The notes under the pieces were generated by a model. The model was not told the DNA's origin. It worked only from the letters and a program-made list of their open reading frames with translations, and made no database searches. This document shows, one piece after another, positions 1 to 59,807 of a stretch of DNA of 59,807 bases. Numbering within the stretch: the first letter of the stretch is position 1; every line of letters starts with the position of its first letter. Source of the stretch: a virus; the IMG/VR virus record IMGVR_UViG_3300045988_174840, one strand, 5' to 3'. A program made the position numbers and the translations under genes.

Positions 1-55
1 AACTTGTTACAATGGTATTATATCGCACCTTAGCTTAAAAGTCAAGCATTTTCGT

Positions 56-235
56 TTATTTTTTAAAATCTTTTAACTGCTGGTTTGTAGACAACTCTTT
101 AATTTTATATTTATGTAATCTGTTGTTTAAACAATAAATGCATGAACCATGGTTTCTGCACTGCATTGATATTGCTTTTGCTTTGCGGTATTCTTTTCTA
201 TGCTCTTTACCACTTTTAATTGCTTTGTCCATCAT
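56..235 (-). CDS. small Cys-rich hypothetical protein (59 aa, MMDKAIKSGKEHRKEYRK...CRNHGSCIYC)
   Basis: Minus-strand ORF below the 60-aa cutoff of the track. The ATG is preceded by an AGGTGG ribosome-binding site. Found by manual translation. Confidence 0.35.
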   Translation of the reverse strand: MMDKAIKSGKEHRKEYRKAKAISMQCRNHGSCIYCLNNRLHKYKIKELSTNQQLKDFKK

Positions 236-252
236 GTTTAACCACCTACTTT

Positions 253-726
253 CTATAAGAAATTTTTTAATACTTCCATGATATTGTTTACATCAAAACT
301 ATTTTTGCCCCACTCTTTTCTATTGCGTTCCTCGTCATCAAAAAGCCATCCCTTACAATCAACGACAGTACTTTTTGGTGTACCATAGTTTACAATTTTG
401 ATTTCATCCCATTCAATACTAGGCAAGTGTTTTTCAAGCCATGCAAGTTTTACACTTGTTACCGCCGTATTATAAGAAGCTGACCCGCTTTTACTTAACC
501 AGCTTACAATACCGATTCTATAGCCATTAGCTTGTAACTTGTGAAGCACTCTTGCGAAAGCTGAAAAATTGAAAAGCGGTTTTGCTACTTTGTATGGTGT
601 AGTATCTTCTTTTTCCAAATATGCTAACCAGTTTTCCACGCCGTAGAAATTAGCAAGTGTGCCGTCCATGTCAAAATAAATAGTTCCCTTTGTGTTCATC
701 ATTTCTTTAATTGTATTATTCATCAT
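253..726 (-). CDS. HAD-superfamily 5'(3')-deoxyribonucleotidase-like hydrolase
   Basis: Track ORF 253..738. HAD motif I FDMDGTLA (DxDxT) lies near the N-terminus. The track start is TTG; the first ATG (MMNNTIK) at 726 follows an AAGGGAAGGA ribosome-binding site. Confidence 0.6.
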   Translation of the reverse strand: MMNNTIKEMMNTKGTIYFDMDGTLANFYGVENWLAYLEKEDTTPYKVAKPLFNFSAFARVLHKLQANGYRIGIVSWLSKSGSASYNTAVTSVKLAWLEKHLPSIEWDEIKIVNYGTPKSTVVDCKGWLFDDEERNRKEWGKNSFDVNNIMEVLKNFL

Positions 727-844
727 AATATCTACCAATCCTTCCCTTTTTGATTATCGCAAGTGCTTTGCGATTGACCGACCAATGATTATGTGAACCT
801 TGCTTTGTTTCTGTTTTTTAAGTTTAATGTCCTTCGACAAGTAT

Positions 845-873
845 ATATTACTACATCTTAGCGAAAAAGTCAA
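845..873 (-). promoter_or_regulatory. sigma-A-type promoter (TTGACT-17-TAATAT) for the HAD hydrolase gene, followed by a leader with a 7-bp hairpin
   Basis: Reverse complement reads TTGACT, a 17-nt spacer, then TAATAT. The leader contains the hairpin ATCGCAA-AGCAC-TTGCGAT. Confidence 0.5.
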
Positions 874-1170
874 ATTTATTTTTTATTGTGCAAAGTGATG
901 AAAATTTTACATAAAAATCATAGTATTTTTGTTAAAATGTACAAATGTAGAAAAATAATGCGGATTTAGGCAGATTTTTGTGCATTTTGCTATCTTAAAT
1001 ATCACATATTGTGTTTCTGCGTGTCAAAAAAGGTATGATTTTTTATTAAAATTTCGTCACTTTGCACAAGGTGTAGAAAATCTTAGCATTATTTTATTAA
1101 ATTTTGTACATTTTGTACACCATGTCAAAAAATGGGATTTTTTTAATTTATTTTTTGTGCAAATTGCCTA

Positions 1171-1200
1171 TTGACAAAAAGGTGCTAGATGTGGTATAAT
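1171..1200 (+). promoter_or_regulatory. consensus promoter P1 (TTGACA-17-TGG-TATAAT, extended -10)
   Basis: Exact TTGACA and TATAAT hexamers with a 17-nt spacer and TGn. The promoter reads into the GC hairpin CGGGGTGCCCCG at 1208..1219. Confidence 0.7.
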
Positions 1201-1245
1201 AAAATTTCGGGGTGCCCCGACCCCGAACGGAATTCGTCTACTTCC

Positions 1246-1274
1246 ATTATAGCATACTCGAGCCACCTTGTCAA
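1246..1274 (-). promoter_or_regulatory. consensus promoter P2 on the minus strand (TTGACA-17-TATAAT), left arm of an inverted repeat
   Basis: Reverse complement of 1246..1274 reads TTGACA, a 17-nt spacer, then TATAAT. It is convergent with P1 across the 1208..1219 hairpin. Confidence 0.65.
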
Positions 1275-1332
1275 GAGAAAAAATGCACAAATTTTAGGAT
1301 AAAAATTTTGAAAAATTTGTGCATTTTTTCTC

Positions 1333-1361
1333 TTGACAAAATGTCTCAACTATGCTATAAT
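1333..1361 (+). promoter_or_regulatory. consensus promoter P3 (TTGACA-17-TATAAT), right arm of the inverted repeat
   Basis: Exact hexamers with a 17-nt spacer. The predicted transcript starts in the GC-rich hairpin 1366..1398, which contains the perfect palindrome GCTCGCGAGC. Confidence 0.7.
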
Positions 1362-1445
1362 GGAAGGCTCGGCTCGCATGGGCTGCTCGCGAGCCGGCTA
1401 TTATAACACATTTTCCGCGACTTGTCAACCCCTTTTAAAAAATTT

Positions 1446-1522
1446 TTTTATTTTCGTCATTTTGCATAAAAATAAAATTCAGCATTTTGCACAAATTTTA
1501 TTTTCGTCATTTTGCATAAAAA
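1446..1522. repeat. two copies of a 27-bp direct repeat TTTTATTTTCGTCATTTTGCATAAAAA, 50 bp apart
   Basis: Identical copies at 1446..1472 and 1496..1522. A related copy (TTTCGTCACTTTGCACAA) sits at ~1052..1073. Confidence 0.8.
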
Positions 1523-1549
1523 AACAAAAGCCTAAATTATATAGGCTTT
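1515..1549 (-). terminator. Rho-independent terminator for minus-strand gene 1568..1774; may also stop plus-strand transcripts from P1 and P3
   Basis: Hairpin AAAGCCTA-AATTATA-TAGGCTTT, followed on the minus strand by TGTTTTTTTATG. Confidence 0.65.
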
Positions 1550-1567
1550 ATCATTACTCTTATTAAG

Positions 1568-1774
1568 TTATTTAGTATTACATTTACATTTTGCTTCTGT
1601 AATAATTTCTGTCTGATTAATTTCTGTATTGCTATTGTTATTAAAAAAATGGTCTGAGCCTTTTGCTAAAAAAACTATTATAGTTGCTAGAATCATTCCG
1701 ATTATAAGAAAACCAATTAGACCATTCAAATCTCTTCTAAATTCTTCATCTGTTGGGGCTTTTTCTTCTCTCAT
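1568..1774 (-). CDS. small membrane protein (68 aa, one transmembrane helix)
   Basis: Track ORF with the hydrophobic segment LIGFLIIGMILATIIVFLA. Confidence 0.45.
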   Translation of the reverse strand: MREEKAPTDEEFRRDLNGLIGFLIIGMILATIIVFLAKGSDHFFNNNSNTEINQTEIITEAKCKCNTK

Positions 1775-1820
1775 TTATTTTTTCCTTTTTTTAGAGTTGT
1801 GAGTTGTGAATTTCATGGAC

Positions 1821-2000
1821 TTAATTATTATTAAGTCCATGAAACTTTTTATTTTCTCGTTTCATTATTGTTTCATAAGCAATCTCTACTATTTCTTTTG
1901 AAATATTTTGATTTTCTGCTATTTTACAGAACATAATCACTGTATCATTTTCAAACCCTTTTACTTTAATTACATTATCCATCATCTCTGTTCTTGTCAT
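1821..2000 (-). CDS. small early protein (59 aa, MTRTEMMDNVIKVKGFENDTVIMFCKIAE...)
   Basis: The first 7 codons of track ORF 1821..2021 lie inside the conserved promoter leader. The true ATG at 2000 follows an AAGAGAGG ribosome-binding site. Confidence 0.5.
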   Translation of the reverse strand: MTRTEMMDNVIKVKGFENDTVIMFCKIAENQNISKEIVEIAYETIMKRENKKFHGLNNN

Positions 2001-2032
2001 TATTGCTTTCCTCTCTTTCATTTGATAATGTT

Positions 2033-2061
2033 ATTATACTATAAAGTCGGCTACTTGTCAA
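2033..2061 (-). promoter_or_regulatory. early promoter-leader cassette copy (TTGACA-17-TATAAT plus leader AACATTATCAAATGAAAGAGAGG)
   Basis: Reverse complement shows the consensus hexamers. The leader is shared with cassette copies at 2956, 3438, 3784, 4170, 4921 and 5977. Confidence 0.7.
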
Positions 2062-2159
2062 CTACATTTTTTAAATGTTTAATTGCTTTTTCTCATTTTT
2101 ACTATCTTTTTCTTTTTTCTTTGTCGCATGAGTTTTTAAAACTCATGCGACTTTTACTA

Positions 2160-2285
2160 TTATTTTATTACTACTGCGTAAGCAAGTTCTACTGTTGTAT
2201 TTGAAACTTCACTTTCTGCTAATTTACAAAACCAGATTGTCAGTTCATCTTCAAAGCCTCTTGCTTTAATCACATTGTCCGTCAT
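2160..2285 (-). CDS. truncated paralog (41 aa, MTDNVIKARGFEDELTIWFCKLAESEV...) of the 1821..2000 protein
   Basis: Manual translation. It shares DNVIKxxGFExxxxIxFCKxAE with the neighbouring gene and has its own promoter at 2318..2346. Confidence 0.4.
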   Translation of the reverse strand: MTDNVIKARGFEDELTIWFCKLAESEVSNTTVELAYAVVIK

Positions 2286-2317
2286 TTCTTTTTTTACTGT
2301 TGTCTTTGACTGTTTTT

Positions 2318-2346
2318 ATATTATCACAAAAGCTTGATTTTGTCAA
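2318..2346 (-). promoter_or_regulatory. promoter (TTGACA-17-TAATAT) for the 41-aa paralog
   Basis: Hexamers found on the reverse complement. Confidence 0.5.
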
Positions 2347-2364
2347 GTTTTTGTGATATTTTTT

Positions 2365-2697
2365 TTACTTTTTTTGTTTAAAATTACTATGTAATTCAAT
2401 TACTTTACCGCAGTTGTCACAAGTCCAATAGTAAATTGTTCCGACATTTTTTATATAGTCTGCGTTTGCAAATCTCCATTTATTTCCGCACTCTACACAG
2501 TAGCCATTGTTCCAATTTACTTTATCGGATGATTGTTCAATTTTAATTAGCCATGTAAAAGTGCATCCTATTAAAAGAGCTAAGATAATGCCAATTACTG
2601 TTTTAATGATTCGATTTCCATTTTCATAAAAGATGTTTACCATAAATCCGCCAACGAATATTGTCATAAGAATCGTTACTAAAATTGTTCTAATCAT
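2365..2697 (-). CDS. membrane protein with two transmembrane helices and a C-terminal CxxC...CxxC zinc ribbon (110 aa)
   Basis: Hydrophobic N-terminal half, then CVECGN...CDNCGK. A promoter TTGACA-17-TATTAT lies upstream at ~2730-2760. Confidence 0.5.
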   Translation of the reverse strand: MIRTILVTILMTIFVGGFMVNIFYENGNRIIKTVIGIILALLIGCTFTWLIKIEQSSDKVNWNNGYCVECGNKWRFANADYIKNVGTIYYWTCDNCGKVIELHSNFKQKK

Positions 2698-2720
2698 TTT
2701 TTAATTCCTTCTTTCTTTAT

Positions 2721-2921
2721 TTATTTATTATTACTATCTCTCTTAACTATATTTATAATATCACATTTTTCGGTTTTTGTCAAGCCTTTTTCCTCTTTTA
2801 AAATTCTATTGATTTGGTTTTTAATATCCTTCAAATCTTCAAGACTGCAATAAACTTTATCACCCCAACCGCCTTTAATTGTATAAGGATAACTCTTATC
2901 ATCACTTTTTTCTACTGTCAT
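2721..2921 (-). CDS. small early protein (66 aa, MTVEKSDDKSYPYTIKGGWGDKVYC...)
   Basis: The first 21 codons of track ORF 2721..2984 are the translated promoter cassette. The true ATG at 2921 follows the conserved leader and an AGAGAGAGG ribosome-binding site. Confidence 0.5.
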   Translation of the reverse strand: MTVEKSDDKSYPYTIKGGWGDKVYCSLEDLKDIKNQINRILKEEKGLTKTEKCDIINIVKRDSNNK

Positions 2922-2955
2922 TTTTATCAACCTCTCTCTTTCATTTGATAATGTT

Positions 2956-2984
2956 ATTATACTATAGGTCTTAACAAAAGTCAA
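2956..2984 (-). promoter_or_regulatory. early promoter-leader cassette copy (TTGACT-17-TATAAT). The -35 sits inside hairpin GGTCTTAAC-AAAA-GTCAAGACC, followed on the plus strand by TATTTTATTTTTT
   Basis: Seen on the reverse complement. The hairpin plus T-run reads as a terminator on the plus strand. Confidence 0.65.
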
Positions 2985-3002
2985 GACCTATTTTATTTTT
3001 TC

Positions 3003-3404
3003 TCAAATTTTTGTTATTCCTCTGTCTTTCAAATATTCACAAAAACTATCAGAGTCAAGCATTTTCGCAATGTCTTTCATTGAAACGTTCATTTTGTTAT
3101 ACACACAACGTACTTCAATAGGTTTAAATTTTTTTTCTGTAATAGCTGTTGATAAAGAATCTTCTACATTGCTTAATCGAACAACTCTTTTTTTAAAGAA
3201 ATTTTTTGAAATTTCAGCATTTATAAATAAACCTTTTTCAACTAAATTAATCAGTTCGTCAAAAGTGTTGATTGTAAAGTTCCTTGTCTTTGCTTCTGCT
3301 TCTTCTGGGGTAAGGTATCTTACGTGTTCCCAGATACTTGTATCAACAAAGTTTTTTCGACCCTCTATTCTGTACTTGAATCTATAATCATAAACTTCTT
3401 TCAT
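3003..3404 (-). CDS. hypothetical early protein (133 aa)
   Basis: Track ORF 3003..3413 starts at TTG. The ATG (MKEVYDYRF) at 3404 follows the leader AAGAAAGAGGTTGATAAAA. Confidence 0.5.
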   Translation of the reverse strand: MKEVYDYRFKYRIEGRKNFVDTSIWEHVRYLTPEEAEAKTRNFTINTFDELINLVEKGLFINAEISKNFFKKRVVRLSNVEDSLSTAITEKKFKPIEVRCVYNKMNVSMKDIAKMLDSDSFCEYLKDRGITKI

Positions 3405-3437
3405 TTTTATCAACCTCTTTCTTTATTTTCTATATTT

Positions 3438-3466
3438 ATTATACAGTATCTATTGACTTTTGTCAA
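3438..3466 (-). promoter_or_regulatory. early promoter-leader cassette copy (TTGACA-17-TATAAT)
   Basis: Reverse complement. The same downstream element TCAAGACCTATTTTATTTTTT occurs as at 2984. Confidence 0.65.
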
Positions 3467-3481
3467 GACCTATTTTATTTT

Positions 3482-3742
3482 TTATTTTGGAAGGATAACC
3501 TCAGCTTCGACAGGTACTACTTTCTCAGATGCCATAAAAGCTTTCATATATCCCGTAGCAAGATTAACCGCAATGAATCTACCTTTTTGTCTTTCCAAGA
3601 AAAAACCGCTATTCCTATCAATAATCATGTACAACCCGATTTCATCAATACCACCTCTTTGACTAATACTGAAAAAAGTTTTTCCTATTGTCAAGTCATT
3701 GATGCAAATTTCTGTTGCTTTTTTATCATAGTTGATTTTCAT
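3482..3742 (-). CDS. hypothetical early protein (86 aa, MKINYDKKATEICIND...)
   Basis: Track ORF with the cassette promoter 3784..3812 upstream. Confidence 0.5.
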   Translation of the reverse strand: MKINYDKKATEICINDLTIGKTFFSISQRGGIDEIGLYMIIDRNSGFFLERQKGRFIAVNLATGYMKAFMASEKVVPVEAEVILPK

Positions 3743-3783
3743 TTTTGTTTTCCTCTCTTTTTCTTTCTTTTATTTCTGTATTT

Positions 3784-3812
3784 ATTATATCATGTAGGGG
3801 CTGAAATGTCAA
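3784..3812 (-). promoter_or_regulatory. early promoter cassette copy (TTGACA-17-TATAAT). The -35 is embedded in hairpin AGGGGCTGAAATGTCAACCCCT (3796..3817)
   Basis: Reverse complement. The plus strand shows the hairpin followed by ATTTATTTTTTAAT. Confidence 0.65.
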
Positions 3813-3826
3813 CCCCTATTTATTTT

Positions 3827-4135
3827 TTAATGATTAAACCGCAGATAATTTTTAATCCAGTTTTTACCAAACTCTTTTTCTAACTGTTTTTCCTCTTCTG
3901 GGTTCGTTTCCATGATTGAGATTTTCATAATTGAATCCCAGTCCATAGTTGTAAACCACGTTCCCTCTTTCATGCCTTTACTAAAGTGAAAAGTGTCAAG
4001 AATAAAATCCATTGTTTCCTGTCGTTTAATTGTTTTCATACATTCTTCTAAAGAAAGAACCCGATTGTCAAAAACTGGTTTAGTTTCAAAACCTGTTACT
4101 TTCCATCCGCTAATTTTACTTTTAATTTTTAACAT
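3827..4135 (-). CDS. hypothetical early protein (102 aa)
   Basis: Track ORF 3827..4144 starts at TTG. The ATG (MLKIKSKISGW) follows the leader AAAAAGAGAGGTTGATAAAA. Confidence 0.5.
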   Translation of the reverse strand: MLKIKSKISGWKVTGFETKPVFDNRVLSLEECMKTIKRQETMDFILDTFHFSKGMKEGTWFTTMDWDSIMKISIMETNPEEEKQLEKEFGKNWIKNYLRFNH

Positions 4136-4169
4136 TTTTATCAACCTCTCTTTTTCATTTGATAATATT

Positions 4170-4198
4170 ATTATACACTACTTTTGAAAATCTGTCAA
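4170..4198 (-). promoter_or_regulatory. early promoter-leader cassette copy (TTGACA-17-TATAAT)
   Basis: Reverse complement of TCATTTGATAATATTATTATACACTAC...TGTCAAGAC. Confidence 0.65.
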
Positions 4199-4300
4199 GA
4201 CTTTTTTATTTTTTTCTTAACTATTTTTTTTACTTTCAACCATGTTTTTTGTTGTTGCTTTTTTATCATAATTAATTTTCATTTTAATTACCTCTCTTTC

Positions 4301-4483
4301 TTATTTAATTTCTTTAAAGATACTTTCATCTGTGGCATTACATAACTTATTATTTACGTTATACTTAGCATAAAGCCACTTTTTACAATCCCATTTTAGC
4401 GGACAATGATAACAAGTTGTAGTAAAAGCCGTGGTTTCCATCGGAATTGCAAGAAATATCTTTTTAAGTTTTTTAGTTATCAT
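4301..4483 (-). CDS. hypothetical early protein (60 aa, Cys-containing)
   Basis: Track ORF with a strong AAGGAAGGAG ribosome-binding site. Promoter 4517..4545 lies upstream. Confidence 0.5.
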   Translation of the reverse strand: MITKKLKKIFLAIPMETTAFTTTCYHCPLKWDCKKWLYAKYNVNNKLCNATDESIFKEIK

Positions 4484-4516
4484 ATTATTTTTTTCTCCTT
4501 CCTTTTAACTATCTTT

Positions 4517-4545
4517 ATAATACCATATTAAAATTATTTTGTCAA
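4517..4545 (-). promoter_or_regulatory. promoter (TTGACA-17-TATTAT)
   Basis: Hexamers on the reverse complement. Confidence 0.5.
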
Positions 4546-4624
4546 TCCCCTTTTATAAAAAATTATAAAAAAGGAAGATTTTTTATCTTCCTTTTACTTT
4601 TGTTTTATTCTTGTTTTTTTATTT

Positions 4625-4786
4625 TTATCTTAATAATCTTAATAAATAGTTATTTTCATGCTCTTTCAAAAAAGCGTTAATTTCTTCTATTGTTTCAGCG
4701 TAAATCTCGCCTGTCTCAGTGTCTACAAGCATCAATTTTTTACTTCCTAAAAATAATCCTAAATCTAACATATTTAAGCCCTCCAT
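4625..4786 (-). CDS. small hypothetical protein (53 aa, MEGLNMLDLGLFLGSKKLMLVDTETGEIYAETIEE...)
   Basis: Manual translation of an ORF below the track cutoff. Its start overlaps the stop of the upstream 39-aa ORF (TAATG). Confidence 0.3.
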   Translation of the reverse strand: MEGLNMLDLGLFLGSKKLMLVDTETGEIYAETIEEINAFLKEHENNYLLRLLR

Positions 4787-4905
4787 TAAGAAATTTTTAC
4801 CAGATAACCGTTTGTATTTTTTTCTACTGAAAAAATGTATTGATTATCTTTTAAGTATTTTTTTACAGTTTCAAATGCTTTTCGAGTTGTCAGTAACATT
4901 GTCAT
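4786..4905 (-). CDS. small hypothetical protein (39 aa, MTMLLTTRKAFETVKKYLKDNQYIFSVEKN...)
   Basis: Manual translation. It follows cassette leader ...AAAGAGAGGTAAAGGGAT and a promoter near 4921..4970. Confidence 0.3.
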   Translation of the reverse strand: MTMLLTTRKAFETVKKYLKDNQYIFSVEKNTNGYLVKIS

Positions 4906-5083
4906 ATCCCTTTACCTCTCTTTCATTTGATAATACTATGATACTATATTTCTTTGCTTTTGTCAAGCATTTTAGGAAAATTTTCTAAAGATTTTTTTAT
5001 GCGGATTTCCGCTGGAAAAACCTGAACTTAAAGAGATTATAGGCGAACCGACTCCAGAACTATCAAGTTCGGGAGTCCCTTTT

Positions 5084-5254
5084 TTATTTAAGGAATGATT
5101 CTAAAGCCTTGTAGCATAAATCAGCGTTTTCTTTATCTTTTATGCTAGTACCTTTAGAAAAGTCATTCATAGCGGCTGTCAGTAGTTCTGGTACTGAAAT
5201 AAATTCAAATACCAACTGTAAAGCCGCCAATTCATTAAGATTGACTTTTTTCAT
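5084..5254 (-). CDS. small hypothetical protein (56 aa, MKKVNLNELAALQLVFEFISVPELL...)
   Basis: Manual translation. An AAAGGAGATAAG ribosome-binding site and a TATAAT -10 lie upstream. Confidence 0.35.
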   Translation of the reverse strand: MKKVNLNELAALQLVFEFISVPELLTAAMNDFSKGTSIKDKENADLCYKALESFLK

Positions 5255-5400
5255 CGGTTCTTTCTTATCTCCTTTTTAAATATTTTATTTTCTTTACATT
5301 ATTATTATATCAAATTTTTTAATAAAAATCAAAAAAGATACTTTATCTAAACAAGCAAAGAAAAGGGCTGAACTTATTCCGCCCTTTTCCCGCTTCCCCG

Positions 5401-5667
5401 CTATCCTATTATCTCTGCATTTGTAATAATATCATCTGTCACGTTGTCAGTCCCTAAAGAATCCATGTATAATTTAACTCTATCTTTTGCTTTAAAACCG
5501 TCTCCATAGAAACTCCAAACATGTCCGTAGCTATCCATAACCACCACCTCATCATTAAAAGAGCTAATCACTTTAGCTTCTCTTGTATACTTAGTAAAGC
5601 TACCAAAACCGCAAATACTACTTAAAACTGCACTTACTGCTAATCCTAAAATCACCTTTTTCATCAT
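5401..5667 (-). CDS. secreted or lipoprotein-like small protein (signal peptide MMKKVILGLAVSAVLSSIC)
   Basis: Track ORF 5401..5679 starts at TTG. The first ATG at 5667 is followed by a hydrophobic signal sequence. Confidence 0.45.
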   Translation of the reverse strand: MMKKVILGLAVSAVLSSICGFGSFTKYTREAKVISSFNDEVVVMDSYGHVWSFYGDGFKAKDRVKLYMDSLGTDNVTDDIITNAEIIG

Positions 5668-5669
5668 AT

Positions 5670-5948
5670 CTAACTCCAACCTCTTTCTTTCTTAATCTTT
5701 TCGTATCTTTCTTTTGCTTCTTTTTCAATCTTCTTTTTGTCATACATTCTAATTTTCATTCTAGTATATCCGTCTCTTTTTAAACACCAACGTTCTGTTT
5801 TACGTTGTACTACTATTTTATCAATAGCTCTTTGCTGTACCTCTTGCTTATGAGTGTTGTAATATTTGATACTCTCAATTTCTAATAAAGTACTTATTGG
5901 TCTGTACTTATTGGTTACACTAAACAAAGTGCATTGAATTGTTATCAT
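5670..5948 (-). CDS. hypothetical basic protein (92 aa, K/E/R-rich C-terminus)
   Basis: Track ORF. Cassette promoter 5977..6005 and leader AAAAGAGAGGTGATAAGAAG lie upstream. Confidence 0.5.
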   Translation of the reverse strand: MITIQCTLFSVTNKYRPISTLLEIESIKYYNTHKQEVQQRAIDKIVVQRKTERWCLKRDGYTRMKIRMYDKKKIEKEAKERYEKIKKERGWS

Positions 5949-5976
5949 CTTCTTATCACCTCTCTTTTCAAGTATT

Positions 5977-6005
5977 ATTATACTACCTTATTATACCATT
6001 GTCAA
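5977..6005 (-). promoter_or_regulatory. early promoter-leader cassette copy (TTGACA-17-TATAAT)
   Basis: Reverse complement reads CTTGACAATGGTATAATAAGGTAGTATAATAATACTTGAAAAGAGAGG. Confidence 0.65.
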
Positions 6006-6412
6006 GCGTTTATTTATAGTATTTTTATTCGTCTTAATGCATATTTATTTATGTATATTTATTCACATTGCTAGTTAGCTTTACATATTTTATATTTATA
6101 TCCTTTTATAAATTTTATAAATTAAATTATAAAATAAAATATAATATATCAGTTATTGCATTGTTTTACTTAATATTTATTTAAGCATATCTTTCTTATT
6201 ATACTATTATGTTATTCTATTATAACTATTATAAGACAAGAGTCTTACGTTGAATACACTATTATTATTATTGTAACACTTCTATAAAAGTAATTACATA
6301 ATATAAAATATTATTATACTTATACTTTGTATGTATTGTTATAGTATAATATTATTATACTGTTATTATTATTATTATTATTATCTTTCCTTTATCTTAA
6401 GCTTAATCTCTC

Positions 6413-6441
6413 ATTATAACACCTTTAGCTCATTCTGTCAA
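6413..6441 (-). promoter_or_regulatory. consensus promoter (TTGACA-17-TATAAT) reading leftward into the 6000-6400 AT-rich non-coding block
   Basis: Reverse complement reads TGTCTATTGACAGAATGAGCTAAAGGTGTTATAATGAGAG. The -35 lies within a TGTC-N4-GACA palindrome. Confidence 0.65.
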
Positions 6442-6720
6442 TAGACATTTTACACAATTTTTTCTTTTGATTTTCGTGCAGATTGACCATTGACATTTCT
6501 TGTCTATTGACATTTTGTACAAAAATCAAATTATATTTTTGTATACTTTTACCATTGACAGGACTTGTCAATAGACATAATGCACAAAATTTTCCTTGCA
6601 TTTTTGTGCAATTTTACCTATTGACAAACTCATTTTAGGAAAATATCTTTGTGCATTTTTTACAAAAATTTAGCCAAAAATTTGTGCATTTTGTCTATTG
6701 ACAGGCTTCTCGGAGCGTTG
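6420..6720. repeat. cluster of 7 YTATTGACA sites in both orientations, including two TGTC-N4-GACA palindromes, interleaved with TTTGTGCA motifs
   Basis: CTGTCAATAGACA at ~6436 and ~6566. CTATTGACA at ~6503, ~6618 and ~6695. CCATTGACA at ~6487 and ~6553. Confidence 0.75.
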
Positions 6721-7261
6721 CGAAAGTATACGCTCCGATGGTAGATGGCAAGCTACCAATAGCCAATAAAATTCTAATCTTCTTGCTTTATTTTAATTAT
6801 TTAAAGAATTTATTTTATTAGTTTAACTCTTTCTCCTCTTTATTTAAAATAATGTGTTCAAAATCCTTCTGAACAAAAAACATATCCTCTTTGGAAAATG
6901 ATTTGAAAAATTATTTGTTAGGCGGTGTTTTGTTGCTTCTTACTCAAAAGAAAAGACCAATCTACAGACCATACCCAAACATAATACCCGGGCTATATTA
7001 AAGGATTAAAATTTTTTACTTTTATAAAAAGATAGTGTTCTCCACAATTCTCTCTCCAAAAAAATTTTTAAATCTAAAAATTGAAGAAAATGAAGAAGAA
7101 AAAATTGAAATAATTCTCCTTCCAAAAATTTTAGAATCTAAGAATCTAAAATAAAAACTTTAAGGATTCTAAATATTAAAAAATTTTCTTCTTCTTCTTC
7201 TTTAAAAAATGCGTGAGTGTCAAGTTAATCTCCGAAATACGTTTAAAAGCTTAGTAATCAT

Positions 7262-7486
7262 CTAAAACATCGCGTTTGCCTGTTCATAATATTTTAATTC
7301 TTGAATCCAAGCGATTGGAATTACCATTTCCGCTTTAGCGTATCTTTCTATAGCATCCATGATTTCATGTCTCCTAGTATTGATTATTTCTAATCTAAAA
7401 GTTTCACGCGGAACCAATCCTGCAACTGCAACTGCAACTGTTTTCTTTGCTTTCCCTGTTTCGTTATTCATAGTCATATTACTCAT
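7262..7486 (-). CDS. hypothetical protein (74 aa)
   Basis: Track ORF. Confidence 0.4.
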   Translation of the reverse strand: MSNMTMNNETGKAKKTVAVAVAGLVPRETFRLEIINTRRHEIMDAIERYAKAEMVIPIAWIQELKYYEQANAMF

Positions 7487-7498
7487 ATTATTTTCCTC

Positions 7499-7843
7499 CT
7501 ATTTTACTATTTTAATTACTTTACCATGTTTTCCGCTCATTTTCATTTTCATAATAATCTTTCTAATTATTGCGTCTTTTCCATCATAAAAAAGTATAGC
7601 AAAATCAATATTATCTACCATTTTCTGAATTAATTTATCTATATTGCGATCAAATATATATTCAATAGGAGCACCATTATTTTCTGCCCATATTTTTCCA
7701 ATAGACTCCGAGAGCTTCTTCTCCGTATTCCCGCAAACAACAGTAAACAAGTAACACTGCGTTTCACAGATAAAATCTTCCATAGCTGCGGAGACTAGGC
7801 GATTATCCGCGAAACCGCGACTTCCAAGAATACTAATTCTCAT
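7499..7843 (-). CDS. SLOG/YpsA-like (DUF1273-type) Rossmann-fold protein
   Basis: The pattern ILGSRGF...GN...FAILFYDG...KIIM resembles the B. subtilis YpsA layout (LTGYKAHELGIF...GGAMGVD...ALLAIYDEE). AAGAGGAAAAAGAG ribosome-binding site. Confidence 0.4.
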   Translation of the reverse strand: MRISILGSRGFADNRLVSAAMEDFICETQCYLFTVVCGNTEKKLSESIGKIWAENNGAPIEYIFDRNIDKLIQKMVDNIDFAILFYDGKDAIIRKIIMKMKMSGKHGKVIKIVK

Positions 7844-7924
7844 CTCTTTTTCCTCTTGTTTTATTTATAAAATAATTATAACAAAAATTTTTTAAAAAAT
7901 CCAATTAAAGTGCTTTAATCAAAT

Positions 7925-7953
7925 TTGACAAAAAAATTTTTTTGTGGTATAAT
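7925..7953 (+). promoter_or_regulatory. consensus promoter (TTGACA-17-TGG-TATAAT) for the morphogenesis operon
   Basis: Exact hexamers with an extended -10, almost identical to P1 at 1171. AAAGGAGA ribosome-binding site and ATG at 7981. Confidence 0.65.
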
Positions 7954-7980
7954 ATAATTGTAAATTAGAAAGGAGAAATT

Positions 7981-9138
7981 ATGACACCAATAATAATAGA
8001 AGATGAAGCTTTTGAGGAGAATATTTTAGAAGAAGAAAAAACAACAGAAAAACAAATCAAAGAAGAAAATATACAAACTACTATTAAATTAGATTATTCT
8101 TTAGAGACTCCTGAAGAGCGGAATGAATTAGTTAAAAAAATTATAAATAATACTCCTTCTGAGCAATTAACACCTAGATATTTAGAAATATTGTCAGATT
8201 ACATTATTTTTGCTATGGATAAACAAGAGCGGAAACAAAAGCAAATATTAACTGATAATCACATGGTCACAGTTAACAAAAGAGAAACTTCTTTTGAAGG
8301 ATTAGTTGGTCGCTTAGAGAATGGCGAAGATGGCATTTATAATATGATTGCTAATGATAAGAATATTATCTTTACACCTAAATTTCAAATAACTCAACAA
8401 GATATTGCGGAAATCCCCGAGTTAAAGCAACTTGTAGACGCGATTGCGGAAGTTGAAAAAGCTGAGAAAAAAGCAGTTGGTAAAAAGAAATTTTTATTAA
8501 AAAAGCAACTTATTGCTATGAGACAAGATCAATATGTAATTAGAAGTGCATATAAGCCGCCAATTTATTGTATGAACGCAATTAAAAGTTTTAGCAAAAT
8601 TGATTTTGATGAAAATGTTTCTATTAGCGGAGATGATGAAATTGAAGATAATAGCTTAGTTTCTTTTTTTAATCCTAAGCACGTATCTGCGTTATTATGT
8701 AACTATTCCCGCCTAAAAGAAGATGCATGGGGAAAATTCTATAGTGATTCATACTTTTTAATGGAAGATTTAGATACATTAATAGAAAAGACTTTAAGAG
8801 ACAGCTATCCAATGTATTATGACCTCTTGATTTATAAAATAGATGGAAAACAAAATCTTGAAATTCAAAGCCTATTGAATCAAAAGCATAATGTAAAACA
8901 TTCAGTGGAATATATATCATCTTTGTGGCGGAATAAGATACCTAAGCTATTGTCAGAGCAAGCTCAGGAAGACTACTTAATTTGGTATTATACGACTCAG
9001 AAGAAGGGAAAATGGAAAAAATGTTCCCGCTGTGGGGAAATCAAATTAGCTCATAATAAATTTTTTTCAAAGAATAAGACAAGCAAAGATCATTTTTACA
9101 GTATATGTAAATGTTGTCGAAATAAGAAAAATAAGTAA
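7981..9138 (+). CDS. hypothetical protein with a C-terminal Cys4 zinc ribbon (385 aa)
   Basis: CSRCGEIK...CKCCRNKKNK at the C-terminus. First gene of the late operon. Confidence 0.55.
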   Translation: MTPIIIEDEAFEENILEEEKTTEKQIKEENIQTTIKLDYSLETPEERNELVKKIINNTPSEQLTPRYLEILSDYIIFAMDKQERKQKQILTDNHMVTVNKRETSFEGLVGRLENGEDGIYNMIANDKNIIFTPKFQITQQDIAEIPELKQLVDAIAEVEKAEKKAVGKKKFLLKKQLIAMRQDQYVIRSAYKPPIYCMNAIKSFSKIDFDENVSISGDDEIEDNSLVSFFNPKHVSALLCNYSRLKEDAWGKFYSDSYFLMEDLDTLIEKTLRDSYPMYYDLLIYKIDGKQNLEIQSLLNQKHNVKHSVEYISSLWRNKIPKLLSEQAQEDYLIWYYTTQKKGKWKKCSRCGEIKLAHNKFFSKNKTSKDHFYSICKCCRNKKNK

Positions 9139-9150
9139 AGGAGGCTAATA

Positions 9151-10350
9151 ATGAATTATACTTGCAACAAATGCGGAAAATCAATGGATGAAATAAATTT
9201 TTATACATATAAAAATGGTAAAAAAACAGAATTATGTAAAAAATGTTTAACTATGCATATAAATAATTTTGAACCTAATACTTTCCTATGGGCATTAGAA
9301 AAGATGGATGTTCCATATGTTCCAGAAGAATGGAATATTTTAAGGGATAAAGCCTATGCAAAAGATCCTTATAAAATGAATGGGATGTCAGTATTTGGAA
9401 AATATCTTTCTAAAATGCGGCTAAAACAGTGGAAAAATTATAGTTGGGCAGATACAGAAAAGATTGCTCAAGAAAAAGAAAAAAAGACTCAAGAGGATCT
9501 CGAACAACAGAAAAAATTTGAAGAGAGTATGAAGCAACAGCTTGAAAAAGGGGAAATTTCTGAAGCTGAATACAAAACAATGGTTTCTACCCCTACTCAG
9601 AACGCGGAATTGGCGGTAAAAGCTCCTAAGAATGAGATTGGAACTGACAATTTTTATGATGAAAATAATTTTATAAGCGAGGATGAATTAATTGATCCCG
9701 CCGCGGAATTAACTCAAGAAGATAAGATTTACTTAGCTATGAAATGGGGACGTTTATACAAACCAAATGAGTGGGTTGAATTAGAGAAAAAATATGAAGA
9801 GATGACTAGTTCTTTTGATATTCAAGATTCAGATACTACAGGAACTTTAATTCTTATTTGTAAAACCTATTTAAAGATGAATCAGGCGATCGATTGCGGT
9901 GACATGGATGGATACCAGAAATTATCTAGAGTATACGATTCATTGCGTAAATCCGCAAAATTTACAGCCGCACAAAATAAAGAAGTAAAAAGTGATTTTG
10001 TAGACTGTATTGGAGAGATGGTTGCCTATTGTGAAAAAAATGGCGGTCAGATTCCAAGAATGAAGATAGAGGCTCCAAATGATATAGTAGATAAGGTTAT
10101 CATGGATTTAAAAGAGTATACGAGATCATTGATTTATGATGATAAATCCCTTGCTCAACAGATAGAAAATTATATTAAGCAGAGAGAAAATGCGGATGCG
10201 ATGAAGAAAGATAGAGAAGAAGCTAAAGAAAAAGGCTATAATCAAATAGAATTAAAAGATAGAGATTATCAAACTTATTTTGACAATATTGCAAAAGAAA
10301 AAGAAAATGATGAAAAAATTTATATAGGAGAGGATGAAGACTTTATATGA
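9151..10350 (+). CDS. hypothetical protein with an N-terminal zinc ribbon and a charged coiled-coil; terminase small subunit cannot be excluded
   Basis: CNKCGKS...CKKC in the first 35 aa. It lies immediately upstream of, and overlaps, the large terminase gene. Confidence 0.45.
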   Translation: MNYTCNKCGKSMDEINFYTYKNGKKTELCKKCLTMHINNFEPNTFLWALEKMDVPYVPEEWNILRDKAYAKDPYKMNGMSVFGKYLSKMRLKQWKNYSWADTEKIAQEKEKKTQEDLEQQKKFEESMKQQLEKGEISEAEYKTMVSTPTQNAELAVKAPKNEIGTDNFYDENNFISEDELIDPAAELTQEDKIYLAMKWGRLYKPNEWVELEKKYEEMTSSFDIQDSDTTGTLILICKTYLKMNQAIDCGDMDGYQKLSRVYDSLRKSAKFTAAQNKEVKSDFVDCIGEMVAYCEKNGGQIPRMKIEAPNDIVDKVIMDLKEYTRSLIYDDKSLAQQIENYIKQRENADAMKKDREEAKEKGYNQIELKDRDYQTYFDNIAKEKENDEKIYIGEDEDFI

Positions 10351-12089
10351 GTTTAAAAGGTTTATTAGATTTATCTGAATCTAGAACCCTTAAGAAGCAG
10401 GGCATGTCAGAAGAAAGACTGAAAGCTCAACTTCCTCATTTAAGAAAACTAATCGCTTATTATAGAGAATATCCAGATCTTTTAGTAGACTTTATGAAAG
10501 GTCCTGAGAGTACTTTTAAATTCTTTTTTTACCAGAGAATATTCTTAAGAATTACAATGCGGCATAGATATGTGTATGCCACTTTTCCACGTGCGTATAG
10601 TAAATCATTCTTATCTATGATGATTCTTATGTTAAGATGTATTCTCTATCCTAACTCACATTTATTTGTTACTACTGGCGGTAAAGAACAAGCTGCTAGT
10701 ATTACCATAGCAAAGATTGAAGAAATATGTAAGCTCATTCCCGCACTTAATAATGAATTAGATTGGTCAAGAGGAGCTTCTAAGAAATCAAAAGACGATG
10801 TTAATTATATCTTTAAAAATGATTCTTCTATTAATATATTAGCTGCGAAACAATCTTCTAGAGGCCAGCGTAGGACAGGTGGTTTAATGGAAGAATGTGT
10901 TCTTATAGACGGAGATATATTAAATGAAATAATAATTCCTACGACAAATGTTGATAGATTATTACCAGATGGAACTAGACATAAAGAAGAAATAATTAAT
11001 AAAAGTCAAATATATATTACAACAGCTGGGTGGAAGAATTCATTTGCATATGATAAACTGATGGAGCTTTTGGTTCAGTCAATGATTGAACCTGATAAAG
11101 TTATGATTATGGGTGGAACTTATGAAACACCTGTTGCAGAAGGTCTTTTGGATGAAGACTTTGTAGAGCAACTCAAATTACAAGGTACATTTAAAGAAGA
11201 TTCTTTTGATAGGGAATATCGTTCTAAATGGAGCGGAGATGCAGAAAATGCATTTTATTCTTCTGAAAAGTTTGATAGGTATAGAGTGTTATCCCAACCA
11301 GAATACGAATATAGCGGAAGAAGTAGTAAATCAGCTTATTATGTTATAGGGGTGGACGTCGGACGTATAGGCTGTACAACTGAAGCTTGTATATTCAAAG
11401 TTACCCCTCAACCGCAAGGAGCAGCTTTAAAGAGTTTGGTTAATATCTATACTTATGAAGCAGAGCATTTTGAAACTCAGGCAATCAATTTAAAGAAATT
11501 ATATTATAAGTACAAAGCTAAAATTATTTCGATTGATGCAAATGGCTTGGGTATTGGACTCATCGACTTCATGACAAGGGCACAGATTGACCCTGAAACA
11601 GGGGATACCCTTCCGCCGTTTGGAGTTGAAGGAGGAACATCAGAGGATGCTATTGCTCCTTATAGAAAAATTAAGGGCGGAGATGTGGAAGATAATGCTT
11701 TATATTTAATTAAAGCAAATGCACCAATTAATACTGAAGCTTATTCATATACTCAGACTCAAATGTCTAGCGGAAAAATTAAATTTTTGAAAGATGAGTC
11801 TGAAGCTAAAGCTAAGCTAATGTCATCAAAAGTTGGTCAGAATATGGATGCAGATAAAAGAAATGAATATTTAAAACCTTTTGTTTTAACAACGATTTTA
11901 AGAGAACAAATGCTAAATCTAGTTGAAGAAAATGAAGGAGTTAATATTATTTTAAAACAATCTTCAAGAGGTATAAAAAAGGATAAGTTTTCTGCTTTTA
12001 TATATGGACTGTACTATATAAAACAGGAAGAAGACCATAAGAAAAAGAGACGAAGTAGAAATATATCAGATTTTATGTTCTTTAGCTAA
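10347..12089 (+). CDS. terminase large subunit
   Basis: Deviant Walker A ATFPRAYSKSF near the N-terminus. RNase-H-like nuclease motifs VIGVDVGRIG and IISIDANGLGIGLIDF in the C-terminal half. Positioned before the portal gene. Confidence 0.7.
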   Translation: MSLKGLLDLSESRTLKKQGMSEERLKAQLPHLRKLIAYYREYPDLLVDFMKGPESTFKFFFYQRIFLRITMRHRYVYATFPRAYSKSFLSMMILMLRCILYPNSHLFVTTGGKEQAASITIAKIEEICKLIPALNNELDWSRGASKKSKDDVNYIFKNDSSINILAAKQSSRGQRRTGGLMEECVLIDGDILNEIIIPTTNVDRLLPDGTRHKEEIINKSQIYITTAGWKNSFAYDKLMELLVQSMIEPDKVMIMGGTYETPVAEGLLDEDFVEQLKLQGTFKEDSFDREYRSKWSGDAENAFYSSEKFDRYRVLSQPEYEYSGRSSKSAYYVIGVDVGRIGCTTEACIFKVTPQPQGAALKSLVNIYTYEAEHFETQAINLKKLYYKYKAKIISIDANGLGIGLIDFMTRAQIDPETGDTLPPFGVEGGTSEDAIAPYRKIKGGDVEDNALYLIKANAPINTEAYSYTQTQMSSGKIKFLKDESEAKAKLMSSKVGQNMDADKRNEYLKPFVLTTILREQMLNLVEENEGVNIILKQSSRGIKKDKFSAFIYGLYYIKQEEDHKKKRRSRNISDFMFFS

Positions 12090-12162
12090 AACAAAATGGA
12101 CAAATGTTTATAAAAAAGAGGAAGTATTTTTAAAGTATTATGAAAAAGAAGGGAGAAATGCT

Positions 12163-12519
12163 ATGCGAGCAAGTAGAGGTGAAATAAAAATTGAAGAAAT
12201 TCTTCAAGAATCAGGTTTGAATTTTAAAGAAGAGTATATTTTTTCTGACCTTGTAAGTTCTAGCGGTCGACCCCTCAGATTTGATTTTGCGATTTTAGAT
12301 GATAATAATGAATTAGATTTTTTAATAGAGTTCCAGGGTATTCAACATTATGAACCAAAGAGCAAATTTGGTGGAATCTCTGGATTGCGGAAGCAACAAT
12401 ATAATGATATGAAGAAGAGAGAATATTGTGCTAAGCACAATATTCCTCTTGTAATCATTCCTTATTGGGATGAAGGTAGACTTGATTATGATTATATTAT
12501 GACTGCCGCAGGATATTAA
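12163..12519 (+). CDS. DUF559/Vsr-like PD-(D/E)xK endonuclease, candidate free-standing homing-type nuclease
   Basis: RFDFAILDD...LDFLIEFQGIQHY matches the PDFA...IEVDGxQH pattern of Vsr/DUF559 nucleases. It is inserted between terminase and portal. Confidence 0.45.
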   Translation: MRASRGEIKIEEILQESGLNFKEEYIFSDLVSSSGRPLRFDFAILDDNNELDFLIEFQGIQHYEPKSKFGGISGLRKQQYNDMKKREYCAKHNIPLVIIPYWDEGRLDYDYIMTAAGY

Positions 12520-12635
12520 AATTTTTATTTTAATAAATTAGATAAAATTGTATTTTATGTTATACTATACTTAGAAAGGTTAAGGTGTATATCTTGATAA
12601 ATAGAGTAGCAGAAATAAAGAAGAAGGGGTTCCAA

Positions 12636-14177
12636 ATGAGTATTAATGACTCCACAGAAGATATATATGCTCAATCTTTTAATGCAGTAGACTTTTCTAA
12701 AATCAAGGTCGGGATAAAAACTTTAGATGACGCTATTGTAAACTTAGGAGAACTAAAAAAAATCAATCCTAGGTTAGCTGATAAAAAAGAAGTTTTACGA
12801 GCTATTAATAATGGAGACTATGAAACAATGAGAGATATATCTAATTTCTTTTATAAAACTAGTGGTATTTATAATAGACTTTGTAGATATATGGCATATT
12901 TATATAGATATGATTGGTTAATTACTCCTTATATTAATTCAGATAATTTAAAGCCAGAAAAAGTATTAGATGGATTTAATAAAGCTTTAATGTATTTAGA
13001 TAACTTTGAGGCTAAACGTTTTTTTGGGGAAGTTGCATTAAAAGTTATTAAGAATGGCTGTTATTATGGATATTTGATCCCCCAAAAAGATCGAATGGTA
13101 ATACAAGAATTGCCGCCTAAATATTGCCGTTCAAGATTTAGTGTTAATGGACGTCCTGCGGTAGAGTTTAATATGAGATTTTTTGATGAAGCATTTAGAG
13201 ATACAACTCAAAAGATGAAAATGCTAAATCTGTTTCCCGCGGAATTTAAGAAAGCTTATATTCTTTACAAAGAAGGAAAATTAAAAGCTGATTTTGCTGG
13301 AGATACATCTGGGTGGTATCTATTAAACATTGATAACGTAATAAAATTTAACTTGAATGGAGATGACTTTCCGGCTTTTATTTCAGTCATTCCCGCAATT
13401 ATAGATCTAGATGCTGCACAAGAGCTAGATAGAAAGAAAATGCAACAAAAACTATTAAAAATTATCATTCAGAAAATGCCTGTTGATAAAAATGGAGATT
13501 TGATTTTTGATGTAGAAGAAGCTCAACAGTTACATAATAACGCTGTGAAAATGTTAGGAAAAGCGATTGGGATAGATGTTTTAACTACTTTTGCTGATGT
13601 TGAAGTTGCGGATATGGCTGATAAGAGTTCCACCACTACTGTTGATGAATTGGAAAAGGTTGAGCGTGCAGTTTATAATGAAGCTGGAGTTTCTCAGATG
13701 CAATTTAACACAGATGGAAATATTGCCTTAGAAAAATCTATTTTGAATGACGAAGCTTCCATGTATAATTTATTAATTCAATTTGAAGGGTTTTTAAATA
13801 CATTATTAAAACCTTTTAATAAGAATCCAAAAAAAGTATACTATAAAGCACAGATTTTAACTACAACAATTTATAATTATAAAGAGATGGCTAAATTGTA
13901 TAAAGAACAGACTCAATTAGGTTATTCTAAGATGTTACCGCAAATAGCTCTAGGTCAATCTCAAAGTTCAATTTTAGCTAATGCTTATTTTGAAAATGAC
14001 GTTTTAGATTTAGTAAATCTATTTATTCCGCCTTTAATGTCTAGCACTATGAACGTGGAAGCATTAAGCCAAGCAAAAACTGCGGAAGATGGAGAAGAAA
14101 AGAAAGCGGGCAGAAAAGAAAAAGCTGATGATGAGAAAAGTGAAAAAACTATGAAAAATATAGAATCTCAAGGTTGA
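12636..14177 (+). CDS. portal protein (candidate)
   Basis: ~510 aa, directly downstream of terminase, with an acidic C-terminus. Track ORF starts at GTG 12585; the ATG at 12636 has a better AAGAAGGGG ribosome-binding site. Confidence 0.55.
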   Translation: MSINDSTEDIYAQSFNAVDFSKIKVGIKTLDDAIVNLGELKKINPRLADKKEVLRAINNGDYETMRDISNFFYKTSGIYNRLCRYMAYLYRYDWLITPYINSDNLKPEKVLDGFNKALMYLDNFEAKRFFGEVALKVIKNGCYYGYLIPQKDRMVIQELPPKYCRSRFSVNGRPAVEFNMRFFDEAFRDTTQKMKMLNLFPAEFKKAYILYKEGKLKADFAGDTSGWYLLNIDNVIKFNLNGDDFPAFISVIPAIIDLDAAQELDRKKMQQKLLKIIIQKMPVDKNGDLIFDVEEAQQLHNNAVKMLGKAIGIDVLTTFADVEVADMADKSSTTTVDELEKVERAVYNEAGVSQMQFNTDGNIALEKSILNDEASMYNLLIQFEGFLNTLLKPFNKNPKKVYYKAQILTTTIYNYKEMAKLYKEQTQLGYSKMLPQIALGQSQSSILANAYFENDVLDLVNLFIPPLMSSTMNVEALSQAKTAEDGEEKKAGRKEKADDEKSEKTMKNIESQG

Positions 14178-14196
14178 TTAAATTGGAGGTAGCTAA

Positions 14197-15606
14197 ATGT
14201 CAAGAATGAGTATAGCTACGATAGATAGTCCAGAATTTATAAACGTTTCTCCATATAATCCTTTAATTTCAGAATGTGAAATTAAAGTTTTGTATTTGGG
14301 AGAAAATAGAAATCATAGCTATATAAGTAAAGAAGTAGCTACAGAGATGGCTAATTCGTTACCTGGATGTCCTATTGTAGGTTATTTTAAACAAGATGTA
14401 AAAGATTTTGGCGATCATGGGGATCAAGTAGTAATTGATGAAAATGGAATACATTTTAATTGTCTTACAAAACCTTATGGATTTGTAGCTCCTAATGCTA
14501 AAATTTGGTTTCAAAAATTTGAGGATACAGACGATTTTGGAAATTCTATTATTAGAGAATATTTAATGACTACTGGGTTTTTGTGGACAGGGCAGTTTGA
14601 AGAGGCTCAAGCTGTTGTTGAGCAGGGAAAACCACATTCTATGGAATTAGATGAAGATTCCTTAGAAGGAGAATGGTCAAAAAATTATAAAACAGGTATA
14701 GAGTTTTTTATTATAAATGACGCAATATTTTCAAAATTATGTATTTTAGGAGATAATGTTGAACCTTGTTTTGAAGGTTCAAGTGTAACAGCTCCATGTA
14801 TAAGTACATCGTTTACTAAAGTAGATGATAATTTTAAAAAGACTTTATATACTATGATGCATGAATTAAAAGATGCATTAGAAGGAGGACAAATGGCTTT
14901 AGAAAAAGATAATAAAAAAGTTTCTGATGAAAAGGACAAAAAAGAACAAAACTTTTCCGCAGAAAATCAAAATTCTACAGAGGGATTAAATCAAACTGAT
15001 TTTGTAGCTTCTGATAAAGATAAAGATAAAAAAGAAGAAGAAGTTAAAGAAGATCAGCCTAAAAATGATGAAACCACAAAGACAGAAAAAGATGATGAAG
15101 ATAAAAAGAAAAACTTTGTAAAAAAAGAAGAAGATGAGACTGTTAAAGAAGAGTCTACTTCAAATGAAGATAAAAAAGATGATAATAAAGCACCTTCTGA
15201 TAAAGAGGAAGAAAAAGAGAAGAAAGATAAATACGCTTTATTAGAAACTCAATATCAAGATTTACAAAGTAAATACTCTGCATTAAAAGAGGATTTTCAA
15301 TCATTAGTAGCTTTTAAAAATCAAATTGAAAACGAGAAAAAAGATGCTTTAATCAATAGCTTTTATATGCTTTCAGATGAAGATAAGAAAGATGTAATTG
15401 CAAATAAAGCTAAATACTCTTTAGATGATATTGAAGCAAAGTTATCTGTAATTTGTGTTAGAAAGAAAGTTAATTTTGATTTAGAGGATACCTCAAAAAA
15501 TGAAAAAGATAATCCTGTTGCAACTTTTAATTTAGAAGAACAGGATAGCTCTATCCCAGCGTGGATAAATGCTTTAAAAAATACTCGAAACAGTAGAAAT
15601 GATTAA
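14197..15606 (+). CDS. scaffold-like protein with a long K/D/E-rich coiled-coil tail, possibly a protease-scaffold fusion
   Basis: An N-terminal ~220-aa globular part is followed by a low-complexity KDKDKKEEE...KKDDNK region. Lies between portal and capsid. Confidence 0.45.
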   Translation: MSRMSIATIDSPEFINVSPYNPLISECEIKVLYLGENRNHSYISKEVATEMANSLPGCPIVGYFKQDVKDFGDHGDQVVIDENGIHFNCLTKPYGFVAPNAKIWFQKFEDTDDFGNSIIREYLMTTGFLWTGQFEEAQAVVEQGKPHSMELDEDSLEGEWSKNYKTGIEFFIINDAIFSKLCILGDNVEPCFEGSSVTAPCISTSFTKVDDNFKKTLYTMMHELKDALEGGQMALEKDNKKVSDEKDKKEQNFSAENQNSTEGLNQTDFVASDKDKDKKEEEVKEDQPKNDETTKTEKDDEDKKKNFVKKEEDETVKEESTSNEDKKDDNKAPSDKEEEKEKKDKYALLETQYQDLQSKYSALKEDFQSLVAFKNQIENEKKDALINSFYMLSDEDKKDVIANKAKYSLDDIEAKLSVICVRKKVNFDLEDTSKNEKDNPVATFNLEEQDSSIPAWINALKNTRNSRND

Positions 15607-15619
15607 GGAGGATATATAG

Positions 15620-16204
15620 ATGGCTGCTACAACAATTAAAAGAGTTGGTTTTGGTCAAGTTGAACCTAATCATTTGTCAGCTCAAAGAACTTCTCAGATT
15701 TATGCACAGTTACCAGCAAAATCTGATATTAGTATTCTTGAAAATGGTCAGTATGTAAAATATGACTATGCTAATGGAGAAGTTAATTTTACTGGCAAAG
15801 GCGAATGGATGATGGTGTTCAACGAAGTAAAATTATACGATGATAAGTGGAGAGAGTCTTATAAAGACTTTGCTATGATTAAAGATAATTATACAGCGGG
15901 AAGCGATGATATTACTCATGGTGGCTTAGGTCCACTTAAAGGTCAGATGGTTCCGCGTGTAATTAAAACAAATGTTGGAGATATTTATACTACTAATGCT
16001 GTTGGTGCTGCGAATACAAGCGGAAAAGCAGAATATGCTGGTATTGCTCTTGAAGTAGGAGACTTTTTAAAAGTTGACACAACAGGCTTCTTAGTAAAAG
16101 ATGAAACAGCAGAAGCTTCAACAGAAAGTATGTTATGGCAAGTAGTAAAAATTTATACTATGGCAGATGGACAACCAGCTGTTAAGGTAATGAGAGTTAA
16201 ATAA
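15620..16204 (+). CDS. head protein, hypothetical (194 aa)
   Basis: Track ORF between scaffold and capsid genes, with a GGAGG ribosome-binding site. Confidence 0.4.
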   Translation: MAATTIKRVGFGQVEPNHLSAQRTSQIYAQLPAKSDISILENGQYVKYDYANGEVNFTGKGEWMMVFNEVKLYDDKWRESYKDFAMIKDNYTAGSDDITHGGLGPLKGQMVPRVIKTNVGDIYTTNAVGAANTSGKAEYAGIALEVGDFLKVDTTGFLVKDETAEASTESMLWQVVKIYTMADGQPAVKVMRVK

Positions 16205-16219
16205 GGAGGATTATAAGAG

Positions 16220-17248
16220 ATGGCTTTAAGTAGAAAAGATTTATTTACATTAGCTAAAACCGTAGCAAAAGCTAATCCTTCTTCTCAGGTTGCTTATTCT
16301 TTCGGTAATGAAAAATTTAGCTATTCAGATTTAAACGATACATTGAGAAACGAATTAAGAGAAATCGCGGGAACATACGCACTTTATCGCGAAAATAAGA
16401 ATACAATTTTTGCTCTTATGGAAGAGACTATTGACGATATTCTTCCAAAAAAAGTATTAGAGCAGTATGGTCAATTTGCTGAAATTAAGACATTTAGCCA
16501 GGGAGACAAACCTGTATTCACTCAGAGAATTACGGTTGCTTCAAAGAGACGTGCAAAACAATTTATTACAAAAGTTGGATTAGCAGGTATTTATGAAGTA
16601 TTCAAACTGGATGGTAAATCTTATGAAGTTCCTACAAGTGCTTTTGGTGGAGCTGCTCAGATTGGATTTGAAGAGTTCTTAGATGGACGTATAGATTTCG
16701 CAGATGTTCTTGACATTGTTATGGAAGGATTAGACGAAAGCGTTTATCTTGAAATTGAAAGAGCTTTGAAAGGTGCTGTAACTAATTTACAAGCTAATAA
16801 TAAAACCACCCAAGGTTCTTTTATAGAAGCTGAAATGGATAAATTGTTAGCTGTAGCAGATTCTTATGGACAAGCTACTATTTATTGTACGTATGAATTC
16901 GCAGCTACCATGGTACCTGCTGAAGGTTGGGTTTCAGACGCTATGAAAGACCAGAAATGGAATAATGGTTATTTAGCAAATTATAAAGGACATAGAGTAA
17001 TTGTTTTACCTCAGTCTTATGAAGATGAAACTAATAGTAAAAAAGTTATCGACCCATCTTATGCATGGATTATTCCTACTGGCGGAAATGATAAACCTGT
17101 AAAAATTGCTCTTGAAGGACAGACTATCGTTAGAGAAATTGAAAATGCTGATATGTCAAGAGAAATTCAGGTTTACAAGAAAATGGGTGTTGCTGCAATT
17201 ATTACTAATAATATTTGCGTATATAGAAACACTGGTTTGACTCAATAA
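16220..17248 (+). CDS. major capsid protein (candidate)
   Basis: 342 aa with a strong AAGGAGGA ribosome-binding site. A strong terminator follows immediately, as is typical for a high-copy structural gene. Confidence 0.55.
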   Translation: MALSRKDLFTLAKTVAKANPSSQVAYSFGNEKFSYSDLNDTLRNELREIAGTYALYRENKNTIFALMEETIDDILPKKVLEQYGQFAEIKTFSQGDKPVFTQRITVASKRRAKQFITKVGLAGIYEVFKLDGKSYEVPTSAFGGAAQIGFEEFLDGRIDFADVLDIVMEGLDESVYLEIERALKGAVTNLQANNKTTQGSFIEAEMDKLLAVADSYGQATIYCTYEFAATMVPAEGWVSDAMKDQKWNNGYLANYKGHRVIVLPQSYEDETNSKKVIDPSYAWIIPTGGNDKPVKIALEGQTIVREIENADMSREIQVYKKMGVAAIITNNICVYRNTGLTQ

Positions 17249-17255
17249 TTTAATA

Positions 17256-17290
17256 TGGGGAAGATATTATCTTCCCCAATATTTTTATAT
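17256..17290 (+). terminator. Rho-independent terminator after the capsid gene
   Basis: Hairpin TGGGGAAGATATTATCTTCCCCA followed by ATATTTTTATAT. Confidence 0.7.
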
Positions 17291-17315
17291 ATATTTAGAG
17301 ATAAAAGGAGAAAAT

Positions 17316-17885
17316 ATGTTAGAGAAAGATACTTTAATCAAAGTTATAAATAGAGATAATGGAACTGTTGGTTATACAATTCCTGACTTAGGAAATTTAC
17401 ATCGTAATTTTCAGCCAAGAGAAGAAAAAGAAGTTACTATGGACGAGTTGAGAAAGCTATCTTATTTACCAGGCGGAATAGTTATTTTAAAAGACTGTTT
17501 AATCATTAAAAACAAAGAGGCTTTAGAAGAATTACTTCCAGAAGTCGAGCCAGAATATTTTTATTCAGAAGAAGATATTAAAAAATTACTTTTAACAGGT
17601 TCATTAGATCAGCTTATGGATTGCTTAGACTTTGCTCCTATTGGTGTTATTGATTTAGTCAAAGAGTTAGCAGTTAAATTAAAAATTAATGACATTAGTA
17701 AGAGAGAAGCTATTTTTGAGAAGACTGGTTTTAATGTAAGCAAGGCTATTGAAATCAATAAAGAGACAGACGAAAATGAAATTCCTAAAGAAAAAATTAG
17801 AAGAGCTACTCCAGTTTCTTCAACATCAACTTCGACAGGAAGAAGAACAGCTCCGCCAAAATACAAAGTAACAGTTACAAAATAA
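17316..17885 (+). CDS. hypothetical head-tail connector-region protein (189 aa)
   Basis: Track ORF, placed by gene order. Confidence 0.4.
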   Translation: MLEKDTLIKVINRDNGTVGYTIPDLGNLHRNFQPREEKEVTMDELRKLSYLPGGIVILKDCLIIKNKEALEELLPEVEPEYFYSEEDIKKLLLTGSLDQLMDCLDFAPIGVIDLVKELAVKLKINDISKREAIFEKTGFNVSKAIEINKETDENEIPKEKIRRATPVSSTSTSTGRRTAPPKYKVTVTK

Positions 17886-17904
17886 AACATAAAGGGAGGC
17901 AATT

Positions 17905-18474
17905 ATGAATAATATTAATAAAACTCCTTTTTCTAAAGTTTATGATTGTTTTTTATCAACTAAGGTAACAGACGATATGTACTTAGAATTAACTGAATTA
18001 GAGACGTTTCGTATGTTGCAAGACCTCTTGCTTTCCGCAATGCATAAGTTTGAATTTCCGCGAGTTAATCTTTACGATTATGAAGAAGATTCTTTTGTAG
18101 ACGAATCTATTTATAAAGGAGTTGAAAGTAATAATATAGAAGTTAAAGCTTTTATTTATTCGGGTGGTTTTTTTAATAGTTTTTTAACTCAAGAGGAAAT
18201 CAATATTCTCGCGGTTTACATGGTTGTAGAGTGGATAGGATATCAGTTAGCTTCGATTGAGAATACTAGACTTAAATATAGCGGTTCAGATTTTAAATTT
18301 ACTTCTCAGGCAAATCATATGCATAAATTATTAGCAATTAAGAAAGATTATGAAAGAGAAGGATTTCATTTACAGAGATTGTATAAAAGAAGAAAAGCTG
18401 ATAAAAAAGGTATTGTGCGTTCAACCTTCAATATTATTATGGAACCAATAGAGGAGGAGCGTTATGATACTTAA
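17905..18474 (+). CDS. hypothetical head-tail connector-region protein (189 aa)
   Basis: Track ORF with a GGGAGG ribosome-binding site. Confidence 0.4.
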   Translation: MNNINKTPFSKVYDCFLSTKVTDDMYLELTELETFRMLQDLLLSAMHKFEFPRVNLYDYEEDSFVDESIYKGVESNNIEVKAFIYSGGFFNSFLTQEEINILAVYMVVEWIGYQLASIENTRLKYSGSDFKFTSQANHMHKLLAIKKDYEREGFHLQRLYKRRKADKKGIVRSTFNIIMEPIEEERYDT

Positions 18475-18769
18475 ATATGGTGCGGAAATAGATAAATCCG
18501 CTATTGATAAAAACTTAAATAGAATTACAAATCAAATCTATAAGTTATTGCCAAGTAGAGAAGAAAAAACAGATTGGCAAAAGCCATTAACTACTATTAT
18601 TGAAGAGCTTGCGGGAATGGATAGACTGTTATTTGACCAGCATGAAGTTCTGTTTCCGCTCTTGTGTAAATTAGAAGGATTATTCCTGCTATCAGAAGAT
18701 AAAGATTTTTTTCTTTATAGAAGGACTATCTTCGAATGTTTAGGATTGATAAATAATATAAAGATATGA
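18464..18769 (+). CDS. hypothetical small structural protein (101 aa)
   Basis: Track ORF overlapping its neighbours (translational coupling). Confidence 0.4.
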   Translation: MILKYGAEIDKSAIDKNLNRITNQIYKLLPSREEKTDWQKPLTTIIEELAGMDRLLFDQHEVLFPLLCKLEGLFLLSEDKDFFLYRRTIFECLGLINNIKI

Positions 18770-19725
18770 GTGGATTAGATAATTTAAAAACTAGACTTAA
18801 TTATTATGGCGGAAGTAAGGAACGAAGGCTTATTAATGATAAACTTAGATCATTAAAAAAAGCTATGTATTCTTATCAAGGTCAAACCGCGATTCTTGAA
18901 GACGGACGAGAGTTTAAATGCTTAATTAACCCAAATAAGTTAAATCCAGATTACGATAATAAAATACTTTCTATACCTTATAAAGATGTATGTTTAAATA
19001 AAGACAGATTAGGAAAAACTTCTGAAGCAGAAGAGGAGTTGGGGATAAAGTCTGGAGACATTATCTCTTGGAAAGAGACTAATACTAAATGGATTATTTA
19101 TTTACCTTTTTTAGAAGAAGTTGCTTATTTTAGAGCGGAGATTAGAAAGTGCGAGGCTCAAGCTGAATTAAACGGGAAGAAATATTGGATTTATATTAGA
19201 GGTCCGGTAGAAACTACTATTCAATGGAATAAAAAGAATAATACAGTTTGGAATGACTTAAATAACACCTTAGTTTTTTATATTACTAAGAATGAGGAAA
19301 CTTTAGATTTTTTTCATAGATTTAAGTTATTGAAAATAGAAGGACAAACTTGGGAAGTCCAAGACACGAATATCTTTTATGGGGAAGGTATTATTAAAGT
19401 TACTGTAAAAGAATATTATGAGAATCCGCTTCAAGATTATTATGAAGAAAGAGAAAAAGAAAAAAAAGAAGATTCAACAACAGAATCTGATATAGTAGGA
19501 GATGTTGAAGTATATCCATATGATATAAAAGAATATTCTTTAAAAGGAGATTTTAAAGAAGGTACTTGGAGCATAAATAATAATAAAGCGAAAATTATAG
19601 AAATAAAAAATAATTCTGCTATTGTAGAGGTAGTAACTGGAAAAAGTGGAGAATTTATTTTAACTTACAGTGAAAAAGATCAAGGAAAGGTTTTAACTTT
19701 AAAAGTAAAAATCAATTCTTTGTAA
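18766..19725 (+). CDS. hypothetical structural protein (319 aa)
   Basis: Track ORF. Confidence 0.4.
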   Translation: MSGLDNLKTRLNYYGGSKERRLINDKLRSLKKAMYSYQGQTAILEDGREFKCLINPNKLNPDYDNKILSIPYKDVCLNKDRLGKTSEAEEELGIKSGDIISWKETNTKWIIYLPFLEEVAYFRAEIRKCEAQAELNGKKYWIYIRGPVETTIQWNKKNNTVWNDLNNTLVFYITKNEETLDFFHRFKLLKIEGQTWEVQDTNIFYGEGIIKVTVKEYYENPLQDYYEEREKEKKEDSTTESDIVGDVEVYPYDIKEYSLKGDFKEGTWSINNNKAKIIEIKNNSAIVEVVTGKSGEFILTYSEKDQGKVLTLKVKINSL

Positions 19726-19752
19726 GATGTGAATAGAGATAAAAGGAGTAAT

Positions 19753-20337
19753 ATGAAAAGAAATTTAGCCGTAACGAATATTCAATCATCTTTTCTCTCT
19801 TGTGAAAAAGATACTGAAAGAATATTAAAAAAACTTTTTGTTGAAAGTAAACCTTATAGTGACGATCTAAAAAGACTTTTGGTAATAAATACTAAAGACT
19901 GTTTAGATAATAAAGAAGATGAACAGTATAAAAAAAAATTAACTGAAATGACTCTTGGAAAAATGATTGAGCAGGGTTATGTTAAATTAAAACCTAAGCT
20001 TAGACTTCCTGAACATGAAGAAATTAAATCTTATATAATTGTTTCTTATGATAATTTTACACCCAATAGAACAAATCCAGAATTTAGAGATTGTACGATT
20101 AATTTTGACGTATTATGTCATACTGATTATTGGGATATAGGAAACTATAGAGTGAGACCGCTTAAAATTTGTGGTTATATAGATGGGCTTTTGAATAATA
20201 CAAAATTAACAGGAATTGGAGAATTGCAGTTGGCAAGATGTAATGAATTACTTTTAGATGAAGACTTAAGCGGATATAGTTTAACTTATAAAGCAATTCA
20301 TGGCAGTGATGATAAGATTCCTTCTGAGGAAGAATAA
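19753..20337 (+). CDS. hypothetical structural protein (~194 aa)
   Basis: The first ATG of track ORF 19729..20337 lies inside the AAAAGGAG ribosome-binding site. The likely start is MKRNLAV at 19753. Confidence 0.4.
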   Translation: MKRNLAVTNIQSSFLSCEKDTERILKKLFVESKPYSDDLKRLLVINTKDCLDNKEDEQYKKKLTEMTLGKMIEQGYVKLKPKLRLPEHEEIKSYIIVSYDNFTPNRTNPEFRDCTINFDVLCHTDYWDIGNYRVRPLKICGYIDGLLNNTKLTGIGELQLARCNELLLDEDLSGYSLTYKAIHGSDDKIPSEEE

Positions 20338-21080
20338 TGAATAATGATTTACTTTTATTGTCTGGTAATGATATTGCTTTTACAGAAGCTCAACTCACTG
20401 TACATCAACCTATTATTAAAGAAATTGCTTATATTGGAGAAGAAACTTTTTTTATGGGATGCGAATTTCTAAATTTTTCAAAAGATAATTTAAGTAAAGA
20501 GGACAAAGTTAATTTAAGAAATAAAACTAATTTTGAAATATTAATGTCAATAATGAAAAGCAAAAATGTTATTGCCCAACAGAATAAAAACTGTGCTTTA
20601 TTAGTGCTAATGTTATTATTCCCAGAATATAGTTTATCATTAGATATGTTTATGGAACAAATTGTTCTAAAAAAAGATGGGAAAGAATATTTTATCAATA
20701 ATAAAAATTATGAAGCATTTAAAAGTATTCTAATTTCTGTCTTTTGTTTAGATAAAAACAAAGATGATGTATCTTCATATAATCCTGGTAATGATTCAGC
20801 TAGAAAAATCGCGGAAAAGCTGAAAAAAGGTCGAGCTAAAGTTGCATCTTTAAAAGGTGATTCTCAAAAAATTTCTATTTTAGAAAGATATATTTCTATC
20901 TTAGCTGTTGGAGAAAATAAAGATATAAATTCTTTAATGCAATATACTGTTTATCAATTATTTGACGAGTTTCAGCGGTTTGAATTAAAACAAAGCTATG
21001 ATATATATTTTAAAGCTAAATTAGCTGGAGCTAAAGATTTGGATGAAGTAGAAAATTGGATGAAAAATATCCATCCATAA
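20337..21080 (+). CDS. hypothetical structural protein (247 aa)
   Basis: Track ORF. Confidence 0.4.
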   Translation: MNNDLLLLSGNDIAFTEAQLTVHQPIIKEIAYIGEETFFMGCEFLNFSKDNLSKEDKVNLRNKTNFEILMSIMKSKNVIAQQNKNCALLVLMLLFPEYSLSLDMFMEQIVLKKDGKEYFINNKNYEAFKSILISVFCLDKNKDDVSSYNPGNDSARKIAEKLKKGRAKVASLKGDSQKISILERYISILAVGENKDINSLMQYTVYQLFDEFQRFELKQSYDIYFKAKLAGAKDLDEVENWMKNIHP

Positions 21081-21163
21081 TATTACTTTATGTATAAAGA
21101 TAACTTAAAAAAGTTATTTTTAAAAGATAAATTAAGAATTTTATATAAGGAGGATAATGCGTT

Positions 21164-22108
21164 ATGAAGTTTGGCGTTAGAGAGATTTGTGATGTAGTGT
21201 TTAAAGCGAAAGCAAATGTCACTATTGGTAATACTAAATTCGTCAAAGGTCAGCCTGTACTTTATATAGATACAGCAAAAACTTCTACCTTAGAAGGTGC
21301 TGCAACCACAGTCTATGCACAGGGTGGAAAAGGAAACACTAGACTGATCGCATGGGAAGGTGAAAAGACTTTAACTTTTACAGTTGAAGATGCTCTATTA
21401 TCACCTATTGGTTTTGCTGTACTTTCTGGAGCAGGCTTAGTTAAAGCTGATAGTAAGAATTTAGTCCATGTTCATATGACAACTGATGTAATCGCGGGAG
21501 CAGAAGGTGTTTGTGAAATCACTTATGAAGCTTTTGATGATGAAACAACAACAATCTGTAATACAACAGATGTTCCTGTATTTGGTACTGTTTTAGATGG
21601 TTCTGGCTCAGGCATTAAATTCTTAGGAGCAGGTACATTTGAAGCAGCAACCGCAACGGTAAATGTAAAATCTACTACTATAGAAAATGCTATTGAAGTA
21701 TCAAACGGAAAAACTTGTCAGATTAAATTTACAGGTGCGGTTGAAGGTCAGGTAGTAAGAATTGATTATTACATCATTAAATCTGCAGGTGCTCAGACCA
21801 TTACTATTGATGCTGAAAACTTTGCTGGTTACTACTATGTAGAAGCTAGTACATTATTTAGACGTCAGGATACTGGAGTAGATATGCCTGCTGAATTAGT
21901 TATTCCGAATGTAAAAATTCAGTCTAACTTTACATTCACTATGGCTGCTACCGGAGATCCATCTACATTTACTTTTACGATGGATGCCTTCCCAGGATAT
22001 ACAATGTTTGATAGAACAAAGAAAGTCCTTTGTGCAATTCAAATTATTGGCACTGACGCAGTAGATGGTGTTGAAGATACAGGTCATACAAACCATCAAA
22101 AAGGTTGA
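21164..22108 (+). CDS. major tail (tube) protein (candidate)
   Basis: 314 aa, T/G/A/V-rich with a beta-rich composition. AAGGAGG ribosome-binding site. A strong terminator follows and it lies upstream of the tape-measure region. Confidence 0.5.
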   Translation: MKFGVREICDVVFKAKANVTIGNTKFVKGQPVLYIDTAKTSTLEGAATTVYAQGGKGNTRLIAWEGEKTLTFTVEDALLSPIGFAVLSGAGLVKADSKNLVHVHMTTDVIAGAEGVCEITYEAFDDETTTICNTTDVPVFGTVLDGSGSGIKFLGAGTFEAATATVNVKSTTIENAIEVSNGKTCQIKFTGAVEGQVVRIDYYIIKSAGAQTITIDAENFAGYYYVEASTLFRRQDTGVDMPAELVIPNVKIQSNFTFTMAATGDPSTFTFTMDAFPGYTMFDRTKKVLCAIQIIGTDAVDGVEDTGHTNHQKG

Positions 22109-22114
22109 TAATTA

Positions 22115-22150
22115 AATAGGAGAGTTTAATAACTCTCCTATTTTTTTTAT
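22115..22150 (+). terminator. Rho-independent terminator after the major tail gene
   Basis: Hairpin AATAGGAGAGTTTAATAACTCTCCTATT followed by TTTTTTTATTT. Confidence 0.7.
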
Positions 22151-22168
22151 TTATGGAGGAAGTGTAAT

Positions 22169-23356
22169 ATGGCAAAAACTAAAATGGATGTTAATGAGAA
22201 AGATATTGATAAAATGGAAGATACTGTTTTAGATGCTATGGACGAACCTGTTAAAGAAGTTGTTAAAGGCAATTTAAAAAAAATGAGAGAGGAAGCTCTA
22301 GCCTATTTAAATAAATTAAAAGAACTAAAAAAAGATATTGAAGATATAGAAGATAGGATTAAAAAGTTAAAAGAATTTAGACATCAATATTCTAATAAAG
22401 TAAAAGTTCCAGGTAGAAAAAAAGCAGTGTCAGAATATGAATTAATGGATGAGTATGTGCATGCAAGAGCGGAAAAGAATAGACTTTTAGCTGGAGATAT
22501 TCCTAAACAACTTTATGAAAGTAGTTTTAAGTTTCAAAAAGCTTTGAATGAATTTTTAGGTCAAAAAGTAACAATGGTTTATGTATATAGATATAAAAAT
22601 CAAGCACCTGTTTTATATGAAATACTGAATGAAGATATATTAAAATTTGGAGATGCTTCAAAGTCTGGATTTACAGCTAGATATAAGGCAACTCAAAAAC
22701 AAATAGAAAATATGTTAGAAAGTAAGGCTATTCAGCAGTTAGAAACAGGGAATGATTTTAATTTCAATCTTAATAACTTAAATCAAACATATGATGAAGT
22801 TATGTTTAGATTTAGAAAAAGTAAAAAAGTAACAGGTGGTCATTATATTATACTATGGCAAAATCCATTAAAGACTTGGCATCAGGCTTTTATATCTTCA
22901 GAAGGTGATATTAATGAAGCTTATGCTTCTATTGTTTTGGCGAATAGACAAGAGCCTAGCTTTGAAATAACCGAAAGCAATATTCTGTTACAATTAGAAC
23001 TTTTTGTAAAGGACTTTATTGACGAAGTTTTAAAAGTAGATAGTTTACCTGGGGCATTAGAAGGAGATTTAGAGATGGGAGAAATTGAATATGGAATTAA
23101 ATCTGCTGGTGCTTCAGCATTAGGGTTGCAACAATTAGCAGATTTAGCCAAAAGTATTGTAGAAGATGAAAATTATAGTGAAGAAGAATTATTAAAGAAG
23201 AAAAAAGAATTTAAAGAGAACAAACAGACAAGAAATAAACTTTTAGAATCATTAGAAGATCAAGTTGATAAGAGTATAAAAGAAGCAATAATAGATGCGT
23301 ACCAGATGGGCGGAAAAAGAGCTTTAAACAGAGCAAAAAAATTAACTAAAAATTAA
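22169..23356 (+). CDS. coiled-coil K/E-rich hypothetical protein (395 aa)
   Basis: Track ORF with a GGAGG ribosome-binding site. Confidence 0.4.
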   Translation: MAKTKMDVNEKDIDKMEDTVLDAMDEPVKEVVKGNLKKMREEALAYLNKLKELKKDIEDIEDRIKKLKEFRHQYSNKVKVPGRKKAVSEYELMDEYVHARAEKNRLLAGDIPKQLYESSFKFQKALNEFLGQKVTMVYVYRYKNQAPVLYEILNEDILKFGDASKSGFTARYKATQKQIENMLESKAIQQLETGNDFNFNLNNLNQTYDEVMFRFRKSKKVTGGHYIILWQNPLKTWHQAFISSEGDINEAYASIVLANRQEPSFEITESNILLQLELFVKDFIDEVLKVDSLPGALEGDLEMGEIEYGIKSAGASALGLQQLADLAKSIVEDENYSEEELLKKKKEFKENKQTRNKLLESLEDQVDKSIKEAIIDAYQMGGKRALNRAKKLTKN

Positions 23357-23357
23357 C

Positions 23358-23386
23358 TTGACAAAAGAAAAATTTTATAGTATAAT
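23358..23386 (+). promoter_or_regulatory. internal consensus promoter (TTGACA-17-TATAAT) ahead of the chaperone-like and tape-measure genes
   Basis: CTTGACAAAAGAAAAATTTTATAGTATAAT. Confidence 0.55.
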
Positions 23387-23423
23387 ATTCTTATAAGATG
23401 AGACAAAAGGAGAAATAAATAAA

Positions 23424-23957
23424 ATGAAAGTAAGTTATGCAAATTTAAAATTAAAAACTAAAGATGAAATTAAAACTTTTAATTTTAATAATACAGAAAT
23501 AGAAGTTAAACAATATTTACCTATTGAAGATAAATATGATTTAGTTATGATTACTTTACAAAAAGCAGAAGAAAATGGTATTTATAATGCTTTAAAATTA
23601 GATATGTATTTTCATCTACATTTAGTTTATATGTATACCAATTTAAGTTTTACAGAGAAACAAAAAGAAAATGAAATGAAAATTTATGATACTTTAGAGA
23701 GTAATGGTTTTATTGATAAAATGATTGAAATTATTCCTGAAGAAGAATATAATGCTTTATTTACTTTTATGGATGAAATAATGCTTAATACTTTAAATTA
23801 TACCAATACTGCGGGAGCTGTTATTCAAAGTATTATAAATGATTTACCTAAAAACGCAAAGATTGCTAAAGATATAGTTGATTCTTTTGATAAAGAAAAA
23901 TATCAAGAGGTAATTGAATTTGCGAAAGCGGCTAATGGAAATCGTCCGATTGGGTAG
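23424..23957 (+). CDS. tail assembly chaperone-like protein (177 aa, directly upstream of the tape-measure gene)
   Basis: Position and size only. No overlapping -1 frameshift ORF was seen. An attenuator-like hairpin plus T-run lies at ~23975-24010. Confidence 0.35.
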   Translation: MKVSYANLKLKTKDEIKTFNFNNTEIEVKQYLPIEDKYDLVMITLQKAEENGIYNALKLDMYFHLHLVYMYTNLSFTEKQKENEMKIYDTLESNGFIDKMIEIIPEEEYNALFTFMDEIMLNTLNYTNTAGAVIQSIINDLPKNAKIAKDIVDSFDKEKYQEVIEFAKAANGNRPIG

Positions 23958-24040
23958 AATAAATTAATAAAAATGCCTTTATTATCATATTATGGTAGTA
24001 AAGGTATTTTTTTATGCGTAATTTTAGGAGGTAAAAGGAT

Positions 24041-27000
24041 ATGGCGGCTACAAATCGTATTGATTTTACAGTTGGCTTTAATACAGATCAAAGCGGTTTA
24101 TCAAGTATTAAGAAGGCATTAGAAGAAATTCAAAAAATGACTTCTGGTGATTTGATGAGCTTAAATAAAGGAATGGATTTAAGTGAAGCCAATAGCAGAT
24201 TATCTCAAATAAAAGAATCTGCTAGCCAAGTTCAAAAAGCGTTAGAAAAAGCTTTTAACGCGGATTTAGGAACATTAAATGTATCTAAATTTAACAATGA
24301 ATTAAAAAATTTAGATATAAATAAAATTTACAATGATTTTAATAGTGCGGGTTCGGCAGGACAAACCGCTTTTAAAAATATGACAACTCAGATTTTAACT
24401 ACTAATATGCAGTTAAAACAAACTCATAGCTTCTTAGAGAATATGGCTACAACTCTATCCAATACTATTAAATGGAATATTGCATCTGGAGCCATGAATG
24501 CATTAACTAATAACGTTCAACAAGCAGTTAATTATGTTGAAAAATTAGATACTTCATTAAATAATATTAGAATTGTAACTGGCAAATCTGCGGAAGAAAT
24601 GCGTGATTTCGCGGAATCTGCGAGTCAAACCGCTCAAGAGCTATCCGCGAGTACAAGAGATATAACTGAAGGAGCTTTAATTTATTATCAACAGGGTGAT
24701 ACAGATGAAGATGCTCTTGCTAAAGCTGAGATTACTCAGAAAACCGCGAATGTATCTCAGATTAGCTCAGAACAGGCTGCGGAATATTTAACTGCGGTTT
24801 GGAATGGTTATAAAGTAGCTAATGAAGCTGCGGCTGAAGGAATGGACGTTTATGAAAAATATGTAGACAAGTTAGCGGCTGTAGCAGCTACAACTGCGTC
24901 AGACTTAGCTGAATCTTCTATGGCTATTTCTAAAGTAGCTTCCGCAGCAAGTTCTATGGGCGTTGATTTTGACCAATTAAATGCTCAGATTGCGACTATT
25001 ATTTCTGTTACCCGCCAAGCACCAGAATCAGTAGGTACAGCCCTAAAGACAATTTATGCTCGTATGGGTGATCTAGCTGTTGATGGTGTTGATGAATTTG
25101 GAGTTTCTCTTGGTGAAGTTTCTGGAAAGATGAAAACAATGGGCATTGACATCTTAGATGAGAATGGTCATCTAAAAGAGATGGGAAATGTTATTGAAGA
25201 AGTAGCAGGTAAGTGGAGTACTTGGACAGACGAACAAAGACAAGCGGCAGCAGTTGCAATCGCAGGTAAGAGACAGTATAATAACTTAATTGCTTTATTT
25301 GATAACTGGGATATGTATACTGATGCTTTAGATACTTCTAAAAATGCATTGGGAACTCTTGAAGAACAACAGGACATCTATTCTGAAAGAACAGAAGCTC
25401 ATATCCAAAGAATGAGAACTACTTTCGAGGATTTATATGATTCTTTATTAAAGCCAGAAGCCATTAATAAAGTTGTCGACGGAATTACTTTTGTTGTAGA
25501 TAAAATTGCAACATTAGTTGACAATATCGGCGGTGGCAAGACTGTTCTTGCTGAGCTAGGATCTTTAGGTGTAAGAGTATTTAGTAAACAAATCGCTGGT
25601 GGTATTTCTACAACTATAGCTAATTTTAAAAATGTAAAATCTAATGCTGAACAACTTAATGCTCAATTAGAGATTTTACAACAGTATAAAGGATTATCTG
25701 CGTTAGATGAAGATACTAAAGAATTAGTAAATATGAAGCAAGAGATTGTGGATTTAGGATCTGTTGCTACTACTGAACAACAGAACATTGCTAACGGTTT
25801 TATTGAACAAATAAATGCTTTGCAAAATCAAAAGAAACAGTTAGAAGAGAATGAGGAAGCTGCAAAAAATCTTTATAAGGCTTTAACTAATGAAGAATTA
25901 GACTTAGATAGCCTTAGAGGAAAGGGCGAAGAAGCAGAAAAAACAGATACATATAAAGAAGTTCAGAAGCAAGTAGCTGAGACTCAGAAGCAGTATAAAA
26001 GTTTGAATAAAGAAGCTTCTAATTATGCTGGGGCTTTGACTTTAGCTACTTTTAATCAAAGACAAGCTTCTAAAGATAGTTCAAAGCAAGAAGAGGCAAT
26101 TAAATCTTATGAAGCTTTAACTATCGCTGTAAAAAAATATAATGATGAAGTAAAAAAAATAGTTTCTTCAAGTCCAGAAGTCGCAAGTGCTTATGAAAAT
26201 TTTAATAAGAAATTAAAAGAGTATAGTGAACTCACAGGAAATGCTGAAAAATCGGTAGGAGAATTAATTGCGACTTACCCAGAATTAAGCAAAGCTTTCA
26301 AAGAGGTAACAGAAGTAAGTAAAGATTATGCTAGCCAAGCGGCAAGTGATGCACAGAAGGTCATGAAAACTGCACAAGATGTCGCTGCAGGGATAGGGGA
26401 AAAAGTAAAAGAAAAATTAGATGAGTCTCGCTCTGCATGGAAAAGCTTTATAGATGATGTAAGAAATACTGCGGTTATTCAATCAGCCCTAGACATTGCG
26501 GGTTCTATTGGAGAAATAGGTTCTTCTATAGTTAGTTTAAAAGGAATATGGGATGTTTTTTCAGATGATTCTTTATCTATAACAGAAAAATTAGGACAAT
26601 CATTTACTGTTTTGCTTTCTACTTTACCACTTCTCATAGATGGGATTCAAGGACTTCGAGCAGGTCTTATAACTTTGGCTCAAAATGCAATTCCAGCTTT
26701 AGCTGGCTCTTCTTTGACTGCGTGGGAAGCGATTGGAGCATTATTTTCAGCCTCTTGGATTGGTTGGGCTGCGGCGGCAGTAGGTGCGATTGCACTAGTA
26801 GTATTCGCTATAGATCATTTTACGGTAAGTGCAAAAGAGGCAAAAGAAGCTTTAGAGAGTCAATTTGAAGAGTATGAAAAAGCTCAACAGGAAGTAGATG
26901 AATTAAATTCTAAGTTAGAAACAACACAAGAAAGATTAAAAGAATTATATCAAATTTCTCCAGATGAGCTTACTCTTGCACAAAAAGAGGAACTAAAAAC

Positions 27001-30000
27001 CTTAGAAGCCCAAAATGCGGCGTTGACAACACAGCTTGAGCTAAGAAAGAAAGTTGCAAAAGCTGAGGAAAAGAAAACAGTAGAAGCCGCAGAACAAGCC
27101 GCAAAAAAAGACGCATATGGTAAAGAACTTGAGACAGCATCGGTAGACGCGTCAGTAGATAGGAGCCAATTAGCAGAAGTATCTGGAATAAATATTGGAA
27201 ATGGAAGGAAAGTTCAAGATATACTTCTTGATGATTCTGTTGCTAAGTTTCAACTAGGCGATGAGAAAGCTTATGAGGAATATAAAGCTCAAGCAGAATA
27301 TTCTATTTCCGAAATTAGAGATCTATTAGCGAAAGAGAATACTGGAATTAATTATGACCAGAGAGAAGCTTTAAAGGCTTATGTAAGTAATTTAGAATTC
27401 ACTCTGTCTTCAGTAAATAAAAAATGGGAAAATTCTTCTGGTGAAGTTTCTAAAAGTTTAACAGACGCGTATAATAACGCTTTAAAACAGATTCCTCTGT
27501 TAGAAGAAGCTGGTTCAAAATATGTTGACTACTATTATAATATTGTTGAACAATATTATAGAAAAACAGATACATTAGGTTTTGCTACTAAGCAAGCTTT
27601 CGGTGAAGCTTTAAGTGAAAATAAAGAAGCTTTTGATAAAATGAAAGCAGAGATAGAAAAAGAAGGCGGAATTGATGTATTATTAGCGGATGATGGTAAA
27701 AAGCTACGAAATGTTATAGGTAGTAATGCTTTTGAATCTTTAAAAGAATACTCTACTCAAACAGGACTTTCTTTAGAAATTTTATTAAAGAGTCTTGATG
27801 AGATTGATGCTAAATATGATGATATTAAAGATGGGGCATCTATTGCGGCTAATACAGAGAAAAAAGAAATTGAAGAATTAACAAAAAAACAAGAACAGTA
27901 TCAAGAGGAATTAGATAAAAAATCTGTAATTAGTGAAATTTCTACTCAATTAGCTAGCGAAGGTAGCTTAGATAAATTAAGTAAAAGTAAAGAAGGAAAG
28001 GCTACTTTAGAGACTTTTAATCAGATGCTAGAGGAAACCGCAGGCATTTATAATAAAAATGTAAGTGCGGCTCAAGAGTTTGAAGAAGCTGCTGCTAGAG
28101 GCGTTCTTGGACAAATAGAATATTTAGAAGATTTAAGAGAAGCAGATTCTAATTATTATACTGAAGTTATCGAGTTAGAAAAACAAAAATTAGAAGCGGA
28201 ATTAGATTCTAATAAAAAAATATTAGAAGGATATGCACAGAGAAAAACTGAATTAACTATGCATATCAATCAGCTAGAGGATATAAGAGAGAAAGAAGGT
28301 TCTCTTAGCAAAGAACAACTAGATGAACTTAGTAATGCTCAAGTTGAATTGGAGGCAGTTACAGAAAAATATAATGAATATCAAAACGCTGTTTCAGATA
28401 CAAAGAAAGAGATAGAGGATACCGATTGGGAATTAAAAATTGATTTAGCTGGTGCGGAAGAAATTTTAAGTATCGGTGATTCTATTTTAAGTGAATCTGA
28501 TAAGATTAGAGAAGCAGCAATGATGATTGGTGAAGGATATGTTGTTGCGTCTGAGGATGCTAAACAGTTAGCAGAAGTTTTTCCAGAAATTATGGAAAAT
28601 GCGGAAGTGTTAGCAGATGGACAAATTCAATTAAATCAAGGTGTAGTTGAAGAAACTTTAACTGGACAGCAATCTATTCTTCATGGAGATGTAACAACCG
28701 CTTTGTCTAGAATAGATAGTCAGGTTAAAATTTTAACTGCACAAAAAGAAGCGGCTGAGGCAGAGTTAGAATTATGGCAATCTGTATATCAAGGAAAAGT
28801 AGATATGGACTCTCAGGCTTTGGAAGCTATGGCGGGAGGACAGAAATCTTTTACTGAGTATTTGGTTGATTTAGGTGTTAAAGAATCTGATGCAGATAAA
28901 GCAGTTAAAGAAGCTATGGCGGGAAACTACGATGAGTTAGCTCGAATAGCAAAAGATGCTTCTATCAATATGGATCAAAACCTTAGTCAGGGTATTCAAG
29001 ATGCAGCCAATAACTCAAAGACTAATTTAGGTGCTATCGTTACTAACTTTATGGCTGTTATGAGAGCTGCTCAAGAAGCGGGAAAAGCTGCATCCGCGTC
29101 TATGAATGGAAAGGTAGCAGGAGAATACATTTCTCCAGATAGTCTCTCTGGCGGAGGTTGGTCACAGAATTTTACCGGAAAAACTCTGGACGCAAAGTTT
29201 AAAGGTGCTGAAAACAATATAACCACAACAACAAAAGAGTTTGCGGCAGATAAAATTAATGAAGCTAAAATAAGAATAAATAAGTATACAAAAGCAATAT
29301 CTGAAATGGAGGCTTTAGCGTCAAGACTTCGTGAGAATGAAGCTAATTCTAATTTAGCTCTTGAAAGTGCAAAAGCAGGGACTGGTGGTTCAACGCCTTT
29401 TGAGAAAGATAAGAGCAGTAAAGGCGGAAAAGGTAGCGGAGGAAAAGGTGGTTCTTCATCAGATGCACAAGCTGACAAAATAGATTTATTGCAAGATGAA
29501 TCTGAAGTATATCACGACATAGATCTTGAAATTAAAAATATCACAAGAGATTTAGATGCTTTACAGAAAAAACAAGAAAAGCTTACAGGTAAAGAATTAA
29601 TTAAAAATCTTCAAGAGCAGTTAGACTTATTGGAAAAACAAAAGAAAGCTTATGGTGAAAAGATAGAAGTAGCCGAAATTCAGTCAGGAGCATATAAATC
29701 TGCATTAAAACAAGAAGGGGTTACTTTTGATGCAGATGGAAATATAACCAATTATTTTAATATTATGAAAACCAAGCTGGATAATGTCAATAAAATGATT
29801 ACTAAATATAATGGCATGTCCAAAGCAGAGCAAAAGAAATATAAGCAAACGGTTGAAGATGCTAAAAAGGATTATGAGAATTTTAAAAAGATTCTTAGCA
29901 AATATGAAGACTTAAAAGCAGATGAAAAAGAAATAAAAAAGCAACAGCAAGAGGCAGAAGATAAGGCTACAGAAGTAAGGATTAAGAAGTTTACCTTAAA

Positions 30001-32572
30001 AGTTGACTTAGCTCTTGATACGGCTCAAGCAGAGAGAGATTTTAATGCTTTTAAAAAGAAAGTTATTGATGGTATAAAAGATGACGATTTTTCGGGTCAA
30101 GTTAATGCTTTACTATCTAATTTTAGTTCATATGTAAAGCCAGATGGTACAGGTGAGATTCAAGCTTTAACAGATCAGCTTAATAAAACTAAGAGTGAAA
30201 TTGAAATTATGAAAGCTGGTGGAAAATCAACTATTTATGGAGATAATCTTGCTAAAGCTTATGAAGACTTAGAGAAATATGAAAAAAATGCGGAGACCGC
30301 GTTAGAAAACTATGCACAAATATCAAAGGATATTGAAGAGACTTACCTAAGTGCAATAGATAAAGCTCAAGAAAAACTAGATGAGCAATCAGAGCAATAT
30401 GAATTTATATCTGATTTGATTGACCATGATAAAGATGTAATTGGTTTAATCTATGGCGATAAAGCTTATTCTCAATTAGCTAAATATTATGAGATGCAAA
30501 GAAAAAATAATAATGACAATTTAGACTTTGCAAGAAAACAAGTAGAATTCTGGAAACAGAGAATGGATAACGAAGAAAAAGATTCCAAAGCTTGGAAAGA
30601 ATATAAAGCTAATTATGAAAAAGCGGTTACTGATTTAAACTCAAAAGTTAAGAGTTCTATTGAAGAAGTTATTGAAGAATATAAAAATACTATAAATAAA
30701 ATCTTTGAAGACATTAACAAGAGATTAACTAACGGAAGCGGATTAGATTATGTTAAAGATCAATGGGATTTAATTAACAAAAATGCAGATATGTATTTGG
30801 ATAGTATTAATTCTTCTTTTGAAATTCAAAAACTTCAAAATAAGTATTTAGATTCTATTGATAATACAAGTAGCTTATCTGCTCAAAAGAAATTAAATAA
30901 CTTGATGAATGAGCAGATTGAAATGCTTAAAGCTAAAGAAAAGTTAACTCAATATGATGTAGATCGTGCTAATGCGTTATATGAAATAGCCTTAAAAGAA
31001 ATTGCTTTACAAGATGCTCAAAAAAATAAGTCAAAAATGAGATTGAGACGTGATTCTCAAGGAAATTATAGTTATCAATATGTTTCTGATGAAGATAGTA
31101 TAGCTCAAGCACAGCAAGAGCTATTAGAAGCTCAAAATTCTCTCTATAATTTGGATAAAGACAAGTATAAGAGTAATTTAGATGAAATCTATAGCACTTA
31201 TTCTGAGTTCCAACAGAAATTATTAGAACTGTATTCAGATACCACTCTTGCAGATGAAGAAAGAGAAGAAAAGAAAAAGTTATTAGCAGAACAATATGGC
31301 GAAATAATAAATAACTTAGTTGAACAAAATGAGCAAGTTAAGCAGAATCTCCAGGATACAACTTTCCAAGAATTGGCTAAAAAATATAATACCGATGTAG
31401 CTAACTTCCAAGGAATGTCAGATGAGGAAAAGAGAATCTTAATGGAGAGTATGATTCCGCAATGGAATTCAGGCGTTCAGCAAATGGCTGATAAATTTGC
31501 GGGAGAAGGCGGTTTTATTCCAACTTGTGAAAATGCCTTTAAACAGCTAGATGAAGCTTTACTTACTTATAGAAATAACTTGAGTGAGACAAGCGAGCGT
31601 TCAGGGGTAGATTTTAACAAGATTGCTGAAGGATATGATATGAATATCCAAAAAGCTAAAGAACTTCTTGAGGAAAATGATAAGTTACTTGAAAAATACA
31701 AGGCTCAATTAGAAGCTGTTCAAGATGTACTTCAAGAAGTGAAACAGCTAGAAGAAGCTTATAGAGGTGTTGCGGCAGCTGCTATTTCTGCGGTTACAGA
31801 AGCTAATAAATTAAAGCAACAGAAGGATAAGGAAGCGAGAGAAGAAGCAGATAAAGATGCTGCTGGAAATGGCAAAAGCGGAGATAATAAAAAGAATAAC
31901 AAAAGTAATAAAGGTGGAGGAAAGAATACAATCGTTGATGTCAAAGCGGATCCTTCTGATACTCCAGCAAGTGCAGTTGACATGGACGAAGGTAGTAAGA
32001 AATTTAAAGTTGGAGATAAGGTTAAATTACTAAAAGGAAAAAGATATTATTATACGTCTGAAGGAGCTGAACCTTCAGGAAATAGAGGAGCTGGACAGAA
32101 TAAACCTGGTACGATTACTCAGATTGAAAAGGGAGCTAAAAAACCTATTCATGTTCAGAGTAACGATGGTCCGTTTGGATGGCTTACAAAAGATGATATC
32201 AAGAAATTTGATACTGGTGGATATACTGGAGCATGGAGTGGAAATGAAGGAAAAGTTGGTATTCTTCATCAGAAAGAGTTAGTCTTAAATAAAGAAGATA
32301 CTAAAAATTTCTTATCTGCTATGAATGTTGTTAGAAGTTTAGATAGTGTTTTAGATACAATTAATGCATCTATGATGAATAGATTAGTTGGATTGTTAAC
32401 TAAGACTACTACTTCTTTGAGCGGAATTTCCGCGTCTCAGGATTTAACTGTTGACCAGAAAGTTCAAATAGAAGCTTCTTTCCCAAATGTTCAAAACTCT
32501 GGAGAAATTGAAGAGGCATTTAAAAATTTAGTAAATTATGCAAGTCAACATGCATATGACACTAAACGTTAG
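24041..32572 (+). CDS. tail tape measure protein (2843 aa)
   Basis: Very long helical A/E/K/Q-rich protein. The C-terminal motif FDTGGYTGAWSGNEGKVGILHQKELVLNKEDT is typical of tape-measure C-termini. AGGAGG ribosome-binding site. Confidence 0.85.
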   Translation: MAATNRIDFTVGFNTDQSGLSSIKKALEEIQKMTSGDLMSLNKGMDLSEANSRLSQIKESASQVQKALEKAFNADLGTLNVSKFNNELKNLDINKIYNDFNSAGSAGQTAFKNMTTQILTTNMQLKQTHSFLENMATTLSNTIKWNIASGAMNALTNNVQQAVNYVEKLDTSLNNIRIVTGKSAEEMRDFAESASQTAQELSASTRDITEGALIYYQQGDTDEDALAKAEITQKTANVSQISSEQAAEYLTAVWNGYKVANEAAAEGMDVYEKYVDKLAAVAATTASDLAESSMAISKVASAASSMGVDFDQLNAQIATIISVTRQAPESVGTALKTIYARMGDLAVDGVDEFGVSLGEVSGKMKTMGIDILDENGHLKEMGNVIEEVAGKWSTWTDEQRQAAAVAIAGKRQYNNLIALFDNWDMYTDALDTSKNALGTLEEQQDIYSERTEAHIQRMRTTFEDLYDSLLKPEAINKVVDGITFVVDKIATLVDNIGGGKTVLAELGSLGVRVFSKQIAGGISTTIANFKNVKSNAEQLNAQLEILQQYKGLSALDEDTKELVNMKQEIVDLGSVATTEQQNIANGFIEQINALQNQKKQLEENEEAAKNLYKALTNEELDLDSLRGKGEEAEKTDTYKEVQKQVAETQKQYKSLNKEASNYAGALTLATFNQRQASKDSSKQEEAIKSYEALTIAVKKYNDEVKKIVSSSPEVASAYENFNKKLKEYSELTGNAEKSVGELIATYPELSKAFKEVTEVSKDYASQAASDAQKVMKTAQDVAAGIGEKVKEKLDESRSAWKSFIDDVRNTAVIQSALDIAGSIGEIGSSIVSLKGIWDVFSDDSLSITEKLGQSFTVLLSTLPLLIDGIQGLRAGLITLAQNAIPALAGSSLTAWEAIGALFSASWIGWAAAAVGAIALVVFAIDHFTVSAKEAKEALESQFEEYEKAQQEVDELNSKLETTQERLKELYQISPDELTLAQKEELKTLEAQNAALTTQLELRKKVAKAEEKKTVEAAEQAAKKDAYGKELETASVDASVDRSQLAEVSGINIGNGRKVQDILLDDSVAKFQLGDEKAYEEYKAQAEYSISEIRDLLAKENTGINYDQREALKAYVSNLEFTLSSVNKKWENSSGEVSKSLTDAYNNALKQIPLLEEAGSKYVDYYYNIVEQYYRKTDTLGFATKQAFGEALSENKEAFDKMKAEIEKEGGIDVLLADDGKKLRNVIGSNAFESLKEYSTQTGLSLEILLKSLDEIDAKYDDIKDGASIAANTEKKEIEELTKKQEQYQEELDKKSVISEISTQLASEGSLDKLSKSKEGKATLETFNQMLEETAGIYNKNVSAAQEFEEAAARGVLGQIEYLEDLREADSNYYTEVIELEKQKLEAELDSNKKILEGYAQRKTELTMHINQLEDIREKEGSLSKEQLDELSNAQVELEAVTEKYNEYQNAVSDTKKEIEDTDWELKIDLAGAEEILSIGDSILSESDKIREAAMMIGEGYVVASEDAKQLAEVFPEIMENAEVLADGQIQLNQGVVEETLTGQQSILHGDVTTALSRIDSQVKILTAQKEAAEAELELWQSVYQGKVDMDSQALEAMAGGQKSFTEYLVDLGVKESDADKAVKEAMAGNYDELARIAKDASINMDQNLSQGIQDAANNSKTNLGAIVTNFMAVMRAAQEAGKAASASMNGKVAGEYISPDSLSGGGWSQNFTGKTLDAKFKGAENNITTTTKEFAADKINEAKIRINKYTKAISEMEALASRLRENEANSNLALESAKAGTGGSTPFEKDKSSKGGKGSGGKGGSSSDAQADKIDLLQDESEVYHDIDLEIKNITRDLDALQKKQEKLTGKELIKNLQEQLDLLEKQKKAYGEKIEVAEIQSGAYKSALKQEGVTFDADGNITNYFNIMKTKLDNVNKMITKYNGMSKAEQKKYKQTVEDAKKDYENFKKILSKYEDLKADEKEIKKQQQEAEDKATEVRIKKFTLKVDLALDTAQAERDFNAFKKKVIDGIKDDDFSGQVNALLSNFSSYVKPDGTGEIQALTDQLNKTKSEIEIMKAGGKSTIYGDNLAKAYEDLEKYEKNAETALENYAQISKDIEETYLSAIDKAQEKLDEQSEQYEFISDLIDHDKDVIGLIYGDKAYSQLAKYYEMQRKNNNDNLDFARKQVEFWKQRMDNEEKDSKAWKEYKANYEKAVTDLNSKVKSSIEEVIEEYKNTINKIFEDINKRLTNGSGLDYVKDQWDLINKNADMYLDSINSSFEIQKLQNKYLDSIDNTSSLSAQKKLNNLMNEQIEMLKAKEKLTQYDVDRANALYEIALKEIALQDAQKNKSKMRLRRDSQGNYSYQYVSDEDSIAQAQQELLEAQNSLYNLDKDKYKSNLDEIYSTYSEFQQKLLELYSDTTLADEEREEKKKLLAEQYGEIINNLVEQNEQVKQNLQDTTFQELAKKYNTDVANFQGMSDEEKRILMESMIPQWNSGVQQMADKFAGEGGFIPTCENAFKQLDEALLTYRNNLSETSERSGVDFNKIAEGYDMNIQKAKELLEENDKLLEKYKAQLEAVQDVLQEVKQLEEAYRGVAAAAISAVTEANKLKQQKDKEAREEADKDAAGNGKSGDNKKNNKSNKGGGKNTIVDVKADPSDTPASAVDMDEGSKKFKVGDKVKLLKGKRYYYTSEGAEPSGNRGAGQNKPGTITQIEKGAKKPIHVQSNDGPFGWLTKDDIKKFDTGGYTGAWSGNEGKVGILHQKELVLNKEDTKNFLSAMNVVRSLDSVLDTINASMMNRLVGLLTKTTTSLSGISASQDLTVDQKVQIEASFPNVQNSGEIEEAFKNLVNYASQHAYDTKR

Positions 32573-32573
32573 A

Positions 32574-32605
32574 TAAGAGAGGTTTATACCTCTCTTATTT
32601 TTTTG
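32574..32605 (+). terminator. Rho-independent terminator after the tape-measure gene
   Basis: Hairpin TAAGAGAGGTTTATACCTCTCTTA followed by TTTTTTT. Confidence 0.7.
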
Positions 32606-32665
32606 GACATTTTTATTTAAAAATCTTTAATAAAAAATTATATTTTATATAAAGAGAGAAAAGGA

Positions 32666-35600
32666 GTGTATAAGTTGAGTAATAACATAGAAAGCAATAT
32701 TTGCAAAGCTATTGATATTATTGTAAAGAAAGCGGTAAATCAAGCTAGCTATGATAAAACAATTCAAGCAACAATTCTTTCATGTGTAGATGCTACTATT
32801 GGTAAATACAAAGTAAAGTATCAAGATAGCACTTTTTATGCGTACTCAGGAAACTCTGATACCACTTATACAGATGGTTCTAATGTCTATATACTAATTC
32901 CTGGTAACGATATGAAAAAAGATAAGACTATTTTAGGTACAACGAAAAAACTAGGTATTAACTATATAGCTACTTCAGAAGGAGAAGAGAGTTATGAACC
33001 TATTGGAAATAACTGTATTTCTTCATCTATTACTTTTGGATTAAGTTCATATTCAAAAGTTGGACAAGAGAAAATCTTATATAGCAGAGATTTTCCAAAT
33101 AAGAATTTAATAAAAGTAGACAGTGCATCTGCGGAAGAGTATATAAAACAATCTGCAAATTTAATTTGTAGCATGAAAGTAAGAACATCTTTACCGCCAG
33201 AGCAACAAAGTAGGGGTAATTATGGTATTATTTTTGCATTAGATTTTTTAGATAATGCTACTAATAAAACTATAACAAGAAATTATGTTATAGATGTGGA
33301 TAAAATGACAGGTAACCCTTATAAACTAGTTTATTCAACTAAACAATATGGTATTTTTGATATAGATGGAATAAATTTCAAATCTATAAAAGAAATTAAA
33401 TTATTCTGTTATAATTTCCCGAATAGCAAGGAAAATTATATTGATGATATTTTTATAGAAGATTTGCAATTTTATGGAGTTGCAAAACTTAGCGAGGAGG
33501 ATATTAATGGTTGTAGTTTAAGTATCATAACTCCGCAAGGTAATTTTTTCAATAAAAATGCGAATAAAAATGATTATAAAAAGTTACAGGCTCAAGTTAG
33601 AGTCAAAGGAAAAGTTATAGATAATAATTCTCAAAAACTTCCTTTCTATTGGTTTGTAGAAGATATTAATATTACATCGAAAAGTTTAGGTTATCATAAG
33701 TATGGCGGTCAGGGCTGGAGATGTTTAAATAAGTATAATATTATTCAAGACGCGAATGAAGAAAATGGAGAAGCCGCAATAGTAGAATATGTAGCTCTTG
33801 ATTCTGAGTACAAGGTCTATTTTGAAGATGTAATTGCGAAAGAGACTAAATATAAATGCGTTGTTATTTATGATGAGAGTGCTTTAGAAAAACAGATTGT
33901 GATTAAAAATTATAATTCTAATTATCAATTTTCATTAGTATCTGATTTAGGAGAGCAGTTTTATTATGATGTTGGTTATCCTACTTTAACTTGTTTAATG
34001 AATGGAGAACAAATAAAAGATACGGGTAATTATGAATTCTCTTGGATTACTGTTGATAGCATAGGCGGTTTTAGTAATCTTGAAGAGACGACCGCGGAAA
34101 ATGAAGAATATAATAAGGCAGTTAAGAATAAAAAAAATTTAGAAAAAGCTATTAGTGATGGTACAAAGTATTACGAAGTTGTAAAGGATGAATTAGACAG
34201 ATATAATGCTGTTATAGAGAAATATAATACAATAACAAGAGTAGAAAAAGATAAGATTATTCATATAGATGTACGCTCTATTACACGAAATAAAACTTAT
34301 AAATGTGCGGTATATTATATTAGAAATGGAAATAAAACCTTCTTAGGTTCAGCATCAATCACTTTAACTAACTCCTTAGGCACAGAAGGTTCATATACTT
34401 TAGTTATTAACAATGGTATACAAACTTTTAAATATAATGAAAATGGAATTAGCCCAGCTTCTAAGTCATTGGAAAAGCCTATCATTTTACAAGCTTTAAC
34501 TTTTACTATTTATAATAATTTAGGTCAGCCTATTGATGATGAAGTGGCTAAGCACTGTAAAATTAAATGGATTGTTCCTTCTAAAAATACTATGTTAAAG
34601 ATTTCATCAGATTATAATAATGTTAAAAAAGATGAAGATTTAATCAATAATACAACAACATATAATAATATTACAACTTTGACATATGGTATTGAAGATA
34701 AGTATTCTGTTAATAAAGTTAGAAATAATATTCAATTAGCAGTAGAATATAAAGAGATGAATTTAATTGCGGAAACTAACTTTACTTTTGTTAAAGAAGG
34801 AGAGTCTGGAACAAATGGGACTGACATTGTATGTAAAATAGTTCCAAATGTTGAAGATGGAAAACCTATTCCAGTATATCCAATTCTTACTAAAAGTGGT
34901 GCTACTTATAGTTTTAATTTTGAGAAGAAAAAAAATGCAGAATCAAATTTTAAAATTGAAATATGGAAAGATGGAGAAATAGTTTTTAGCGGAAGTACTA
35001 CGTCAGGTAATACGACAGTAGTTTGGAGCGTATTAAAAAATAAATATGGACTTGATTATGGGAATTCTAGCGGTACAGATTATTCTTTTATACAAATTAA
35101 TGCTCAAAATGGAAATGTTACTGAAGCGGTTACTGGAAAAGAGCCAAAAGAGCCTTTGGCTTGGGGTCGCCTAGGAGTTGCTAATATTATAAAAGCTACA
35201 GTAAAATATGATGGAGTAACTTATTATGTTACTATGCCAATCATAGTTGCGGAAATTTATGATTACAACTATAAAGTTAATTTAAAGGATTATACTGGTT
35301 TTAGGTATGTTATTTATAATGCGGATGGAAGGAAACCTAAATATGATAATGCTACTCCTTTTACTTTAGAAGTTAAGAAACGTATGCAAGAAGCTAATGG
35401 CTATGTGGATATTAGCACCAATTCAAAAACTAATTATACATGGGATAGAAAAGGAAGCATTTTAGAATATCACCAGAGTTCTGGAACTAATGATTCAACT
35501 TGTTGGGAAGAAAAATCTTCTCTACATTTAATAGATATTAGTCCAGAAAACATTTCAATAAATCAGCATAGTTATAAACCTATTGATAATTATGATGGAC

Positions 35601-37279
35601 AATGTGTAAATAATGGTATAGTGTGTACCATAAAAGATGAAAATAATAACAATAAAAAAGTTGCAGATATCTATATACCAGTACATTTATATTTGAATAG
35701 ATTTAATAATGCGGCTATAAATGATTGGGATGGTAATAGTGTTAATGTAAATAGCAATGGCGGATTTATCCTATCCCCGCAAGTTGGAGCAGGAATAAAA
35801 GATAATAGTAATGCTTTTACAGGTATTGTTATGGGAAAAGTACAAGAAGCTAATCAGAATAATATTGAGGTAGGATTATTCGGATATAATAAAGGTCAAA
35901 GAAATATATTCTTAGACGCGGAAACGGGTAAAGCTATTTTTGGTGTTAATAATGGCGGACAAATTATTTTAGATCCTTCTGATGGAAAAGCTGAAATAAA
36001 GTCTGGAAATTATAAAGATGGAGTAGGTGGCATGTTAATTGATTTAACTACGCCAGAAATTAAATTTGGGACAGGCTATTTTAGTGTTAATAGTAGTGGC
36101 TATTTAACAGCAAAAGGTGGAGGAAGTATTGCTGGATGGAATATTGGTGAAAATACTCTATCTAAAGGTAGTGTAATTTTAAGTTCAGACAATTCTGAAC
36201 AAACTAACAAAGCTTTTAAAGTGGGAAATGTTTTTAGTGTAGATTATAATGGATTTTTAGTAGCTCAACAAGCAACCATAGGTAGTGGAACAGCCAAAAT
36301 TACTGTGGGTATGAATCAAACAAAAGCATACAGTGCTATTTATAGTGGGGATAAAAATGGATTACAAGTAAAGGAAAAAGGCTTTTACTTAGGAACAAAT
36401 GGAATTGGGCTTGGAACGACCGAAAAAGTAAAAAGTAAAATAGTAAGCAAATTTCAAGTAGATGATGAAGGAAATTTTTATGCCGCTTCAGGATGTATTG
36501 GTTTTGGAAAGGATCCTTTAGAAATAACAAGTAATGGTTTGTGTAAAGGTAAAACAACCTATAATGATAATAACGAAGGAGTTTATTTAGGGTCGAATGG
36601 AATTGGATTAGGTGCGAAGAATTTTACAGTTAATGCTGCTGGATATTTAACTGCAAAGAGCGGAAAAATTGGAGGCTGGGAAATTAGTGACTCTAGTTTA
36701 GTAGGAACAGAGAAGAAAAAAGATAAGGAAGAAAAGAAAATAACTTTAAATCCAGCAACAGGCATAAATTTTAATGATCTTTTTACAGTTAATCAAAATG
36801 GATACTTAACTGCAAAAAGCGGAGAGATTGGAGGCTGTACTATAACAGGTAGTGGCATCTCTGGCTCTACTAAAGGAGGAGCATCTTGGAGCATACAAGG
36901 AGATGGCACAGCTAGCTTTACTAATGTATTAATAAATGGAAAGTCAATTATATCAGCAGGTACTCAAATTGGCACGGAATATGATAGTAATGGAAATGTT
37001 TCAAAACAATCAGATTTGCCTAAGTATATAGGAAGTCAATCTGGGGGAGCTTTGTCATCTAATTTAGGTAATAATGATTATGTAAAAAATAGAGCTTCAG
37101 AATCAGATCAATATGAGGTAGGTTGGTTTTTAGGAATTGTACAAATAGACAAAATATCTCTTGATGTAAAAAATAAAACTGCATCATTATGGTATAAACG
37201 GATGCCTTTTTTAAGTAAAGGATCAGTGTCAAGCAGTGATGCCCATGGATTAGCTTTTGATTATATAGGAGAAAAATAA
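32666..37279 (+). CDS. large distal tail/baseplate protein (1537 aa) with a thrice-repeated C-terminal module
   Basis: Follows the tape-measure gene. Three ~30-aa modules F(S/T)VNxxGYLTAK(G/S)GxIGG(W/C)xI recur at ~36085, ~36610 and ~36790. The start is probably TTG at 32675 after AAAAGGAG. Confidence 0.5.
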   Translation: MYKLSNNIESNICKAIDIIVKKAVNQASYDKTIQATILSCVDATIGKYKVKYQDSTFYAYSGNSDTTYTDGSNVYILIPGNDMKKDKTILGTTKKLGINYIATSEGEESYEPIGNNCISSSITFGLSSYSKVGQEKILYSRDFPNKNLIKVDSASAEEYIKQSANLICSMKVRTSLPPEQQSRGNYGIIFALDFLDNATNKTITRNYVIDVDKMTGNPYKLVYSTKQYGIFDIDGINFKSIKEIKLFCYNFPNSKENYIDDIFIEDLQFYGVAKLSEEDINGCSLSIITPQGNFFNKNANKNDYKKLQAQVRVKGKVIDNNSQKLPFYWFVEDINITSKSLGYHKYGGQGWRCLNKYNIIQDANEENGEAAIVEYVALDSEYKVYFEDVIAKETKYKCVVIYDESALEKQIVIKNYNSNYQFSLVSDLGEQFYYDVGYPTLTCLMNGEQIKDTGNYEFSWITVDSIGGFSNLEETTAENEEYNKAVKNKKNLEKAISDGTKYYEVVKDELDRYNAVIEKYNTITRVEKDKIIHIDVRSITRNKTYKCAVYYIRNGNKTFLGSASITLTNSLGTEGSYTLVINNGIQTFKYNENGISPASKSLEKPIILQALTFTIYNNLGQPIDDEVAKHCKIKWIVPSKNTMLKISSDYNNVKKDEDLINNTTTYNNITTLTYGIEDKYSVNKVRNNIQLAVEYKEMNLIAETNFTFVKEGESGTNGTDIVCKIVPNVEDGKPIPVYPILTKSGATYSFNFEKKKNAESNFKIEIWKDGEIVFSGSTTSGNTTVVWSVLKNKYGLDYGNSSGTDYSFIQINAQNGNVTEAVTGKEPKEPLAWGRLGVANIIKATVKYDGVTYYVTMPIIVAEIYDYNYKVNLKDYTGFRYVIYNADGRKPKYDNATPFTLEVKKRMQEANGYVDISTNSKTNYTWDRKGSILEYHQSSGTNDSTCWEEKSSLHLIDISPENISINQHSYKPIDNYDGQCVNNGIVCTIKDENNNNKKVADIYIPVHLYLNRFNNAAINDWDGNSVNVNSNGGFILSPQVGAGIKDNSNAFTGIVMGKVQEANQNNIEVGLFGYNKGQRNIFLDAETGKAIFGVNNGGQIILDPSDGKAEIKSGNYKDGVGGMLIDLTTPEIKFGTGYFSVNSSGYLTAKGGGSIAGWNIGENTLSKGSVILSSDNSEQTNKAFKVGNVFSVDYNGFLVAQQATIGSGTAKITVGMNQTKAYSAIYSGDKNGLQVKEKGFYLGTNGIGLGTTEKVKSKIVSKFQVDDEGNFYAASGCIGFGKDPLEITSNGLCKGKTTYNDNNEGVYLGSNGIGLGAKNFTVNAAGYLTAKSGKIGGWEISDSSLVGTEKKKDKEEKKITLNPATGINFNDLFTVNQNGYLTAKSGEIGGCTITGSGISGSTKGGASWSIQGDGTASFTNVLINGKSIISAGTQIGTEYDSNGNVSKQSDLPKYIGSQSGGALSSNLGNNDYVKNRASESDQYEVGWFLGIVQIDKISLDVKNKTASLWYKRMPFLSKGSVSSSDAHGLAFDYIGEK

Positions 37280-37546
37280 ATGAGTAATAATAACAATAAT
37301 ATAGATCTAAATATTCAATGTTATAAATTTTCACAAGATTTAATAACATTAATAAGCAATAGCGGTTTGCCTATTACCGTAGCTTATTTAATTTTAAAAG
37401 ATACTTGTCAACAAGTTGAAAAAACAAAAAATAATTATTTATCAATGCTATCTTCAGAATCTATAGAAAAAGTTTCTGTGCCTTTAAGTATTAATGAAGA
37501 AGATAATCAAGATAATAAAGAAGATTTAGAAGAAAAGGAGAATTAA
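37280..37546 (+). CDS. hypothetical acidic small protein (88 aa)
   Basis: Track ORF with a TAAATG stop-start overlap with the upstream gene. Confidence 0.4.
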   Translation: MSNNNNNIDLNIQCYKFSQDLITLISNSGLPITVAYLILKDTCQQVEKTKNNYLSMLSSESIEKVSVPLSINEEDNQDNKEDLEEKEN

Positions 37547-37547
37547 T

Positions 37548-37931
37548 ATGGTAGATGTATTAATGGTATTTTTAAAATTAGTTATTATGGTTGTTGTTCC
37601 AGTAGCAACATCAGTTTTAACATTCTTATTAAAAACTTATCTTGAAGAACTAATTAACAAAAATGTTCAAAATGAAACTGCGGATGCTCTAAAGAAAGGA
37701 CTAAATATTATTTTAGATTCAGTTAATTATGTTCAACAGACATACGTAGATAATTTAAAAAAAGAAGATAAGTTTACCGCGGAAGCTCAGTCTAAAGCTC
37801 TTCAAAGTGCGAAACAACGTGCTATTGAATTAATGAATACTGATGTCCAATCCGCGATTGAAGCTAGTTACGGTAACTTAGATACTTATGTTACTACAGT
37901 AATAGAAAGTTTAATAAAGAAAAATAAATAA
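37548..37931 (+). CDS. small membrane-anchored protein (127 aa, one N-terminal transmembrane helix)
   Basis: Hydrophobic stretch VLMVFLKLVIMVVVPVATSVLTFLL followed by a charged helical region. Confidence 0.4.
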   Translation: MVDVLMVFLKLVIMVVVPVATSVLTFLLKTYLEELINKNVQNETADALKKGLNIILDSVNYVQQTYVDNLKKEDKFTAEAQSKALQSAKQRAIELMNTDVQSAIEASYGNLDTYVTTVIESLIKKNK

Positions 37932-37942
37932 GAAAGGAGAGA

Positions 37943-37966
37943 GGCGGGTTCATCCCGCCTATTTTT
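37943..37966 (+). terminator. GC hairpin GGCGGGTTCATCCCGCC plus TATTTTT, located between a ribosome-binding site (AAAGGAGAGAGG) and the ATG at 37970
   Basis: Acts as a terminator or attenuator. The downstream gene has no other ribosome-binding site. Confidence 0.5.
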
Positions 37967-37969
37967 AGT

Positions 37970-39370
37970 ATGGATAAAATTAAATCAGCAAAAATATCTT
38001 TAGATGATGGTGCTAGTTATAGTGAAGAAATTCCTATTGGGGCAGAAGCTTCTAATGTAGACCTACCAGATGGAACTAACTTAGGTGAATATTTAGAAGA
38101 TATGAAAATTGCAAATGAACTTAAAGCAAGTTTAAAATCCGCCAGATTACGTAATTATCAAGGAGAAGTTCCTGTTGGAGCGAGAAGCTTGACCATTGGA
38201 TTAAACAATAGGGCAGTTGGAGAAGATTCTTTTGCAGAAGGAAAAGCAACTTATGCAGTAGGTAATTTTTGTCATGCTGAAGGTAATGGTACTACTGCGG
38301 GTTTCAAAAATACTGCTACTGGTAAAACAACTTATGCAGCACATGCTGAAGGCGGTAATACTCAAGCTTTAGGTATGTACTCTCATGCACAGGGATATAA
38401 TACAATAGCTAGAGCGGATATGTCTCATTGTGAAGGATTCTGTGGAGAAGCAAAAGGTACCGCCTCTCATGTAGAAGGGCTTGGAACTATTTCTCACGCT
38501 TCATATCAACATGTACAAGGAAAGTATAATATAGAAGATGTTGAAAATAAATATGCCCATATTGTAGGTGGTGGTACAGGTAGCTCTGAAAATCAAAGAA
38601 AAAATATTTATACTCTTGATTGGCAAGGTAATGCAGTATATTCAGGAGATGTAATCATAACTGTTGGAAATGAACAAATATTTCTCTCTTCTATAATGAA
38701 TTTTCTTCAACCTGGAGCCGCAGCTCATAATTCTATATACAGAGGAAAATTTTTAGGAGATACTATTACTTCAGAACAAGCTTCTGCAATTAGTGATGGA
38801 ACTTTTAGAGATTTATATTTAGGCGATTATTGGACTGTTAATGGAGTTAATTATAGGATAGCAGATTTTGATTATTGGATAAACAAAGGCTTTCCAGAAG
38901 TTGATAAAACAAAAGTTCATCATCTTGTTATTGTTCCAGACAGTTATTTAGCTACTGGGCAGATGAATTCTTCCCTTACTACCAATGGTGGATATATAGG
39001 TTCTGGAATGAAAACGAATATATTAAATACCGTTACATCAAATTTACCAGATACTTTTAAATCAAGAATACTATCTCGTAGAATTATGGCTGAAGGGACT
39101 TGGACTGTCGCTACATTAGATTTGATGAATGAAGTGATGGCATACGGTTGCTATATTTATACCCATAACAATAATAAACAAACCTCTGACAATAGGCAAT
39201 TAAATTTATTTCGTTTCAATTCAGGTTTACTAAATATCAATAGCGATTATTGGTTGAGAGATGTATCAAGCGAAACTAGGTTTTGTTTAATTTCTCAATA
39301 TGGAGATGCGAGTAGAGATGATGCTACTAGCACTTATGGCGTTAGACCTGTTTTTGCGATAGGTGGTTAA
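37970..39370 (+). CDS. tail fibre protein with YadA/Hep_Hag-like short beta-helix repeats
   Basis: Reiterated xHAEG, SHAQG, SHCEG, SHVEG and QHVQG heptad-like repeats (FAEGKATYAVGNFCHAEGNGTTAG...). Confidence 0.5.
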   Translation: MDKIKSAKISLDDGASYSEEIPIGAEASNVDLPDGTNLGEYLEDMKIANELKASLKSARLRNYQGEVPVGARSLTIGLNNRAVGEDSFAEGKATYAVGNFCHAEGNGTTAGFKNTATGKTTYAAHAEGGNTQALGMYSHAQGYNTIARADMSHCEGFCGEAKGTASHVEGLGTISHASYQHVQGKYNIEDVENKYAHIVGGGTGSSENQRKNIYTLDWQGNAVYSGDVIITVGNEQIFLSSIMNFLQPGAAAHNSIYRGKFLGDTITSEQASAISDGTFRDLYLGDYWTVNGVNYRIADFDYWINKGFPEVDKTKVHHLVIVPDSYLATGQMNSSLTTNGGYIGSGMKTNILNTVTSNLPDTFKSRILSRRIMAEGTWTVATLDLMNEVMAYGCYIYTHNNNKQTSDNRQLNLFRFNSGLLNINSDYWLRDVSSETRFCLISQYGDASRDDATSTYGVRPVFAIGG

Positions 39371-39468
39371 TATAGGTTTTTAGTAGCTCTATATGGGTAA
39401 AACTATTTAATTACTTTTTTCTTTTTTTAAAATATTGTGAAGAAAGATAAAATAGGAGGGTAAGTTTT

Positions 39469-39951
39469 GTGATAGAGCTATTAGCAAAATATTCTTTATC
39501 AGAAATTGTTGCTTTTTTAGTTACTTTTGCTTTGGCTATAAAAGGAGTTATTTCTTTTTATGATTGGGCAACTGAACGATTAAAAAAAGCTTTTAGTAAA
39601 GAAACTCAAAGAGATAAAGAAAAAGAGGTATTAGAAGAAAGATTAGTTTATGGAGCTGATAAAATGCGGGCTTTAGATAAACAACAGAAACAAACTAATG
39701 AACAATTAAAGGCAATTCATAAACAACTAGAAATGTTAATTTCTTCTGATAAAGATGATATAAAAGCTGATTTAACTAAAGATCATCATTATTTTTGTTA
39801 TAAAAAAAAGTGGATAGATGATTATAGTTTAGATTGTATGCAAAGAAGATTTGAAAGATATGTAGAAGAAGGCGGCAATTCTTTTATTGAAAAATTGATG
39901 GATGAAGTTAAAGATTTACCAAACCAGCCGCCTTCTGGTTTAGATAGTTGA
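39469..39951 (+). CDS. membrane-anchored coiled-coil protein (160 aa, GTG start)
   Basis: N-terminal transmembrane segment IVAFLVTFALAIKGVISF followed by a coiled coil. AGGAGGG ribosome-binding site. Confidence 0.4.
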   Translation: MIELLAKYSLSEIVAFLVTFALAIKGVISFYDWATERLKKAFSKETQRDKEKEVLEERLVYGADKMRALDKQQKQTNEQLKAIHKQLEMLISSDKDDIKADLTKDHHYFCYKKKWIDDYSLDCMQRRFERYVEEGGNSFIEKLMDEVKDLPNQPPSGLDS

Positions 39952-39983
39952 ATTGAATTAAAGAGAAAAAAGGAGAAAATAAT

Positions 39984-42704
39984 ATGGCAAGCATAGGAAA
40001 TAATTTATATCCCCCAATTATAGATACATTTATGCCAGCCTTTGTACGAACTCAAACTTGTAGAGTTTATTTTTCATTGTCAAGATATAATGATATAAAA
40101 GAAATAATGAACGCACAGATTATCGTAAGTAATCAAAGTACTAACGCATCTGTACTAGATTCCGTCGCTTACCCCGTGGGCATAAAAGTATCTAATATTT
40201 TGATTGATTCAGAAAGAATTACTGATGATAAATATTATGTAGAAATAAATCCCTCAGATTTAGCAGGAAATAGGGGGTTTGGAGTTAATCAATTTTATAA
40301 AGTTCAAATTCGTTTTACTAGTACAAATGCTACTAGTTTTCCAAGCGATACCAATAAAATAGCTAGTTGGTTATCAAGTAATGAAAGTTATTTTTCTGAA
40401 TGGTCTACGGTTTGTGTTATTAAAGGCATAGAGAAGCCACAATTATCTATTGTAGGATTCGAGAATGGACTAGACCAAGAAATTATTTTTACAAATCAAG
40501 TTACATCAATAGTAGGTTCAATGTATTATTCTGCTAATTCTACTCTTGAAAAAGAATTTTTAAAAACCTATCAGATTCAAATTTATAATAGTGAGACAGA
40601 GGAAGCAAAGCCTGTTATAGATAGTGGGATTTTATATTCTAATCCATATAGTCCTAATGAAATTAATTATACTTTAAATTATCAATTAGAAGAAGGAACT
40701 CAGTATAGAGTAGATATTACCTATACTACAAATAATTATTATACTTCTACACAATCGTATAATTTCATTATTATTAGTTATGGAATAGATAGGTTAAATG
40801 CCACTATAACCGCATTAGATGATCTTGATGAAGGGCGAGTTAAAATTCATATATTAAGTACAAAAGATGAAACTTTTTTTGGAAACGTTACAATCAGAAG
40901 AACCTCCAGTAACAGTAATTTTCAAGTTTGGGAAGATATATATACAATTAGTATTGTTGCGAGTGAAAAACTGGATTTGACTTGGTACGACTATACCGTT
41001 GAGAGCGGCGTTTGGTATAAGTATTGTGCCCAGAAAACAAATGAGCGTGGAGACCGAGGTCCGATAATTCAAATTGATAGTCCAATCATGCTAAATCTTG
41101 AAGATAGTTATTTAAGTGCGAATGGAAAACACTTAAAATTAAAATTTGATAATCAGATTTCTTCTTTCCAACATACTATTTCAGAAACTAAGACGGACAC
41201 CATAGGCTCTCAATTTCCATATATTAGAAGAAATGGCAATATGAATTATCGTCAGTTTCCTATCACTGGATTGATAACTAGCTTTTGCGATGAACAAGAA
41301 TTATTTACTAGCAAAGATGAGATTTATGGTGAAAGTAAAAATCTTTATAAAGAATATAACAGTGAACAGAATATTTCTGATTATAGAGATTTTATATATG
41401 AGAAGAAGTTTCGAGATAAGGTATTGGATTTTTTATATGAAGATTCTGTTAAACTTTTTAGGTCAACAACAGAAGGAAATATATTAGTTAAGTTAATGGA
41501 TATTACTTTAACCCCTAATCAAACGTTAGGTAGAATGTTATATTCATTTTCCGCGAACGCATATGAAATAGATGAAAGTAATTTGGTCAATTATAATAAA
41601 TATAATATTCAATTAAGTGGAGAAACAGTATCATATATAGAAGGTACTTTTTCTAAAATTGGTCAACTATATGGAGAATTTAGAAAGAATACCAATATTT
41701 TTTCTATAATTTCAGAAAAATATGTAGAATCTAGTAAAACAGGTGTAATAAATGTTCCTCAATATTTAAGCTATTTGAAAGTTGAATTTAATTCAAAGCC
41801 TTATTTAATTGTAGATGGAAGTAATCCCCGCCCTGCGTTACCAAATGAAAAATCAAATAACTTAGTTCAAGGATATATAATGACGATTAATGGAAAAAAT
41901 GTTATAGTAAAAGAACGCGGTTTTTATGAACTAAGAGATGAAGGTATTAACATAACTTTACTAGTTTTCCCTGTTGACTGTAATGTTACTATTGATTATG
42001 TTTATGTTTATACAAAAGAAGAAGATACTCGCAGAAAAGTTGATAGAGTTTATTATACTCAAAAGGTTGGTCAATTATTTGGTACTTTTGATATAAAAGA
42101 TCTTTTAATAAATAAAGTTTACTCAAAATATTTTGAAGATACTAAAACGTATTATCAAAAATTAGTTTCTATAAATGGAATTAATGTAGAAGCTAATCCA
42201 GGAGTTGTTATTTATGTACAAGATTCAGAAGATGAAAGTTTATTTAGACACGTAATTGGAGAAACTGGAGTTTTACAGCTATATAGTGATGACGCAGTTA
42301 TTCAAGGTTTTTATTTTGGCGGATTTCACCTAACTGAATTTACTGGAGAGAATTTAGAAGTTATGAACTTGGATAGTCAATATATAGAAACTGGCATTGA
42401 AGCGAATGATTTTAATAAGATAAAAAATCCTATTCCGAATGGAGTTTACAAAATAAGAGATTATAGTATACATAGTGATAGATATGAAAATCCGATGTTA
42501 TTTTTGTCATCAAATAAAGGAATAGTTAAAGATTCAGTAACTCAAAAGTATATATTGCTATTGAGACAGTTAATCAATAATAGATTCATTTATTTTAGAG
42601 ACAAATGGTATGTATTTAATGATAATGGAGATGTTCTTTGTCCAATAGATGCATTAATAGATTATTTTTGTGAAATAGAGAAAGGAGAGTATTCAGCAAC
42701 ATGA
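39984..42704 (+). CDS. large baseplate or tail-associated protein (906 aa)
   Basis: Track ORF within the tail module. AAAGGAGAAAA ribosome-binding site. Confidence 0.4.
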   Translation: MASIGNNLYPPIIDTFMPAFVRTQTCRVYFSLSRYNDIKEIMNAQIIVSNQSTNASVLDSVAYPVGIKVSNILIDSERITDDKYYVEINPSDLAGNRGFGVNQFYKVQIRFTSTNATSFPSDTNKIASWLSSNESYFSEWSTVCVIKGIEKPQLSIVGFENGLDQEIIFTNQVTSIVGSMYYSANSTLEKEFLKTYQIQIYNSETEEAKPVIDSGILYSNPYSPNEINYTLNYQLEEGTQYRVDITYTTNNYYTSTQSYNFIIISYGIDRLNATITALDDLDEGRVKIHILSTKDETFFGNVTIRRTSSNSNFQVWEDIYTISIVASEKLDLTWYDYTVESGVWYKYCAQKTNERGDRGPIIQIDSPIMLNLEDSYLSANGKHLKLKFDNQISSFQHTISETKTDTIGSQFPYIRRNGNMNYRQFPITGLITSFCDEQELFTSKDEIYGESKNLYKEYNSEQNISDYRDFIYEKKFRDKVLDFLYEDSVKLFRSTTEGNILVKLMDITLTPNQTLGRMLYSFSANAYEIDESNLVNYNKYNIQLSGETVSYIEGTFSKIGQLYGEFRKNTNIFSIISEKYVESSKTGVINVPQYLSYLKVEFNSKPYLIVDGSNPRPALPNEKSNNLVQGYIMTINGKNVIVKERGFYELRDEGINITLLVFPVDCNVTIDYVYVYTKEEDTRRKVDRVYYTQKVGQLFGTFDIKDLLINKVYSKYFEDTKTYYQKLVSINGINVEANPGVVIYVQDSEDESLFRHVIGETGVLQLYSDDAVIQGFYFGGFHLTEFTGENLEVMNLDSQYIETGIEANDFNKIKNPIPNGVYKIRDYSIHSDRYENPMLFLSSNKGIVKDSVTQKYILLLRQLINNRFIYFRDKWYVFNDNGDVLCPIDALIDYFCEIEKGEYSAT

Positions 42705-44728
42705 GATATCCTTATTTAAAAGACTCTTCTTTTTTAAAAGAAATTGATAAATTAAAAATAAAGGAGCAATTTGTAAAGATTATATTATTAGATTTTTATG
42801 AGAACCCAATAAGAGAAATACAGGGAAAAGCTATAAGTGGTAGCTTAAATTTAGAAGGGGAATCAAATATTAGAAGGACTTGCAATTTAACTATGGTTGC
42901 AAGTCCTTTTGAAAATGATCTAACTAATATAAATAATCTTATTTCTATAAATAAAAAGATTCAATTAGAAATAGGAATTTTAAATACTACAAAAAAATAT
43001 CAAGAGTATAAAATAATCTGGTTTCCGCAAGGTATTTTTGTTAATATTAACTCATCTATTTCACATTCTACTAGTGACGTAACTATATCATTACAGATGA
43101 AAGATAAAATGTGTTTACTTAATGGAGAGTGCGGAGGCATTATTCCTGCTTCTACAACTTTTCACGAATATGAGACAACTGATGAAAATGGTAATACAGT
43201 AATAAGTAATCCAACAATTTATCAGATTATTCAAGAGGTAGTTAATCATTTTGGCGGAGAACAGCTAAGTAAAATTATTATTAGTGATATTGATCTCCGC
43301 ATTAAGAAGGTTATGAAATGGACAGGAAGTTCTCCTTTCTACTTGATAAAAAAAATGAAAAATAATACTATTCAATATTTGCCTACTACTAACGCAGATG
43401 AACTTACAAAAGAAGATGTTCAAGAGTATAAAATATATGAATATGGAGAAGATATAGGATATGTATACACAGACTTCGTCTATCCAGGAGAATTAATTGG
43501 AGATGCTGGAAGCACTGTATGTGATATTTTAGACTCTATTAAAGACACTTTAGGGAATTATGAATATTTTTATGATGTAGAAGGAAATTTTATTTTTCAA
43601 GAAATTAAAAATTATTTAAACAATTCTCAAACAAAAGTTGAATTAAATAATATGACAAATGACAATTATTTAATTGATATGAGTAAAGGCAAGTCAGTTT
43701 ATACTTTTGATGATAGTTGTTTGGTTACTTCTTATTCAAATAGCCCGCAATATGGAATGATAAAAAATGATTTTATAGTATGGGGTATGAAAGAAAATGA
43801 GAATGGAAACACAATGCCTATTCGTTATCATTTAGCTATTGATTCTAAGCCTAAAGTTGGAAATACTTATAAATGTTTTTTCTATGAAGATCCAGATGAT
43901 AAAATTAAAAAGGCTAAATGCCCTATTACTTTTCCTACTTTTTCTGACTTTCCAAAGGAAGGTAAAGCAGATGTTTTTTACATGGCTAAAGATTCAGGTA
44001 TAATATATAAATGGGTTACTTCAGAAAATGGAGATGAAAAATATATTGCTATAGAGAATCAATTAACTTCCATTATTACTTCTGATTGGCGGACTGAGTT
44101 ATATCTATCTGGTGTTAACGGAGAGCCTTTAGGTTCAGATTCTAATTATTATTATACTGAGCTATTGAATGAGTGGCCCAAGCTCTATGATATTGAGAAC
44201 GGGAAATTTTATGATGAAAATTTAAAGACACCAAGTGATATAGATTATTTTTTAGATTTTATAGACTCTTCAGCGTCAATTTCTGAGCTTAGTATATCTA
44301 ATATAGGAAGAAGAACTAAAGTTATTAACGATGATAAGATAAACTGTATTTTTGAGCCAGAGATTCCAGACTTAGTATTGTTAAATTTAGCGGATAAGAA
44401 TGTCGAAGAGCTAAGGACAGAATGTGATAACAAAGGACAAGATTATGTACAACTGGAAGATAGAATTTTTAATATGATTGTTGCAGGAGGAAAATCTAAT
44501 TCCGCGTATAATATGGTTCGAGAACTTCTATATCAATATACTAGTTATAATGAAAGTATTACAATAGATGCATTACCAATTTATTATTTAGAGCCTAATG
44601 TTAGAATTACAGTAAGAGATAGTCTAAGTGGAATCTACGGAGACTATATGATAAAAAGTATTTCTCTTCCATTAGACATATCTAGTACAATGTCGATATC
44701 TTGTACAAGAGCTTTAGAAAGATTTTAA
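42701..44728 (+). CDS. baseplate protein, hypothetical (675 aa)
   Basis: Track ORF overlapping the upstream stop. Confidence 0.4.
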   Translation: MRYPYLKDSSFLKEIDKLKIKEQFVKIILLDFYENPIREIQGKAISGSLNLEGESNIRRTCNLTMVASPFENDLTNINNLISINKKIQLEIGILNTTKKYQEYKIIWFPQGIFVNINSSISHSTSDVTISLQMKDKMCLLNGECGGIIPASTTFHEYETTDENGNTVISNPTIYQIIQEVVNHFGGEQLSKIIISDIDLRIKKVMKWTGSSPFYLIKKMKNNTIQYLPTTNADELTKEDVQEYKIYEYGEDIGYVYTDFVYPGELIGDAGSTVCDILDSIKDTLGNYEYFYDVEGNFIFQEIKNYLNNSQTKVELNNMTNDNYLIDMSKGKSVYTFDDSCLVTSYSNSPQYGMIKNDFIVWGMKENENGNTMPIRYHLAIDSKPKVGNTYKCFFYEDPDDKIKKAKCPITFPTFSDFPKEGKADVFYMAKDSGIIYKWVTSENGDEKYIAIENQLTSIITSDWRTELYLSGVNGEPLGSDSNYYYTELLNEWPKLYDIENGKFYDENLKTPSDIDYFLDFIDSSASISELSISNIGRRTKVINDDKINCIFEPEIPDLVLLNLADKNVEELRTECDNKGQDYVQLEDRIFNMIVAGGKSNSAYNMVRELLYQYTSYNESITIDALPIYYLEPNVRITVRDSLSGIYGDYMIKSISLPLDISSTMSISCTRALERF

Positions 44729-44749
44729 TAATAAGAAAGGAGAAAACTT

Positions 44750-45490
44750 ATGTATCAAATAGGTCAATTTCGTAGAACTCAATTACCTATAGATAGATAT
44801 AAAATTACCAAACAAGGTGAAATTGTAAGCGTAAAAAGTACCTTCAAAAGCAGTAATGGTGAAGAAGATGACTCTTTTGTTTTTGAAAATAAAGGACTTT
44901 TATTAGAAGGTAGTAATGTTTTAGATAATCAAACTAGTTATTATTTAAAGTTTACTGTTTATAAGAAAACTTCTGGAGAACAAAGTTTTGACTTAATTTT
45001 AAAGAATAGTGATGTTTCAAACAAAGAAACTCAGACTATAGAGTCTTTTGTTGCGGCGAAGTTAGTAGAGGGAGAAAAAAATAATAAAGTAACTTTCGAA
45101 GTAATTATTTCTCCTAATTCAACATATAATCAAATTGTTTTCGATTTAGATAGAACTTCAATAGATTTAAAAGAAGCTAATCAAGAGAAAGAGGATGTAG
45201 TTGGAAGAGTTATGAATATTGAAGTTAATGATTTTTATGCTATTCATAACATAATTGAAGATTTATCTTCTAATCTTAATTATTCTGATTTAGAAGAGCT
45301 AGCTAAAATCGGCGTACAAGGACCGCCTGGATTGATTATGTGTATCAACAGGGAACAGATTAGAATAGGTAGAACTGGAATATATGAATTAAATAATGGG
45401 ATGAAGATTCAATCTATTGGTTTTGTTTTAAAAAAATCTGATTTTTATTTAGATGGAACTGATTATTTCATAATGGATTTCCAGTATTAA
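44750..45490 (+). CDS. hypothetical tail protein (246 aa)
   Basis: Track ORF. Confidence 0.4.
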   Translation: MYQIGQFRRTQLPIDRYKITKQGEIVSVKSTFKSSNGEEDDSFVFENKGLLLEGSNVLDNQTSYYLKFTVYKKTSGEQSFDLILKNSDVSNKETQTIESFVAAKLVEGEKNNKVTFEVIISPNSTYNQIVFDLDRTSIDLKEANQEKEDVVGRVMNIEVNDFYAIHNIIEDLSSNLNYSDLEELAKIGVQGPPGLIMCINREQIRIGRTGIYELNNGMKIQSIGFVLKKSDFYLDGTDYFIMDFQY

Positions 45491-45500
45491 GGAGGTTAAA

Positions 45501-47093
45501 ATGTTAGGAAGTTTTTATGGAGGTAAACCAGGAGTTTCTTTTATCATTGTAAAGAGTTATTTGTCTATCGAGGCAATGAAAAATGATTTTAGACAAGGTC
45601 CGCTTTTTAGTGAAGTTACTTTTGGGGAATATGTTTTAATTAACACTGAGAACAAAAATGATCCTGATAATGGAAAGATTTTTAGAAGAGGATTAAATTA
45701 TACTGATACGAAAACTGCGGGAGCTATTTATGTAGGTACTGTTGTTGGTCCCGCGGGAAGAGCTCCGATGCTAGAAGTTACTACTTTAGATATAATAAAA
45801 GATAAACAAAATGAAGAAGGTTTTGAATATAGAAAAGGTGAAGGCTCTTATGCCTTAAGCGGAAAAGATTTATTACCAGGTAAGGTAGATGGAGAAGACC
45901 AGTATAATGATGAAATTCAATGGGGATACTGCTCTGTTAGAAATGCAAATGGAGAAGATACTACTGCATATATTGGTTTTAAATTTCCTTATTTAGTAGT
46001 TGACTTTAAAGCTAATTCAGTTAGTCCATATTATAATAGAAGTAATGACACAGCTAATTTTACTAATAATAATTTAGTTGAAAGAGCTGATGATAAGTCT
46101 CATCCTTTTTATGAAGAATGGGATATTAAAATTCCAAAAGGAATAAAAGGAGACTCTTTAAAGAACTTAAGAGTAATGGTTGCTGATGATTCAGTTCAAT
46201 ATGAAAACTTAAGTAAAAAAGCAGATGATATTGCTAATAGTAGAAAAGTACTAGTATATGATTATTATAATTATGATGCTAATGCGAATGGTGAATTAAC
46301 TCCTATTTACTTAGGAGATTATAATATGATTGAAGATATCTATATAGATGGAGTAACAGGCAAGATTACTATTAATTATACACATGATGATGACTATGGT
46401 AAATTTTTACAATTTGTTAATGGAATTTCAATAGCGGAAAATGGAACTGTCACTCTTAGCTATACAGGCGGTGCTTCAGATGTAGTTTTATCTACTAAAT
46501 TAAAATGGATTTCTAATGTAACGGTAAACACTGGAACTCAAGAGGGGAATGGCACTCAGAAAATCGCTGTAACTTATAATGATGGAACTTCTAGTGAAAT
46601 TGGAAATCCATTAAATTATATTATGAGAATGGCGGTAAATGAAGAAAATTATCATTTGTTAATTCTTTATAGTGATCCCGCACGTAGACAAAGTTTAATT
46701 TCATCTGGACAAGCAGTTACTTATAATGGAATTCAAGGATGGTTAGATTTAGGTTCAGTAAAAGATAAGGGTGGATTATTAGTAGGTCCGCGTATAAAAA
46801 TCTCAGACTTAGGATTGACAAGTAGTGCAACTACACAACAGATTGCTGCGGCTTTAAAACGTTTATATCCAAATGGTTTTTCAGATGCAGATAAAGGAAA
46901 AGTTGCAGTTATAGAGTTTGATGAAACAATAAAAGACTATTATGGATTCGATTATGATAGTAATGAATGGTATTACATCGCAGGTTCTGCTTTAATTAAT
47001 ATTCCTATTGTAGTAGGTAAAGAGAATGATGCAGATATAGAATCAAAGATAAATGATTTACCTGAAGGCGGTATCTGGTTTGTAATAGACTAA
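45501..47093 (+). CDS. hypothetical tail/baseplate protein (530 aa)
   Basis: Track ORF. Confidence 0.4.
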   Translation: MLGSFYGGKPGVSFIIVKSYLSIEAMKNDFRQGPLFSEVTFGEYVLINTENKNDPDNGKIFRRGLNYTDTKTAGAIYVGTVVGPAGRAPMLEVTTLDIIKDKQNEEGFEYRKGEGSYALSGKDLLPGKVDGEDQYNDEIQWGYCSVRNANGEDTTAYIGFKFPYLVVDFKANSVSPYYNRSNDTANFTNNNLVERADDKSHPFYEEWDIKIPKGIKGDSLKNLRVMVADDSVQYENLSKKADDIANSRKVLVYDYYNYDANANGELTPIYLGDYNMIEDIYIDGVTGKITINYTHDDDYGKFLQFVNGISIAENGTVTLSYTGGASDVVLSTKLKWISNVTVNTGTQEGNGTQKIAVTYNDGTSSEIGNPLNYIMRMAVNEENYHLLILYSDPARRQSLISSGQAVTYNGIQGWLDLGSVKDKGGLLVGPRIKISDLGLTSSATTQQIAAALKRLYPNGFSDADKGKVAVIEFDETIKDYYGFDYDSNEWYYIAGSALINIPIVVGKENDADIESKINDLPEGGIWFVID

Positions 47094-47105
47094 AGGAGTT
47101 AAAAT

Positions 47106-47396
47106 ATGAGTGATACAAGTGTTAATAAATTCTTTGGTCAGATACGAGGACCTTTTACCAAAGACCAAGAAATTATAGAATTGATTAGAACTGTGACTAA
47201 CTATAGAAATTTAAGTTATTTAAAAAAAGTAGGTATTCAAACAGATGTAAGAAACGAGATAGAAATAAATGGTCATATCTTTGAAATAGGCAAAACTGGT
47301 ATTTTGGAGAGCGATTATGATAATAAAATTACTTCTTTAAAATTTAAGCAGGATGTTGATGAATATACTATTGTAGATTTTATTTGTAATAAATGA
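47106..47396 (+). CDS. hypothetical small tail protein (96 aa)
   Basis: Track ORF. Confidence 0.4.
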   Translation: MSDTSVNKFFGQIRGPFTKDQEIIELIRTVTNYRNLSYLKKVGIQTDVRNEIEINGHIFEIGKTGILESDYDNKITSLKFKQDVDEYTIVDFICNK

Positions 47397-47410
47397 AAGG
47401 AGTGTGTTAG

Positions 47411-47974
47411 ATGGCGGAAACAAGCAGTTCATTTAAAGTTAAACAAAAAGATGGCACTTTTAAAGATTTTAAATTTAAAGTAGATACAATAAATGTAAAG
47501 TTATCCGACCAGTATCAAGGTACTCAAGGATTGGATAATTTAGAAGATTTTTTAAAGGCTGAAAAAGAATGGACAAGTAGCGGAAATCTTAATTATGAGA
47601 TCTCAGATGGTACTGTCATTAGATTGACTATTACCCCAGCCGCGAAAAAATTAGCAAATTGTCTTTATATTTTTTCTGAGTATAATGGTCATCCTATGGA
47701 AGTAAAACAGATTCCTGTAAATATGGTAAATTATGAAAATAAGATAATTCAATTATCCTATACCATTGTAGATCCTATTACCCATGCTATGACTATTTTT
47801 CAATATAATCTAACTTGGGAAAATGATAAAAATACTTTAACAGTTTCTGATGTTCGTACAGCAGAATTAAAAGTAATTATAGAATCCGATGGTAGCAAAA
47901 ATTTAGATTTTCAAGTGGTAGAAGGAAAAAATAATAAAGCTTATAGATTAAGACAATTATGCCTTTCAAGATAG
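47411..47974 (+). CDS. hypothetical tail protein (187 aa), last gene before the operon terminator
   Basis: Track ORF. Confidence 0.4.
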   Translation: MAETSSSFKVKQKDGTFKDFKFKVDTINVKLSDQYQGTQGLDNLEDFLKAEKEWTSSGNLNYEISDGTVIRLTITPAAKKLANCLYIFSEYNGHPMEVKQIPVNMVNYENKIIQLSYTIVDPITHAMTIFQYNLTWENDKNTLTVSDVRTAELKVIIESDGSKNLDFQVVEGKNNKAYRLRQLCLSR

Positions 47975-47983
47975 TAAAATGCT

Positions 47984-48030
47984 AGCCAAGAATAATATTT
48001 ATTGTTATTCTTGGCTATTTTTTTGTTTTG
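47984..48030 (+). terminator. strong Rho-independent terminator ending the morphogenesis operon
   Basis: Hairpin AGCCAAGAATAATATTTATTGTTATTCTTGGCT followed by ATTTTTTTGTTTTG. Confidence 0.75.
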
Positions 48031-48181
48031 TACAGAATTTTAATATATGCTTTTTATTTTCTTACTTTAGGAGCCAAATTTACTTTTTAAATAAATTTTA
48101 ATGAAAATTTCGGGCAAAGTGTAAAATTTATTACCAGCTATTTTTCATATACCATTGCAAGGGAAAGGAGTGAAAAGTAAA

Positions 48182-48664
48182 ATGTATCAAAATTTACAAC
48201 AACTGCAAAACAGTCCTTATTACCAATACCCTTATAATCAACAATATCAACGCCTGGCACAATTAGAACAACAACAACAGATGAATACTCCATATAATAC
48301 TATGGTTTCTCAAAATCAAAGTTTTTTAAAAGGTAGACCAGTAGTATCCATGGAGGAAGCCCGTGCCGCACAGATTGATTTAGATGGTTCGTTGTTTATT
48401 TTTACTGACATAGGAAATAAGAAGATTTATACTAAACAGATAAATCTTGATGGAACTGCTACTTTGAACACTTACTCTCTTGTAGAAAATGTAGCACCAA
48501 TAGAAAGTTATGTCACTAAAACTGAATTTGAAAAAGCCATCTCATCAATTAGGGAAGAAATGGTTAAAAAGGAAACATTAGAAAGGAATGTAGATAATGA
48601 CTCAATTAAACAGCAACAATCTGGAACAACTAAAAAAGCAGTTTGCAAACCATCCTCTTTTTAA
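48182..48664 (+). CDS. protein with a Q/Y/N-rich prion-like N-terminus (~160 aa)
   Basis: Track ORF 48155.. starts at TTG; the ATG is at 48182. The N-terminal 50 aa read YQNLQQLQNSPYYQYPYNQQYQRLAQLEQQQQ. Confidence 0.45.
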   Translation: MYQNLQQLQNSPYYQYPYNQQYQRLAQLEQQQQMNTPYNTMVSQNQSFLKGRPVVSMEEARAAQIDLDGSLFIFTDIGNKKIYTKQINLDGTATLNTYSLVENVAPIESYVTKTEFEKAISSIREEMVKKETLERNVDNDSIKQQQSGTTKKAVCKPSSF

Positions 48665-48794
48665 TAGAGCAGAACAAATGGTATCTGGAAAAACGTCAGA
48701 AGAGATAGAACAAATTGCGAAAAATTTATGCCAGCAAAGAGGAATTAATTTTGATGAAGCATGGAAAATGTTTCAACAACAATTTAGATTTTAG
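48597..48794 (+). CDS. small hypothetical protein (65 aa) overlapping the upstream gene by 68 nt in another frame
   Basis: Track ORF with a GAAAGGAATG-type ribosome-binding site. It is unclear which overlapping frame is expressed. Confidence 0.35.
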   Translation: MTQLNSNNLEQLKKQFANHPLFNRAEQMVSGKTSEEIEQIAKNLCQQRGINFDEAWKMFQQQFRF

Positions 48795-48848
48795 CGTACA
48801 AGGCTTTTATGGAAAACAAATTATAAATTATAAAAAAGGAGATTTATT

Positions 48849-49598
48849 ATGGGAATGATGAATGATGGATTAAGTATCGCTGATGCTATGGCTTTAGCAA
48901 AAGATGGAGATTGCACTGGATTCGGCGGAAATGGTACTTGGATTTGGGTATTTTTCTTATTTTTCTTGTTAGCTTGGGGCGGAAATGGCTTCTTTGGTAA
49001 TAGAAGTGGAGTAGATAGTGCCGCAGTTCAAGGAGCTTTAACAAGAGCAGACTTATTTGAGGGATTTAACAACAGCGACGTTCAAAGACAATTACAAGGA
49101 TTATCTAATGGACTTTGTGATGGATTCTACGCTCAAAACACAACTATGTTAAATGGTTTTAATACTGTTGGTAGAGAACTTTGTCAAGGTTTTGGCGGAG
49201 TTAATAGTAATATGAGTTTAGGTTTTGCAGGAATTCAATCTGCAATTAATGATGCAAAATTTGCGGATCAGCAATGCTGCTGTGAAACGAATCGCAACAT
49301 AGACGCGGTTCGCTATGAAAACTCTCGTAATACTTGCGATATTGTAAATGCAATTCGTGAAGATGGAAATACTACAAGAGCGTTAATCAATGCTAATACA
49401 ATGCAGGATTTAAGAGATAAATTAGCGGATAGAGATAGAGATCTTATGACTGCAAATTTCCAACTAAGTCAACAGGCTCAAAGTGCTAATTTGATTGGAA
49501 CATTAAGACCTTATCCACAACCAGCTTATATTACTTGCTCTCCATATGAAGCTTCCTTATTAGGAAACAGAATTTATAATGGATGCGGCTGCAATTAA
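48849..49598 (+). CDS. Cys-rich protein with one transmembrane helix (249 aa); function unknown, possibly lysis- or membrane-related
   Basis: GFGGNGTWIWVFFLFFLLAWGGNGFFGN transmembrane/glycine-zipper segment. The C-terminus is CCCETN...GCGCN. Confidence 0.4.
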   Translation: MGMMNDGLSIADAMALAKDGDCTGFGGNGTWIWVFFLFFLLAWGGNGFFGNRSGVDSAAVQGALTRADLFEGFNNSDVQRQLQGLSNGLCDGFYAQNTTMLNGFNTVGRELCQGFGGVNSNMSLGFAGIQSAINDAKFADQQCCCETNRNIDAVRYENSRNTCDIVNAIREDGNTTRALINANTMQDLRDKLADRDRDLMTANFQLSQQAQSANLIGTLRPYPQPAYITCSPYEASLLGNRIYNGCGCN

Positions 49599-49650
49599 TC
49601 TTAATAGAATACGGGCGGAGATTCTCCGCCCAAGAAAGGAAATGTAAAAT

Positions 49651-50100
49651 ATGGGATATACAATAAACAAAGCATATCAAAAAAGCGTATTAAATGCTGT
49701 ATCTACTGCGACTGAAACCTTAACAACAGGACAACTTTTACCATTTACTAATATCAATATTTTAAATGGATGCTCTATCAATTATATTGCTGGTTCCTCT
49801 TCAATTCAACTAAAGAAACCAGGAGTCTATTTAATCAGTGTAGATGCTACCGCCGCAGAATCTGGAACCGCGGGAACTGTTACTATGCAATTACAGAAGA
49901 ATGGAGTTAATGTAGAAGGGGCAAAAAGTAGCTCTAATTCCGCGGCAGTAACAGACTTTAATGGAATGTCTTTTTCAACTGTTGTCAAAGTTTTACCTTC
50001 TTGTGCTTCTATTGATAATACTACTACTTTGACTGTATTAAATACTGGCGTAGGAGCTATTTATTCTAATACTAATATAACTGTAGTTAAATTATGCTAA
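49651..50100 (+). CDS. small T/S/N-rich beta-sandwich-like protein (149 aa), resembling BclA-C/C1q-like exosporium or fibre-tip domains
   Basis: Composition and C-terminal pattern ...TTTLTVLNTGVGAIYSNTNITVVKLC. Preceded by GC hairpin GGGCGGAGATTCTCCGCCC. Confidence 0.3.
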   Translation: MGYTINKAYQKSVLNAVSTATETLTTGQLLPFTNINILNGCSINYIAGSSSIQLKKPGVYLISVDATAAESGTAGTVTMQLQKNGVNVEGAKSSSNSAAVTDFNGMSFSTVVKVLPSCASIDNTTTLTVLNTGVGAIYSNTNITVVKLC

Positions 50101-50115
50101 TAAGGAGGCTATATT

Positions 50116-50661
50116 ATGGCAGAAATAGTATCTCCAAAAACAATAGTGGAAAATACGAGCGAAGATATAATGATTAAGATGATGGAGCAAAATTTAGAAG
50201 GAGTAATGTTTCATTTATTTGAAACAGACTTATATGATTTATTAAAATTACCTGGATTTAAGGCTTTACATCATCACCAATCACAAGAAGAGACTGAAAC
50301 TCTTGAACTTTTAAAACATAAATATATTGAGAAATATAAAAAATTTCCAATCTTAAAAACAAAAAGTATTGACCGTTGGGAAGAAAACGAGGATTTATAT
50401 AAAGATTTATCTGAAGAAAAAATTATTTCTTTAGTGAAAGAATCTATGAAACAATACGCTGATTGGGAAAGCGAAGTTTTAGAACATCTATTACAATGGA
50501 AAAGAAATGTAGAAGATAGAAAGATCGTGCATAAAATGATAGAAGATGTCATGCAAGAGATAAAGCATATAGAAACATTAATGGACATCTTAGAAGAACA
50601 TGATTATAATTATCAATGTATCTGTGAAATCTCTGATTACCTTAGTCGTAGATATAAATAA
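50116..50661 (+). CDS. hypothetical helical acidic protein (181 aa)
   Basis: Track ORF with an AAGGAGG ribosome-binding site. Confidence 0.4.
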   Translation: MAEIVSPKTIVENTSEDIMIKMMEQNLEGVMFHLFETDLYDLLKLPGFKALHHHQSQEETETLELLKHKYIEKYKKFPILKTKSIDRWEENEDLYKDLSEEKIISLVKESMKQYADWESEVLEHLLQWKRNVEDRKIVHKMIEDVMQEIKHIETLMDILEEHDYNYQCICEISDYLSRRYK

Positions 50662-50662
50662 T

Positions 50663-50692
50663 GGGAGCTATTTAGCTCCCATATTTTTTTAT
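50663..50692. terminator. bidirectional terminator between convergent gene blocks
   Basis: Hairpin GGGAGCTATTTAGCTCCC flanked by an A-rich and a T-rich tract (ATATTTTTTTATT). Confidence 0.7.
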
Positions 50693-51183
50693 TCCCAAAT
50701 AATTTTATTATTTAAAAGAATATATGCATAACCTATTCCTATAGCATCTGCTTCATCATCATTTACTTTAATATTAAATTTTTCTTCTACAAATCGAATA
50801 TCTTCAAGCTTTAATTCTTCTCTTTTGATTCCTTTTCCTGTGCGGATTCCACATGCAGAACGCCATTCACTTGGGTATAAATATTCAATTTTTATTTGTG
50901 GAAAATTATCATGTACAGTAAAAGCTATCGCTGCTTGAAGCCACATCAAAACACGATGAGTTTGAATATTTTGCAATCCATTTTCTGGTCTAACTTCCTC
51001 CAAAATAATTTTATCTATAGAATATTTCTTTAAAATTTCAATTAGTCCTTCTATCATTTTTTTTATTCTTGCGATAACATCTTTTGAAGAAGCCGTAATA
51101 CAAGTATGATAAGTTAGTTTATTATTTTCAAAAATAGCAAATCCGCTACTTTTAGAACTTGCATCTATTGATAATATGTTCAT
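50689..51183 (-). CDS. RuvC-like Holliday junction resolvase
   Basis: N-terminal ILSIDASSKSSGFAIFENN (catalytic Asp motif). ~164 aa, as expected for phage/A22-type resolvases. Confidence 0.65.
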   Translation of the reverse strand: MNILSIDASSKSSGFAIFENNKLTYHTCITASSKDVIARIKKMIEGLIEILKKYSIDKIILEEVRPENGLQNIQTHRVLMWLQAAIAFTVHDNFPQIKIEYLYPSEWRSACGIRTGKGIKREELKLEDIRFVEEKFNIKVNDDEADAIGIGYAYILLNNKIIWE

Positions 51184-51211
51184 ATTTAATCTCCTTTATT
51201 TTTCTATCTAA

Positions 51212-51240
51212 ATTATAACATATTATTCTAACTCTGTCAA
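51212..51240 (-). promoter_or_regulatory. consensus promoter (TTGACA-17-TATAAT) for the resolvase gene
   Basis: Reverse complement reads TTTGACAGAGTTAGAATAATATGTTATAATTTAG, followed by an AAAGGAGA ribosome-binding site. Confidence 0.6.
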
Positions 51241-51249
51241 ATTTTATTT

Positions 51250-51298
51250 AAATAAAAAAAATAGAGTATATAATAATATATATATTATTATATACTCT
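51250..51298 (-). terminator. Rho-independent terminator after the dUTPase gene (minus strand)
   Basis: A 16-bp AT-rich perfect stem AGAGTATATAATAATA...TATTATTATATACTCT, followed on the minus strand by ATTTTTTTTTA. Confidence 0.6.
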
Positions 51299-51307
51299 AC
51301 TTAATAT

Positions 51308-51751
51308 TTATTTGGAACCGGTAGAACCAAAGCCCCCTGCCCCTCTGTCGGTATCCGTGAGAGAGTCGGTCTCTTCAAAAGTAGCTGGAATAAAAGGCAT
51401 AATAATCAGTTGTGCTATTCTTTCTCCAGCCTCTACTACCATTGTTTTATCAGAATCATTATGAACGGCTACAATATACTCACCCCGGTAGTCTGGGTCA
51501 CAAGCACCTACACAGTTAGCTGGACGTAATCCTTTTTTCGTAGCCAGTCCGCTTCTCGCGAAAATGGCTCCAAAAGTATTTTCCTCTAATTCAATAGCAA
51601 GTCCCGTACCTATTTTTACAGTTTTGTGAGGAGGAATTTCTATATCATATGCGGTCGCCGCGTATAAATCATAGCCTGCGGCATACTCACTTCCGCGAGT
51701 AGGAATTTTCGCTAAATCATTTAAACGCTTTATTTTTATTTTATTTGCCAT
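51308..51751 (-). CDS. dut: dUTP diphosphatase (dUTPase)
   Basis: Conserved motifs AAGYDL, ARSG, GxxDPDYRGE, and a C-terminal RGAGGFGSTG. Confidence 0.85.
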   Translation of the reverse strand: MANKIKIKRLNDLAKIPTRGSEYAAGYDLYAATAYDIEIPPHKTVKIGTGLAIELEENTFGAIFARSGLATKKGLRPANCVGACDPDYRGEYIVAVHNDSDKTMVVEAGERIAQLIIMPFIPATFEETDSLTDTDRGAGGFGSTGSK

Positions 51752-52002
51752 TAAAAAGCTCCTTTTTTAGTATATTCAATGTCAATCTCACTATCTGGTT
51801 CTTGTTCATTATTAAAAAGTTTTACAACTTCAAAACGAATCCATTCATCGATGATTTCGCCTTTTGATTTTTTTTCTTTTTTGGTACTACTATATTTAGC
51901 TACCGTAAAATGCGGATCAGCTTTTAATTCTTTAAGAAAATCTTCTACTTCTCTTTCATTACTTAATCTATATGTTTCTACTACTTTTGTTAAATATCTC
52001 AT
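51751..52002 (-). CDS. hypothetical protein (83 aa)
   Basis: Track ORF. Confidence 0.4.
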   Translation of the reverse strand: MRYLTKVVETYRLSNEREVEDFLKELKADPHFTVAKYSSTKKEKKSKGEIIDEWIRFEVVKLFNNEQEPDSEIDIEYTKKGAF

Positions 52003-52013
52003 TATAATTCTCC

Positions 52014-52271
52014 CTAAATTAAATTAATTTGAATTGAGTTTTTATTATATTTAGAAAATTCTGCTTCTTTAATTTTTTTACTAATGCCTTTTGTATATTG
52101 CTTAGGTCCAGTCAAGTCTACCTGAGTAATATTATACTTTTCTACAAAAGTAAAGATGGTATCGTTTACTTCATCTATTGTAGGATAAGCCATATCAATT
52201 TTATTACCATTTTCATAAACGTAAAAGCTTTGTTCCAAATCAAAAGGTCTTAATATTCCAATTATTTTCAT
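52014..52271 (-). CDS. hypothetical protein (85 aa)
   Basis: Track ORF. Confidence 0.4.
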   Translation of the reverse strand: MKIIGILRPFDLEQSFYVYENGNKIDMAYPTIDEVNDTIFTFVEKYNITQVDLTGPKQYTKGISKKIKEAEFSKYNKNSIQINLI

Positions 52272-52272
52272 A

Positions 52273-52641
52273 TTACACCTCTATAATAGCTTCATCATAT
52301 GGAAATAAATAATAGCAGTATGCATCATTATTCGTTTTAATCCAAATTTCAAAAGCTTCTTGTATTTCGTCTACTTTACTAATGCCTAAAATTTCTCCTC
52401 TATTGAGTAAACATTCTTTTAATTCTTCTGTTGCCTTTTCCGCGGAAGCATGATTGTTTATTTTAAAAATAGTGTAATCCTTTGCTTCATTGCAAAGTAG
52501 CATAAAATACATTTTATTATTTTTAAAAAATTTAGTTACCTGTTTTAATTTATTAGTTAAAGCAGGATAAGAAAGTTTTTTTTCTTTTTTCATAAGATTT
52601 TTATTAATCTCATATAAAGTTCCTAAACTAATTTCTCCCAT
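52273..52641 (-). CDS. hypothetical protein (122 aa)
   Basis: Track ORF. Confidence 0.4.
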   Translation of the reverse strand: MGEISLGTLYEINKNLMKKEKKLSYPALTNKLKQVTKFFKNNKMYFMLLCNEAKDYTIFKINNHASAEKATEELKECLLNRGEILGISKVDEIQEAFEIWIKTNNDAYCYYLFPYDEAIIEV

Positions 52642-52676
52642 ATTTCTTACTCCTTTTAATTATAATATATTTTTAT

Positions 52677-53138
52677 TTAAAAGTCAATTCCTTTTTTTAA
52701 TATTCGTTGATTACGACTACCCCTCCAAGACAGCCCATATTCATATTCGTCCTGTTTAAATTGTCCATCTATTAGGATATCTACATATTCTAATATTGGC
52801 AAATTTTTAATATCTTCTAAGACAAAACCAGTCCAAAGCCATATTGTTTTATCTGGAAAATTTTTCTTAAAGTCAGCACATAATTTAGTAACAGTACTTA
52901 AATTATATTGACTTAAAGGCTCTCCGCCCAAAATTGATATTCCACTGATATGATCGTTAATAGAATTAAAAATTTCTTGTTCTTTTGTTTCAGTATACTC
53001 TTCTCCATAATTAGGATTCTGTAATTTATAATTAAAACATCCTTTACAATGAAAATCGCAGCCTGAAAAAAAGATAGCGGTTCTTAATCCTTCTCCATTT
53101 GATATGCAATATTTTTTAATCTTTGCTATATTAGCCAT
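52677..53138 (-). CDS. nrdG: anaerobic ribonucleotide reductase activating protein (radical SAM)
   Basis: CDFHCKGC (CxxxCxxC) near the N-terminus. Located directly downstream of nrdD. The likely start MANIAKIKKYC overlaps the nrdD stop (TAATATG). Confidence 0.75.
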   Translation of the reverse strand: MANIAKIKKYCISNGEGLRTAIFFSGCDFHCKGCFNYKLQNPNYGEEYTETKEQEIFNSINDHISGISILGGEPLSQYNLSTVTKLCADFKKNFPDKTIWLWTGFVLEDIKNLPILEYVDILIDGQFKQDEYEYGLSWRGSRNQRILKKGIDF

Positions 53139-53139
53139 A

Positions 53140-55263
53140 TTATTCTTCCTCTTCTGGATCAATGTGATAAACTCTTGCGGCTATATCTGCTGCTCTACCT
53201 TCGCTAAAAGGATTAGTACTTATATACCCACATATACGAACTGCAACATTCATTTTATCAAAGTCATCATTTCCGCAACAAGGACAAACGAATTTTAATT
53301 TATTTTTATCCATTTTAATATCTGTACTTCCGCAAACTTGACAGTAAGATGTAGTAGTATTAATTTCTGCATACATATTAGTTTCATAAATATGTTTAAT
53401 AATTTCCAATAGTGCAGGAATATTATTTTCCATATTTGGTGTTTCACAATATGTAATTTGACCTCCTTCGCTATATTTAGCGAAATCACTTTCAATAGTT
53501 AATTTCTCAAAAGCATCTATTGAAAATGCAGGATTTATATGATAAGAATTAGTAATATATAATTTATCATTAACACCTTTTATGATAGGATATTCTTTCA
53601 ACGCTTTTGCAAATTTAGTTGTAGTATTTTCAATAGGAGTCCCATATAAAGAAAAACCTATATTTGTTTTATTTTTCCATTCTTTACATTTTTCATTAAG
53701 GTGCTTCATAATAGACAGAGCCATTTCTTTTCCTTCTGAAGTAGTTAAGCTTTTATTTGTTAAAGCTAATACTGTTTCCCACAGTCCTGCATAGCCAAGA
53801 GAGATAGATGAATTTAATCCATATAATAAAGGATCAATTACTTCTCCAGGTTTTAATCTTGCACAAGCACCATGTTGCCATAATATCGGGGCTACATCAG
53901 ACTTTGTTCCTAGTAATCTATTATGCCTAATCATTAATGCTCTATAGCATAATTCTAGTCTTTCGTCTAGCACACTCCAGAAATCTTCCTTACTATTGAT
54001 AGCTTCTAATGCAGCTGCCGCCAGATTTATAGTGACTACGCCCTGATTAAATTTCCCCCAATATCTATGTTCGATTGGATCTCCTGCGAGAAAAGATCTA
54101 CATCCCATACATCCGTAGACGTCGCCTTTTAACTCTTTCATCTTCTTTGCAGAGATATAATCTGGAACTAATCTTTTTGCACTACACTCCGCGGCTAATT
54201 CTGTTAAATACCAATATTCGCTATCTTCTGTAATGTTATTTTTATCTAAAACATAAAGTAACTTTGGAAAAGCTACAGTTACGTAAACACCCTGTTCATT
54301 CTTAATTCCTTTAATTCTTTGTTTTAAAATTTCTTCTATTATTAGAGCTAAGTCTTTTTCCTCTTGTTTATTTTTAGCATCTTTTAAATAAAGAAATAAA
54401 CTTGCAAATGGAGACTGACCATTCGTACTAGACATTGTAATTAATTGATACTGAATTGTCTGAACGCCATCTGAGATTTCATCTCTTATTAACCTTTCAA
54501 TTTCAGGATCACTCAAAAAAGGAAATTTTCTTAAATACCTTTCTCTTGATTTTTGAACAAGAGGGGCTAAGTGAGCTATATTGATAGTTTGTCCTCCATA
54601 CTGAGAGCTTGCAACTTGAGCAGCAATTTGAGTTGCAACAGTACAACCTGTTCTAAAACTATTTGGAGGGTCTATCTTAGAGCCGCTTATAACAGTACCA
54701 TTCTGTAACATATCTTCAAGATTAACTAAACAACAATTAGTCATTGGCATAGCAGGACTATAATCCATATCGTGAAAATGAATCCATCCTTTGTTGTGAG
54801 CATCTAATATGTCTTTATCAATATGAAATTCCGCTAATTCCTTACAGGTAAATCCAGCAATATAATCTCTCATAGTTGGAATAATTCTAGTATCTTTATT
54901 AGAGTTTTCGGTTTTAGATTCTTTATCTGTCCCATCAATTAGATTAAGAATTTTTTCATTCTTAAATTTTAATGTTCCTTTCATTTCTCTAAGATGAGTT
55001 CTTTCATCTCTATACACAATAAAAGCTTTTGCAACATCTTTTCTCTTAGTAGACATTAGTCCTTTTTCAACTAAATCTTGAATTTCTTCTACTGTTAAGT
55101 CTTTTGTTTTTGCTATATCTGAAATATAATCTGCAATATTACCAGCTTTAATTAAAGCATAATCAGATATATCATTATCAATTTGCTTAAAAGCAGCAAG
55201 AACCGCGTCTACAATTTTCATCTTATCAAATTTTACTGTTCTATTATCTCTTTTAATTACCAT
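53140..55263 (-). CDS. nrdD: anaerobic ribonucleoside-triphosphate reductase (class III)
   Basis: N-terminal ATP-cone (VIKRDNRTVKFDKMKI). C-terminal Cys4 cluster CQVCG...CPCCG and glycyl-radical motif RICGY. Confidence 0.85.
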   Translation of the reverse strand: MVIKRDNRTVKFDKMKIVDAVLAAFKQIDNDISDYALIKAGNIADYISDIAKTKDLTVEEIQDLVEKGLMSTKRKDVAKAFIVYRDERTHLREMKGTLKFKNEKILNLIDGTDKESKTENSNKDTRIIPTMRDYIAGFTCKELAEFHIDKDILDAHNKGWIHFHDMDYSPAMPMTNCCLVNLEDMLQNGTVISGSKIDPPNSFRTGCTVATQIAAQVASSQYGGQTINIAHLAPLVQKSRERYLRKFPFLSDPEIERLIRDEISDGVQTIQYQLITMSSTNGQSPFASLFLYLKDAKNKQEEKDLALIIEEILKQRIKGIKNEQGVYVTVAFPKLLYVLDKNNITEDSEYWYLTELAAECSAKRLVPDYISAKKMKELKGDVYGCMGCRSFLAGDPIEHRYWGKFNQGVVTINLAAAALEAINSKEDFWSVLDERLELCYRALMIRHNRLLGTKSDVAPILWQHGACARLKPGEVIDPLLYGLNSSISLGYAGLWETVLALTNKSLTTSEGKEMALSIMKHLNEKCKEWKNKTNIGFSLYGTPIENTTTKFAKALKEYPIIKGVNDKLYITNSYHINPAFSIDAFEKLTIESDFAKYSEGGQITYCETPNMENNIPALLEIIKHIYETNMYAEINTTTSYCQVCGSTDIKMDKNKLKFVCPCCGNDDFDKMNVAVRICGYISTNPFSEGRAADIAARVYHIDPEEEE

Positions 55264-55343
55264 AATTAATATTATCCTCCTAATTATATTATTATTTTAA
55301 GGCTTATAATATATATTAAATTTTACTTATTGATTATTATTAG

Positions 55344-55904
55344 TTATTGTCCATGTATAAAATCTGCAATAGGTTCAAAAGAGTCAAACATACTAGGAGC
55401 ATAATCAGATTCATTATAAAAAGTTATATATTCAAAATTAATGTCTGAAAAATCTCTTTCGTCAGCAAGAAATCTTCGACAAATTTCTCTGCAATCTGGG
55501 TTATGTTCTCTTCTTAAAGCTCTTTTTAATCTTTCTTTTCCTGGTGCTTCTATTAAAACTGGTAGTACCTCTATTCTTTCATCTTTCAATAATTGCCTAA
55601 TCCCTGAGATACTAAAAACACCAATATTTATTTTATCTTTATCTAACTCTTGGATAGAAGTGCCATATAGCCATTTTTTAAAATAAACCGCATCTATTAT
55701 ATCTTTATTGCGAACCCGTCTTTCAAAATCATCACGATATAGAAAATAATAATCTATGCCATCTCTTTCGTATGCTCTTGGTGATCTAGTAGTACAACTA
55801 ATAATTTCTTTTATTTCTGAATGATTGTAACACATTCGTTTTTTTATAGTATCTTTTCCTGCACCGCTCTTTCCGAACAGTGCAAGAACTTTATATTTTG
55901 ACAT
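55344..55904 (-). CDS. gmk: guanylate kinase-like nucleoside monophosphate kinase
   Basis: P-loop LALFGKSGAGKDT followed by CTTRSPRAYERDGIDYYF, which parallels the Gmk motif TTRxPRxGExDGxDYxF. The start MSKYK uses a ribosome-binding site inside the end of dnaE. Confidence 0.6.
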   Translation of the reverse strand: MSKYKVLALFGKSGAGKDTIKKRMCYNHSEIKEIISCTTRSPRAYERDGIDYYFLYRDDFERRVRNKDIIDAVYFKKWLYGTSIQELDKDKINIGVFSISGIRQLLKDERIEVLPVLIEAPGKERLKRALRREHNPDCREICRRFLADERDFSDINFEYITFYNESDYAPSMFDSFEPIADFIHGQ

Positions 55905-55905
55905 T

Positions 55906-57322
55906 TTATTCTCCTTCCATACCATATCTAACATGCTCTAGTTTCATATCTGAACCATTGACGTCAATAATCTTGTAGAGCTGATGGGTAGGGGTATGTT
56001 TATACGATTTAGTCTGAAATGTATCTCCACGCCTAAACCCAGTACACATTACTTTTGTTCCTCTTTGAAACCAGCCTTTTTCCATAACTTTTTTAGTTCC
56101 ATCTTCTTGCTTTTCAGAAATTTGTCTCCCAAACATAGCAAAGTAATCTTTTGTAAATTTTACATTAACAACTCCAGAAGTTGTTAATAATGATATTGAA
56201 GAACGAGCATCATTTTTACTGATTACAGTGCCAATGATTTTATAAGTCTTATAAATAGGGATTTCTTTTCCATTTCTTTTGAAAAAATAATCTACAACAG
56301 GCTCTTCGGGTAATTTAGAAAAATCTGAAATTCCATACTTTAAAGTATCAATATTTATTAATTCATGTGGATGATAATAAAAACATAAGCTTTCCATTTC
56401 CCACGCGGAAATATTTCCTTTAGCATATTTATTCCAAGAGTCAAGAAATAAAGCCTCATTAAATTCTTTTAATACTGTCTGTTGATTCTCTTTAAGCCAA
56501 TCTCTAGCTCTATCCATGCCTTTTTGATACTTTTTATCCCATTTGTTTTGTAAAATACAAACGCATCCGTTTATCACTTCAAGGTCTTCCATATCGTATC
56601 TTTGATTGTAGAATTTTTCACAAGCATCATCAAAGACATAATATTTTCCAACTTTTTTCTCAGTTTTTAGATACTTATTAAAGAAAAATAATCTTTTCAT
56701 ACTATCTAAAGAAGGTGGAATTAAGTCTTTTTGAATTAAACCATTAAAGTTTTGTAGCGTTAATTTCTTTTTTGGTTCACTAACAACAGACAGATAATAT
56801 ATCATTACAAGCACTCTTGGTTCAACATTTAATTCTTTTGCCCATTCTAATTCCAGTTTATCAAAAGCTCCGCTCTTTATTAAGGAAATCATTGCAGATT
56901 TATTTAAAGGACATCTTATCATAAAGTCTTTAATGCTTTTATATGGTCTACCAGAAAAAATCTGCTCAATAATTGGTGCACCTACATTACTCAATGCTTT
57001 CATTCCAAAAAGAATTTCGTTGTTTTCAACATCTGGCTTAAAGCTATAGTCAGATTTATTTATATCAACTAAAGAAATTTTTATTCCTCTTGATAAAATA
57101 TCTCCAATAGCCTTAGCTATTTTACTATAATCCGTAGATTTTTCTTTCTTTTTACTTTCTTCTGTTTCTTCTTCATTTTCAATATTATCTTCTTCTAAGG
57201 CTCCACTATTTACAATTAAACACGCGGTATTCCAATAGATAGGATTCCATCTTGTGGCTATGTATATAGTTTGAAATCCTATGAAAGAGTAAGCCAGGGC
57301 ATGTATGCATAATTTAAAATTA
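55906..57322 (-). CDS. dnaE: DNA polymerase III alpha subunit (DnaE-type), C-terminal exon or segment
   Basis: The open frame extends upstream of track ORF 55906..57003 to the stop at 57334. It encodes ...FNFKLCIHALAYSFIGFQTIYIATRWNPIYWNTACL (cf. DnaE GYGFNKSHSAAYALVSYQT..HYPAEFMAA). The HhH region ALSNVGAPIIEQI...SLIKSGAFD and a C-terminal OB-fold follow. Confidence 0.7.
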
Positions 57323-58539
57323 CTGACTATTTTTTACAGACGTTGTAGTGAGATTTTGGCTTTTCTCTTGTCTGCACACTATTTCCCAAAACGTATCAAT
57401 AGTTTCAGTACTCCCCGTCTAACCAGGGATAGTCGATACAACATTTTTCTTTTAATAGATTTATTTATTATCTCTAAGAGGGTATTTATATTTTTCTTTT
57501 TTATGAGAACGTCCTGCGTTAATATTTTTAATTGTTGCATAGCTTTTATTCCATTTTTTTGCGATATCTTTTAAAGATAAATCTGTTTCTAAAATATCTT
57601 TTATAATACCTTGAATCCAGATTTCATTTTTAGCTTTATTACCACCTTTATCACAAAGAGGGTAGTTATCCTTATCACTATAAAAATATTTTCCTGTATT
57701 TATCATAGATAAAAATCCAGCTGATTTAATTCCAAAATCTTCTTGAATTGTTTTATATTTTTCTCCGCTTTTAATTCTATCTTTTATTTCTCTAATTTCT
57801 TTTTGAGAAAAGCGGCTTTTAGAATTTTTCTTTAAAGGATAATCAAACTCTTCATTAAAATAATTTGTTCCAGTATTTATATTAACTAAAAACGTTCTTT
57901 TTAACTTAGGAAAATAAATTTTTTCAATATCATCATATTCTTCATCATTCATTAGACGATTTTGGATATCAATAATTTCTTCTTTTTTAAAGAGTTTAGA
58001 TCGGTTTAATTTTTCTTCATACGTTAAAGGTTTTCTTTTATATCCTTGTCCGCCTAAAGTAATATTATATCCATTTTCATCTTTTAAAGAATGATAATAT
58101 TGAATAAAATAAATTTCTCTTTCGTCAATATATTCTTGAGATTCTCCATCAGCAATCTCTTCAAGAATATCAAAATTAAAATTATCCCAACCATATTTTC
58201 TTATGGCTGCGTGAAATGGCAAATTATAGCCAGAAGTTTTTTCATTAAAAGACTCACTTTTATGTCCATTTTTTCTTTTTTGAACATTATTAGTTTGTCC
58301 GATATAAATTTTACCATTTGTTTTATTTGTAAATTTATAAATATAGTACATAATATTCTCCTTATACATTGTTTTACTATTCTCATGTATAACTGAAAAA
58401 TACTATACCTCTATTAAAGAAATTTGTCACGAGATTTAACCCTCGTTAGCAATTAAAACCATATTTGCCAAATATGTAAATGTTTTAATTACCCCACTGA
58501 TAAGTGGTTAAGTGTGTAAGCACCATTCACACAATGCTA
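57323..58539 (-). other. ~1.2-kb intervening sequence interrupting dnaE; candidate group I intron carrying a homing endonuclease gene
   Basis: The upstream frame ends in-frame with ...GYSF then SIV-stop. The downstream frame has no nearby ATG or ribosome-binding site. The proposed junction, with the 5' exon ending in T and the intron ending in G, restores GYSFNFKLCIHALAY. Confidence 0.5.
57461..58351 (-). CDS. GIY-YIG homing endonuclease, free-standing inside the dnaE intervening sequence
   Basis: N-terminal YYIYKFTNKTNGKIYIGQT...KRKNGH (GIY-YIG motif). Perfect AAGGAG ribosome-binding site 6 nt before the second ATG at 58351; track ORF starts 6 codons earlier. Confidence 0.8.
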   Translation of the reverse strand: MYYIYKFTNKTNGKIYIGQTNNVQKRKNGHKSESFNEKTSGYNLPFHAAIRKYGWDNFNFDILEEIADGESQEYIDEREIYFIQYYHSLKDENGYNITLGGQGYKRKPLTYEEKLNRSKLFKKEEIIDIQNRLMNDEEYDDIEKIYFPKLKRTFLVNINTGTNYFNEEFDYPLKKNSKSRFSQKEIREIKDRIKSGEKYKTIQEDFGIKSAGFLSMINTGKYFYSDKDNYPLCDKGGNKAKNEIWIQGIIKDILETDLSLKDIAKKWNKSYATIKNINAGRSHKKEKYKYPLRDNK

Positions 58540-59807
58540 AAGCTATATCCCATCTGCGGACCTATGCCATATTTCCATACATAGTCTCCGAGTTCTTTTC
58601 TTTTAGCTTGTTCAATAACCTTCTTTTTCAATTCTGGAATTTTACTCATTTGTTTTTTACCAACAATTTTTCTCGCGGTGTTGGCTTCAGATAACTTAAA
58701 ACCGCAAATATCCTTATCCATTAACATACTCATTAATTGTTCTTGACTTGGCGGAACACCATAAGACTTTAAGAAATAAGGTTCTAATGTTTTCATCTCT
58801 TGAGGAGATAACCCCTCTCTTCTCATTTCTTGATACCAAAGATCAATATTTTTTTTATATCTTACATATTTTTCCATTGGCGTTTCTTGACCTTTTTCAC
58901 TAGTCATAAGTCTCATTAATCCATTAGCATCTGACATTTCAATTATTGAGGCTGGCTTAATTTTTTTTGCAGCCTGACTGCCTACATCGCTATCAAATTG
59001 AAAAATATTTAAAACTGAGTTGTTTTGCAGTGCTTTCCAACATTTTTTATCTTCGATAGGTAAAACACTTGGATGAAAATATTTTTCATACACTTCTTTT
59101 AAAGATAAATCTGATTCAATTTCATTATTAGCCTGTAGTAATTTAATTGTTTCTGCTAATTTATCCTGGACTTCAGTTACTAAGAAGTCATATTTTGTCA
59201 TACCTGCTGCTTCGCACATATGAAGATCCCATTGCGTAATAATTTCTCCTTTAGGAGTCCGCATAAAACATCCAAATTCATATGGGTCTTCATCAAAAAG
59301 GATTACTCCAGAAGCATGAGAACTCCTTTTGTTTACTAACCCTTCAATAGCAATCATAATATCTAATAAGCCAGGATATTTTTCTACCTCATTAGTAAAC
59401 ATCTTAATAGGCTTTCTATCTTTATCTGGGTTACCATTAATGGCATCTGATAAAGACCATAAAAAACCTCTTTCACTTGGAATTAAAGAAGATAAAAATT
59501 GAGCAGTGTCAACATCAATTCCGTCTGGATACTCTTCACTTCTATATCCGCGACAAGCAGTTAAAATAGTTGATCGAGTACCTTCAGTTCCAAAAGTGGC
59601 TATCAACGTACATCCTAAATTTTTTCGAGATAAAACATCAATATCTTTTTTAAAATTTTTTCCGCGTTCTTCCTTTATTTTCTTTAAAATTAAAGGTCTT
59701 TTACTTGGACTTAAATCTAAATCTATATCTCCAAGCTCTATACGCTCTTTATTTAAATATCTCCAGAAAGGAAGCTCCCATTCAATCGGATCTAGTTGAG
59801 TAATTCC
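58540..59807 (-). CDS. dnaE: DNA polymerase III alpha subunit (DnaE-type), upstream exon or segment, 5' partial (continues beyond the window)
   Basis: Track ORF 58527..59606 (IATFGTEGTRSTILTACRGY...) stays open in the same frame to the window edge at 59807. It ends at the conserved GYGF position. Confidence 0.7.

Follow-up and report, generated by a model that had tools for sequence, protein, structure and literature searches.

The region at positions 880-1560 of an uncultured viral genome (IMG/VR record IMGVR_UViG_3300045988_174840, where the window is the whole 59,807-nucleotide stretch that was analyzed) consists of two back-to-back copies of a small non-coding cassette that share one promoter, P2. 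This architecture is well supported, as is the assignment of the cassette to a family found in large uncultured gut phages of the SPbeta/E3/EF1-like type. The original prediction had described a single regulatory hub at this location. What emerged instead is a doubled unit of a kind that recurs at several intergenic sites in the phage family, and the order of elements in the doubled unit (for which the word hub is kept here) is P1> hairpin 1 <P2 | P3> hairpin 2 <P4, with a 126-bp palindrome at the P2|P3 junction.

Four sigma-70-type promoters lie within 258 bp as two convergent pairs back to back, each matching all 12 consensus hexamer positions (12/12) and each with the TG of an extended -10 element. 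P1 (1171-1200, plus strand; TTGACA-18-TGgTATAAT) is of the family's P1 type; it runs antisense to the flanking genes and is followed by the leader AAAATTTCGGGG. Facing it is P2 (1274-1246, minus strand; TTGACA-17-TGcTATAAT), which is also the divergent partner of P3 (1333-1361, plus strand; TTGACA-17-TGcTATAAT), a second P1-type promoter with the leader GGAAGGCTCGG. The P3 region at 1356-1405 scores 51.7 bits against model R1. P4 (1428-1400, minus strand; TTGACA-17-TGtTATAAT) is a P2-type promoter that points in the gene direction and converges with P3 across hairpin 2. All four sites have, at the level of sequence, the elements of a sigma-70/sigma-A promoter (TTGACA, a spacer of 17 +/- 1, TATAAT and the optional TG), and the exact 17-spaced TTGACA/TATAAT pattern occurs 12 times in the window, compared to 0.05 occurrences expected from shuffled sequence. 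The dense array of consensus promoters claimed in the original prediction is thus real, and its 12/12 sites are conserved. The prediction correctly named P1, P2 and P3 but overlooked P4 and so did not see how symmetrical the arrangement is; the 17-nt spacer that it gave for all three is right for P2 and P3 but is 18 nt in P1.

Read leftward, in the direction of the genes, the series begins with the intrinsic terminator (1549-1527, minus strand) of the upstream 68-aa gene (1568-1774, minus strand), which forms the right-hand edge of the cassette region, and continues with P4>, hairpin 2, <P3 | P2>, hairpin 1, <P1 | weaker promoters and the nucleotidase gene (253-738, minus strand). A double role of P2 is well supported: it belongs to one cassette as its gene-side promoter and to the following cassette as its sense promoter. 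The weaker sites are all on the minus strand. Pg' (1101-1128; TTGACA-16-CAAAAT, 10/12) is the divergent partner of P1; their -35 hexamers stand 42 bp apart, a distance that differs from the family's usual spacing. Another site reads in the gene direction at 998-1027 (TTGACA-18-GATATT with TG, 10/12), and a weak one nearest the nucleotidase gene lies at 845-873 (TTGACT-17-TAATAT, 9/12).

The P2|P3 junction is palindromic because P2 is an inverted copy of P3. The imperfect palindrome (1241-1366) holds both promoters, their upstream motifs and an AT-rich center with TTTTAGGAT, and its 55-nt arms (1241-1295 and 1312-1366) are 91% complementary, lie 16 nt apart and are centered at 1303.5, much as expected from the earlier claim that P2 and P3 are mirror images in an imperfect palindrome near 1303. 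Compared with the divergent promoter pair that is standard in the family, it is the more symmetrical variant, and the 58 bp between its two -35 hexamers fits the family mode of 58-59 bp. As single-stranded DNA the palindrome folds with -44.2 kcal/mol (z = -13.6), giving a stem that contains the -35 and -10 elements, which are directed away from the loop. These properties would suit a single-strand promoter of the Frpo/sso type, in which the folded arms prime complementary-strand synthesis or early expression. Such a role is extremely improbable, however, in a tailed double-stranded DNA phage with terminase and portal genes; moreover, the extended palindrome is lineage-specific, the symmetry of standard cassettes goes no further than the motif, and the arms of the convergent promoters are not complementary in their spacers. 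N4-type hairpin promoters were dropped as a candidate (no virion RNA polymerase was found, and loop length is 8-11 nt), as was a protelomerase or telomere site, given that the palindrome is imperfect and built from promoters and that no such enzyme gene is present among the annotated open reading frames of the window.

The GC-rich hairpin between P1 and P2 (hairpin 1, 1206-1227) is 22 nt long, with an 8-bp stem and a 6-nt loop. A 12-bp GC hairpin had been noted between these convergent promoters; the hairpin is there, but the 12 bp correspond only to its inner CGGGGTGCCCCG. On the minus strand hairpin 1 is followed by the T-run ATTTTATTAT and so scans as an intrinsic terminator for P2, whose RNA has a predicted length of about 40 nt. 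This was the only proper terminator in the scan of the hub hairpins. A contiguous U-tract is absent when hairpin 1 is read from P1 and when hairpin 2 (1367-1398; stem GGCTCGC/GCGAGCC and neighbors) is read in either direction, the respective tails being CGGAAUUC, GGCUAUUAUA and GAGCCUUCCAUUAUA. Between hairpin 1 and the -10 of P2 are an extra 18 nt (1228-1245), where four close genomes show more substitutions than in any other stretch (6 of 18 positions).

Open reading frames in the hub are short (31-77 aa) and overlap the promoters, and most of them contain indels of 10-11, 13 and 25-26 nt in three close relatives. One 64-aa frame (980-1174) is free of indels and was dismissed solely because its GTG start is not preceded by a Shine-Dalgarno sequence. 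These results support the earlier view that the region is non-coding, with no credible protein gene on the plus strand, and short structured RNAs, also foreseen, would be all that the plus strand could yield. No tRNA or tmRNA genes were found, and the Rfam 15 covariance models gave no family at the gathering threshold, only microRNA-precursor models that owe their scores to the palindrome (21-44 bits versus the 56-200 needed). Pfam and PHROGs searches of the small neighboring proteins were uninformative and identified no regulator in the window, and the proteins that recur beside cassettes elsewhere had no PHROGs annotation. A winged-helix-like family of 126-150 aa is encoded downstream of 18 cassettes and is the first candidate among the phage proteins for binding the cassette motifs. 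Several other candidates were rejected: a retron, a type I toxin-antitoxin pair and a leader peptide (no reverse transcriptase is present, the 68-aa membrane-like protein upstream is specific to the window, and the neighbors of other cassettes are 100-240 aa), and CRISPR-like solitary repeats or anti-CRISPR RNAs (the cassette cores are not repeated).

Seventy related P1-type units were found in contigs from uncultured phages and gut metagenome-assembled genomes (MAGs), including contigs of 160-200 kb, in a sample biased by the fact that many loci were retrieved by demanding that both promoters be perfect. Searches of 50,697 cultured-phage records with the hub and the consensus cassette gave no relevant match, and a host scan of a genome collection found the cassette in 18 gut-MAG contigs, which are mis-binned, and in no isolates. 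About 30 of the 121 perfect pairs in a scan of viral contigs are of the face-to-face type, and face-to-face pairs with GC hairpins are present in the related loci L001, L002, L010, L014, L016, L018, L019 and L020/21. In gene direction, the family cassette reads as the terminator of the upstream gene, a P2-type sense promoter, a GC hairpin, a P1-type antisense promoter and Pg, the promoter of the downstream gene, which stands back to back with the antisense promoter at 58-59 bp. The invariant consensus promoter points against the flanking genes in 68 of 70 units, as judged by RBS-preceded open reading frames mainly on the strand opposite P1; coding strand by open-frame length was ambiguous in 44 of the 70 and was replaced by these RBS-preceded frames together with purine skew. 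The antisense promoter is followed by the family leader GGAAATTYCGG. An opposing promoter matching at least 11/12 positions is present in 57 units and the sense promoter is absent in 13, so that minimal units exist. The insert between the facing -10s is 35-39 nt in 55/70 units (36-39 nt in 54/70), and a divergent promoter stands at a gap of 58-59 bp in 37 of 62. A hairpin plus T-run follows 30-200 nt downstream of the P1 -10 in 56 of the 70 (median 83 nt). The stem of the cassette hairpin is 8-10 bp of GC in which sequence is free and pairing is kept: 87% of cells pair, compared to 66.5% in shuffles and 30-50% in slid controls, and double-change cells number 44 versus 15.9 in shuffles.

These family-wide properties bear on the suggestion that the cassettes are sinks for RNA polymerase, dead-end clusters of promoters of maximal strength that would draw host sigma-A holoenzyme off host genes as copies of the phage DNA build up. 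The perfection of the promoters fits such a role, every hub promoter having both hexamers and TG, with GG after the -10 of P2, P3 and most family units, and the products are predicted to be very short. Each genome, however, has only a few cassettes compared to dozens of equally strong promoters that drive real early genes, and a sink would leave the covariation of the hairpin, the rigid spacing, the fixed orientation and the operator motif without an explanation; we regard it as very unlikely.

The hub itself has a narrow distribution. At this exact site only four genomes, all closely related, have it, and relatives that are 83-85% identical do not. Absence of the palindrome in related phages with the same flanking genes had been set beforehand as a test, and the outcome was divided: the palindrome is kept in relatives that are 92-96% identical but is missing upstream of the nucleotidase gene in those that are 83-85% identical (L003-L018). 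Where relatives have no more than 39-54% protein identity, the nucleotidase gene is nevertheless preceded by cassettes built to the same plan. Across the four close genomes none of the 48 hexamer positions varies, an invariance that rests on only about 12 mutational events, while the inserts between the promoters have undergone substitutions, a 13-nt deletion and a clean inversion. The interior of hairpin 2 is inverted in L002 and 13 nt shorter in L019, with nothing else changed. This pattern suggests that constraint acts on the promoters and not on RNA sequence.

Some of the same observations could be read as signs that the hub is a functionless by-product, either of the duplication and inversion of early promoters by recombination, with the palindrome a tolerated recent inverted duplication, or of a MITE-like mobile element. 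The P2 and P3 arms are 91% identical with spacers included, the hub occupies its exact site in so few genomes, the cassette ends (motif plus promoter) resemble terminal inverted repeats, and the hairpin has been inverted and deleted in relatives. Against this, the spacings of 36-39 nt and 58-59 bp are rigid across contigs of 28-48% GC, the insertion of the L001 type that interrupts the palindrome measures 10-11 bp, or one helical turn, and orientation relative to genes is constant. The neighboring gene families, the nucleotidase among them, remain syntenic, arguing against free mobility. The inverted ends consist of nothing beyond the motif and promoter consensus that the units have in common, and the copies differ in their cores, unlike near-identical dispersed copies from recent transposition. 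The 83-85% identical relatives lack the hub, but their adjoining sequence differs too, so that no exact empty site can be defined. On balance a by-product seems improbable.

The reading that we favor, with a probability of roughly 0.45, is that the cassette would serve as a gate into the next gene, based on mutual transcriptional interference and cis-antisense pairing, and would combine this gate with an operator array for a phage regulator. The -10s of the sense and antisense promoters are 36-39 nt apart, which would place the start sites only about 25 bp apart. Open complexes at such a distance would overlap, and host RNA polymerase of the sigma-A type would therefore be expected to bind the face-to-face promoters in a mutually exclusive manner. 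A polymerase that escapes from one promoter would transcribe the hairpin, enter the AT-rich -10 of the opposing promoter, and there pause or terminate, occluding that promoter. The two short RNAs would be complementary hairpins, a cis-antisense pair, and overlapping convergent units with complementary structured RNAs can indeed be recognized, as far as the sequence goes. The cassette could thereby act as a gate or insulator that keeps transcription from strong upstream early genes or from the sense promoter out of the downstream DNA-metabolism gene. The block would be lifted when the antisense promoter is silenced, with the motif array as the operator set of a phage regulator, and a sigma-like protein of the phage's own could also lift it. 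A doubled cassette like the one here may provide a tighter or redundant gate.

The arrangement has parallels among the temperate coliphages. Like the hub, 186 pR/pL, P2 Pe/Pc and lambda PR/PRE with tR1 are strong, closely spaced convergent promoters in a phage control region, and the coliphage switches interfere by occlusion, by collision and by removal of polymerases sitting on promoters. Known mechanisms of interference include pause-enhanced occlusion, in which the weak terminator tR1 pauses polymerase over the opposing lambda PRE (PMC6593788), and the cassette's GC hairpin followed by the opposing -10 may have the same role. Start sites are 65 bp apart in a synthetic construct and 320-340 bp apart for PR/PRE and pR/pE (PMC6593788). 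The cassette differs in having start sites about 25 bp apart with nothing but a hairpin between, compared to tens to hundreds of bp in the coliphage switches. Furthermore, each coliphage switch is present in a single copy per genome and its promoters drive operons that encode proteins, whereas the antisense partner in the cassette is geneless and copies of the unit recur at several intergenic sites. Against the gate reading, interference between close promoters of equal strength is reported from published experiments as only about 1.2- to 1.7-fold when there is no pausing (PMC6593788). A strong sense promoter is hard to explain inside a pure read-through block, and that promoter is wholly missing in the 13 minimal units.

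Cis-antisense countertranscript elements are a second set of parallels, known from P22 (sar/Pant), pT181 and pIP501, ColE1 (RNA I/RNA II) and pCF10 (prgQ/prgX). They likewise make a short hairpin RNA from a strong promoter opposite a sense leader. Complementarity in such a pair is automatic, leaving the sequence of the hairpin free to drift, which fits the finding that cassettes keep pairing and not sequence. The cassette differs from these elements in an overlap of only about 25-30 nt, a single hairpin, the lack of a targeted attenuator or RBS, and the 13 of 70 units without a sense promoter; RNA pairing in the cassette is predicted.

It is also possible, if rather unlikely, that the cassettes are genes for small structured RNAs that act in trans. 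A P1-type RNA would measure about 70-120 nt, opening with a GC hairpin at its 5' end, continuing with either an A-rich linker or sequence antisense to the P2 promoter, and closing with a shared terminator; in the hub, read-through transcription from P1 and P4 would yield RNAs that contain a hairpin of about 53 bp. Such RNAs, or their duplexes, could act as decoys or sponges, with host RNases, RNA-binding proteins or defence sensors as the targets. The units do look complete in this respect, with a perfect promoter, a hairpin from about +1 and, in 56 of 70, the terminator-like hairpin and T-run. Units without a sense promoter occur, the hairpin covaries, and the predicted read-through RNAs from P4 and P1 fold with about -100 kcal/mol (z = -12.4). 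On the other side, no unpaired sequence is conserved beyond the demands of promoter and motif, the hairpin interior could be inverted in one relative and partly deleted in another with all else the same, and there is no match to an Rfam family. A strand asymmetry of G-U pairs, examined to find the selected RNA strand, was not detected in the cassette hairpins; the minus-strand RNA of the long palindrome turns three of its five arm mismatches into G-U pairs, too few to be meaningful. A broader version of this idea, which we consider unlikely, holds that the face-to-face cassette is an undescribed self-contained phage device whose output is short complementary GC-hairpin RNAs, including the hub hairpin of about 53 bp, and not regulation of the next gene. 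The RNAs could be primers or R-loops for multi-origin replication, or abundant hairpin or double-stranded decoys against host RNases or RNA-sensing defences, and the rigid geometry of 37-38 nt and 58-59 bp would reflect a specific complex of two or three polymerases.

The operator component of the favored gate model is suggested by a 17-bp motif, TTTGTGCA (written TTTGTGCAnnnTGnCTA for the family), that directly abuts many cassette promoters and occurs 13 times in the window versus 2.57 expected. All hits of at least 12.7 bits to a weight matrix, derived in related loci from the 22 bp that precede P1-type promoters, fall either in the hub or in a second non-coding cluster at 6442-6697. The hub has about ten copies, in keeping with the earlier suggestion that it may be an operator region. 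Three of them abut -35 elements: the conserved upstream motif of P1 (1149-1170, plus strand; TATTTTTTGTGCAAATTGCCTA; 14.1 bits), that of P2 (1275-1296, minus strand; TAAAATTTGTGCATTTTTTCTC; 19.0 bits) and that of P3 (1311-1332, plus strand; 18.3 bits). Two copies without a promoter form an inverted pair: a TTTGTGCA-type copy at 886-906 (plus strand; TTGTGCAAAGTGATGAAAATT), which belongs to inverted repeats I3/I9 and direct-repeat family D1, and the D1 reference copy at 1049-1069 (minus strand; plus-strand sequence AAATTTCGTCACTTTGCACAA). The copy at 977-993 (plus strand; TTTGTGCATTTTGCTAT) is the center of a left-hand imperfect palindrome (886-931/1025-1069). On the minus strand at 1449-1519, three copies with 25-bp spacing (1449-1469, 1474-1494 and 1499-1519; repeats D1 and D4) form an array that has two copies in close relatives. 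In the cassette family, TTTYGGGAW is located between the promoters of the divergent pair.

Motif repeats of this kind also raise the question of whether the hub is a transcription-activated replication origin, in which GC-rich RNAs would serve as primers or form R-loops on both strands, P2|P3 would unwind the AT-rich center, and the 25-bp repeats would act as iterons. Dependence on promoter transcripts is known for origins of T7, T4 (oriF/oriG) and ColE1, and an origin is also known in the early-promoter region of lactococcal phage c2. The c2 ori, the T7 primary origin and T4 oriF/oriG resemble the hub in having strong promoters in a non-coding stretch, untranslated transcripts and nearby repeats. 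The three spaced copies and the total of about ten, the AT-rich center of the palindrome, and the position of the hub beside nucleotide-metabolism genes, with replication genes at the far end of the window, would fit an origin. Unlike these promoter-rich origins, however, the cassette occurs several times per genome in a fixed orientation to genes, and no pronounced AT-rich unwinding element is seen, the flanks of the hub being 24-27% GC. Repeats are the one feature of an iteron-type origin that is present; no adjacent gene resembling an initiator was found. A better candidate exists at 6001-6760, where GC content is 16% over 400 bp (6001-6400), six motif copies are found and a promoter fires into the region. 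We therefore consider an origin at the hub distinctly unlikely.

Returning to the gate and its putative operators, a natural comparison is with SPbeta. The window phage is of a related lineage: its terminase is 33-44% identical to those of SPbeta-like, E3 and EF1 phages, and the replication and nucleotide-metabolism genes are syntenic. In the Bacillus phage SPbeta, the master repressor MrpR binds the 15-bp SPBRE motif, an operator that recurs at about ten early promoters (PMC10516654). Both SPBRE and TTTGTGCA are short motifs repeated at many intergenic early promoters. In three upstream regions inspected, though, the sequence shared by SPbeta promoters is a different one that lies within the promoter spacer, inside TAGACA-N17-TATAAT, whereas TTTGTGCA abuts the upstream side of the -35. 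Membership in the SPBRE/MrpR system was rejected on this ground, and the resemblance is in logic only. A search of SPbeta positions 1-50,000 and 84,417-134,416 for face-to-face pairs with GC hairpins found none.

If the gate model is right, the cassette is a compact, modular and repeated element for the control of transcription traffic, whose only building blocks are a hairpin, an operator motif and consensus promoters, and whose start sites are more tightly spaced than those of any studied convergent-promoter switch compared here. It would extend the known range of transcriptional interference and offer a ready-made part for synthetic circuits, and because the promoters are canonical, its core predictions can be tested in vitro without culture of the host. 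The model would also give a signature (TTGACA-N17-TATAAT, GGAAATTYCGG, hairpin, ATTATA-N17-TGTCAA) for a large clade of uncultured gut phages, probably with Clostridia as hosts, in which the cassette would mark the boundaries between early and DNA-metabolism gene modules.

Non-coding DNA separates the nucleotidase gene (253-738, minus strand) from a 68-aa gene (1568-1774, also minus), and a promoter scan of the hub within this interval (880-1560) identified four sites that match TTGACA/TATAAT at 12 of 12 positions, all with a TG-extended -10 element. These are P1 (1171-1200, plus), P2 (1274..1246, minus), P3 (1333-1361, plus) and P4 (1428..1400, minus). The original prediction named three of them, which are confirmed, but overlooked P4; it also gave P1 a 17-nt spacer, which measures 18 nt. 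Across the window, exact 17-spaced TTGACA/TATAAT promoters number 12, whereas shuffles predict 0.05. The convergent P1 and P2 face each other across a GC hairpin with an 8-bp stem (hairpin 1, 1206-1227), which scans as a terminator for P2 because a T-run follows the stem on the minus strand, and a second GC hairpin (hairpin 2, 1367-1398) lies between the convergent P3 and P4. The divergent P2 and P3 occupy a palindrome with 91% complementarity between its arms (1241-1295 and 1312-1366), and its predicted folding energy in single-stranded form is -44.2 kcal/mol (z = -13.6). The earlier view that the hub holds no credible plus-strand gene stands, as the ORFs are small, overlap the promoters and are mostly broken in close relatives by indels of 10-11, 13 and 25-26 nt. 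A 64-aa ORF (980..1174) is free of indels and was set aside only for a GTG start with no preceding Shine-Dalgarno sequence.

Convergent promoter pairs with a GC hairpin also occur at other sites in the related contigs. When viral contigs were scanned for perfect promoters in convergent pairs, at least 120 loci were returned; among the matches listed, about 30 of 121 pairs have a GC hairpin, and almost all of these lie in large contigs of 28-48% GC. Seventy distinct related units, here called cassettes, were compared after orientation on their conserved leader. The shared order is an operator-like motif, TTGACA-17-(TG)nTATAAT, the leader GGAAATTYCGG, and a hairpin (stem 8-10 bp, loop 8-11 nt); there usually follow an opposite-strand ATTATA-17-TGTCAA and a second motif copy, and then come an A-tract and the neighboring gene's terminator. 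In 68 of 70 units the leader-side (P1-type) promoter points antisense to the genes that flank it; the flanks are pyrimidine-rich on its strand (65/67 and 63/66), and a hairpin with a T-run follows it in 56/70, at a median of 83 nt. The opposing promoter matches at 11 or more of 12 positions in 57 of the 70 and is lacking in 13, and 55 of the 70 have their two -10 elements 35-39 nt apart (54 of them 36-39 nt). A divergent gene-direction promoter, with 58-59 bp between -35 hexamers, is present in 37 of 62 units. The hairpins covary: about 87% of alignment cells pair, compared to 66.5% in shuffles and 30-50% in slid controls, and double-change cells number 44 against 15.9 in shuffles. No strand bias was found among the G-U pairs of the cassette hairpin.

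Two other face-to-face arrangements were seen. In L003-L017 (about 2210-2670 in locus coordinates), a module with an insert of 73-74 nt consists of a perfect promoter, directly followed by two tandem GC terminator-like hairpins and an opposing TATACT promoter, with compensatory stem changes between L007 and L008 (GGAC/GTCC versus GAAC/GTTC). An unrelated, widespread family of perfect pairs, from contigs of 39-49% GC, has AT-rich inserts of 45-48 nt, with TTACG...GTAA-type repeats within promoter spacers and inserts (L031, L040, L045, L049, L057, L066, L071, L073, L075, L076, L086, L091, L095, L102, L103, L127, L142, L145 and L146); it may represent a switch region with operators in a different phage group.

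Read against the cassette, the hub is two cassettes with P2 in common. The gap between the -35 hexamers of P2 and P3 is 58 bp, so that they form the standard divergent pair of the family, and its palindromic form stems from P2 being an inverted copy (91%) of P3. In the direction of the genes, the order is a terminator (1549-1527), three motif copies, P4, hairpin 2, the opposing P3, then P2, hairpin 1, the opposing P1, weaker promoters at 1128, 1027 and 873, and the nucleotidase gene. A covariance model of the unit had no hits in the window besides the two hub copies, and since both were in the training set the scan shows just the absence of further copies there. That the arrangement is a by-product of duplication or of a mobile element is rather improbable. 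The position of cassettes is inherited and not random, as judged from the recurrence of their neighborhoods: cassettes of the same design lie upstream of the nucleotidase gene in L068, L097 and L159 (39-54% protein identity), and additional gene families are also found repeatedly beside cassettes.

The entire hub is retained in three contigs (L001, L002 and L019) whose nucleotidase proteins are 92-96% identical. The original prediction had looked to related phages for the palindrome; it is kept at this identity but missing at 83-85% (L003-L018), where the hub is absent from the nucleotidase-upstream site. Hexamer positions are invariant (48/48) and substitutions are concentrated in the transcribed inserts, although with just about 12 mutational events this invariance is weak evidence by itself. 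All three contigs have 10-11 bp inserted into one arm of the palindrome, equal to one helical turn, and L019 has lost 13 nt from hairpin 2. L002 carries a clean inversion of 18-30 bp in the interior of hairpin 2 (L002 3307-3402 versus L001 and window 1366-1395), with end points within the inverted repeat GGCTCG/CGAGCC, in genomes that are otherwise near-identical.

The motif abuts the -35 element of many cassette promoters. The window contains 13 occurrences of TTTGTGCA where 2.57 are expected, and 9 of the 13 fall in two places. A weight matrix derived from the 22 bp that precede P1-type promoters at related loci reaches 12.7 bits or more only at hub positions 1149, 1275, 1311, 1454 and 1479 and, outside the hub, at 6442, 6507, 6572 and 6676. 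Three copies with 25-bp spacing lie between 1449 and 1519, and promoter-less copies at 886-906 and 1049-1069. The set looks like an operator array. Precedent exists in a related lineage, in the SPBRE/MrpR system of SPbeta (PMC10516654), but the SPbeta motif and layout differ from those of the window, and no face-to-face modules were found in the scanned parts of the SPbeta genome. Pfam and PHROGs searches of the small neighboring proteins revealed no regulator in the window. A family of 126-150 aa proteins (L056, L061, L062, L068, L110, L111 and others) is encoded directly downstream of cassettes in 18 of the 69 units examined for neighbors; its C-terminus is winged-helix-like by eye, it has no PHROG match and no gene in the window, and it is a candidate motif-binding regulator.

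A second large non-coding region (6001-6760) contains 400 bp at 16% GC with dense short AT repeats, a perfect minus-strand promoter (6441..6413) directed into this stretch, six TTTGTGCA...CTATTGACA copies at 6442-6697, and then GC hairpins (6700-6760). It looks like iterons with an unwinding element, and would be a stronger candidate for a replication origin than the hub is; alternatively, it may be a master operator region. That the hub itself is a transcription-primed origin is unlikely.

The window (30% GC) encodes a terminase with 44% identity to those of Enterococcus phage H1 and Geobacillus E3 and 33% to those of Bacillus phages FADO, 2S-4 and PJN02, along with a portal protein, a PHROG "sigma factor", a split DNA polymerase III alpha, NrdDG, a dUTPase and a Holliday-junction resolvase. 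The polymerase, nucleotidase, dUTPase and resolvase have SPbeta counterparts (yorL, yorS, yosS and yotM, respectively). The polymerase gene (55906-59606, minus) comprises two ORFs (58527-59606 and 55906-57003) interrupted by a GIY-YIG homing-endonuclease ORF (57461-58369), and its N-terminal part must fall past the window end. Relatives are solely uncultured contigs of 80-196 kb and gut-MAG contigs, the latter mostly binned as Clostridia. The early region (1568-6000) consists of consecutive small genes on the minus strand, and most of them have a consensus or near-consensus promoter to themselves. At least three have a common conserved promoter and 5'UTR block (...tcatttgataatgttattatactata...), a terminator-like hairpin follows several, and the row is reminiscent of a host-takeover gene array. 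The hub and cassette had no match among cultured phages, in Rfam or in targeted literature searches. The components (consensus promoters, interference, antisense RNA and repeated operators) are all of known kinds, and the rigid three-promoter cassette and its doubling in the hub appear to be undescribed so far.

Open complexes cover DNA to about +20. With -10 elements 37-38 nt apart, the predicted start sites are about 25 bp apart, and the open complexes of a convergent pair would therefore overlap, making promoter binding mutually exclusive. A polymerase departing one promoter would finish the hairpin 3-8 nt ahead of the opposing -10, so that a hairpin-dependent pause or weak termination would sit over the opposing promoter. 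We liken this to the pause-enhanced occlusion of PRE by lambda tR1 (PMC6593788). A cis-antisense contribution is also possible because the two RNAs are complementary hairpins, and it would account for pairing kept despite sequence drift and for the tolerated inversion. Trans-acting small or double-stranded RNAs are a minority possibility, kept alive by the hairpin of about 53 bp (about -100 kcal/mol) predicted for read-through RNAs from P1 or P4, a feature specific to the hub. That the promoters serve as a polymerase sink is very improbable, and a single-strand promoter is scarcely credible.

We infer that the cassette would act as a gate or insulator, separating early genes under strong transcription from the gene that follows. 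Weak points of this reading are a proper terminator in only one of four hairpin directions, the 13 units without a sense promoter, the negative searches for a regulator, and the strong sense promoter within the block, which such a gate does not explain. Control of the gate would be exerted through the motif array or through a change of sigma factor.

Follow-up and report, generated by a model that had tools for sequence, protein, structure and literature searches.

The window analyzed here, a stretch of 59,807 nucleotides of viral DNA, raises the question whether a short sequence that recurs in two regulatory hubs flanking an early gene cluster is a transcription signal or a by-product of base composition. 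The recurrent motif that a sequence-only reading had described is real: TTTGTGCA, referred to below as the box, is present far above composition expectation in both hubs, and each of the 15 positions at which the motif had been placed lies within about 11 bp of an exact or one-mismatch copy. In the hubs (860-1530 and 6420-6720, together 972 bp) 9 exact copies were found, whereas 1000 simulations based on the first-order composition of the hubs themselves gave an expectation of 0.23 and a maximum of 2, and at up to one mismatch there were 19 copies versus 3.5 expected (simulation maximum 10). Because the enrichment in the hubs exceeds expectation, AT content, which was checked as the cause of the motif frequency, does not account for it. 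Over the whole window, 13 exact copies compare with 2.57 expected, and the observed number was not reached in any of 100 shuffles. Outside the hubs (58.8 kb), 4 exact copies (at 22029, 26977, 28738, and 30313) compare with 1.7 expected, and at up to one mismatch no enrichment was detected there (46 versus 64 expected). The exact copies are located at 977-984 (+), 1154-1161 (+), 1284-1291 (-), 1316-1323 (+), and 1488-1495 (-) in hub 1 and at 6581-6588 (-), 6603-6610 (+), 6648-6655 (+), and 6681-6688 (+) in hub 2. One-mismatch copies were identified at 885 (+, ATTGTGCA), 938 (-), 1063 (-, CTTGTGCA), 1103 and 1112 (both +, TTTGTACA), and 1463 and 1513 (both -, TTTATGCA) in hub 1, and at 6473 (+, TTCGTGCA) and 6514 (+)/6516 (-), a TTTGTACA palindrome, in hub 2.

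Six of the nine exact hub copies are followed 9-10 bp downstream by a TTGACA -35 hexamer, which places the box at about -52 to -45, and the box is oriented toward the promoter. In hub 1, the composite TTTGTGCA-N9-TTGACA at 1154..1176 (+) provides the upstream element and the -35 of promoter P+1171, whose -10 TATAAT (1195-1200) is TG-extended, the one at 1269..1291 (-) belongs to P-1274 (-10 at 1251..1246), and the one at 1316..1338 (+) belongs to P+1333 (-10 at 1356-1361); the boxes of the latter two form an inverted pair, 32 bp start-to-start. GC hairpins are located between face-to-face promoters, at 1206..1227 between P+1171 and P-1274 and at 1366..1399 (-20.3 kcal/mol, z -3.5) between P+1333 and P-1428. 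Read on the minus strand, the hairpin at 1206..1227 constitutes an intrinsic terminator, its U-tract being complementary to the -10 region of P+1171. Hub 1 also contains class-B composites, in which a TGAYGAA element comes 2-3 bp after the box: TTGTGCAAAGTGATGAAA at 886..903 (+), TTGTGCAAAGTGACGAAA at 1052..1069 (-), and three tandem units with a 25-bp period at 1452..1519 (-; 1452-1469, 1477-1494, and 1502-1519), this triplet being situated upstream of the box-less promoter P-1428, 34 bp from its -35. The exact box at 977..984 (+) is an orphan without a -35 at a phased distance, and TTTGTACA variants are found near it (938, 1103, and 1112).

In hub 2, the hexamers of promoter P-6441 (6413..6458, -) are perfect (TTGACA-17-TATAAT), whereas its box, ATTGTGTA, located 9 bp before the -35, is degenerate; a variant box composite, TTTCGTGCA-N9-TTGACA, is present at 6472..6495 (+) without a good -10. 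The composite TTTGTGCA-N9-TTGACA at 6566..6588 (-) lacks a -10 at 16-18 bp, and its box forms an inverted pair, 22 bp start-to-start, with that of TTTGTGCA-N10-TTGACA at 6603..6626 (+), which has a weak -10 (TATCTT) after a 17-bp spacer. Further right, an exact box at 6648..6655 (+) lies 33 bp, or three helical turns, upstream of the box of TTTGTGCA-N9-TTGACA at 6681..6703 (+), where a double hairpin (6710-6758) follows directly in place of a -10, an architecture also present in distant relatives. Several boxes in the window have no usable -10 (977, 6566-6588, 6648, and 6681) or, like the class-B triplet, are off-phase, which counts against a role as promoter element.

The distance between box and -35 was examined beyond the window. 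Among 183 copies in related loci, the spacing from TTGTGCA to TTGAC was 9 bp in 32 cases, 10 bp in 9, 19 bp in 8, and 20 bp in 3, and after removal of duplicates the respective numbers were 22, 9, 7, and 3. When a viral collection was scanned with the spacer to the -35 left free from 0 to 30 bp, the matches listed comprised 37 sites at a distance of 9 bp, 17 at 10 bp, 12 at 19 bp, 16 at 20 bp, and 10 at 30 bp, with 0-5 sites at each other distance. Among the matches listed from metagenome contigs the peaks recurred, with 39, 10, 15, and 15 sites at 9, 10, 19, and 20 bp. A 10-bp phasing is thus found in two independent collection scans and is not seen with the control 8-mer ACGTGTTT, for which the matches listed gave a flat profile (1, 1, 0, 1, and 1 sites at 9, 10, 19, 20, and 30 bp). 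Where the metagenome context shows no hallmarks of a phage cassette, the spacings are distributed almost evenly, suggesting that the phasing may belong to one phage cassette family and not to host promoters. Inverted box pairs, 22 or 32-33 bp start-to-start, occur between divergent promoters, often together with a conserved TTTC-GGGAT element. The fixed distance to the -35, the orientation, and the phasing back the earlier proposal of a promoter-associated upstream element, either UP-like or a regulator site.

The carriers of the box form a clade of uncultivated gut and rumen Clostridia phages, of a class of roughly 135 kb (contigs up to about 160 kb). As regards the two hubs, the clustering of the motif holds, whereas their number is set by where the window ends: in a relative with 96-97% identity (L001), another hub lies about 3.3 kb left of the point at which the window starts, and more distant relatives possess 5-7 hubs of this kind in their early region. 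The complete genome of the relative phAss-1 has 13 copies, 8 of which cluster within a single 6-kb stretch of the early region (126.7-132.9 kb) that shows the same architecture. The box is found upstream of orthologous early regions even where the sigma-like protein is only 47-72% identical and the flanks have diverged. TTTGTGCA is the invariant core of an upstream element of about 15-17 bp with the consensus wTTTGTGCA-WWW-TGNC; the full palindrome TTGTGCA-N3-TGCACAA is limited to the subset with a 10-bp spacer, and the other copies have a degenerate proximal half (TGNCNAW). The box is absent or replaced in L008, L009, L012, EF1, and PMBT24.

A comparison of promoters with and without a box indicates what the box stands in for. 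The strict-consensus leftward early promoters between the hubs (2061, 2984, 3466, 3812, 4198, and 6005) are all box-less and contain 52-70% A at -60 to -38, as do 10 of the 12 box-less perfect promoters in the window. In contrast, the three exact-box promoters contain 22-26% A in the same interval, with 52% A in the variant-box promoter P-6441. The box thus takes the place of the A-tract UP-like region; box and A-tract upstream regions are mutually exclusive, and the box is the mark of a separate promoter class. It was suggested earlier that the motif coordinates the whole leftward module, and this is not supported: the leftward early genes are individually promoted from box-less promoters with A-tracts at the box position. 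For the box promoters in the window, the predicted output consists of short GC-hairpin transcripts or non-coding DNA, and the units served are predicted to be these transcripts and hub-proximal units.

We give slightly better than even chances to the reading that the box is a phased upstream promoter element and that a putative protein reads it and contacts RNA polymerase. A box-specific protein would dock and touch RNA polymerase at the alpha C-terminal domain or at sigma region 4, so that the box would work as a class I/II activator site or as an UP element. With its 3' end near -45, or more distant by one to two helical turns (-55, -65), the box lies on one helix face upstream of sigma-A-type promoters. 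It is part of bidirectional promoter/terminator cassettes that separate gene modules of the early region, and the result would be a promoter class controlled apart from the A-tract early-gene promoters. Binding of a protein to the box appears probable, and its effect would presumably be activation rather than repression. As reader we lean slightly towards host machinery rather than a phage-encoded protein. Against the phased-element reading, none of the early window ORFs that were tested, about 17, showed a recognisable DNA-binding domain. In addition, box promoters in the window carry perfect -35 and -10 hexamers, so an activator should be unnecessary there, which argues against an activator model. 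However, leftward box promoters of relatives (L014) often combine a poor -35 with a good -10, as expected of activator-dependent promoters.

Both types of known site share features with the box. UP elements, the alpha-CTD sites that precede rrnB P1 and early phage promoters, SP82 Alu156 among them, are located at about -40 to -60, consist of A/T only, act in a manner dependent on the helical face, and are found on very strong promoters. The box is likewise situated directly upstream of the -35 (-52 to -45 with a 9-bp spacer), fills the exact place of the A-tracts in the window's box-less promoters, and is preceded by an A5-T3 run that resembles the distal UP subsite AAAWWTWTTTT; helical-face dependence and presence on very strong promoters would, judging from sequence, also be common to both. 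A classical A/T-only UP element is nevertheless ruled out, because the core GTGCA of the identified copies contains two G and one C, and the box also differs in being strictly oriented, arranged in inverted pairs or arrays, sometimes a 17-bp palindrome, and lineage-specific. Class I/II activator sites include those of CRP (-41.5/-61.5), the Mu Mor/C dyad (-43.5), lambda cI at PRM (about -42), and the P2 Ogr dyad (near -55). The box, centered at about -43/-44, -53/-54, or -63/-64 in one-helical-turn steps, is similarly phased (9/10, 19/20, and 30 bp to the -35) and shows partial dyad symmetry, and some relatives have a weak -35. Unlike these sites, the box is of unrelated sequence, only its promoter-distal half-site is well conserved, many of its target promoters are already consensus, and no activator gene was found among the ORFs tested.

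It is rather unlikely, in our view, that the box is instead an operator for a phage-encoded switch protein, a repressor or dual regulator which on box arrays between divergent promoters would silence the hub promoters or alter their timing. Such a protein would be in keeping with the way the boxes form arrays and inverted pairs between divergent promoters, the many boxes without a -10 partner fit a binding-site array better than promoters, and the restriction of strong phasing to phage-cassette contexts and the lineage-specific distribution described above point the same way. However, the box lies upstream of and not over the core promoter with a strict orientation and -35 distance, which suits recruitment better than occlusion, a candidate regulator gene was not found among the early window ORFs tested, and Clostridia promoters that appear to be chromosomal likewise carry the box at -45. 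The operator reading is modelled on the A2b-A3 region of phi29, with p4 or host Spo0A as the regulator. A looser pattern for the 0A box of Spo0A is TGNCGAA, and the extended 0A box is TTTGTCGAAAA. Class-B composites hold TGACGAA, matching the looser pattern, and between TTTGTGCAAAA, the extended form of the box, and the extended 0A box only the central dinucleotide differs. The precedent is the central divergent promoter region A2c/A2b/A3 of phi29, which contains p4 sites and 0A boxes, the latter with the consensus TGTCGAA and, when paired, 3 bp apart (PMC2731898). In this lytic Firmicutes phage, regulator sites clustered between divergent strong promoters set the transcription programme, which resembles the situation in the hubs. 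An identity with the 0A box was rejected because the box core TGTGCAA has G-C and not C-G at positions 4-5, and paired 0A boxes were rejected because the class-B 7-mers are 2 bp and not 3 bp apart. 0A boxes were not enriched across the window (19 versus 13.6 expected), and no p4 homologue was seen.

Some of the copies in the window recur simply through duplication: hub 1 contains a 55-nt inverted duplication (1241-1295/1312-1366), and three tandem 65-bp units (6436..6618) make up most of hub 2, the first and third being divergent box pairs and the second degenerate. In addition, the whole cassette (GGGAT, box, -35, TG-extended -10, GGAAATTCG, and GC hairpin) travels as one in many contigs. The 8-mer could accordingly be imagined as a functionless hitch-hiker in a promoter cassette spread by duplication and recombination, its recurrence reflecting common descent of the copies, in the manner of the PeSL (promoter-early stem-loop) cassettes of T4-type phages which Arbiol and colleagues reportedly described in 2010. 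As in PeSLs, consensus promoter plus stem-loop cassettes are repeated here, flanking small early ORFs at module boundaries, but PeSLs are not known to have a conserved upstream box or face-to-face promoter pairs, and in this phage only some cassettes bear the box. We regard hitch-hiking as improbable: in distant relatives flanks and spacers vary whereas the 8-mer and its -35 distance are kept, the box occurs at three in-phase distances and in class-B composites with other neighbours, and a neutral process would not yield a 10-bp phasing.

Very improbable is a role of the boxes for a replication initiator, partition, or packaging protein with hub 2 as an origin or genome-end region, for although hub 2 packs six or seven composite sites into 270 bp, mostly without a -10, and adjoins an AT-rich stretch (6010-6420, 400 bp, 16% GC) and a conserved double hairpin with low-complexity non-coding DNA, the AT-rich neighbour is restricted to close relatives, hubs in relatives repeat every 1-3 kb, and origin iterons would not be expected to keep one distance and orientation relative to bona fide TTGACA-N17-TATAAT promoters.

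Two other known elements were compared with the box. A sigma-54 promoter (TGGCAC-N5-TTGCW, -24 GG/-12 GC) was rejected, as the TTGCA-like core has no GG element at the spacing that such a promoter requires. The DnaA box TTATNCACA (reverse complement TGTGNATAA) was rejected as well, as the consensus after TGTGCA is a/t-T-T-G and not WAA; its pattern fits only some box copies. Rfam covariance models gave no match at gathering score in the whole window.

For the phased upstream element, the occurrence of the box in bacterial chromosomes is of interest. Among the matches listed, the box is found at -45 in promoters of T-box leaders, MATE leaders, and tRNAs from several Clostridia species with diverged flanks. 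These matches were picked by the search pattern itself; flank positions outside the pattern are biased like the phage consensus (A/T at +8 to +10, T at +11, and C at +14). On these sequence grounds, a use of the box in host chromosomes is only suggestive.

More tentatively, and with clearly less than even probability, the TGCA box and the face-to-face promoter/terminator cassettes may represent an undescribed transcription control of Clostridia and their large phages. A G/C-containing element at -45/-55/-65 would be read by an RNA-polymerase-associated factor, through a clade-specific alpha-CTD specificity or as a new global activator, and would give the phages a second, separately controlled sigma-A promoter class at module boundaries. 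If the box is merely a cassette-borne UP variant, the outcome would be a modest refinement of promoter annotation. Being short, sharply defined, and phase-locked, the box is directly testable and usable for promoter annotation in metagenomic phage genomes, and as a genetic part it would be a candidate for adjusting gene expression in Clostridia. If its reader is a specific factor, the box would offer a first handle on the early-transcription programme of widespread uncultivated large phages of gut Clostridia, and it may expose a Clostridia promoter element not yet described.

The 8-mer TTTGTGCA, referred to here as the box, is found as 13 exact copies in the window against 2.57 expected. Nine of these lie in two hubs (860-1530 and 6420-6720, 972 bp in total), for which simulation from hub composition gives 0.23 expected copies and a maximum of 2 among 1000 runs, and with one mismatch allowed the hubs contain 19 copies against 3.5 expected. 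The remaining 58.8 kb holds 4 exact boxes (1.7 expected) and 46 one-mismatch copies (64 expected). Each position at which the sequence-only reading had placed the motif has an exact or one-mismatch copy no more than about 11 bp away. The AT content, named there as the possible cause of the motif frequency, does not explain it, because the hub counts are far above the expectation from composition. The claimed confinement to two hubs holds for the enrichment but not for the number, as the full genome has more hubs. The box motif is real and conserved.

From its arrangement in the hubs it is evident that the box is not a free-standing motif. Six of the nine exact hub boxes (1154, 1284-, 1316, 6581-, 6603 and 6681; minus signs denote the minus strand) have a TTGACA 9-10 bp downstream. 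At 1154, 1284- and 1316 this TTGACA forms the -35 in a promoter that is perfect and TG-extended, with the box spanning about -52 to -45. Between divergent promoters the boxes stand as inverted pairs, with a distance of 32 bp in 1284-/1316+ and of 22 bp in 6581-/6603+. The other form, class B, in which a TGAYGAA element follows the box after 2-3 bp, is represented by five copies of the 18-mer TTKTGCAAARTGAYGAAA in hub 1 only; TGNCGAA is not enriched window-wide.

At positions -60 to -38, the perfect promoters with an exact box (1171, 1274- and 1333) contain 22-26% A and the variant-box promoter 6441- contains 52%, while 10 of the 12 box-less perfect promoters of the window contain 52-70%. Since A is low in exact-box promoters whereas the box-less ones carry A-tracts, the box replaces the A-tract upstream region, and exact-box promoters are a distinct class. 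Small leftward ORFs occupy 1560-6000, most with their own perfect or near-perfect TTGACA-N17-TATAAT promoter, and the strict-consensus promoters of these early genes between the hubs belong to the box-less set with 52-70% A. The earlier proposal of a promoter-recognition or regulator element was right in kind, the box standing at a fixed, phased distance from the -35, and its extension to coordination of the whole leftward module has to be given up, the leftward early genes with their box-less promoters not being governed by the box. Repeated promoter/5'UTR/ribosome-binding-site cassettes (62-112 nt, 65-76% identical) lie 5' of small leftward early genes at 2017-2078, 2940-3001, 3422-3483, 4154-4215 and 4922-4983 and are similar to PeSL cassettes known from T4-type phages. 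The structural module contains a perfect TTGACA-N17-TATAAT promoter at 23358-23386 with an A-tract upstream.

Perfect sigma-A promoters face each other in two pairs, P+1171/P-1274 and P+1333/P-1428 (strand and position of the predicted promoters), with a GC hairpin of only 30-45 bp between the partners. RNA polymerase at one promoter of a pair should collide with RNA polymerase at the other or exclude it. This face-to-face design recurs in loci L012, L149, L151, L199, L235 and L257. The hairpin at 1206-1227 and, after it, the complement of the -10 region of P+1171 form an intrinsic terminator on the minus strand and therefore the predicted P-1274 transcript should be only about 40 nt long. In relatives, box-class promoters read TATAAT-GGAAATTCG, then a GC stem-loop with co-varying stems, then CGACAAAA. 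In the window the conserved transcript start TATAAT-GGAAAUUCG, GC stem-loop and CGACAAAA is present at 1200-1262 and 1361-1412, and this whole arrangement, with co-varying stems, recurs in dozens of loci from relatives, among them L004 3987, L158 5663 and L254 5089; on its opposite strand, the hairpin and the complement of the -10 region again give an intrinsic terminator. The conserved start and stem-loop could represent a family of short abundant RNAs or a promoter/terminator insulator. At 6698-6760, TTGACA runs directly into a double hairpin of very high stability (z -4.6), beyond which the DNA is AT-rich and non-coding for about 500 nt (6760-7260); the order box-TTGACA-two hairpins-low-complexity DNA is kept in L014-L016, and in L017 and L018 box-TTGACA is kept, followed by a GC hairpin. 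Restoration of a -35/-10 pair by cruciform extrusion at 6698 was rejected, as 14 nt and not 17 are unpaired.

The window (30% GC) has no nucleotide match to known phages in the phage collection searched and contains no tRNA gene and no Rfam match; its predicted proteins place it in a clade of large Firmicutes phages of siphovirus-like type. The portal and the sigma-like protein are 78% and 70% identical to those of a human-faecal contig and 32-39% identical to those of Enterococcus phages EF1, EF5 and VRE9, and the portal is 39% identical to that of the uncultured phAss-1 (136 kb). The sigma-like gene (7981-9138, own perfect sigma-A promoter at 7925) begins the rightward module and is followed by terminase, portal and structural genes. 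At 55906-59606 a DNA polymerase is split over two ORFs with a GIY-YIG-type homing endonuclease gene (57461-58369) between them.

Searching with the sigma-like protein yielded 18 related viral loci, and the box is present in early regions of loci with 96%, 72%, 63% and 47-48% protein identity. Over all related loci the box-to-TTGAC distance is 9 bp in 32 cases, 10 bp in 9, 19 bp in 8 and 20 bp in 3, and a TTTC-GGGAT element often stands alongside the left copy of a box pair; L014 has leftward box promoters with weak -35 hexamers. In the complete phAss-1, 8 of 13 exact boxes lie within 126.7-132.9 kb, and its early-region boxes again form 22-bp inverted pairs and N9-TTGAC composites. The phAss-1 paper contains nothing on promoters, and literature matches to the box sequence were only primers and unrelated sequences. 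The box is absent from the sub-lineage L008, L009 and L012 and from the cultured relatives Enterococcus phage EF1 and Enterocloster phage PMBT24; L008, L012 and EF1 keep the promoter-plus-GC-hairpin design without it. Promoters upstream of small Xre-family HTH genes also carry TTTGTGCA, sometimes in several copies, in Clostridia genome contigs (L033, L044, L112) and viral contigs (L141, L223, L251), and these may be unrelated operators with a common core.

IMG/VR was scanned with the pattern box-N{0,30}-TTGACA-N16-18-TATAAT and duplicates were removed. Among the matches listed, 127 sites were obtained, with 37, 17, 12, 16 and 10 sites at box-to--35 distances of 9, 10, 19, 20 and 30 bp, respectively, and 0-5 at every other distance, whereas the control 8-mer ACGTGTTT gave, among the matches listed, a flat profile save for one redundant phage family at 28 bp. 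The same peaks were detected among the matches listed from metagenomes (39, 10, 15 and 15 sites at 9, 10, 19 and 20 bp). A one-turn period combined with an unvarying orientation is what characterises an element obliged to face RNA polymerase.

A genome scan at 9-10 bp gave at least 120 loci, mostly from Clostridia (Oscillospirales, Lachnospirales), about 100 of which look chromosomal among the matches listed, including T-box leaders, tRNA operons and a MATE-pump leader. In the apparently chromosomal loci box, -35 and -10 stand out from diverged flanks, and positions outside the search pattern are biased like the phage consensus. These hits are suggestive of box use by hosts and only suggestive, because the loci were chosen by the search pattern itself and metagenome sites lacking phage-cassette hallmarks have, among the matches listed, an almost flat spacing profile.

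By analogy with the phi29 A2b-A3 region (PMC2731898), a model for such arrays, the boxes could be an operator array for a phage-encoded switch protein, which we regard as unlikely. No DNA-binding protein was recognised by Pfam or PHROG among the early ORFs tested in the window, and a phage-encoded regulator among these ORFs is not supported. The 385-aa sigma-like protein is assigned as a 'sigma factor' by PHROG only, and Pfam detects no sigma-70 domain in it. An autoregulated regulator as conserved first gene behind box promoters was likewise rejected, the largest cluster being a dNMP nucleotidase, which is not DNA-binding. In relatives, the gene that most commonly comes first after a box promoter is this NT5C-like dNMP 5'-nucleotidase (L014, L113, L136, L147, L158, L179, phAss-1 130672), and the window copy (253-738) lies just left of hub 1.

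It is improbable that the box passively hitch-hikes in duplicated cassettes. Hub 2 consists largely of three tandem 65-bp units (units 1 and 3 with divergent box pairs, unit 2 degenerate) and P-1274 and P+1333 duplicate each other in inverted orientation over 55 nt; from 96% down to 47-48% identity, the box architecture is the same and the flanks differ. A role in replication or packaging and not transcription is more doubtful still: hub 2 adjoins 400 bp of non-coding DNA (6010-6420) that has a GC content of about 16%, contains ATTATTATAC-like repeats and is found only in close relatives, and an origin beside hub 2 was rejected since this AT-rich block is not conserved. The box does not fit the sequence of a DnaA box, a sigma-54 -24/-12 promoter or an ECF-type (TGCAAC...CGTC) promoter. 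Neither is it a Spo0A 0A box, which has the inverse core dinucleotide and a different spacing between boxes, nor a UP element of the classical A/T-only kind.

We lean, by a modest degree, towards the box as a sequence-specific docking site for an RNA-polymerase-contacting protein that defines a separately controlled promoter class. The docked protein would touch RNA polymerase in the manner of a UP element or a class I/II activator site, and the box would set this class apart within bidirectional promoter/terminator cassettes placed at module boundaries.

Follow-up and report, generated by a model that had tools for sequence, protein, structure and literature searches.

Two GC-rich palindromes lie directly after predicted transcription starts in an otherwise AT-rich phage DNA, which raises the question of what such islands do at these positions. 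The window, i.e., the whole stretch of 59,807 nt that was analyzed (IMG/VR virus record IMGVR_UViG_3300045988_174840), is a fragment of an SPbeta-related phage. Its GC content was 30.5% overall and 29.5% in positions 1001-2000. An earlier note on this DNA had given approximately 25%; the AT-rich setting holds, but the figure was slightly low. The elements CGGGGTGCCCCG (1208-1219) and GGCTCGGCTCGCATGGGCTGCTCGCGAGCCGGC (1366-1398), and the 10-bp palindrome GCTCGCGAGC within the second (1385-1394), were found where that note had placed them. It had proposed operators for a dimeric regulator, 5' stabilizing stem-loops, or recognition sites for a nuclease or methylase. With moderate confidence, we consider that each palindrome encodes an RNA hairpin, part of a promoter-proximal module that recurs across the early regions of SPbeta-related gut phages. 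The observed basis of this reading is the sequence, four promoter matches, a hairpin family, covariation, strand lock, and synteny. From these we infer transcription, its exact starts and ends, and a stabilizing or terminating effect.

The GC content of both elements was the highest among the non-coding DNA of the window in sliding windows. The only comparable stretch, 51332-51371, was C-terminal coding sequence of a dUTPase-like gene. In a census of the window, 10 perfect GC-rich hairpins were counted, whereas 20 first-order Markov simulations gave 0.5 on average, an excess that agrees with the proposal that the GC palindromes are non-random. Besides elements 1 and 2, six of the remaining eight hairpins were located at or between gene ends and resembled ordinary terminators. 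Another (6710-6738) was associated with operator boxes, as are elements 1 and 2, and one (42874-42908) was placed within a listed ORF. A scatter of GC hairpins across coding sequence, which had been named as a ground for rejecting the idea, was not seen in the window census. The tRNA/tmRNA scan gave no hits, and BLAST of positions 800-1600 against cultured phage genomes gave no match.

Four promoters with 12/12 consensus matches were recognized within 260 bp by consensus scan (Table 1). All transcript starts and ends described here are predictions from such scans. The predicted starts of P1, P2, and P3 had been noted before, but the fourth perfect promoter, P4 (minus strand, 1428-1400), had been overlooked. 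As had been claimed, each element directly follows a predicted start, i.e., the P1 -10 hexamer ends at 1200 and pairing begins at 1206, and the P3 -10 hexamer ends at 1361 and the stem begins at 1370. Thus, the stems start 6-9 nt past the -10 hexamer. Each GC element sits within a convergent promoter pair, P1/P2 or P3/P4, with predicted starts approximately 32 bp and 25 bp apart, respectively. The arrangement of a TGTGCA box, nine nucleotides, and TTGACA recurred at P2 and P3, and more than 120 related loci had it as well. The large inverted repeat corresponds to the back-to-back promoter cassettes of P2 and P3 with their boxes TGCACA (1284) and TGTGCA (1318).

Table 1. Coordinates of predicted features around the GC-rich elements and of the third hairpin copy.
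Feature	Position	Strand	Description
TGTGCA operator box (putative)	1156..1161	+	9 nt upstream of P1 -35 hexamer
P1	1171..1200	+	TTGACA-18 nt-TATAAT with TG extension; 12/12 sigma-70/sigma-A consensus; orientation class F
GC element 1	1206..1227		TTCGGGGTGCCCCGACCCCGAA; alternative pairing is the 12-bp palindrome 1208-1219
Hypervariable 17-nt patch	1229..1245		between element 1 and P2 -10 hexamer
Large inverted repeat	1241..1366		arms 1241-1295 and 1312-1366, 91% complementary
P2	1246..1274	-	faces P1; perfect 12/12 consensus match
P3	1333..1361	+	carries conserved cassette TTGTGCATTTTTTCTCTTGACA; perfect 12/12 match; orientation class F
GC element 2 and flanks	1362..1404	+	stem 1370-1377/1389-1396 (8 bp), loop ATGGGCTGCTC (11 nt)
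P4	1400..1428	-	faces P3; perfect 12/12 match; predicted start inside element 2 stem
Three iteron-like 21-nt repeats	1449..1519	+	TTTTCGTCATTTTGCAYAA; 25-bp spacing; probable regulator binding sites
Terminator of leftward early gene 1568-1774	1527..1549	-	consensus scan, folding
Third, degenerate copy	6683..6738	+	TGTGCA box 6683, TTGACA 6698-6703, no -10 hexamer

None of the four promoters is followed by a credible ORF ahead of the next hairpin or terminator, and no gene in the window precedes either element in the leftward direction. Because the two modules face each other, are accompanied by additional convergent promoters, and enclose no genes, only short RNAs are expected. The P2 RNA would be approximately 45 nt long (predicted range 40-45 nt) and end at element 1. 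The first 17 nt or so of this RNA are predicted to come from the hypervariable patch, where 6 of 17 nucleotides were substituted relative to most relatives, and the flanking promoters were invariant. The P1 and P4 RNAs are expected to be approximately 120-130 nt long and to stop at the large inverted repeat in the middle of the locus. When folded as RNA, this repeat formed an AU-rich hairpin of 26 bp with a U run behind it (z -9.3 and -8.4), which is likely the stop for both. The P3 RNA may reach approximately 185 nt, with its 3' end likely at the 1527-1549 terminator. P3 faces gene 1568-1774, i.e., it is convergent with the 3' end of that gene, and its RNA is predicted to overlap the terminator only if transcription passes P4. 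The predicted P1 and P3 RNAs both fold as a 5' hairpin plus a 3' hairpin.

Convergent promoters with starts tens of bp apart, overlapping predicted transcripts, and nearby operators, which are putative here, resemble the pR/pL pair of phage 186 and the Pe/Pc pair of phage P2. At such face-to-face promoters, RNA polymerases interfere with each other. However, the 186 and P2 promoters differ in strength and drive regulatory genes, whereas here four perfect promoters are followed by no ORFs and a GC hairpin fills the promoter overlap. The convergent overlapping transcripts of a face-to-face switch are thus predicted at this locus, but the alternative regulatory gene sets are absent.

The two elements differ in how they would behave as terminators. 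Both resemble intrinsic terminators in having a GC-rich stem of at least 5 bp. In element 1, the stem is 7-8 bp and the loop, 6-8 nt, lies within the terminator range of approximately 3-8 nt. On the minus strand, the consensus scan found TTCGGGGTCGGGGCACCCCGAA and then ATTTTATTAT, in line with the suggestion that element 1 would be a terminator approximately 35 nt after the P2 start. On the plus strand, where the element is the predicted 5' hairpin of the P1 RNA, no U run follows the stem. For element 2, a U run is missing on both strands, which makes termination a weak proposal, and the 11-nt loop exceeds the terminator range. Element 2 folded at -20.3 kcal/mol (z -3.4).

When the elements were compared with R1, the covariance model of the hairpin family described below, element 2 matched over its full length at 33.8 bits (E 1e-8), as a member of the R1 training set. 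It has the flanks GGAAATT and CC-AAA and comes directly after a -10 hexamer, and is a canonical member of the promoter-linked hairpin family. Element 1 matched weakly at 1200-1227 (9 bits, E 3.2) and appears to be a short, weak member. Its hairpin part was 100% conserved in nine close relatives. In close relatives, the element 2 loop was inverted or deleted, but the GC palindrome was retained and the promoters and boxes were invariant. Loss of the whole loop was found in two independent datasets (loci L121 and L134), and the inversion, in locus L120, could be an amplification or assembly artefact. The hairpin of the third copy, TCGGAGCGT...ACGCTCCGA, lies at 6710-6738 and matched R1 at 6711-6737 (10.1 bits, E 1.4). 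The window holds two to three copies of the R1 family.

In contigs of related gut phages, the same module was found repeatedly, in the order TGTGCA box, -35, -10, GGAAATT, GC stem of 8-9 bp, loop of 9-11 nt, and CC-AAA. The alignment was nearly ungapped, with the consensus GGAAATT-CGGSCCGC-loop-GCGGSCCG-CC-AAA and a median loop of 9 nt. At E<=0.01, R1 detected 164 copies across related loci totaling 872 kb, and the orthologues of element 2 and more than 100 copies from outside the training set scored 20-48 bits. A GC hairpin was located downstream of the box-promoter cassette in 91 of 145 distinct sequences. The distance from the -10 hexamer to the stem peaked at 7-8 nt, i.e., at the predicted +1, in 46 of these 91 promoter-linked copies. 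When read from the opposite side, 24 of the 91 showed a short promoter spacing of 2-5 nt, as at P4.

Rfam gave no match in the whole window at the gathering threshold. At an E-value threshold, positions 800-1700 gave only generic long-hairpin, miRNA-like matches to the 1241-1366 repeat, and 14 related loci gave nothing. In the literature on face-to-face promoters and early-promoter stem-loops of SPbeta-like phages, no description of the hairpin element was found. The elements belong to a previously undescribed, many-copy family of short hairpins at the predicted starts of transcripts from very strong, operator-flanked promoters. The family occupies early regions of a lineage of large SPbeta-related gut phages that probably infect Clostridia, with Lachnospiraceae or Enterocloster as candidate hosts.

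The orientation of the copies was strict. In 18 loci with at least three aligned copies, 84 of 84 copies were on one strand, antisense to the early genes, with a median spacing of 1.39 kb. Convergent ORFs ended approximately 25-60 nt from the hairpin in most forward-facing copies, and a co-directional ORF was rare. This is the layout of a cis-antisense RNA, which has a promoter of its own that faces the 3' end of the neighbor. The same strand lock would also suit boundary elements, i.e., a second terminator or insulator behind the canonical terminator of an early gene, which would stop read-through before the next operator-controlled promoter region; the adjacent antisense promoter would then be secondary or would help via collision. 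We regard this reading as rather doubtful but credible. It draws on the position of all copies between the terminator of one gene and the next control region. In loci L006 and L153, the hairpin abuts the stop codon as the sole hairpin after the gene, and a U run often follows on the gene-sense side (L014, L032, L247, and L258). The minus strand of element 1 fits the terminator pattern, and most other GC hairpins of the window are gene-end terminators. Furthermore, 24 of 132 distinct copies retained the hairpin with no recognizable consensus promoter on either side. However, the gene-sense downstream flank of the consensus is AAUUUCC, a poor U tract, and in the promoter direction the family 3' flank is A-rich (CC-AAA), unlike that of intrinsic terminators. 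Loops of 9-11 nt are long for such terminators, and the conserved GGAAATT and the tight 7-8 nt distance from the antisense -10 hexamer would have no explanation. Nor does a boundary role behind genes suit the window itself, which has no leftward gene ahead of either element.

The spacing and the pairing point instead to RNA hairpins of the antisense transcripts. In the alignments, 88% and 92% of the cells were paired against 67% in shuffles (0/500); the first-alignment hairpins had been picked because they fold, so part of this signal is circular, and the single register relative to the promoter is unaffected by that choice. Cells changed on both sides numbered 85 and 233, compared with 31 and 71 expected, and slid controls were paired at 29-44%. 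Stem positions 10-13 and 16 alternated among GC, CG, UA, and AU with complementarity kept. Among the functions proposed earlier, 5' stabilizing stem-loops are the option best supported by the sequences, given the stems at the predicted +1 and the compensatory changes. Operators for a dimeric regulator fit poorly. A sequence-specific dimer site would have identical half-sites at all copies, whereas here stem sequences vary between copies, which argues against sequence-specific duplex recognition. The operators are more likely the separate TGTGCA/TTGACA boxes upstream of the -35 hexamer.

An enzyme site fares no better. Recognition by a restriction, modification, or homing enzyme, e.g., at the NruI-type TCGCGA, is extremely improbable, even though the elements are CpG-rich and TCGCGA is present both in element 2 and in close relatives of it. 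Neither element 1 nor most family members contain this hexamer, the family has no single short site in common, and the covarying stems would be left unexplained.

The molecule that folds may also be DNA. The stems were 91-95% Watson-Crick, which is equally consistent with a DNA hairpin, and both strands fold equally. In the wobble-pair strand test, 10 G.U pairs were compatible with antisense RNA versus 17 with gene-sense RNA (p=0.25), a difference that does not single out either RNA. On single-stranded or supercoiled DNA, a phage protein could recognize the element as a hairpin or cruciform; candidates would be a box-binding regulator, a nucleoid-type protein, or a factor for replication or priming. 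The hairpins were always linked to the TGTGCA/TTGACA boxes, even where the -10 hexamer was lost. CG steps were semi-conserved through the stem and loop, those in the loop hinting at a specific partner, and regular strand-locked repeats are reminiscent of stoperators or Chi-like signals. Even so, this DNA-level role is judged unlikely. By the general energetics of extrusion, an 8-bp stem with an 11-nt loop would make a poor cruciform, recognition of the duplex is not expected from stems of unconserved sequence, and the loss of the whole loop was tolerated in the two datasets mentioned above.

A precedent for a protein at repeated early-promoter elements exists in SPbeta. Its master repressor MrpR, which has a tyrosine-recombinase fold, binds SPBRE, a repeated duplex site in the early promoters (PMC10516654). 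By description, not by sequence, SPBRE is the best analogue of the TGTGCA/TTGACA boxes, i.e., a short repeated early-promoter motif in a related phage type. The family element, unlike this duplex binding site, is a hairpin. R1 searches of SPbeta and Enterocloster phage PMBT24 gave no matches, and the result for SPbeta also weighs against the DNA-level role; PMBT24 showed only two promoter-plus-hairpin sites, and these were unrelated.

As multi-copy, GC-rich, imperfect palindromes in intergenic DNA, the elements are comparable to REP/BIME and Correia repeats. Those palindromes can stabilize or terminate RNA. A REP-like selfish or neutral repeat, carried along as promoter cassettes and early genes were duplicated and having only incidental effects on RNA, would account for the many intergenic copies adjoining gene 3' ends, and for palindrome-typical rearrangements, i.e., inversion and deletion between direct repeats. 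The early regions are mosaics built on repeated promoter-leader segments, as such spread would suggest. We consider it quite improbable, since many independent compensatory changes maintain the pairing, the spacing to the promoter cassette is fixed, and the strand lock is perfect, all in phage genomes. The consensus also has no GTAG-type head, and the proteins that were scanned included no RAYT/HUH-type gene. When the window was compared with its relatives, mosaic breakpoints were placed at 1495/1821, approximately 2022, approximately 4500, and 7247/7263, and none coincided with hairpins. An integron attC-like site was rejected because a recombinase synapse needs a stem longer than 8 bp and the breakpoints miss the hairpins. 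A CRISPR-repeat mimic, i.e., an RNA anti-CRISPR, was rejected because the family copies have no common stem sequence.

The DNA around the elements suggested one more function. Some 700 bp here are non-coding and AT-rich, with many iteron-like repeats and boxes, as at a transcription-activated replication origin, where GC-rich RNA would stay as an R-loop and prime DNA synthesis both ways from the convergent promoter pairs. Transcription-primed origins are represented by ColE1 RNA II, T4 oriF, the T7 primary origin, and the lactococcal phage c2 ori transcript. This reading was set aside as very improbable on account of copy number and strand composition. Relatives carry at least 10 elements per 14 kb, one per early gene unit, and the palindromes have no G/C strand skew that would favor R-loops. 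Hairpin formation would also compete with hybrid formation.

In the proposed explanation, i.e., the RNA hairpin of a promoter-proximal module, each module would be driven by a host-type consensus promoter with TGTGCA/TTGACA operator boxes on its flanks. The GC stem lies 7-8 nt past the promoter, so the transcript would begin with the hairpin. Directed against the early genes, the promoter would yield a short non-coding antisense RNA in which an A-rich linker joins the GC hairpin at the 5' end to the complement of the neighboring gene's terminator. The hairpin would most likely protect or mark the 5' end of this RNA, and when read from the opposite direction it may behave like a terminator.

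Such RNAs would be comparable to lambda OOP RNA and to the Bacillus prophage type I antitoxins SR4 (bsrG), SR6 (yonT, in SPbeta), and RatA (txpA). They share a short non-coding RNA with its own strong promoter, convergence with the neighboring gene at its 3' end and terminator, and a two-hairpin RNA of a 5' stem-loop plus terminator, the RNA features being predicted here. The differences are the many copies, approximately one per early gene unit, and the family-specific 5' hairpin with conserved flanks. Unlike the partners of type I antitoxins, the neighboring genes are not obviously toxins, and no gene lies directly opposite element 1 in the window. A type I toxin-antitoxin pair of P3 and the 68-aa membrane protein 1568-1774 was rejected because most relatives with the module lack the gene. 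Within the window, antisense targets of elements 1 and 2 were found at chance level only, the best being 14 of 15 nt at 26890-26904 (E 0.42).

A hairpin a few nucleotides from the predicted 5' end is also found in the stabilizer leaders of E. coli ompA and B. subtilis aprE/ermC and in the SP82 early RNA. Stabilizing stem-loops start within approximately 0-4 nt of the 5' end, which would hold here for the predicted starts. In organisms of the relevant type, 5'-end-dependent RNases act at such ends. Those leaders protect long mRNAs, whereas the RNA predicted here is short and non-coding, and its hairpin comes from a repeated family, has a semi-conserved loop, and is often also read from a facing promoter.

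As a tentative extension, the module may define a widespread, undescribed class of phage small RNAs, approximately one per early gene, each transcribed toward the 3' end of the neighboring gene from a consensus promoter under operator control. The common 5' handle, which carries the semi-conserved CG-containing loop, might recruit a shared host or phage factor. The RNAs could then act in a programmed, genome-wide shut-off of early genes, or as an abundant decoy of a host RNA-binding or defense protein. The face-to-face, gene-less copies of the window might serve as a regulatory hub.

If the proposed explanation is true, nearly every early transcription unit of an abundant human-gut phage lineage has a dedicated antisense promoter and a common hairpin, a regulatory layout undescribed for model phages. 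It would be a new structured-RNA family with more than 160 copies and strong covariation, and it would offer a concrete way to study how early genes are timed or insulated in large SPbeta-like phages of Clostridia. In the synthetic biology of Firmicutes, the compact promoter-hairpin-promoter parts may be of use. Because the element is easily recognized, it is usable as a marker of this phage lineage and its early regions in metagenomic contigs. The P3 cassette matched 14 viral contigs, 31 metagenome contigs, and 1 MAG contig.

Both GC-rich sequences were found at exactly the coordinates given in the earlier note, and are treated here as hairpins, i.e., element 1 and element 2 (see table). No other non-coding DNA in the 59.8-kb window, whose overall GC content is 30.5%, is as GC-rich. 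The one stretch of comparable GC (51332-51371) is coding and forms the end of a dUTPase-like gene. When GC-rich palindromes were counted against controls, 10 perfect GC-rich hairpins were found, against 0.5 on average in sequences simulated with a Markov model, and the palindrome finding is real and non-random. Among the other eight hairpins of this census, six were located at or between gene ends and looked like ordinary terminators, and one was inside a listed ORF. The hairpins adjoining promoters and operator boxes are elements 1 and 2 and a third at 6710-6738.

By consensus scan, four promoters (P1-P4) matching the consensus at 12 of 12 positions were placed inside 260 bp. P1, P2 and P3 had been recognized before from the sequence alone, whereas P4 had been missed. 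Each element is therefore flanked by two face-to-face promoters, with predicted starts separated by about 32 bp for P1/P2 and about 25 bp for P3/P4. Because an open complex spans roughly -55 to +20, both promoters of one pair probably cannot be occupied together. P2 and P3 stand back to back within an inverted repeat with 55-nt arms (1241-1366), which contains TGCACA/TGTGCA boxes and, when folded as RNA, gave an AU hairpin of 26 bp with a U run after it. P3 points at the gene 1568-1774, and its predicted RNA folds into two hairpins joined by an AU linker, one 5' and the other 3' (1527-1549). P1 faces P2, whose predicted RNA stops at element 1.

Features of the window and their coordinates
Feature	Position	Strand	Remark
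P1	1171-1200	plus	12/12 consensus
P2	1274-1246	minus	12/12 consensus
P3	1333-1361	plus	12/12 consensus
P4	1428-1400	minus	12/12 consensus
Element 1	1206-1227 (palindrome 1208-1219)		R1 match, 9 bits, E 3.2
Element 2	within 1366-1398		R1 match, 33.8 bits; training member of model
Third hairpin	6711-6737		R1 match, 10.1 bits, E 1.4
68-aa single-pass membrane protein gene	1568-1774	minus	own terminators; inside insertion 1496-1820
Perfect promoter before 385-aa protein gene	7925-7953 (region 7925-9138)		consensus scan
DNA polymerase III alpha (split), helix-hairpin-helix part	55906-57003
GIY-YIG homing-endonuclease gene	57461-58369		between DNA polymerase III alpha parts
DNA polymerase III alpha (split), NTPase and finger domains	58527-59606

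More boxes and three iteron-like repeats at 25-bp spacing surround the locus. Clusters of TGTGCA/TGCACA boxes were observed at 880-1520 and 6440-6700, both flanking the early gene block. The boxes often follow the pattern TTGTGCAA-N6-7-ATTGACAA, overlapping the -35 hexamer, and are accompanied by 21-nt iteron-like repeats 25 bp apart. The boxes that accompany the hairpins are best compared with SPBRE, the site of the repressor MrpR, which is repeated in SPbeta early promoters (PMC10516654). The box clusters and iteron-like repeats are probably operators of a regulator, in analogy to SPBRE/MrpR. The TGTGCA box is absent from the early-gene promoters of the window.

By exact-pattern scans, near-identical loci were found in gut viral and metagenome contigs. 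Promoters and boxes hardly differed among ten close relatives, and variation was concentrated in two places. The first is element 2, i.e., two loop substitutions in contig L055, an inverted orientation of the 30-mer GGCTCG...CGAGCC in L120, and a 13-bp deletion between GCTCGC direct repeats in L121 and, independently, L134, which leaves the perfect palindrome CGGCTCGCGAGCCG. The deletion was supported by two datasets, and stem potential was retained in every variant. The L120 inversion could have arisen artificially during amplification or assembly. Two metagenome contigs, L139 and L149, end within the module at window positions 1271 (P2 -35 hexamer) and 1379 (element 2 loop), which suggests that inverted repeats break assemblies and calls for caution with the L120 inversion. 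The second variable place is a 17-nt patch (1229-1245) adjoining element 1, with six substitutions versus most close relatives beside invariant promoters. The ~45-nt P2 RNA is predicted to begin with this patch, which may be the variable seed of an sRNA or the product of gene conversion.

The 22-mer promoter cassette TTGTGCATTTTTTCTCTTGACA recurs in contexts that are otherwise unrelated, where various GC hairpins follow it. A degenerate scan (TGTGCA-N9-TTGACA-N14-TGnTATAAT) found at least 120 viral loci, mostly in contigs of 80-400 kb. A GC-rich hairpin was present in 91 of 145 distinct downstream sequences; the remainder were ordinary mRNA leaders. Median values are 9 bp and 87% GC for the stem and 9 nt for the loop. 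The spacing between the -10 hexamer and the stem has two peaks. In class F (7-8 nt, 46 copies) the stem begins at the predicted +1, and in class R (2-5 nt, 24 copies) the predicted start is inside the stem, i.e., the same hairpin seen from a facing promoter. Fifty-eight copies in F orientation align almost gap-free to the consensus GGAAATT-CGGSCCGC-nnCGnnCGTnn-GCGGSCCG-CC-AAA, with CG steps semi-conserved in the loop.

Pair counts in two alignments, A1 picked for folding and A2 fitted to the covariance model of the family (R1), which is a caveat for both, gave 88% and 92% standard-pair cells, compared with 67% in shuffles of either (0/500 reached the observed value in each). Cells changed on both sides numbered 85 in A1 and 233 in A2, against shuffle expectations of 31 and 71, and slid controls paired in 34-44% and 29-44% of cells. 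However, the sample had been defined by a promoter pattern in which the hairpin plays no part, and the register does not vary. By these counts, covariation in the family stems is strong. A search with R1 of related loci totalling 872 kb detected 164 copies at E<=0.01, with up to 10-11 copies per 13-14 kb in the densest. In the 18 loci with at least three aligned copies, 84 of 84 copies were placed on a single strand, at a median spacing of 1.39 kb. From the R1 scores in the window, element 2 is therefore a canonical member. Element 1 is a short variant whose 5' flank, AAAATTT-CGGGG, is common to other short copies, e.g., in L157 and L200.

The F orientation runs antisense to early genes. In the F direction, the typical unit comprises, in order, the promoter of the next gene directed away, operator boxes, the F promoter, the hairpin, CC plus an A-rich linker, and the terminator of the preceding gene, with its stop codon within about 25-60 nt after. 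The predicted F RNA is therefore about 70-80 nt long; it would start with a GC hairpin and carry a 3' hairpin complementary to the terminator of the neighbouring mRNA. This layout resembles lambda OOP RNA or the SPbeta antitoxin RNAs. Among 132 distinct copies, a full F promoter was found in 72 and a facing R promoter in 41; 19 have both, as does the window. By strict criteria 24 have neither, and a decayed cassette is usually visible upstream.

Because complementarity is kept while the sequence changes, the position at the predicted transcript start is fixed, the strand lock is perfect, and loop inversion or loss is tolerated, the patterns point to an intrastrand hairpin in the transcript, not a duplex recognition site. 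The operator and restriction-site readings of the palindromes each failed the test that defines them, whereas the 5' stem-loop reading and that of a minus-strand terminator survived. The comparison of G.U versus A.C mismatches between strands gave 10 versus 17 (p=0.25) and family stems are 91-95% Watson-Crick, so a gene-sense terminator or insulator role is possible, as is a role at the DNA level. In the favoured reading, the element would be a stem-loop at the 5' end of short RNAs, antisense or non-coding and under operator control, and would protect or mark that end. Viewed from the other side it would look like a terminator, most clearly in element 1 on the minus strand. These RNAs may insulate early units, exert antisense control over early mRNAs, or act as a protein decoy.

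No Rfam family matched the element, no copies were found in SPbeta or the cultured relative Enterocloster phage PMBT24, and no description was found in the literature searched for such an element. The hairpin family, which goes with a promoter cassette of gut phages not yet cultured, is new and well supported. Its predicted function would be like that of 5' stem-loops, cis-antisense RNAs and terminators, in an unusual and highly repeated arrangement.

In another phage lineage (L162, near 196-300, and the L122 family of loci), the family hairpin is CGCGCGC-CAGGACCGT-GCGCGCG, and one contig has lost the loop, leaving (CG)n, in parallel with the L121/L134 deletion. In the terminator hairpin adjacent to the family hairpin of this lineage, U.G and G.U pairs appear only in the reading from the facing promoter, which shows, at the sequence level, that it would work in that direction. 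In a related phage (L077, about 6330-6410), the gene-sense strand carries a tRNA-like sequence flanked by two hairpin units; no tRNA genes were found in the window. PMBT24 (L275/L276) carries a different promoter-plus-GC-hairpin unit, TTGACT-N16-TATAAA followed by TCCCCGGTG...CACCGGGGG, in two near-identical minus-strand copies (record positions about 2139 and 73578). It also encodes a YonO-like RNA polymerase, annotated 'RNA-dependent RNA polymerase'.

The window is part of the genome of a large phage of siphovirus type and encodes a tape-measure protein of 2843 aa. Its portal protein and large terminase showed 44% identity to Enterococcus phages H1/EF1, Geobacillus virus E3 and gut phage phAss-1, and about 33-36% to SPbeta-type Bacillus and Brevibacillus phages. 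Anaerobic ribonucleotide reductase and guanylate kinase genes are present, and the N-terminal part of the split DNA polymerase III alpha gene lies past the end of the window. The phAss-1 paper assigns Clostridia hosts to this phage group (PMC10607447). The sole bacterial-genome match of the promoter cassette was one contig of a Lachnospiraceae MAG, and this contig may be of phage origin and have been binned into it.

Small leftward early genes fill 1-7843, almost each with a perfect consensus promoter of its own; 11 12/12 promoters lie in the first 9 kb (10 within 1-8000; eight on the minus strand). Promoter-leader segments are repeated among these genes, e.g., 2934-2995, 3396-3477, 3736-3823 and 4126-4231. 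They are the sole conserved parts of the mosaic early region in relatives, and are likely recombination substrates. The 385-aa protein matches the phage 'sigma factor' family phrog_5767 (E 4.5e-52) and no Pfam family, and its gene heads the rightward packaging and structural block. The segment 1496-1820 is an insertion versus most relatives and is present in the closest, L138. A long non-coding stretch, 6050-7260, is extremely AT-rich at ~6080-6400, with ATT/TATTAT runs. It has several box-plus-TTGACA sites, 500 nt without a credible ORF, and the degenerate family hairpin at 6710-6738, after which comes another small hairpin, GGTAG...CTACC. This stretch may be an origin, a packaging region or one more RNA gene.

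Follow-up and report, generated by a model that had tools for sequence, protein, structure and literature searches.

Putative operator copies beside head-on consensus promoters in a gene-less early region of an uncultured gut phage

The gene-less hub, its promoters and its hairpins

The analysed DNA (IMG/VR record IMGVR_UViG_3300045988_174840, 59,807 nucleotides; this whole stretch is called the window) derives from a large phage genome whose GC content is 30%. Small early genes occupy the minus strand from ~7.8 kb down to position 1, each with a consensus promoter and a terminator. They are followed by structural genes on the plus strand, including one for a tape measure protein of 2843 aa, and at 50-60 kb the minus strand carries genes for replication and nucleotide metabolism. 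The encoded DNA polymerase belongs to the YorL type (PolIII-alpha-like) and is 45-47% identical to those of Enterococcus phages of 134-142 kb and of SPbeta. The source phage is an uncultured siphovirus of gut Firmicutes with a genome of roughly 130-140 kb, and the gene-less stretch studied here, the hub (about 880-1560), belongs to its early region. A hint to the host comes solely from a single metagenome-assembled genome (MAG) that bears the label 'Clostridia bacterium', and no DNA match to positions 750-1800 was found in cultured phages.

A homologue of the dNMPase (5'-deoxyribonucleotidase) next to the hub is encoded by 27 IMG/VR loci, mostly from contigs of roughly 75-196 kb. The dNMPases of the close relatives L001, L002 and L019 are 92-96% identical to that of the window, those of the more distant relatives L003-L017 (including the L005 group) 83-85%. 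A first-pass annotation had proposed that the interval 1362-1560 is a noncoding RNA of ~190 nt, transcribed from promoter P3, and that its repeats might act as a small RNA or as a decoy for a factor binding a TTTTGCA(T/C)AA motif. The features of the hub are listed in Table 1.

Table 1. Positions of the hub features and of neighbouring elements in the window
Feature	Position	Strand	Remark
dNMPase (5'-deoxyribonucleotidase) gene	253-738	-	Neighbour of the hub
Further operator copies 5' in the hub	886-902, 977-989, 1053-1069, 1103-1115		Motif search
Promoter P2	1171-1200	+	12/12 consensus; class-A operator at 1154-1166
GC hairpin of the P2/P-a pair	1206-1227		Terminator-like on the minus strand
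Inverted repeat I1	1241-1366		Repeat search; 55-nt arms, 91% complementary
Promoter P-a	1246-1274	-	12/12 consensus, opposing P2; class-A operator at 1279-1291
Putative class-A operator of P3	1316-1334	+	TTTGTGCATTTTTTCTCTT; abuts and overlaps the -35 box, centred near -43
Promoter P3	1333-1361	+	TTGACA-N17-TGcTATAAT, sigma-A-type; 12/12 consensus with TG extension
GC-rich hairpin between P3 and P-b	1367-1398		Fold; begins 6 nt past the -10 box of P3
Promoter P-b	1400-1428	-	TTGACA-N17-TGtTATAAT; 12/12 consensus, opposing P3
UP-like A/T tract 5' of P-b	1429-1449	-	Putative, read from the sequence
Putative class-B operator, copy 1	1453-1470	-	TTTATGCAAAATGACGAA on the minus strand; within the 27-nt repeat 1446-1472
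Putative class-B operator, copy 2	1478-1495	-	TTTGTGCAAAATGCTGAA; repeat and motif search
Putative class-B operator, copy 3	1503-1520	-	Within the 27-nt repeat 1496-1522; missing in L001, L002 and L019
Intrinsic terminator of gene 1568-1774	1527-1549	-	Terminator scan; at best weak for plus-strand transcripts
Gene for a 68-aa protein	1568-1774	-	One predicted TM helix; in a ~250-nt cassette missing in L001 and L019
Second operator cluster	6511-6693		Five motif matches, in a 1.25-kb noncoding stretch

By consensus matches, the four 12/12 promoters of the hub form two head-on pairs, each around a GC hairpin; about 0.2 sites of the P3 kind are expected by chance over the whole window (own estimate). 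The start site of P3 was placed from the position of its -10 box. Between the -10 boxes of P3 and P-b lie 38 bp, which are taken up by the hairpin 1367-1398, the predicted 5' end of both transcripts. The promoter P3, pointing against the early genes and with a GC hairpin at its predicted start site, is present in the sequence as annotated before, while the opposing promoter P-b had been missed. P3 is kept in L001, L002 and L019, and promoters of its type occur across the clade, where all 16 distinct sequences are on the strand opposite the dNMPase gene. L002 has the hairpin in exact inversion and L019 has lost part of it, so that the precise sequence of the hairpin is not constrained. In the inverted repeat I1, the operator-promoter units of P-a and P3 stand back to back as copies of each other, and a transcript spanning it folds with -101 kcal/mol (z = -15). 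Head-on pairs of consensus promoters flanking GC-rich hairpins also recur in relatives, where the sequences of the hairpins differ considerably.

No gene lies immediately downstream of any of the four hub promoters. P2 and P3 have no ORF downstream, P-a runs at once into the terminator-like hairpin, and P-b is separated from its first gene by about 650 nt of noncoding DNA; to arrive at the dNMPase operon, its transcript would have to read through the terminator-like hairpin at 1206-1227. The dNMPase operon has a promoter of its own, which looks weak by its sequence.

The two identical 27-nt repeats that had been noted at 1446 and 1496 are exact (1446-1472 and 1496-1522) and belong to a longer pair of 32 nt with 94% identity. 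Between them, at 1474-1494, lies a third and diverged unit, which results in a period of 25 nt, and as tandem repeats the window contains 1.6 copies of a 50-nt unit where relatives have one unit. The hubs of L001, L002 and L019 are nearly identical to that of the window but contain just the first two operator units. The RNA proposal had counted on the repeats being conserved in relatives; the second 27-nt copy is missing in all three of these genomes. Compared with L001 and L019, the window has one additional 25-nt unit, and the ~250-nt cassette with gene 1568-1774 begins directly past the left terminator arm that the genomes share. It follows that only this genome has the 3' part of the proposed RNA and the 'shared terminator'. 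By this comparison, one of the three operator copies at 1453-1520 is a recent 25-nt duplication adjoining the cassette insertion.

The arms of the hairpin at 1527-1549 (AAAGCCTA...TAGGCTTT) are followed by TGTTTTTTTA on the minus strand, as opposed to the T-poor ATCATTACTC on the plus strand, and the terminator scan called the hairpin on the minus strand only. Of the earlier view that it ends both transcripts, the part concerning the minus-strand gene stands; given the scan result and the plus-strand tail ATCATTACTC, an end of the P3 transcript at this site is presumptive. In L001, pairing of the homologous terminator is kept via a compensatory C/T...G/A change, and the corresponding terminators of L001 and L005 look more bidirectional. 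In L003-L017, the P3 homologue has the same operator and promoter, followed by a different GC hairpin and terminator hairpin, and its predicted RNA has a length of about 75-80 nt and lacks the repeats. Taking the window and the relatives together, P3 is followed by a hairpin within 75-190 nt and by no conserved ORF. The only ORF in the P3 transcript of the window starts at ATG 1378 within the hairpin stem; L001 has ATT in place of this codon, L019 has lost the site by deletion and L002 carries it in inverted form. It is concluded that, as previously stated, the transcript contains no plausible ORF. Ten orthologous P3 RNAs yielded one compensatory pair only, their sequences being too similar for real covariation.

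The repeated motif as a candidate operator

A 13-nt motif, TTTGTGCAWWWTG, is contained in the minus strand of each 27-nt repeat. When at most one mismatch was allowed, 14 matches to TTTGTGCAWWWTG were identified in the window, compared with 1.4 expected, and this number was never reached in shuffled sequences. Thirteen of the 14 are in two noncoding clusters at 977-1520 and 6511-6693. A 17-nt form of the motif is present in five copies at 886-1519, one of them inverted; elsewhere in the 59.8 kb it has no close match, the sole other site (28590) differing at three positions. The motif occurs in both orientations and also 5' of P3, outside any P3 transcript. The search elsewhere in the phage, which the first-pass annotation had suggested, was positive for the motif, both at 6511-6693 and 5' of P3; the motif is not confined to the transcript.

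The motif has a density of 0.5-1.5 per kb in ten representative relatives. It is lacking in L022, L024 and L026. Of 119 motif sites in all, 57 have a TTGACA box within 60 nt, and in 43 of these 57 the distance from the start of the motif to TTGACA is 16-18 nt, which places this type of site, class A, near -43 and overlapping the -35 box. The relatives' sequences of class A can be written as TTTGTGCAwwTTkyCTaTTGACA-N17/18-TATAAT. Class B (TTTGTGCAAArTGAyGAAwwT) forms tandem arrays 25-26 nt apart or inverted pairs, and class C is a perfect 19-bp palindrome, TTTGTGCAAwTTGCACAAA. Classes A and B can be understood as a conserved left half-site to which a degenerate right half-site is attached. The exact 19-bp palindrome was identified in 69 IMG/VR stretches, where 1-3 are expected by chance (own estimate). 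The dyad symmetry, the independence of orientation and the fixed spacing to the -35 box together indicate a protein-binding site in DNA and not an RNA motif. The copies are therefore treated as putative DNA operators, which are most likely bound by a dimeric DNA-binding protein encoded by the phage or by the host. There is good support for the earlier suggestion of a factor binding the TTTTGCA(T/C)AA motif.

The motif was also compared with known binding sites. DnaA boxes were considered and rejected: a few motif copies fit a relaxed consensus, but TTWTNCACA occurs 12 times in the window, compared with 8.2 expected, and the hub contains one such box (1485-1493). Three of the five class-B copies of the window contain TGACGAA, which resembles a Spo0A box; the other two, and many copies in relatives, have TGATGAA, TGCTGAA, TGCCGAA or GGAGAA at this place. 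The operator motif as a whole matches neither the 0A box, nor parS, nor the DnaA box.

Candidates for the binding protein were sought among the early proteins, which gave no Pfam or PHROG match and no HTH or repressor domain; Pfam and PHROG searches with 30 proteins of the window and 10 of the loci yielded no DNA-binding domain. No homologues of MrpR, YonR, YonO or AimR were found in the window or in L001-L147 (tblastn for MrpR; the DNA searched covers less than half of the genome). The ORF family found most often near operators (79 loci) encodes proteins of about 125-137 aa without a Pfam match that look winged-helix-like by eye. An operator lies at most 200 nt upstream of just one of its 129 members, and this family was dismissed as regulator, since its placement relative to the operators is unconvincing.

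The palindrome is not limited to this clade. It occurs four to five times in each inverted terminal repeat, of roughly 290 bp, of 14-kb phi29-like podoviruses, which encode a polymerase of the protein-primed type and a phi29-like capsid protein. In the sampled DNA, these phages and the present clade have no protein in common. AD70P2, a cultured phi29-like relative from Amedibacillus, lacks the motif. Metagenome stretches with the palindrome number more than 120; in some of them integrase or VapE genes are adjacent to it, and some are bacterial contigs of up to 725 kb. What flanks it in the metagenome contigs varies between integrase, VapE and housekeeping genes, and no shared theme emerged that would point to a host regulon. 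Since the palindrome is present in unrelated phages and mobile elements without a common flanking theme, its binding protein could be host-encoded or horizontally shared.

Across the clade, an operator is repeatedly combined with a consensus promoter and a GC hairpin into one unit, with hairpin sequences that are unrelated to each other. The first 30 transcribed bases average 61% GC at 81 distinct operator-linked promoters, as against 31% at 519 other promoter-like sites, all taken from the window and 27 loci. In single-promoter units, 35 transcribed strands fold better than their complements and 18 fold worse, with 82 versus 51 G-U pairs; the units are not independent samples, and this sense-strand folding bias is a weak hint at selection on the RNA level, that is, that the hairpin RNAs matter themselves. 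In L023, an array of other palindromes adjoins an operator cluster.

A probable control hub and the alternatives to it

Combining the motif with the arrangement of the promoters, it is considered fairly probable that the repeats form an operator array beside convergent strong promoters and are not the working part of a small RNA. The interval 1362-1560 would, on balance, be the right-hand portion of a gene-less transcription-control hub at about 880-1560. The three copies at 1453-1520 would constitute an array just 5' of the UP-like tract of P-b, while at P3, P2 and P-a a variant of the putative operator overlaps the -35 box. All four promoters have a perfect consensus and P-b has, in addition, the UP-like tract, so that an activator seems unneeded; this and the overlap with the -35 box suggest that binding at the operators would most probably shut the promoters off. 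P3 and P-b are predicted to fire head-on, and since their -10 boxes are 38 bp apart, which makes simultaneous occupancy impossible, the presence of one RNA polymerase should exclude the other. The two transcripts would be complementary over their 5' GC hairpin, and transcriptional or antisense interference may thus be built in. A counterpoint to the operator-array reading is the spacing of 25 bp in the array, which does not correspond to complete helical turns. The computed results are the statistics of the motif, its symmetry, its spacing and its conservation, as well as the duplication; protein binding, repression, interference and the transcript ends are interpretations.

P3 probably makes a short noncoding RNA. 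The only conserved feature of this RNA is the presence of a 5' hairpin; the repeats would be passengers in it, as part of the array of P-b. What remains of the sRNA or decoy proposal is P3, a probable short transcript and a factor binding the motif, and what falls away is the role of the repeats as an RNA element. It is very unlikely that the P3 transcript is itself functional, be it as a trans-acting sRNA, as an RNA decoy or as an antisense RNA to the 68-aa gene in the manner of a type I antitoxin. The repeats lie partly outside the transcript, are found in both orientations and are palindromic in relatives, and L001 and L019 keep P3 without the second 27-nt copy and without the 68-aa gene. 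Homologous P3 RNAs of 75-190 nt have no sequence in common beyond the presence of a GC hairpin, their 3' two-thirds being different, and the plus strand has no T-run terminator. A consensus promoter, a 5' hairpin, the lack of a conserved ORF and a hairpin on the 3' side nevertheless agree with a functional RNA, as does a fold that is modestly better than that of shuffled sequence (z = -2.5). The transcript also converges on the gene for a protein with one TM helix, the terminator being common to both, and the weak sense-strand folding bias of the single-promoter units points in the same direction. At the gathering score no Rfam match was obtained in the window, relaxed E-values gave generic long-hairpin matches only, and searches for CRISPR-repeat families (Rfam) and tRNA-like genes (ARAGORN) found nothing. 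Two specific models were rejected: a repeat-RNA antitoxin or decoy of the ToxI type, because the repeat is single in relatives and no partner gene is conserved, and a type I toxin-antitoxin system of the bsrG/SR4 type, because gene 1568-1774 is missing in L001 and L019, which both retain P3. Another explanation, quite unlikely, is that the hub is a cis-acting DNA site, bound by a host protein and primed or activated by transcription from its head-on promoters, such as a replication origin, a partition site or a pause in genome entry like the T5 injection-stop.

This would fit a hub that recalls the untranslated repeat regions of the T5 left terminal repeat, the contigs of several relatives, which end 5-6 kb past the dNMPase gene, and the array of other palindromes at an operator cluster of L023. 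Replication of phi29-type phages starts at the genome ends, and it is the inverted terminal repeats of the 14-kb phi29-like phages that are filled by the palindrome; that these phages have no protein in common with the clade in the sampled DNA favours a host factor. The fixed spacing between operator and -35 box, however, favours promoter control, and relaxed DnaA boxes are not enriched, with a single one in the hub. Moreover, the minimum of the cumulative GC skew and an extreme AT-rich tract are located at 6-8 kb and not at 1-1.5 kb, and no contig contains a terminal-repeat copy of the hub region. Recombination could likewise have shaped the locus, as the window and L001 cease to be homologous precisely at the junction of operator and terminator, where a cassette was inserted and an operator duplicated, and the hubs of close relatives are inversion, deletion and insertion variants. 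PeSLs, composite promoter/terminator motifs, are found at indel boundaries in the same way (PMC4122927, PMC2839356). The view that the units are mobile promoter-terminator cassettes, that is, PeSL-like recombination points, with the repeat pair as a functionless scar, is still highly improbable: the operator motif is conserved far beyond what neutral scars would be, the exact -35 spacing is held across distant relatives, and a recombination point and a regulatory site can coexist.

With the operator-array reading preferred, TTTGTGCAAwTTGCACAAA becomes a sharply defined candidate operator for a regulator of early transcription in uncultured gut phages, and the recurring head-on promoter architecture around GC hairpins is a second testable outcome. 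The operator and promoter sequences are usable parts for reporter assays in gut Firmicutes, which are hard to study. Identification of the protein that binds the operator would show whether several gut phage families sense one host signal, comparable to phi29 and Spo0A. A further-reaching proposal, that the unit is a previously undescribed module of large gut-Firmicute phages whose operator is read by a host protein reporting the state of the host to several families of phages, with hairpin RNAs that are possibly functional, is rather unlikely. If these 5'-hairpin RNAs were functional, they might serve, for example, as replication primers or as sponges for host nucleases or defence proteins. 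If taken as a further phage sRNA candidate, the locus would be a minor finding on weak evidence.

Comparison with known systems

The control regions of phi29 contain sites for host factors, namely Spo0A boxes and parS. The likeness to the present motif is that of a short site which would be common to unrelated phages with similar hosts and clustered near early promoters or genome ends. The left terminal repeat of T5 has untranslated repeat regions, and dmp is among its few consistently conserved genes (10.1101/866236). Like the hub, the T5 injection-stop region is gene-less and repeat-rich, and it is situated in the same terminal repeat as dmp (10.1101/866236); the DnaA boxes that define it are, in contrast, not enriched here.

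In T4-type phages, PeSLs, which are repeated elements of a promoter and a stem-loop, are found among small early genes at indel boundaries (PMC2839356, PMC4122927). Here too, units of promoter and stem-loop recur along the early region, with a cassette and a duplication exactly at the junction of hub and terminator. PeSLs, however, have no palindromic operator and are not head-on, and their hairpin is the terminator of the upstream gene, whereas the hairpin of the hub is at the start of the transcript.

Face-to-face promoters are known from phage 186 (pR and pL; PMC3675496, PMC5001618). In phage 186, as in P2 (Pe and Pc), strong promoters converge within tens of bp and have regulator sites at them or adjacent to them, so that interference between the promoters is inherent (PMC3675496, PMC5001618, PMC7498355), which resembles the pairs of the hub. 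Each promoter there drives a lytic or lysogenic gene set, whereas none of the promoters here leads directly into a gene. The pairs described here are also closer, with 36-38 bp between the -10 boxes, have a GC hairpin in between and occur several times per genome.

In SPbeta, early promoter regions contain the operator SPBRE, which is bound by the master repressor MrpR/YopR (PMC10516654). SPBRE was derived from seven MrpR-bound promoters as CAAATACAAAwAATATGTATA, which is unrelated to TTTGTGCAAwTTGCACAAA. The promoters described here differ in being mostly gene-less, followed by a GC hairpin and often head-on, and in that binding is inferred from sequence. SPBRE sits immediately 5' of the -35 box at aimR, yonX and yonT, and both systems have in common short repeated elements of early promoters, often directly 5' of the -35 box, in large phages with a YorL-type polymerase. 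By this analogy, SPBRE and MrpR are regarded as the closest functional analogue of the putative operator and its predicted binding protein.

The GC hairpin and the predicted minus-strand transcript

The promoters P3 and P-b face each other across a GC hairpin (1367-1398), and this hairpin differs between the closest relatives of the virus. In L002 the 30-bp hairpin is found in exact inversion, and in L019 a 13-nt deletion lies within it; in both relatives the flanks are identical. Both changes look as if a quasi-palindrome had been rearranged by template switching.

On the minus strand, a P-b transcript ending at the terminator-like hairpin 1206-1227 is predicted to be ∼195 nt long (1197-1394). 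This RNA is predicted to fold at -101 kcal/mol (z = -15) into a near-perfect stem of 55 bp, and such a long-stem RNA would likely be a substrate for RNase III. The arrangement is limited to the group to which the window and L001 belong.

Gene cassettes and promoter classes

Next to the hub, the gene-less putative transcription-control region, lies a cassette (1560-1810) consisting of a minus-strand gene (1568-1774) with its own terminator, which encodes a 68-aa product with one predicted TM helix. The cassette is missing from L001 and L019, where the hub directly adjoins the homolog of window gene 1821-2021. Several early genes have a near-identical promoter-leader in common, TATAATAACATTATCAAATGAAAGAGAGG (2018-2045, 2938-2965 and other early-gene leaders). 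Since the promoters with this leader lack the operator, at least two promoter classes are present in the early region.

At the other end of the window, a GIY-YIG homing-endonuclease gene (57461-58369) interrupts the gene for the YorL-type DNA polymerase (55906-59606, minus strand), which thus consists of two separate ORFs (58527-59606 and 55906-57003).

The noncoding stretch 6010-7260

A stretch of 1.25 kb at 6010-7260 is devoid of ORFs and contains the second operator cluster of the window, together with the features listed in the table. The cumulative GC-skew minimum of the window is located near 8 kb. Judged by sequence features, 6010-7260 would be a better origin candidate than 1362-1560.

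Sequence features in and around the AT-rich part of the noncoding stretch
Feature	Position	Strand	Context
Extreme AT-rich tract	6010-6400		Downstream of the 12/12 promoter at 6441-6413 (minus)
Promoter, 12/12 match to the sigma-A consensus	6441-6413	minus	Upstream of the AT-rich tract 6010-6400
YMWTTGACA, seven copies	6440-6710	both orientations	

Operator-like sites and neighboring genes in other contigs

In the part of L001 that lies beyond the window's left end, another operator hub is flanked by the genes (8092-8505 and 9768-10169) of two paralogs of ∼135 aa each. By eye, the C-terminus of these paralogs looks like a winged helix. Their family is the commonest ORF family near operators (79 loci) and had no match in Pfam.

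The 19-bp palindrome was also identified in three bacterial contigs of 90-725 kb with 26-28% GC (L210, L281, and L237), always in a single conserved intergenic setting: TGTCTACAT...ATGTAGACA repeats flank the palindrome, and downstream of it lies a gene for a 395-aa protein, for which Pfam gave no match. Several more operator-like sites are found nearby, and the locus may belong to an element that has integrated into the genome of a candidate host.

Three IMG/VR contigs of ∼13-14 kb (L195, L196, and L174) are phi29-like podoviruses, encoding a type-B polymerase and a phi29-like capsid protein. They end in inverted terminal repeats of ∼290 bp, each with 4-5 copies of the palindrome, some of which adjoin small GC hairpins. 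In L023 (4460-4640), about six GTTAGC-N4-GCTAAC palindromes follow one another with ∼20 nt spacing directly next to an operator cluster, in a pattern reminiscent of an iteron or partition-site array.
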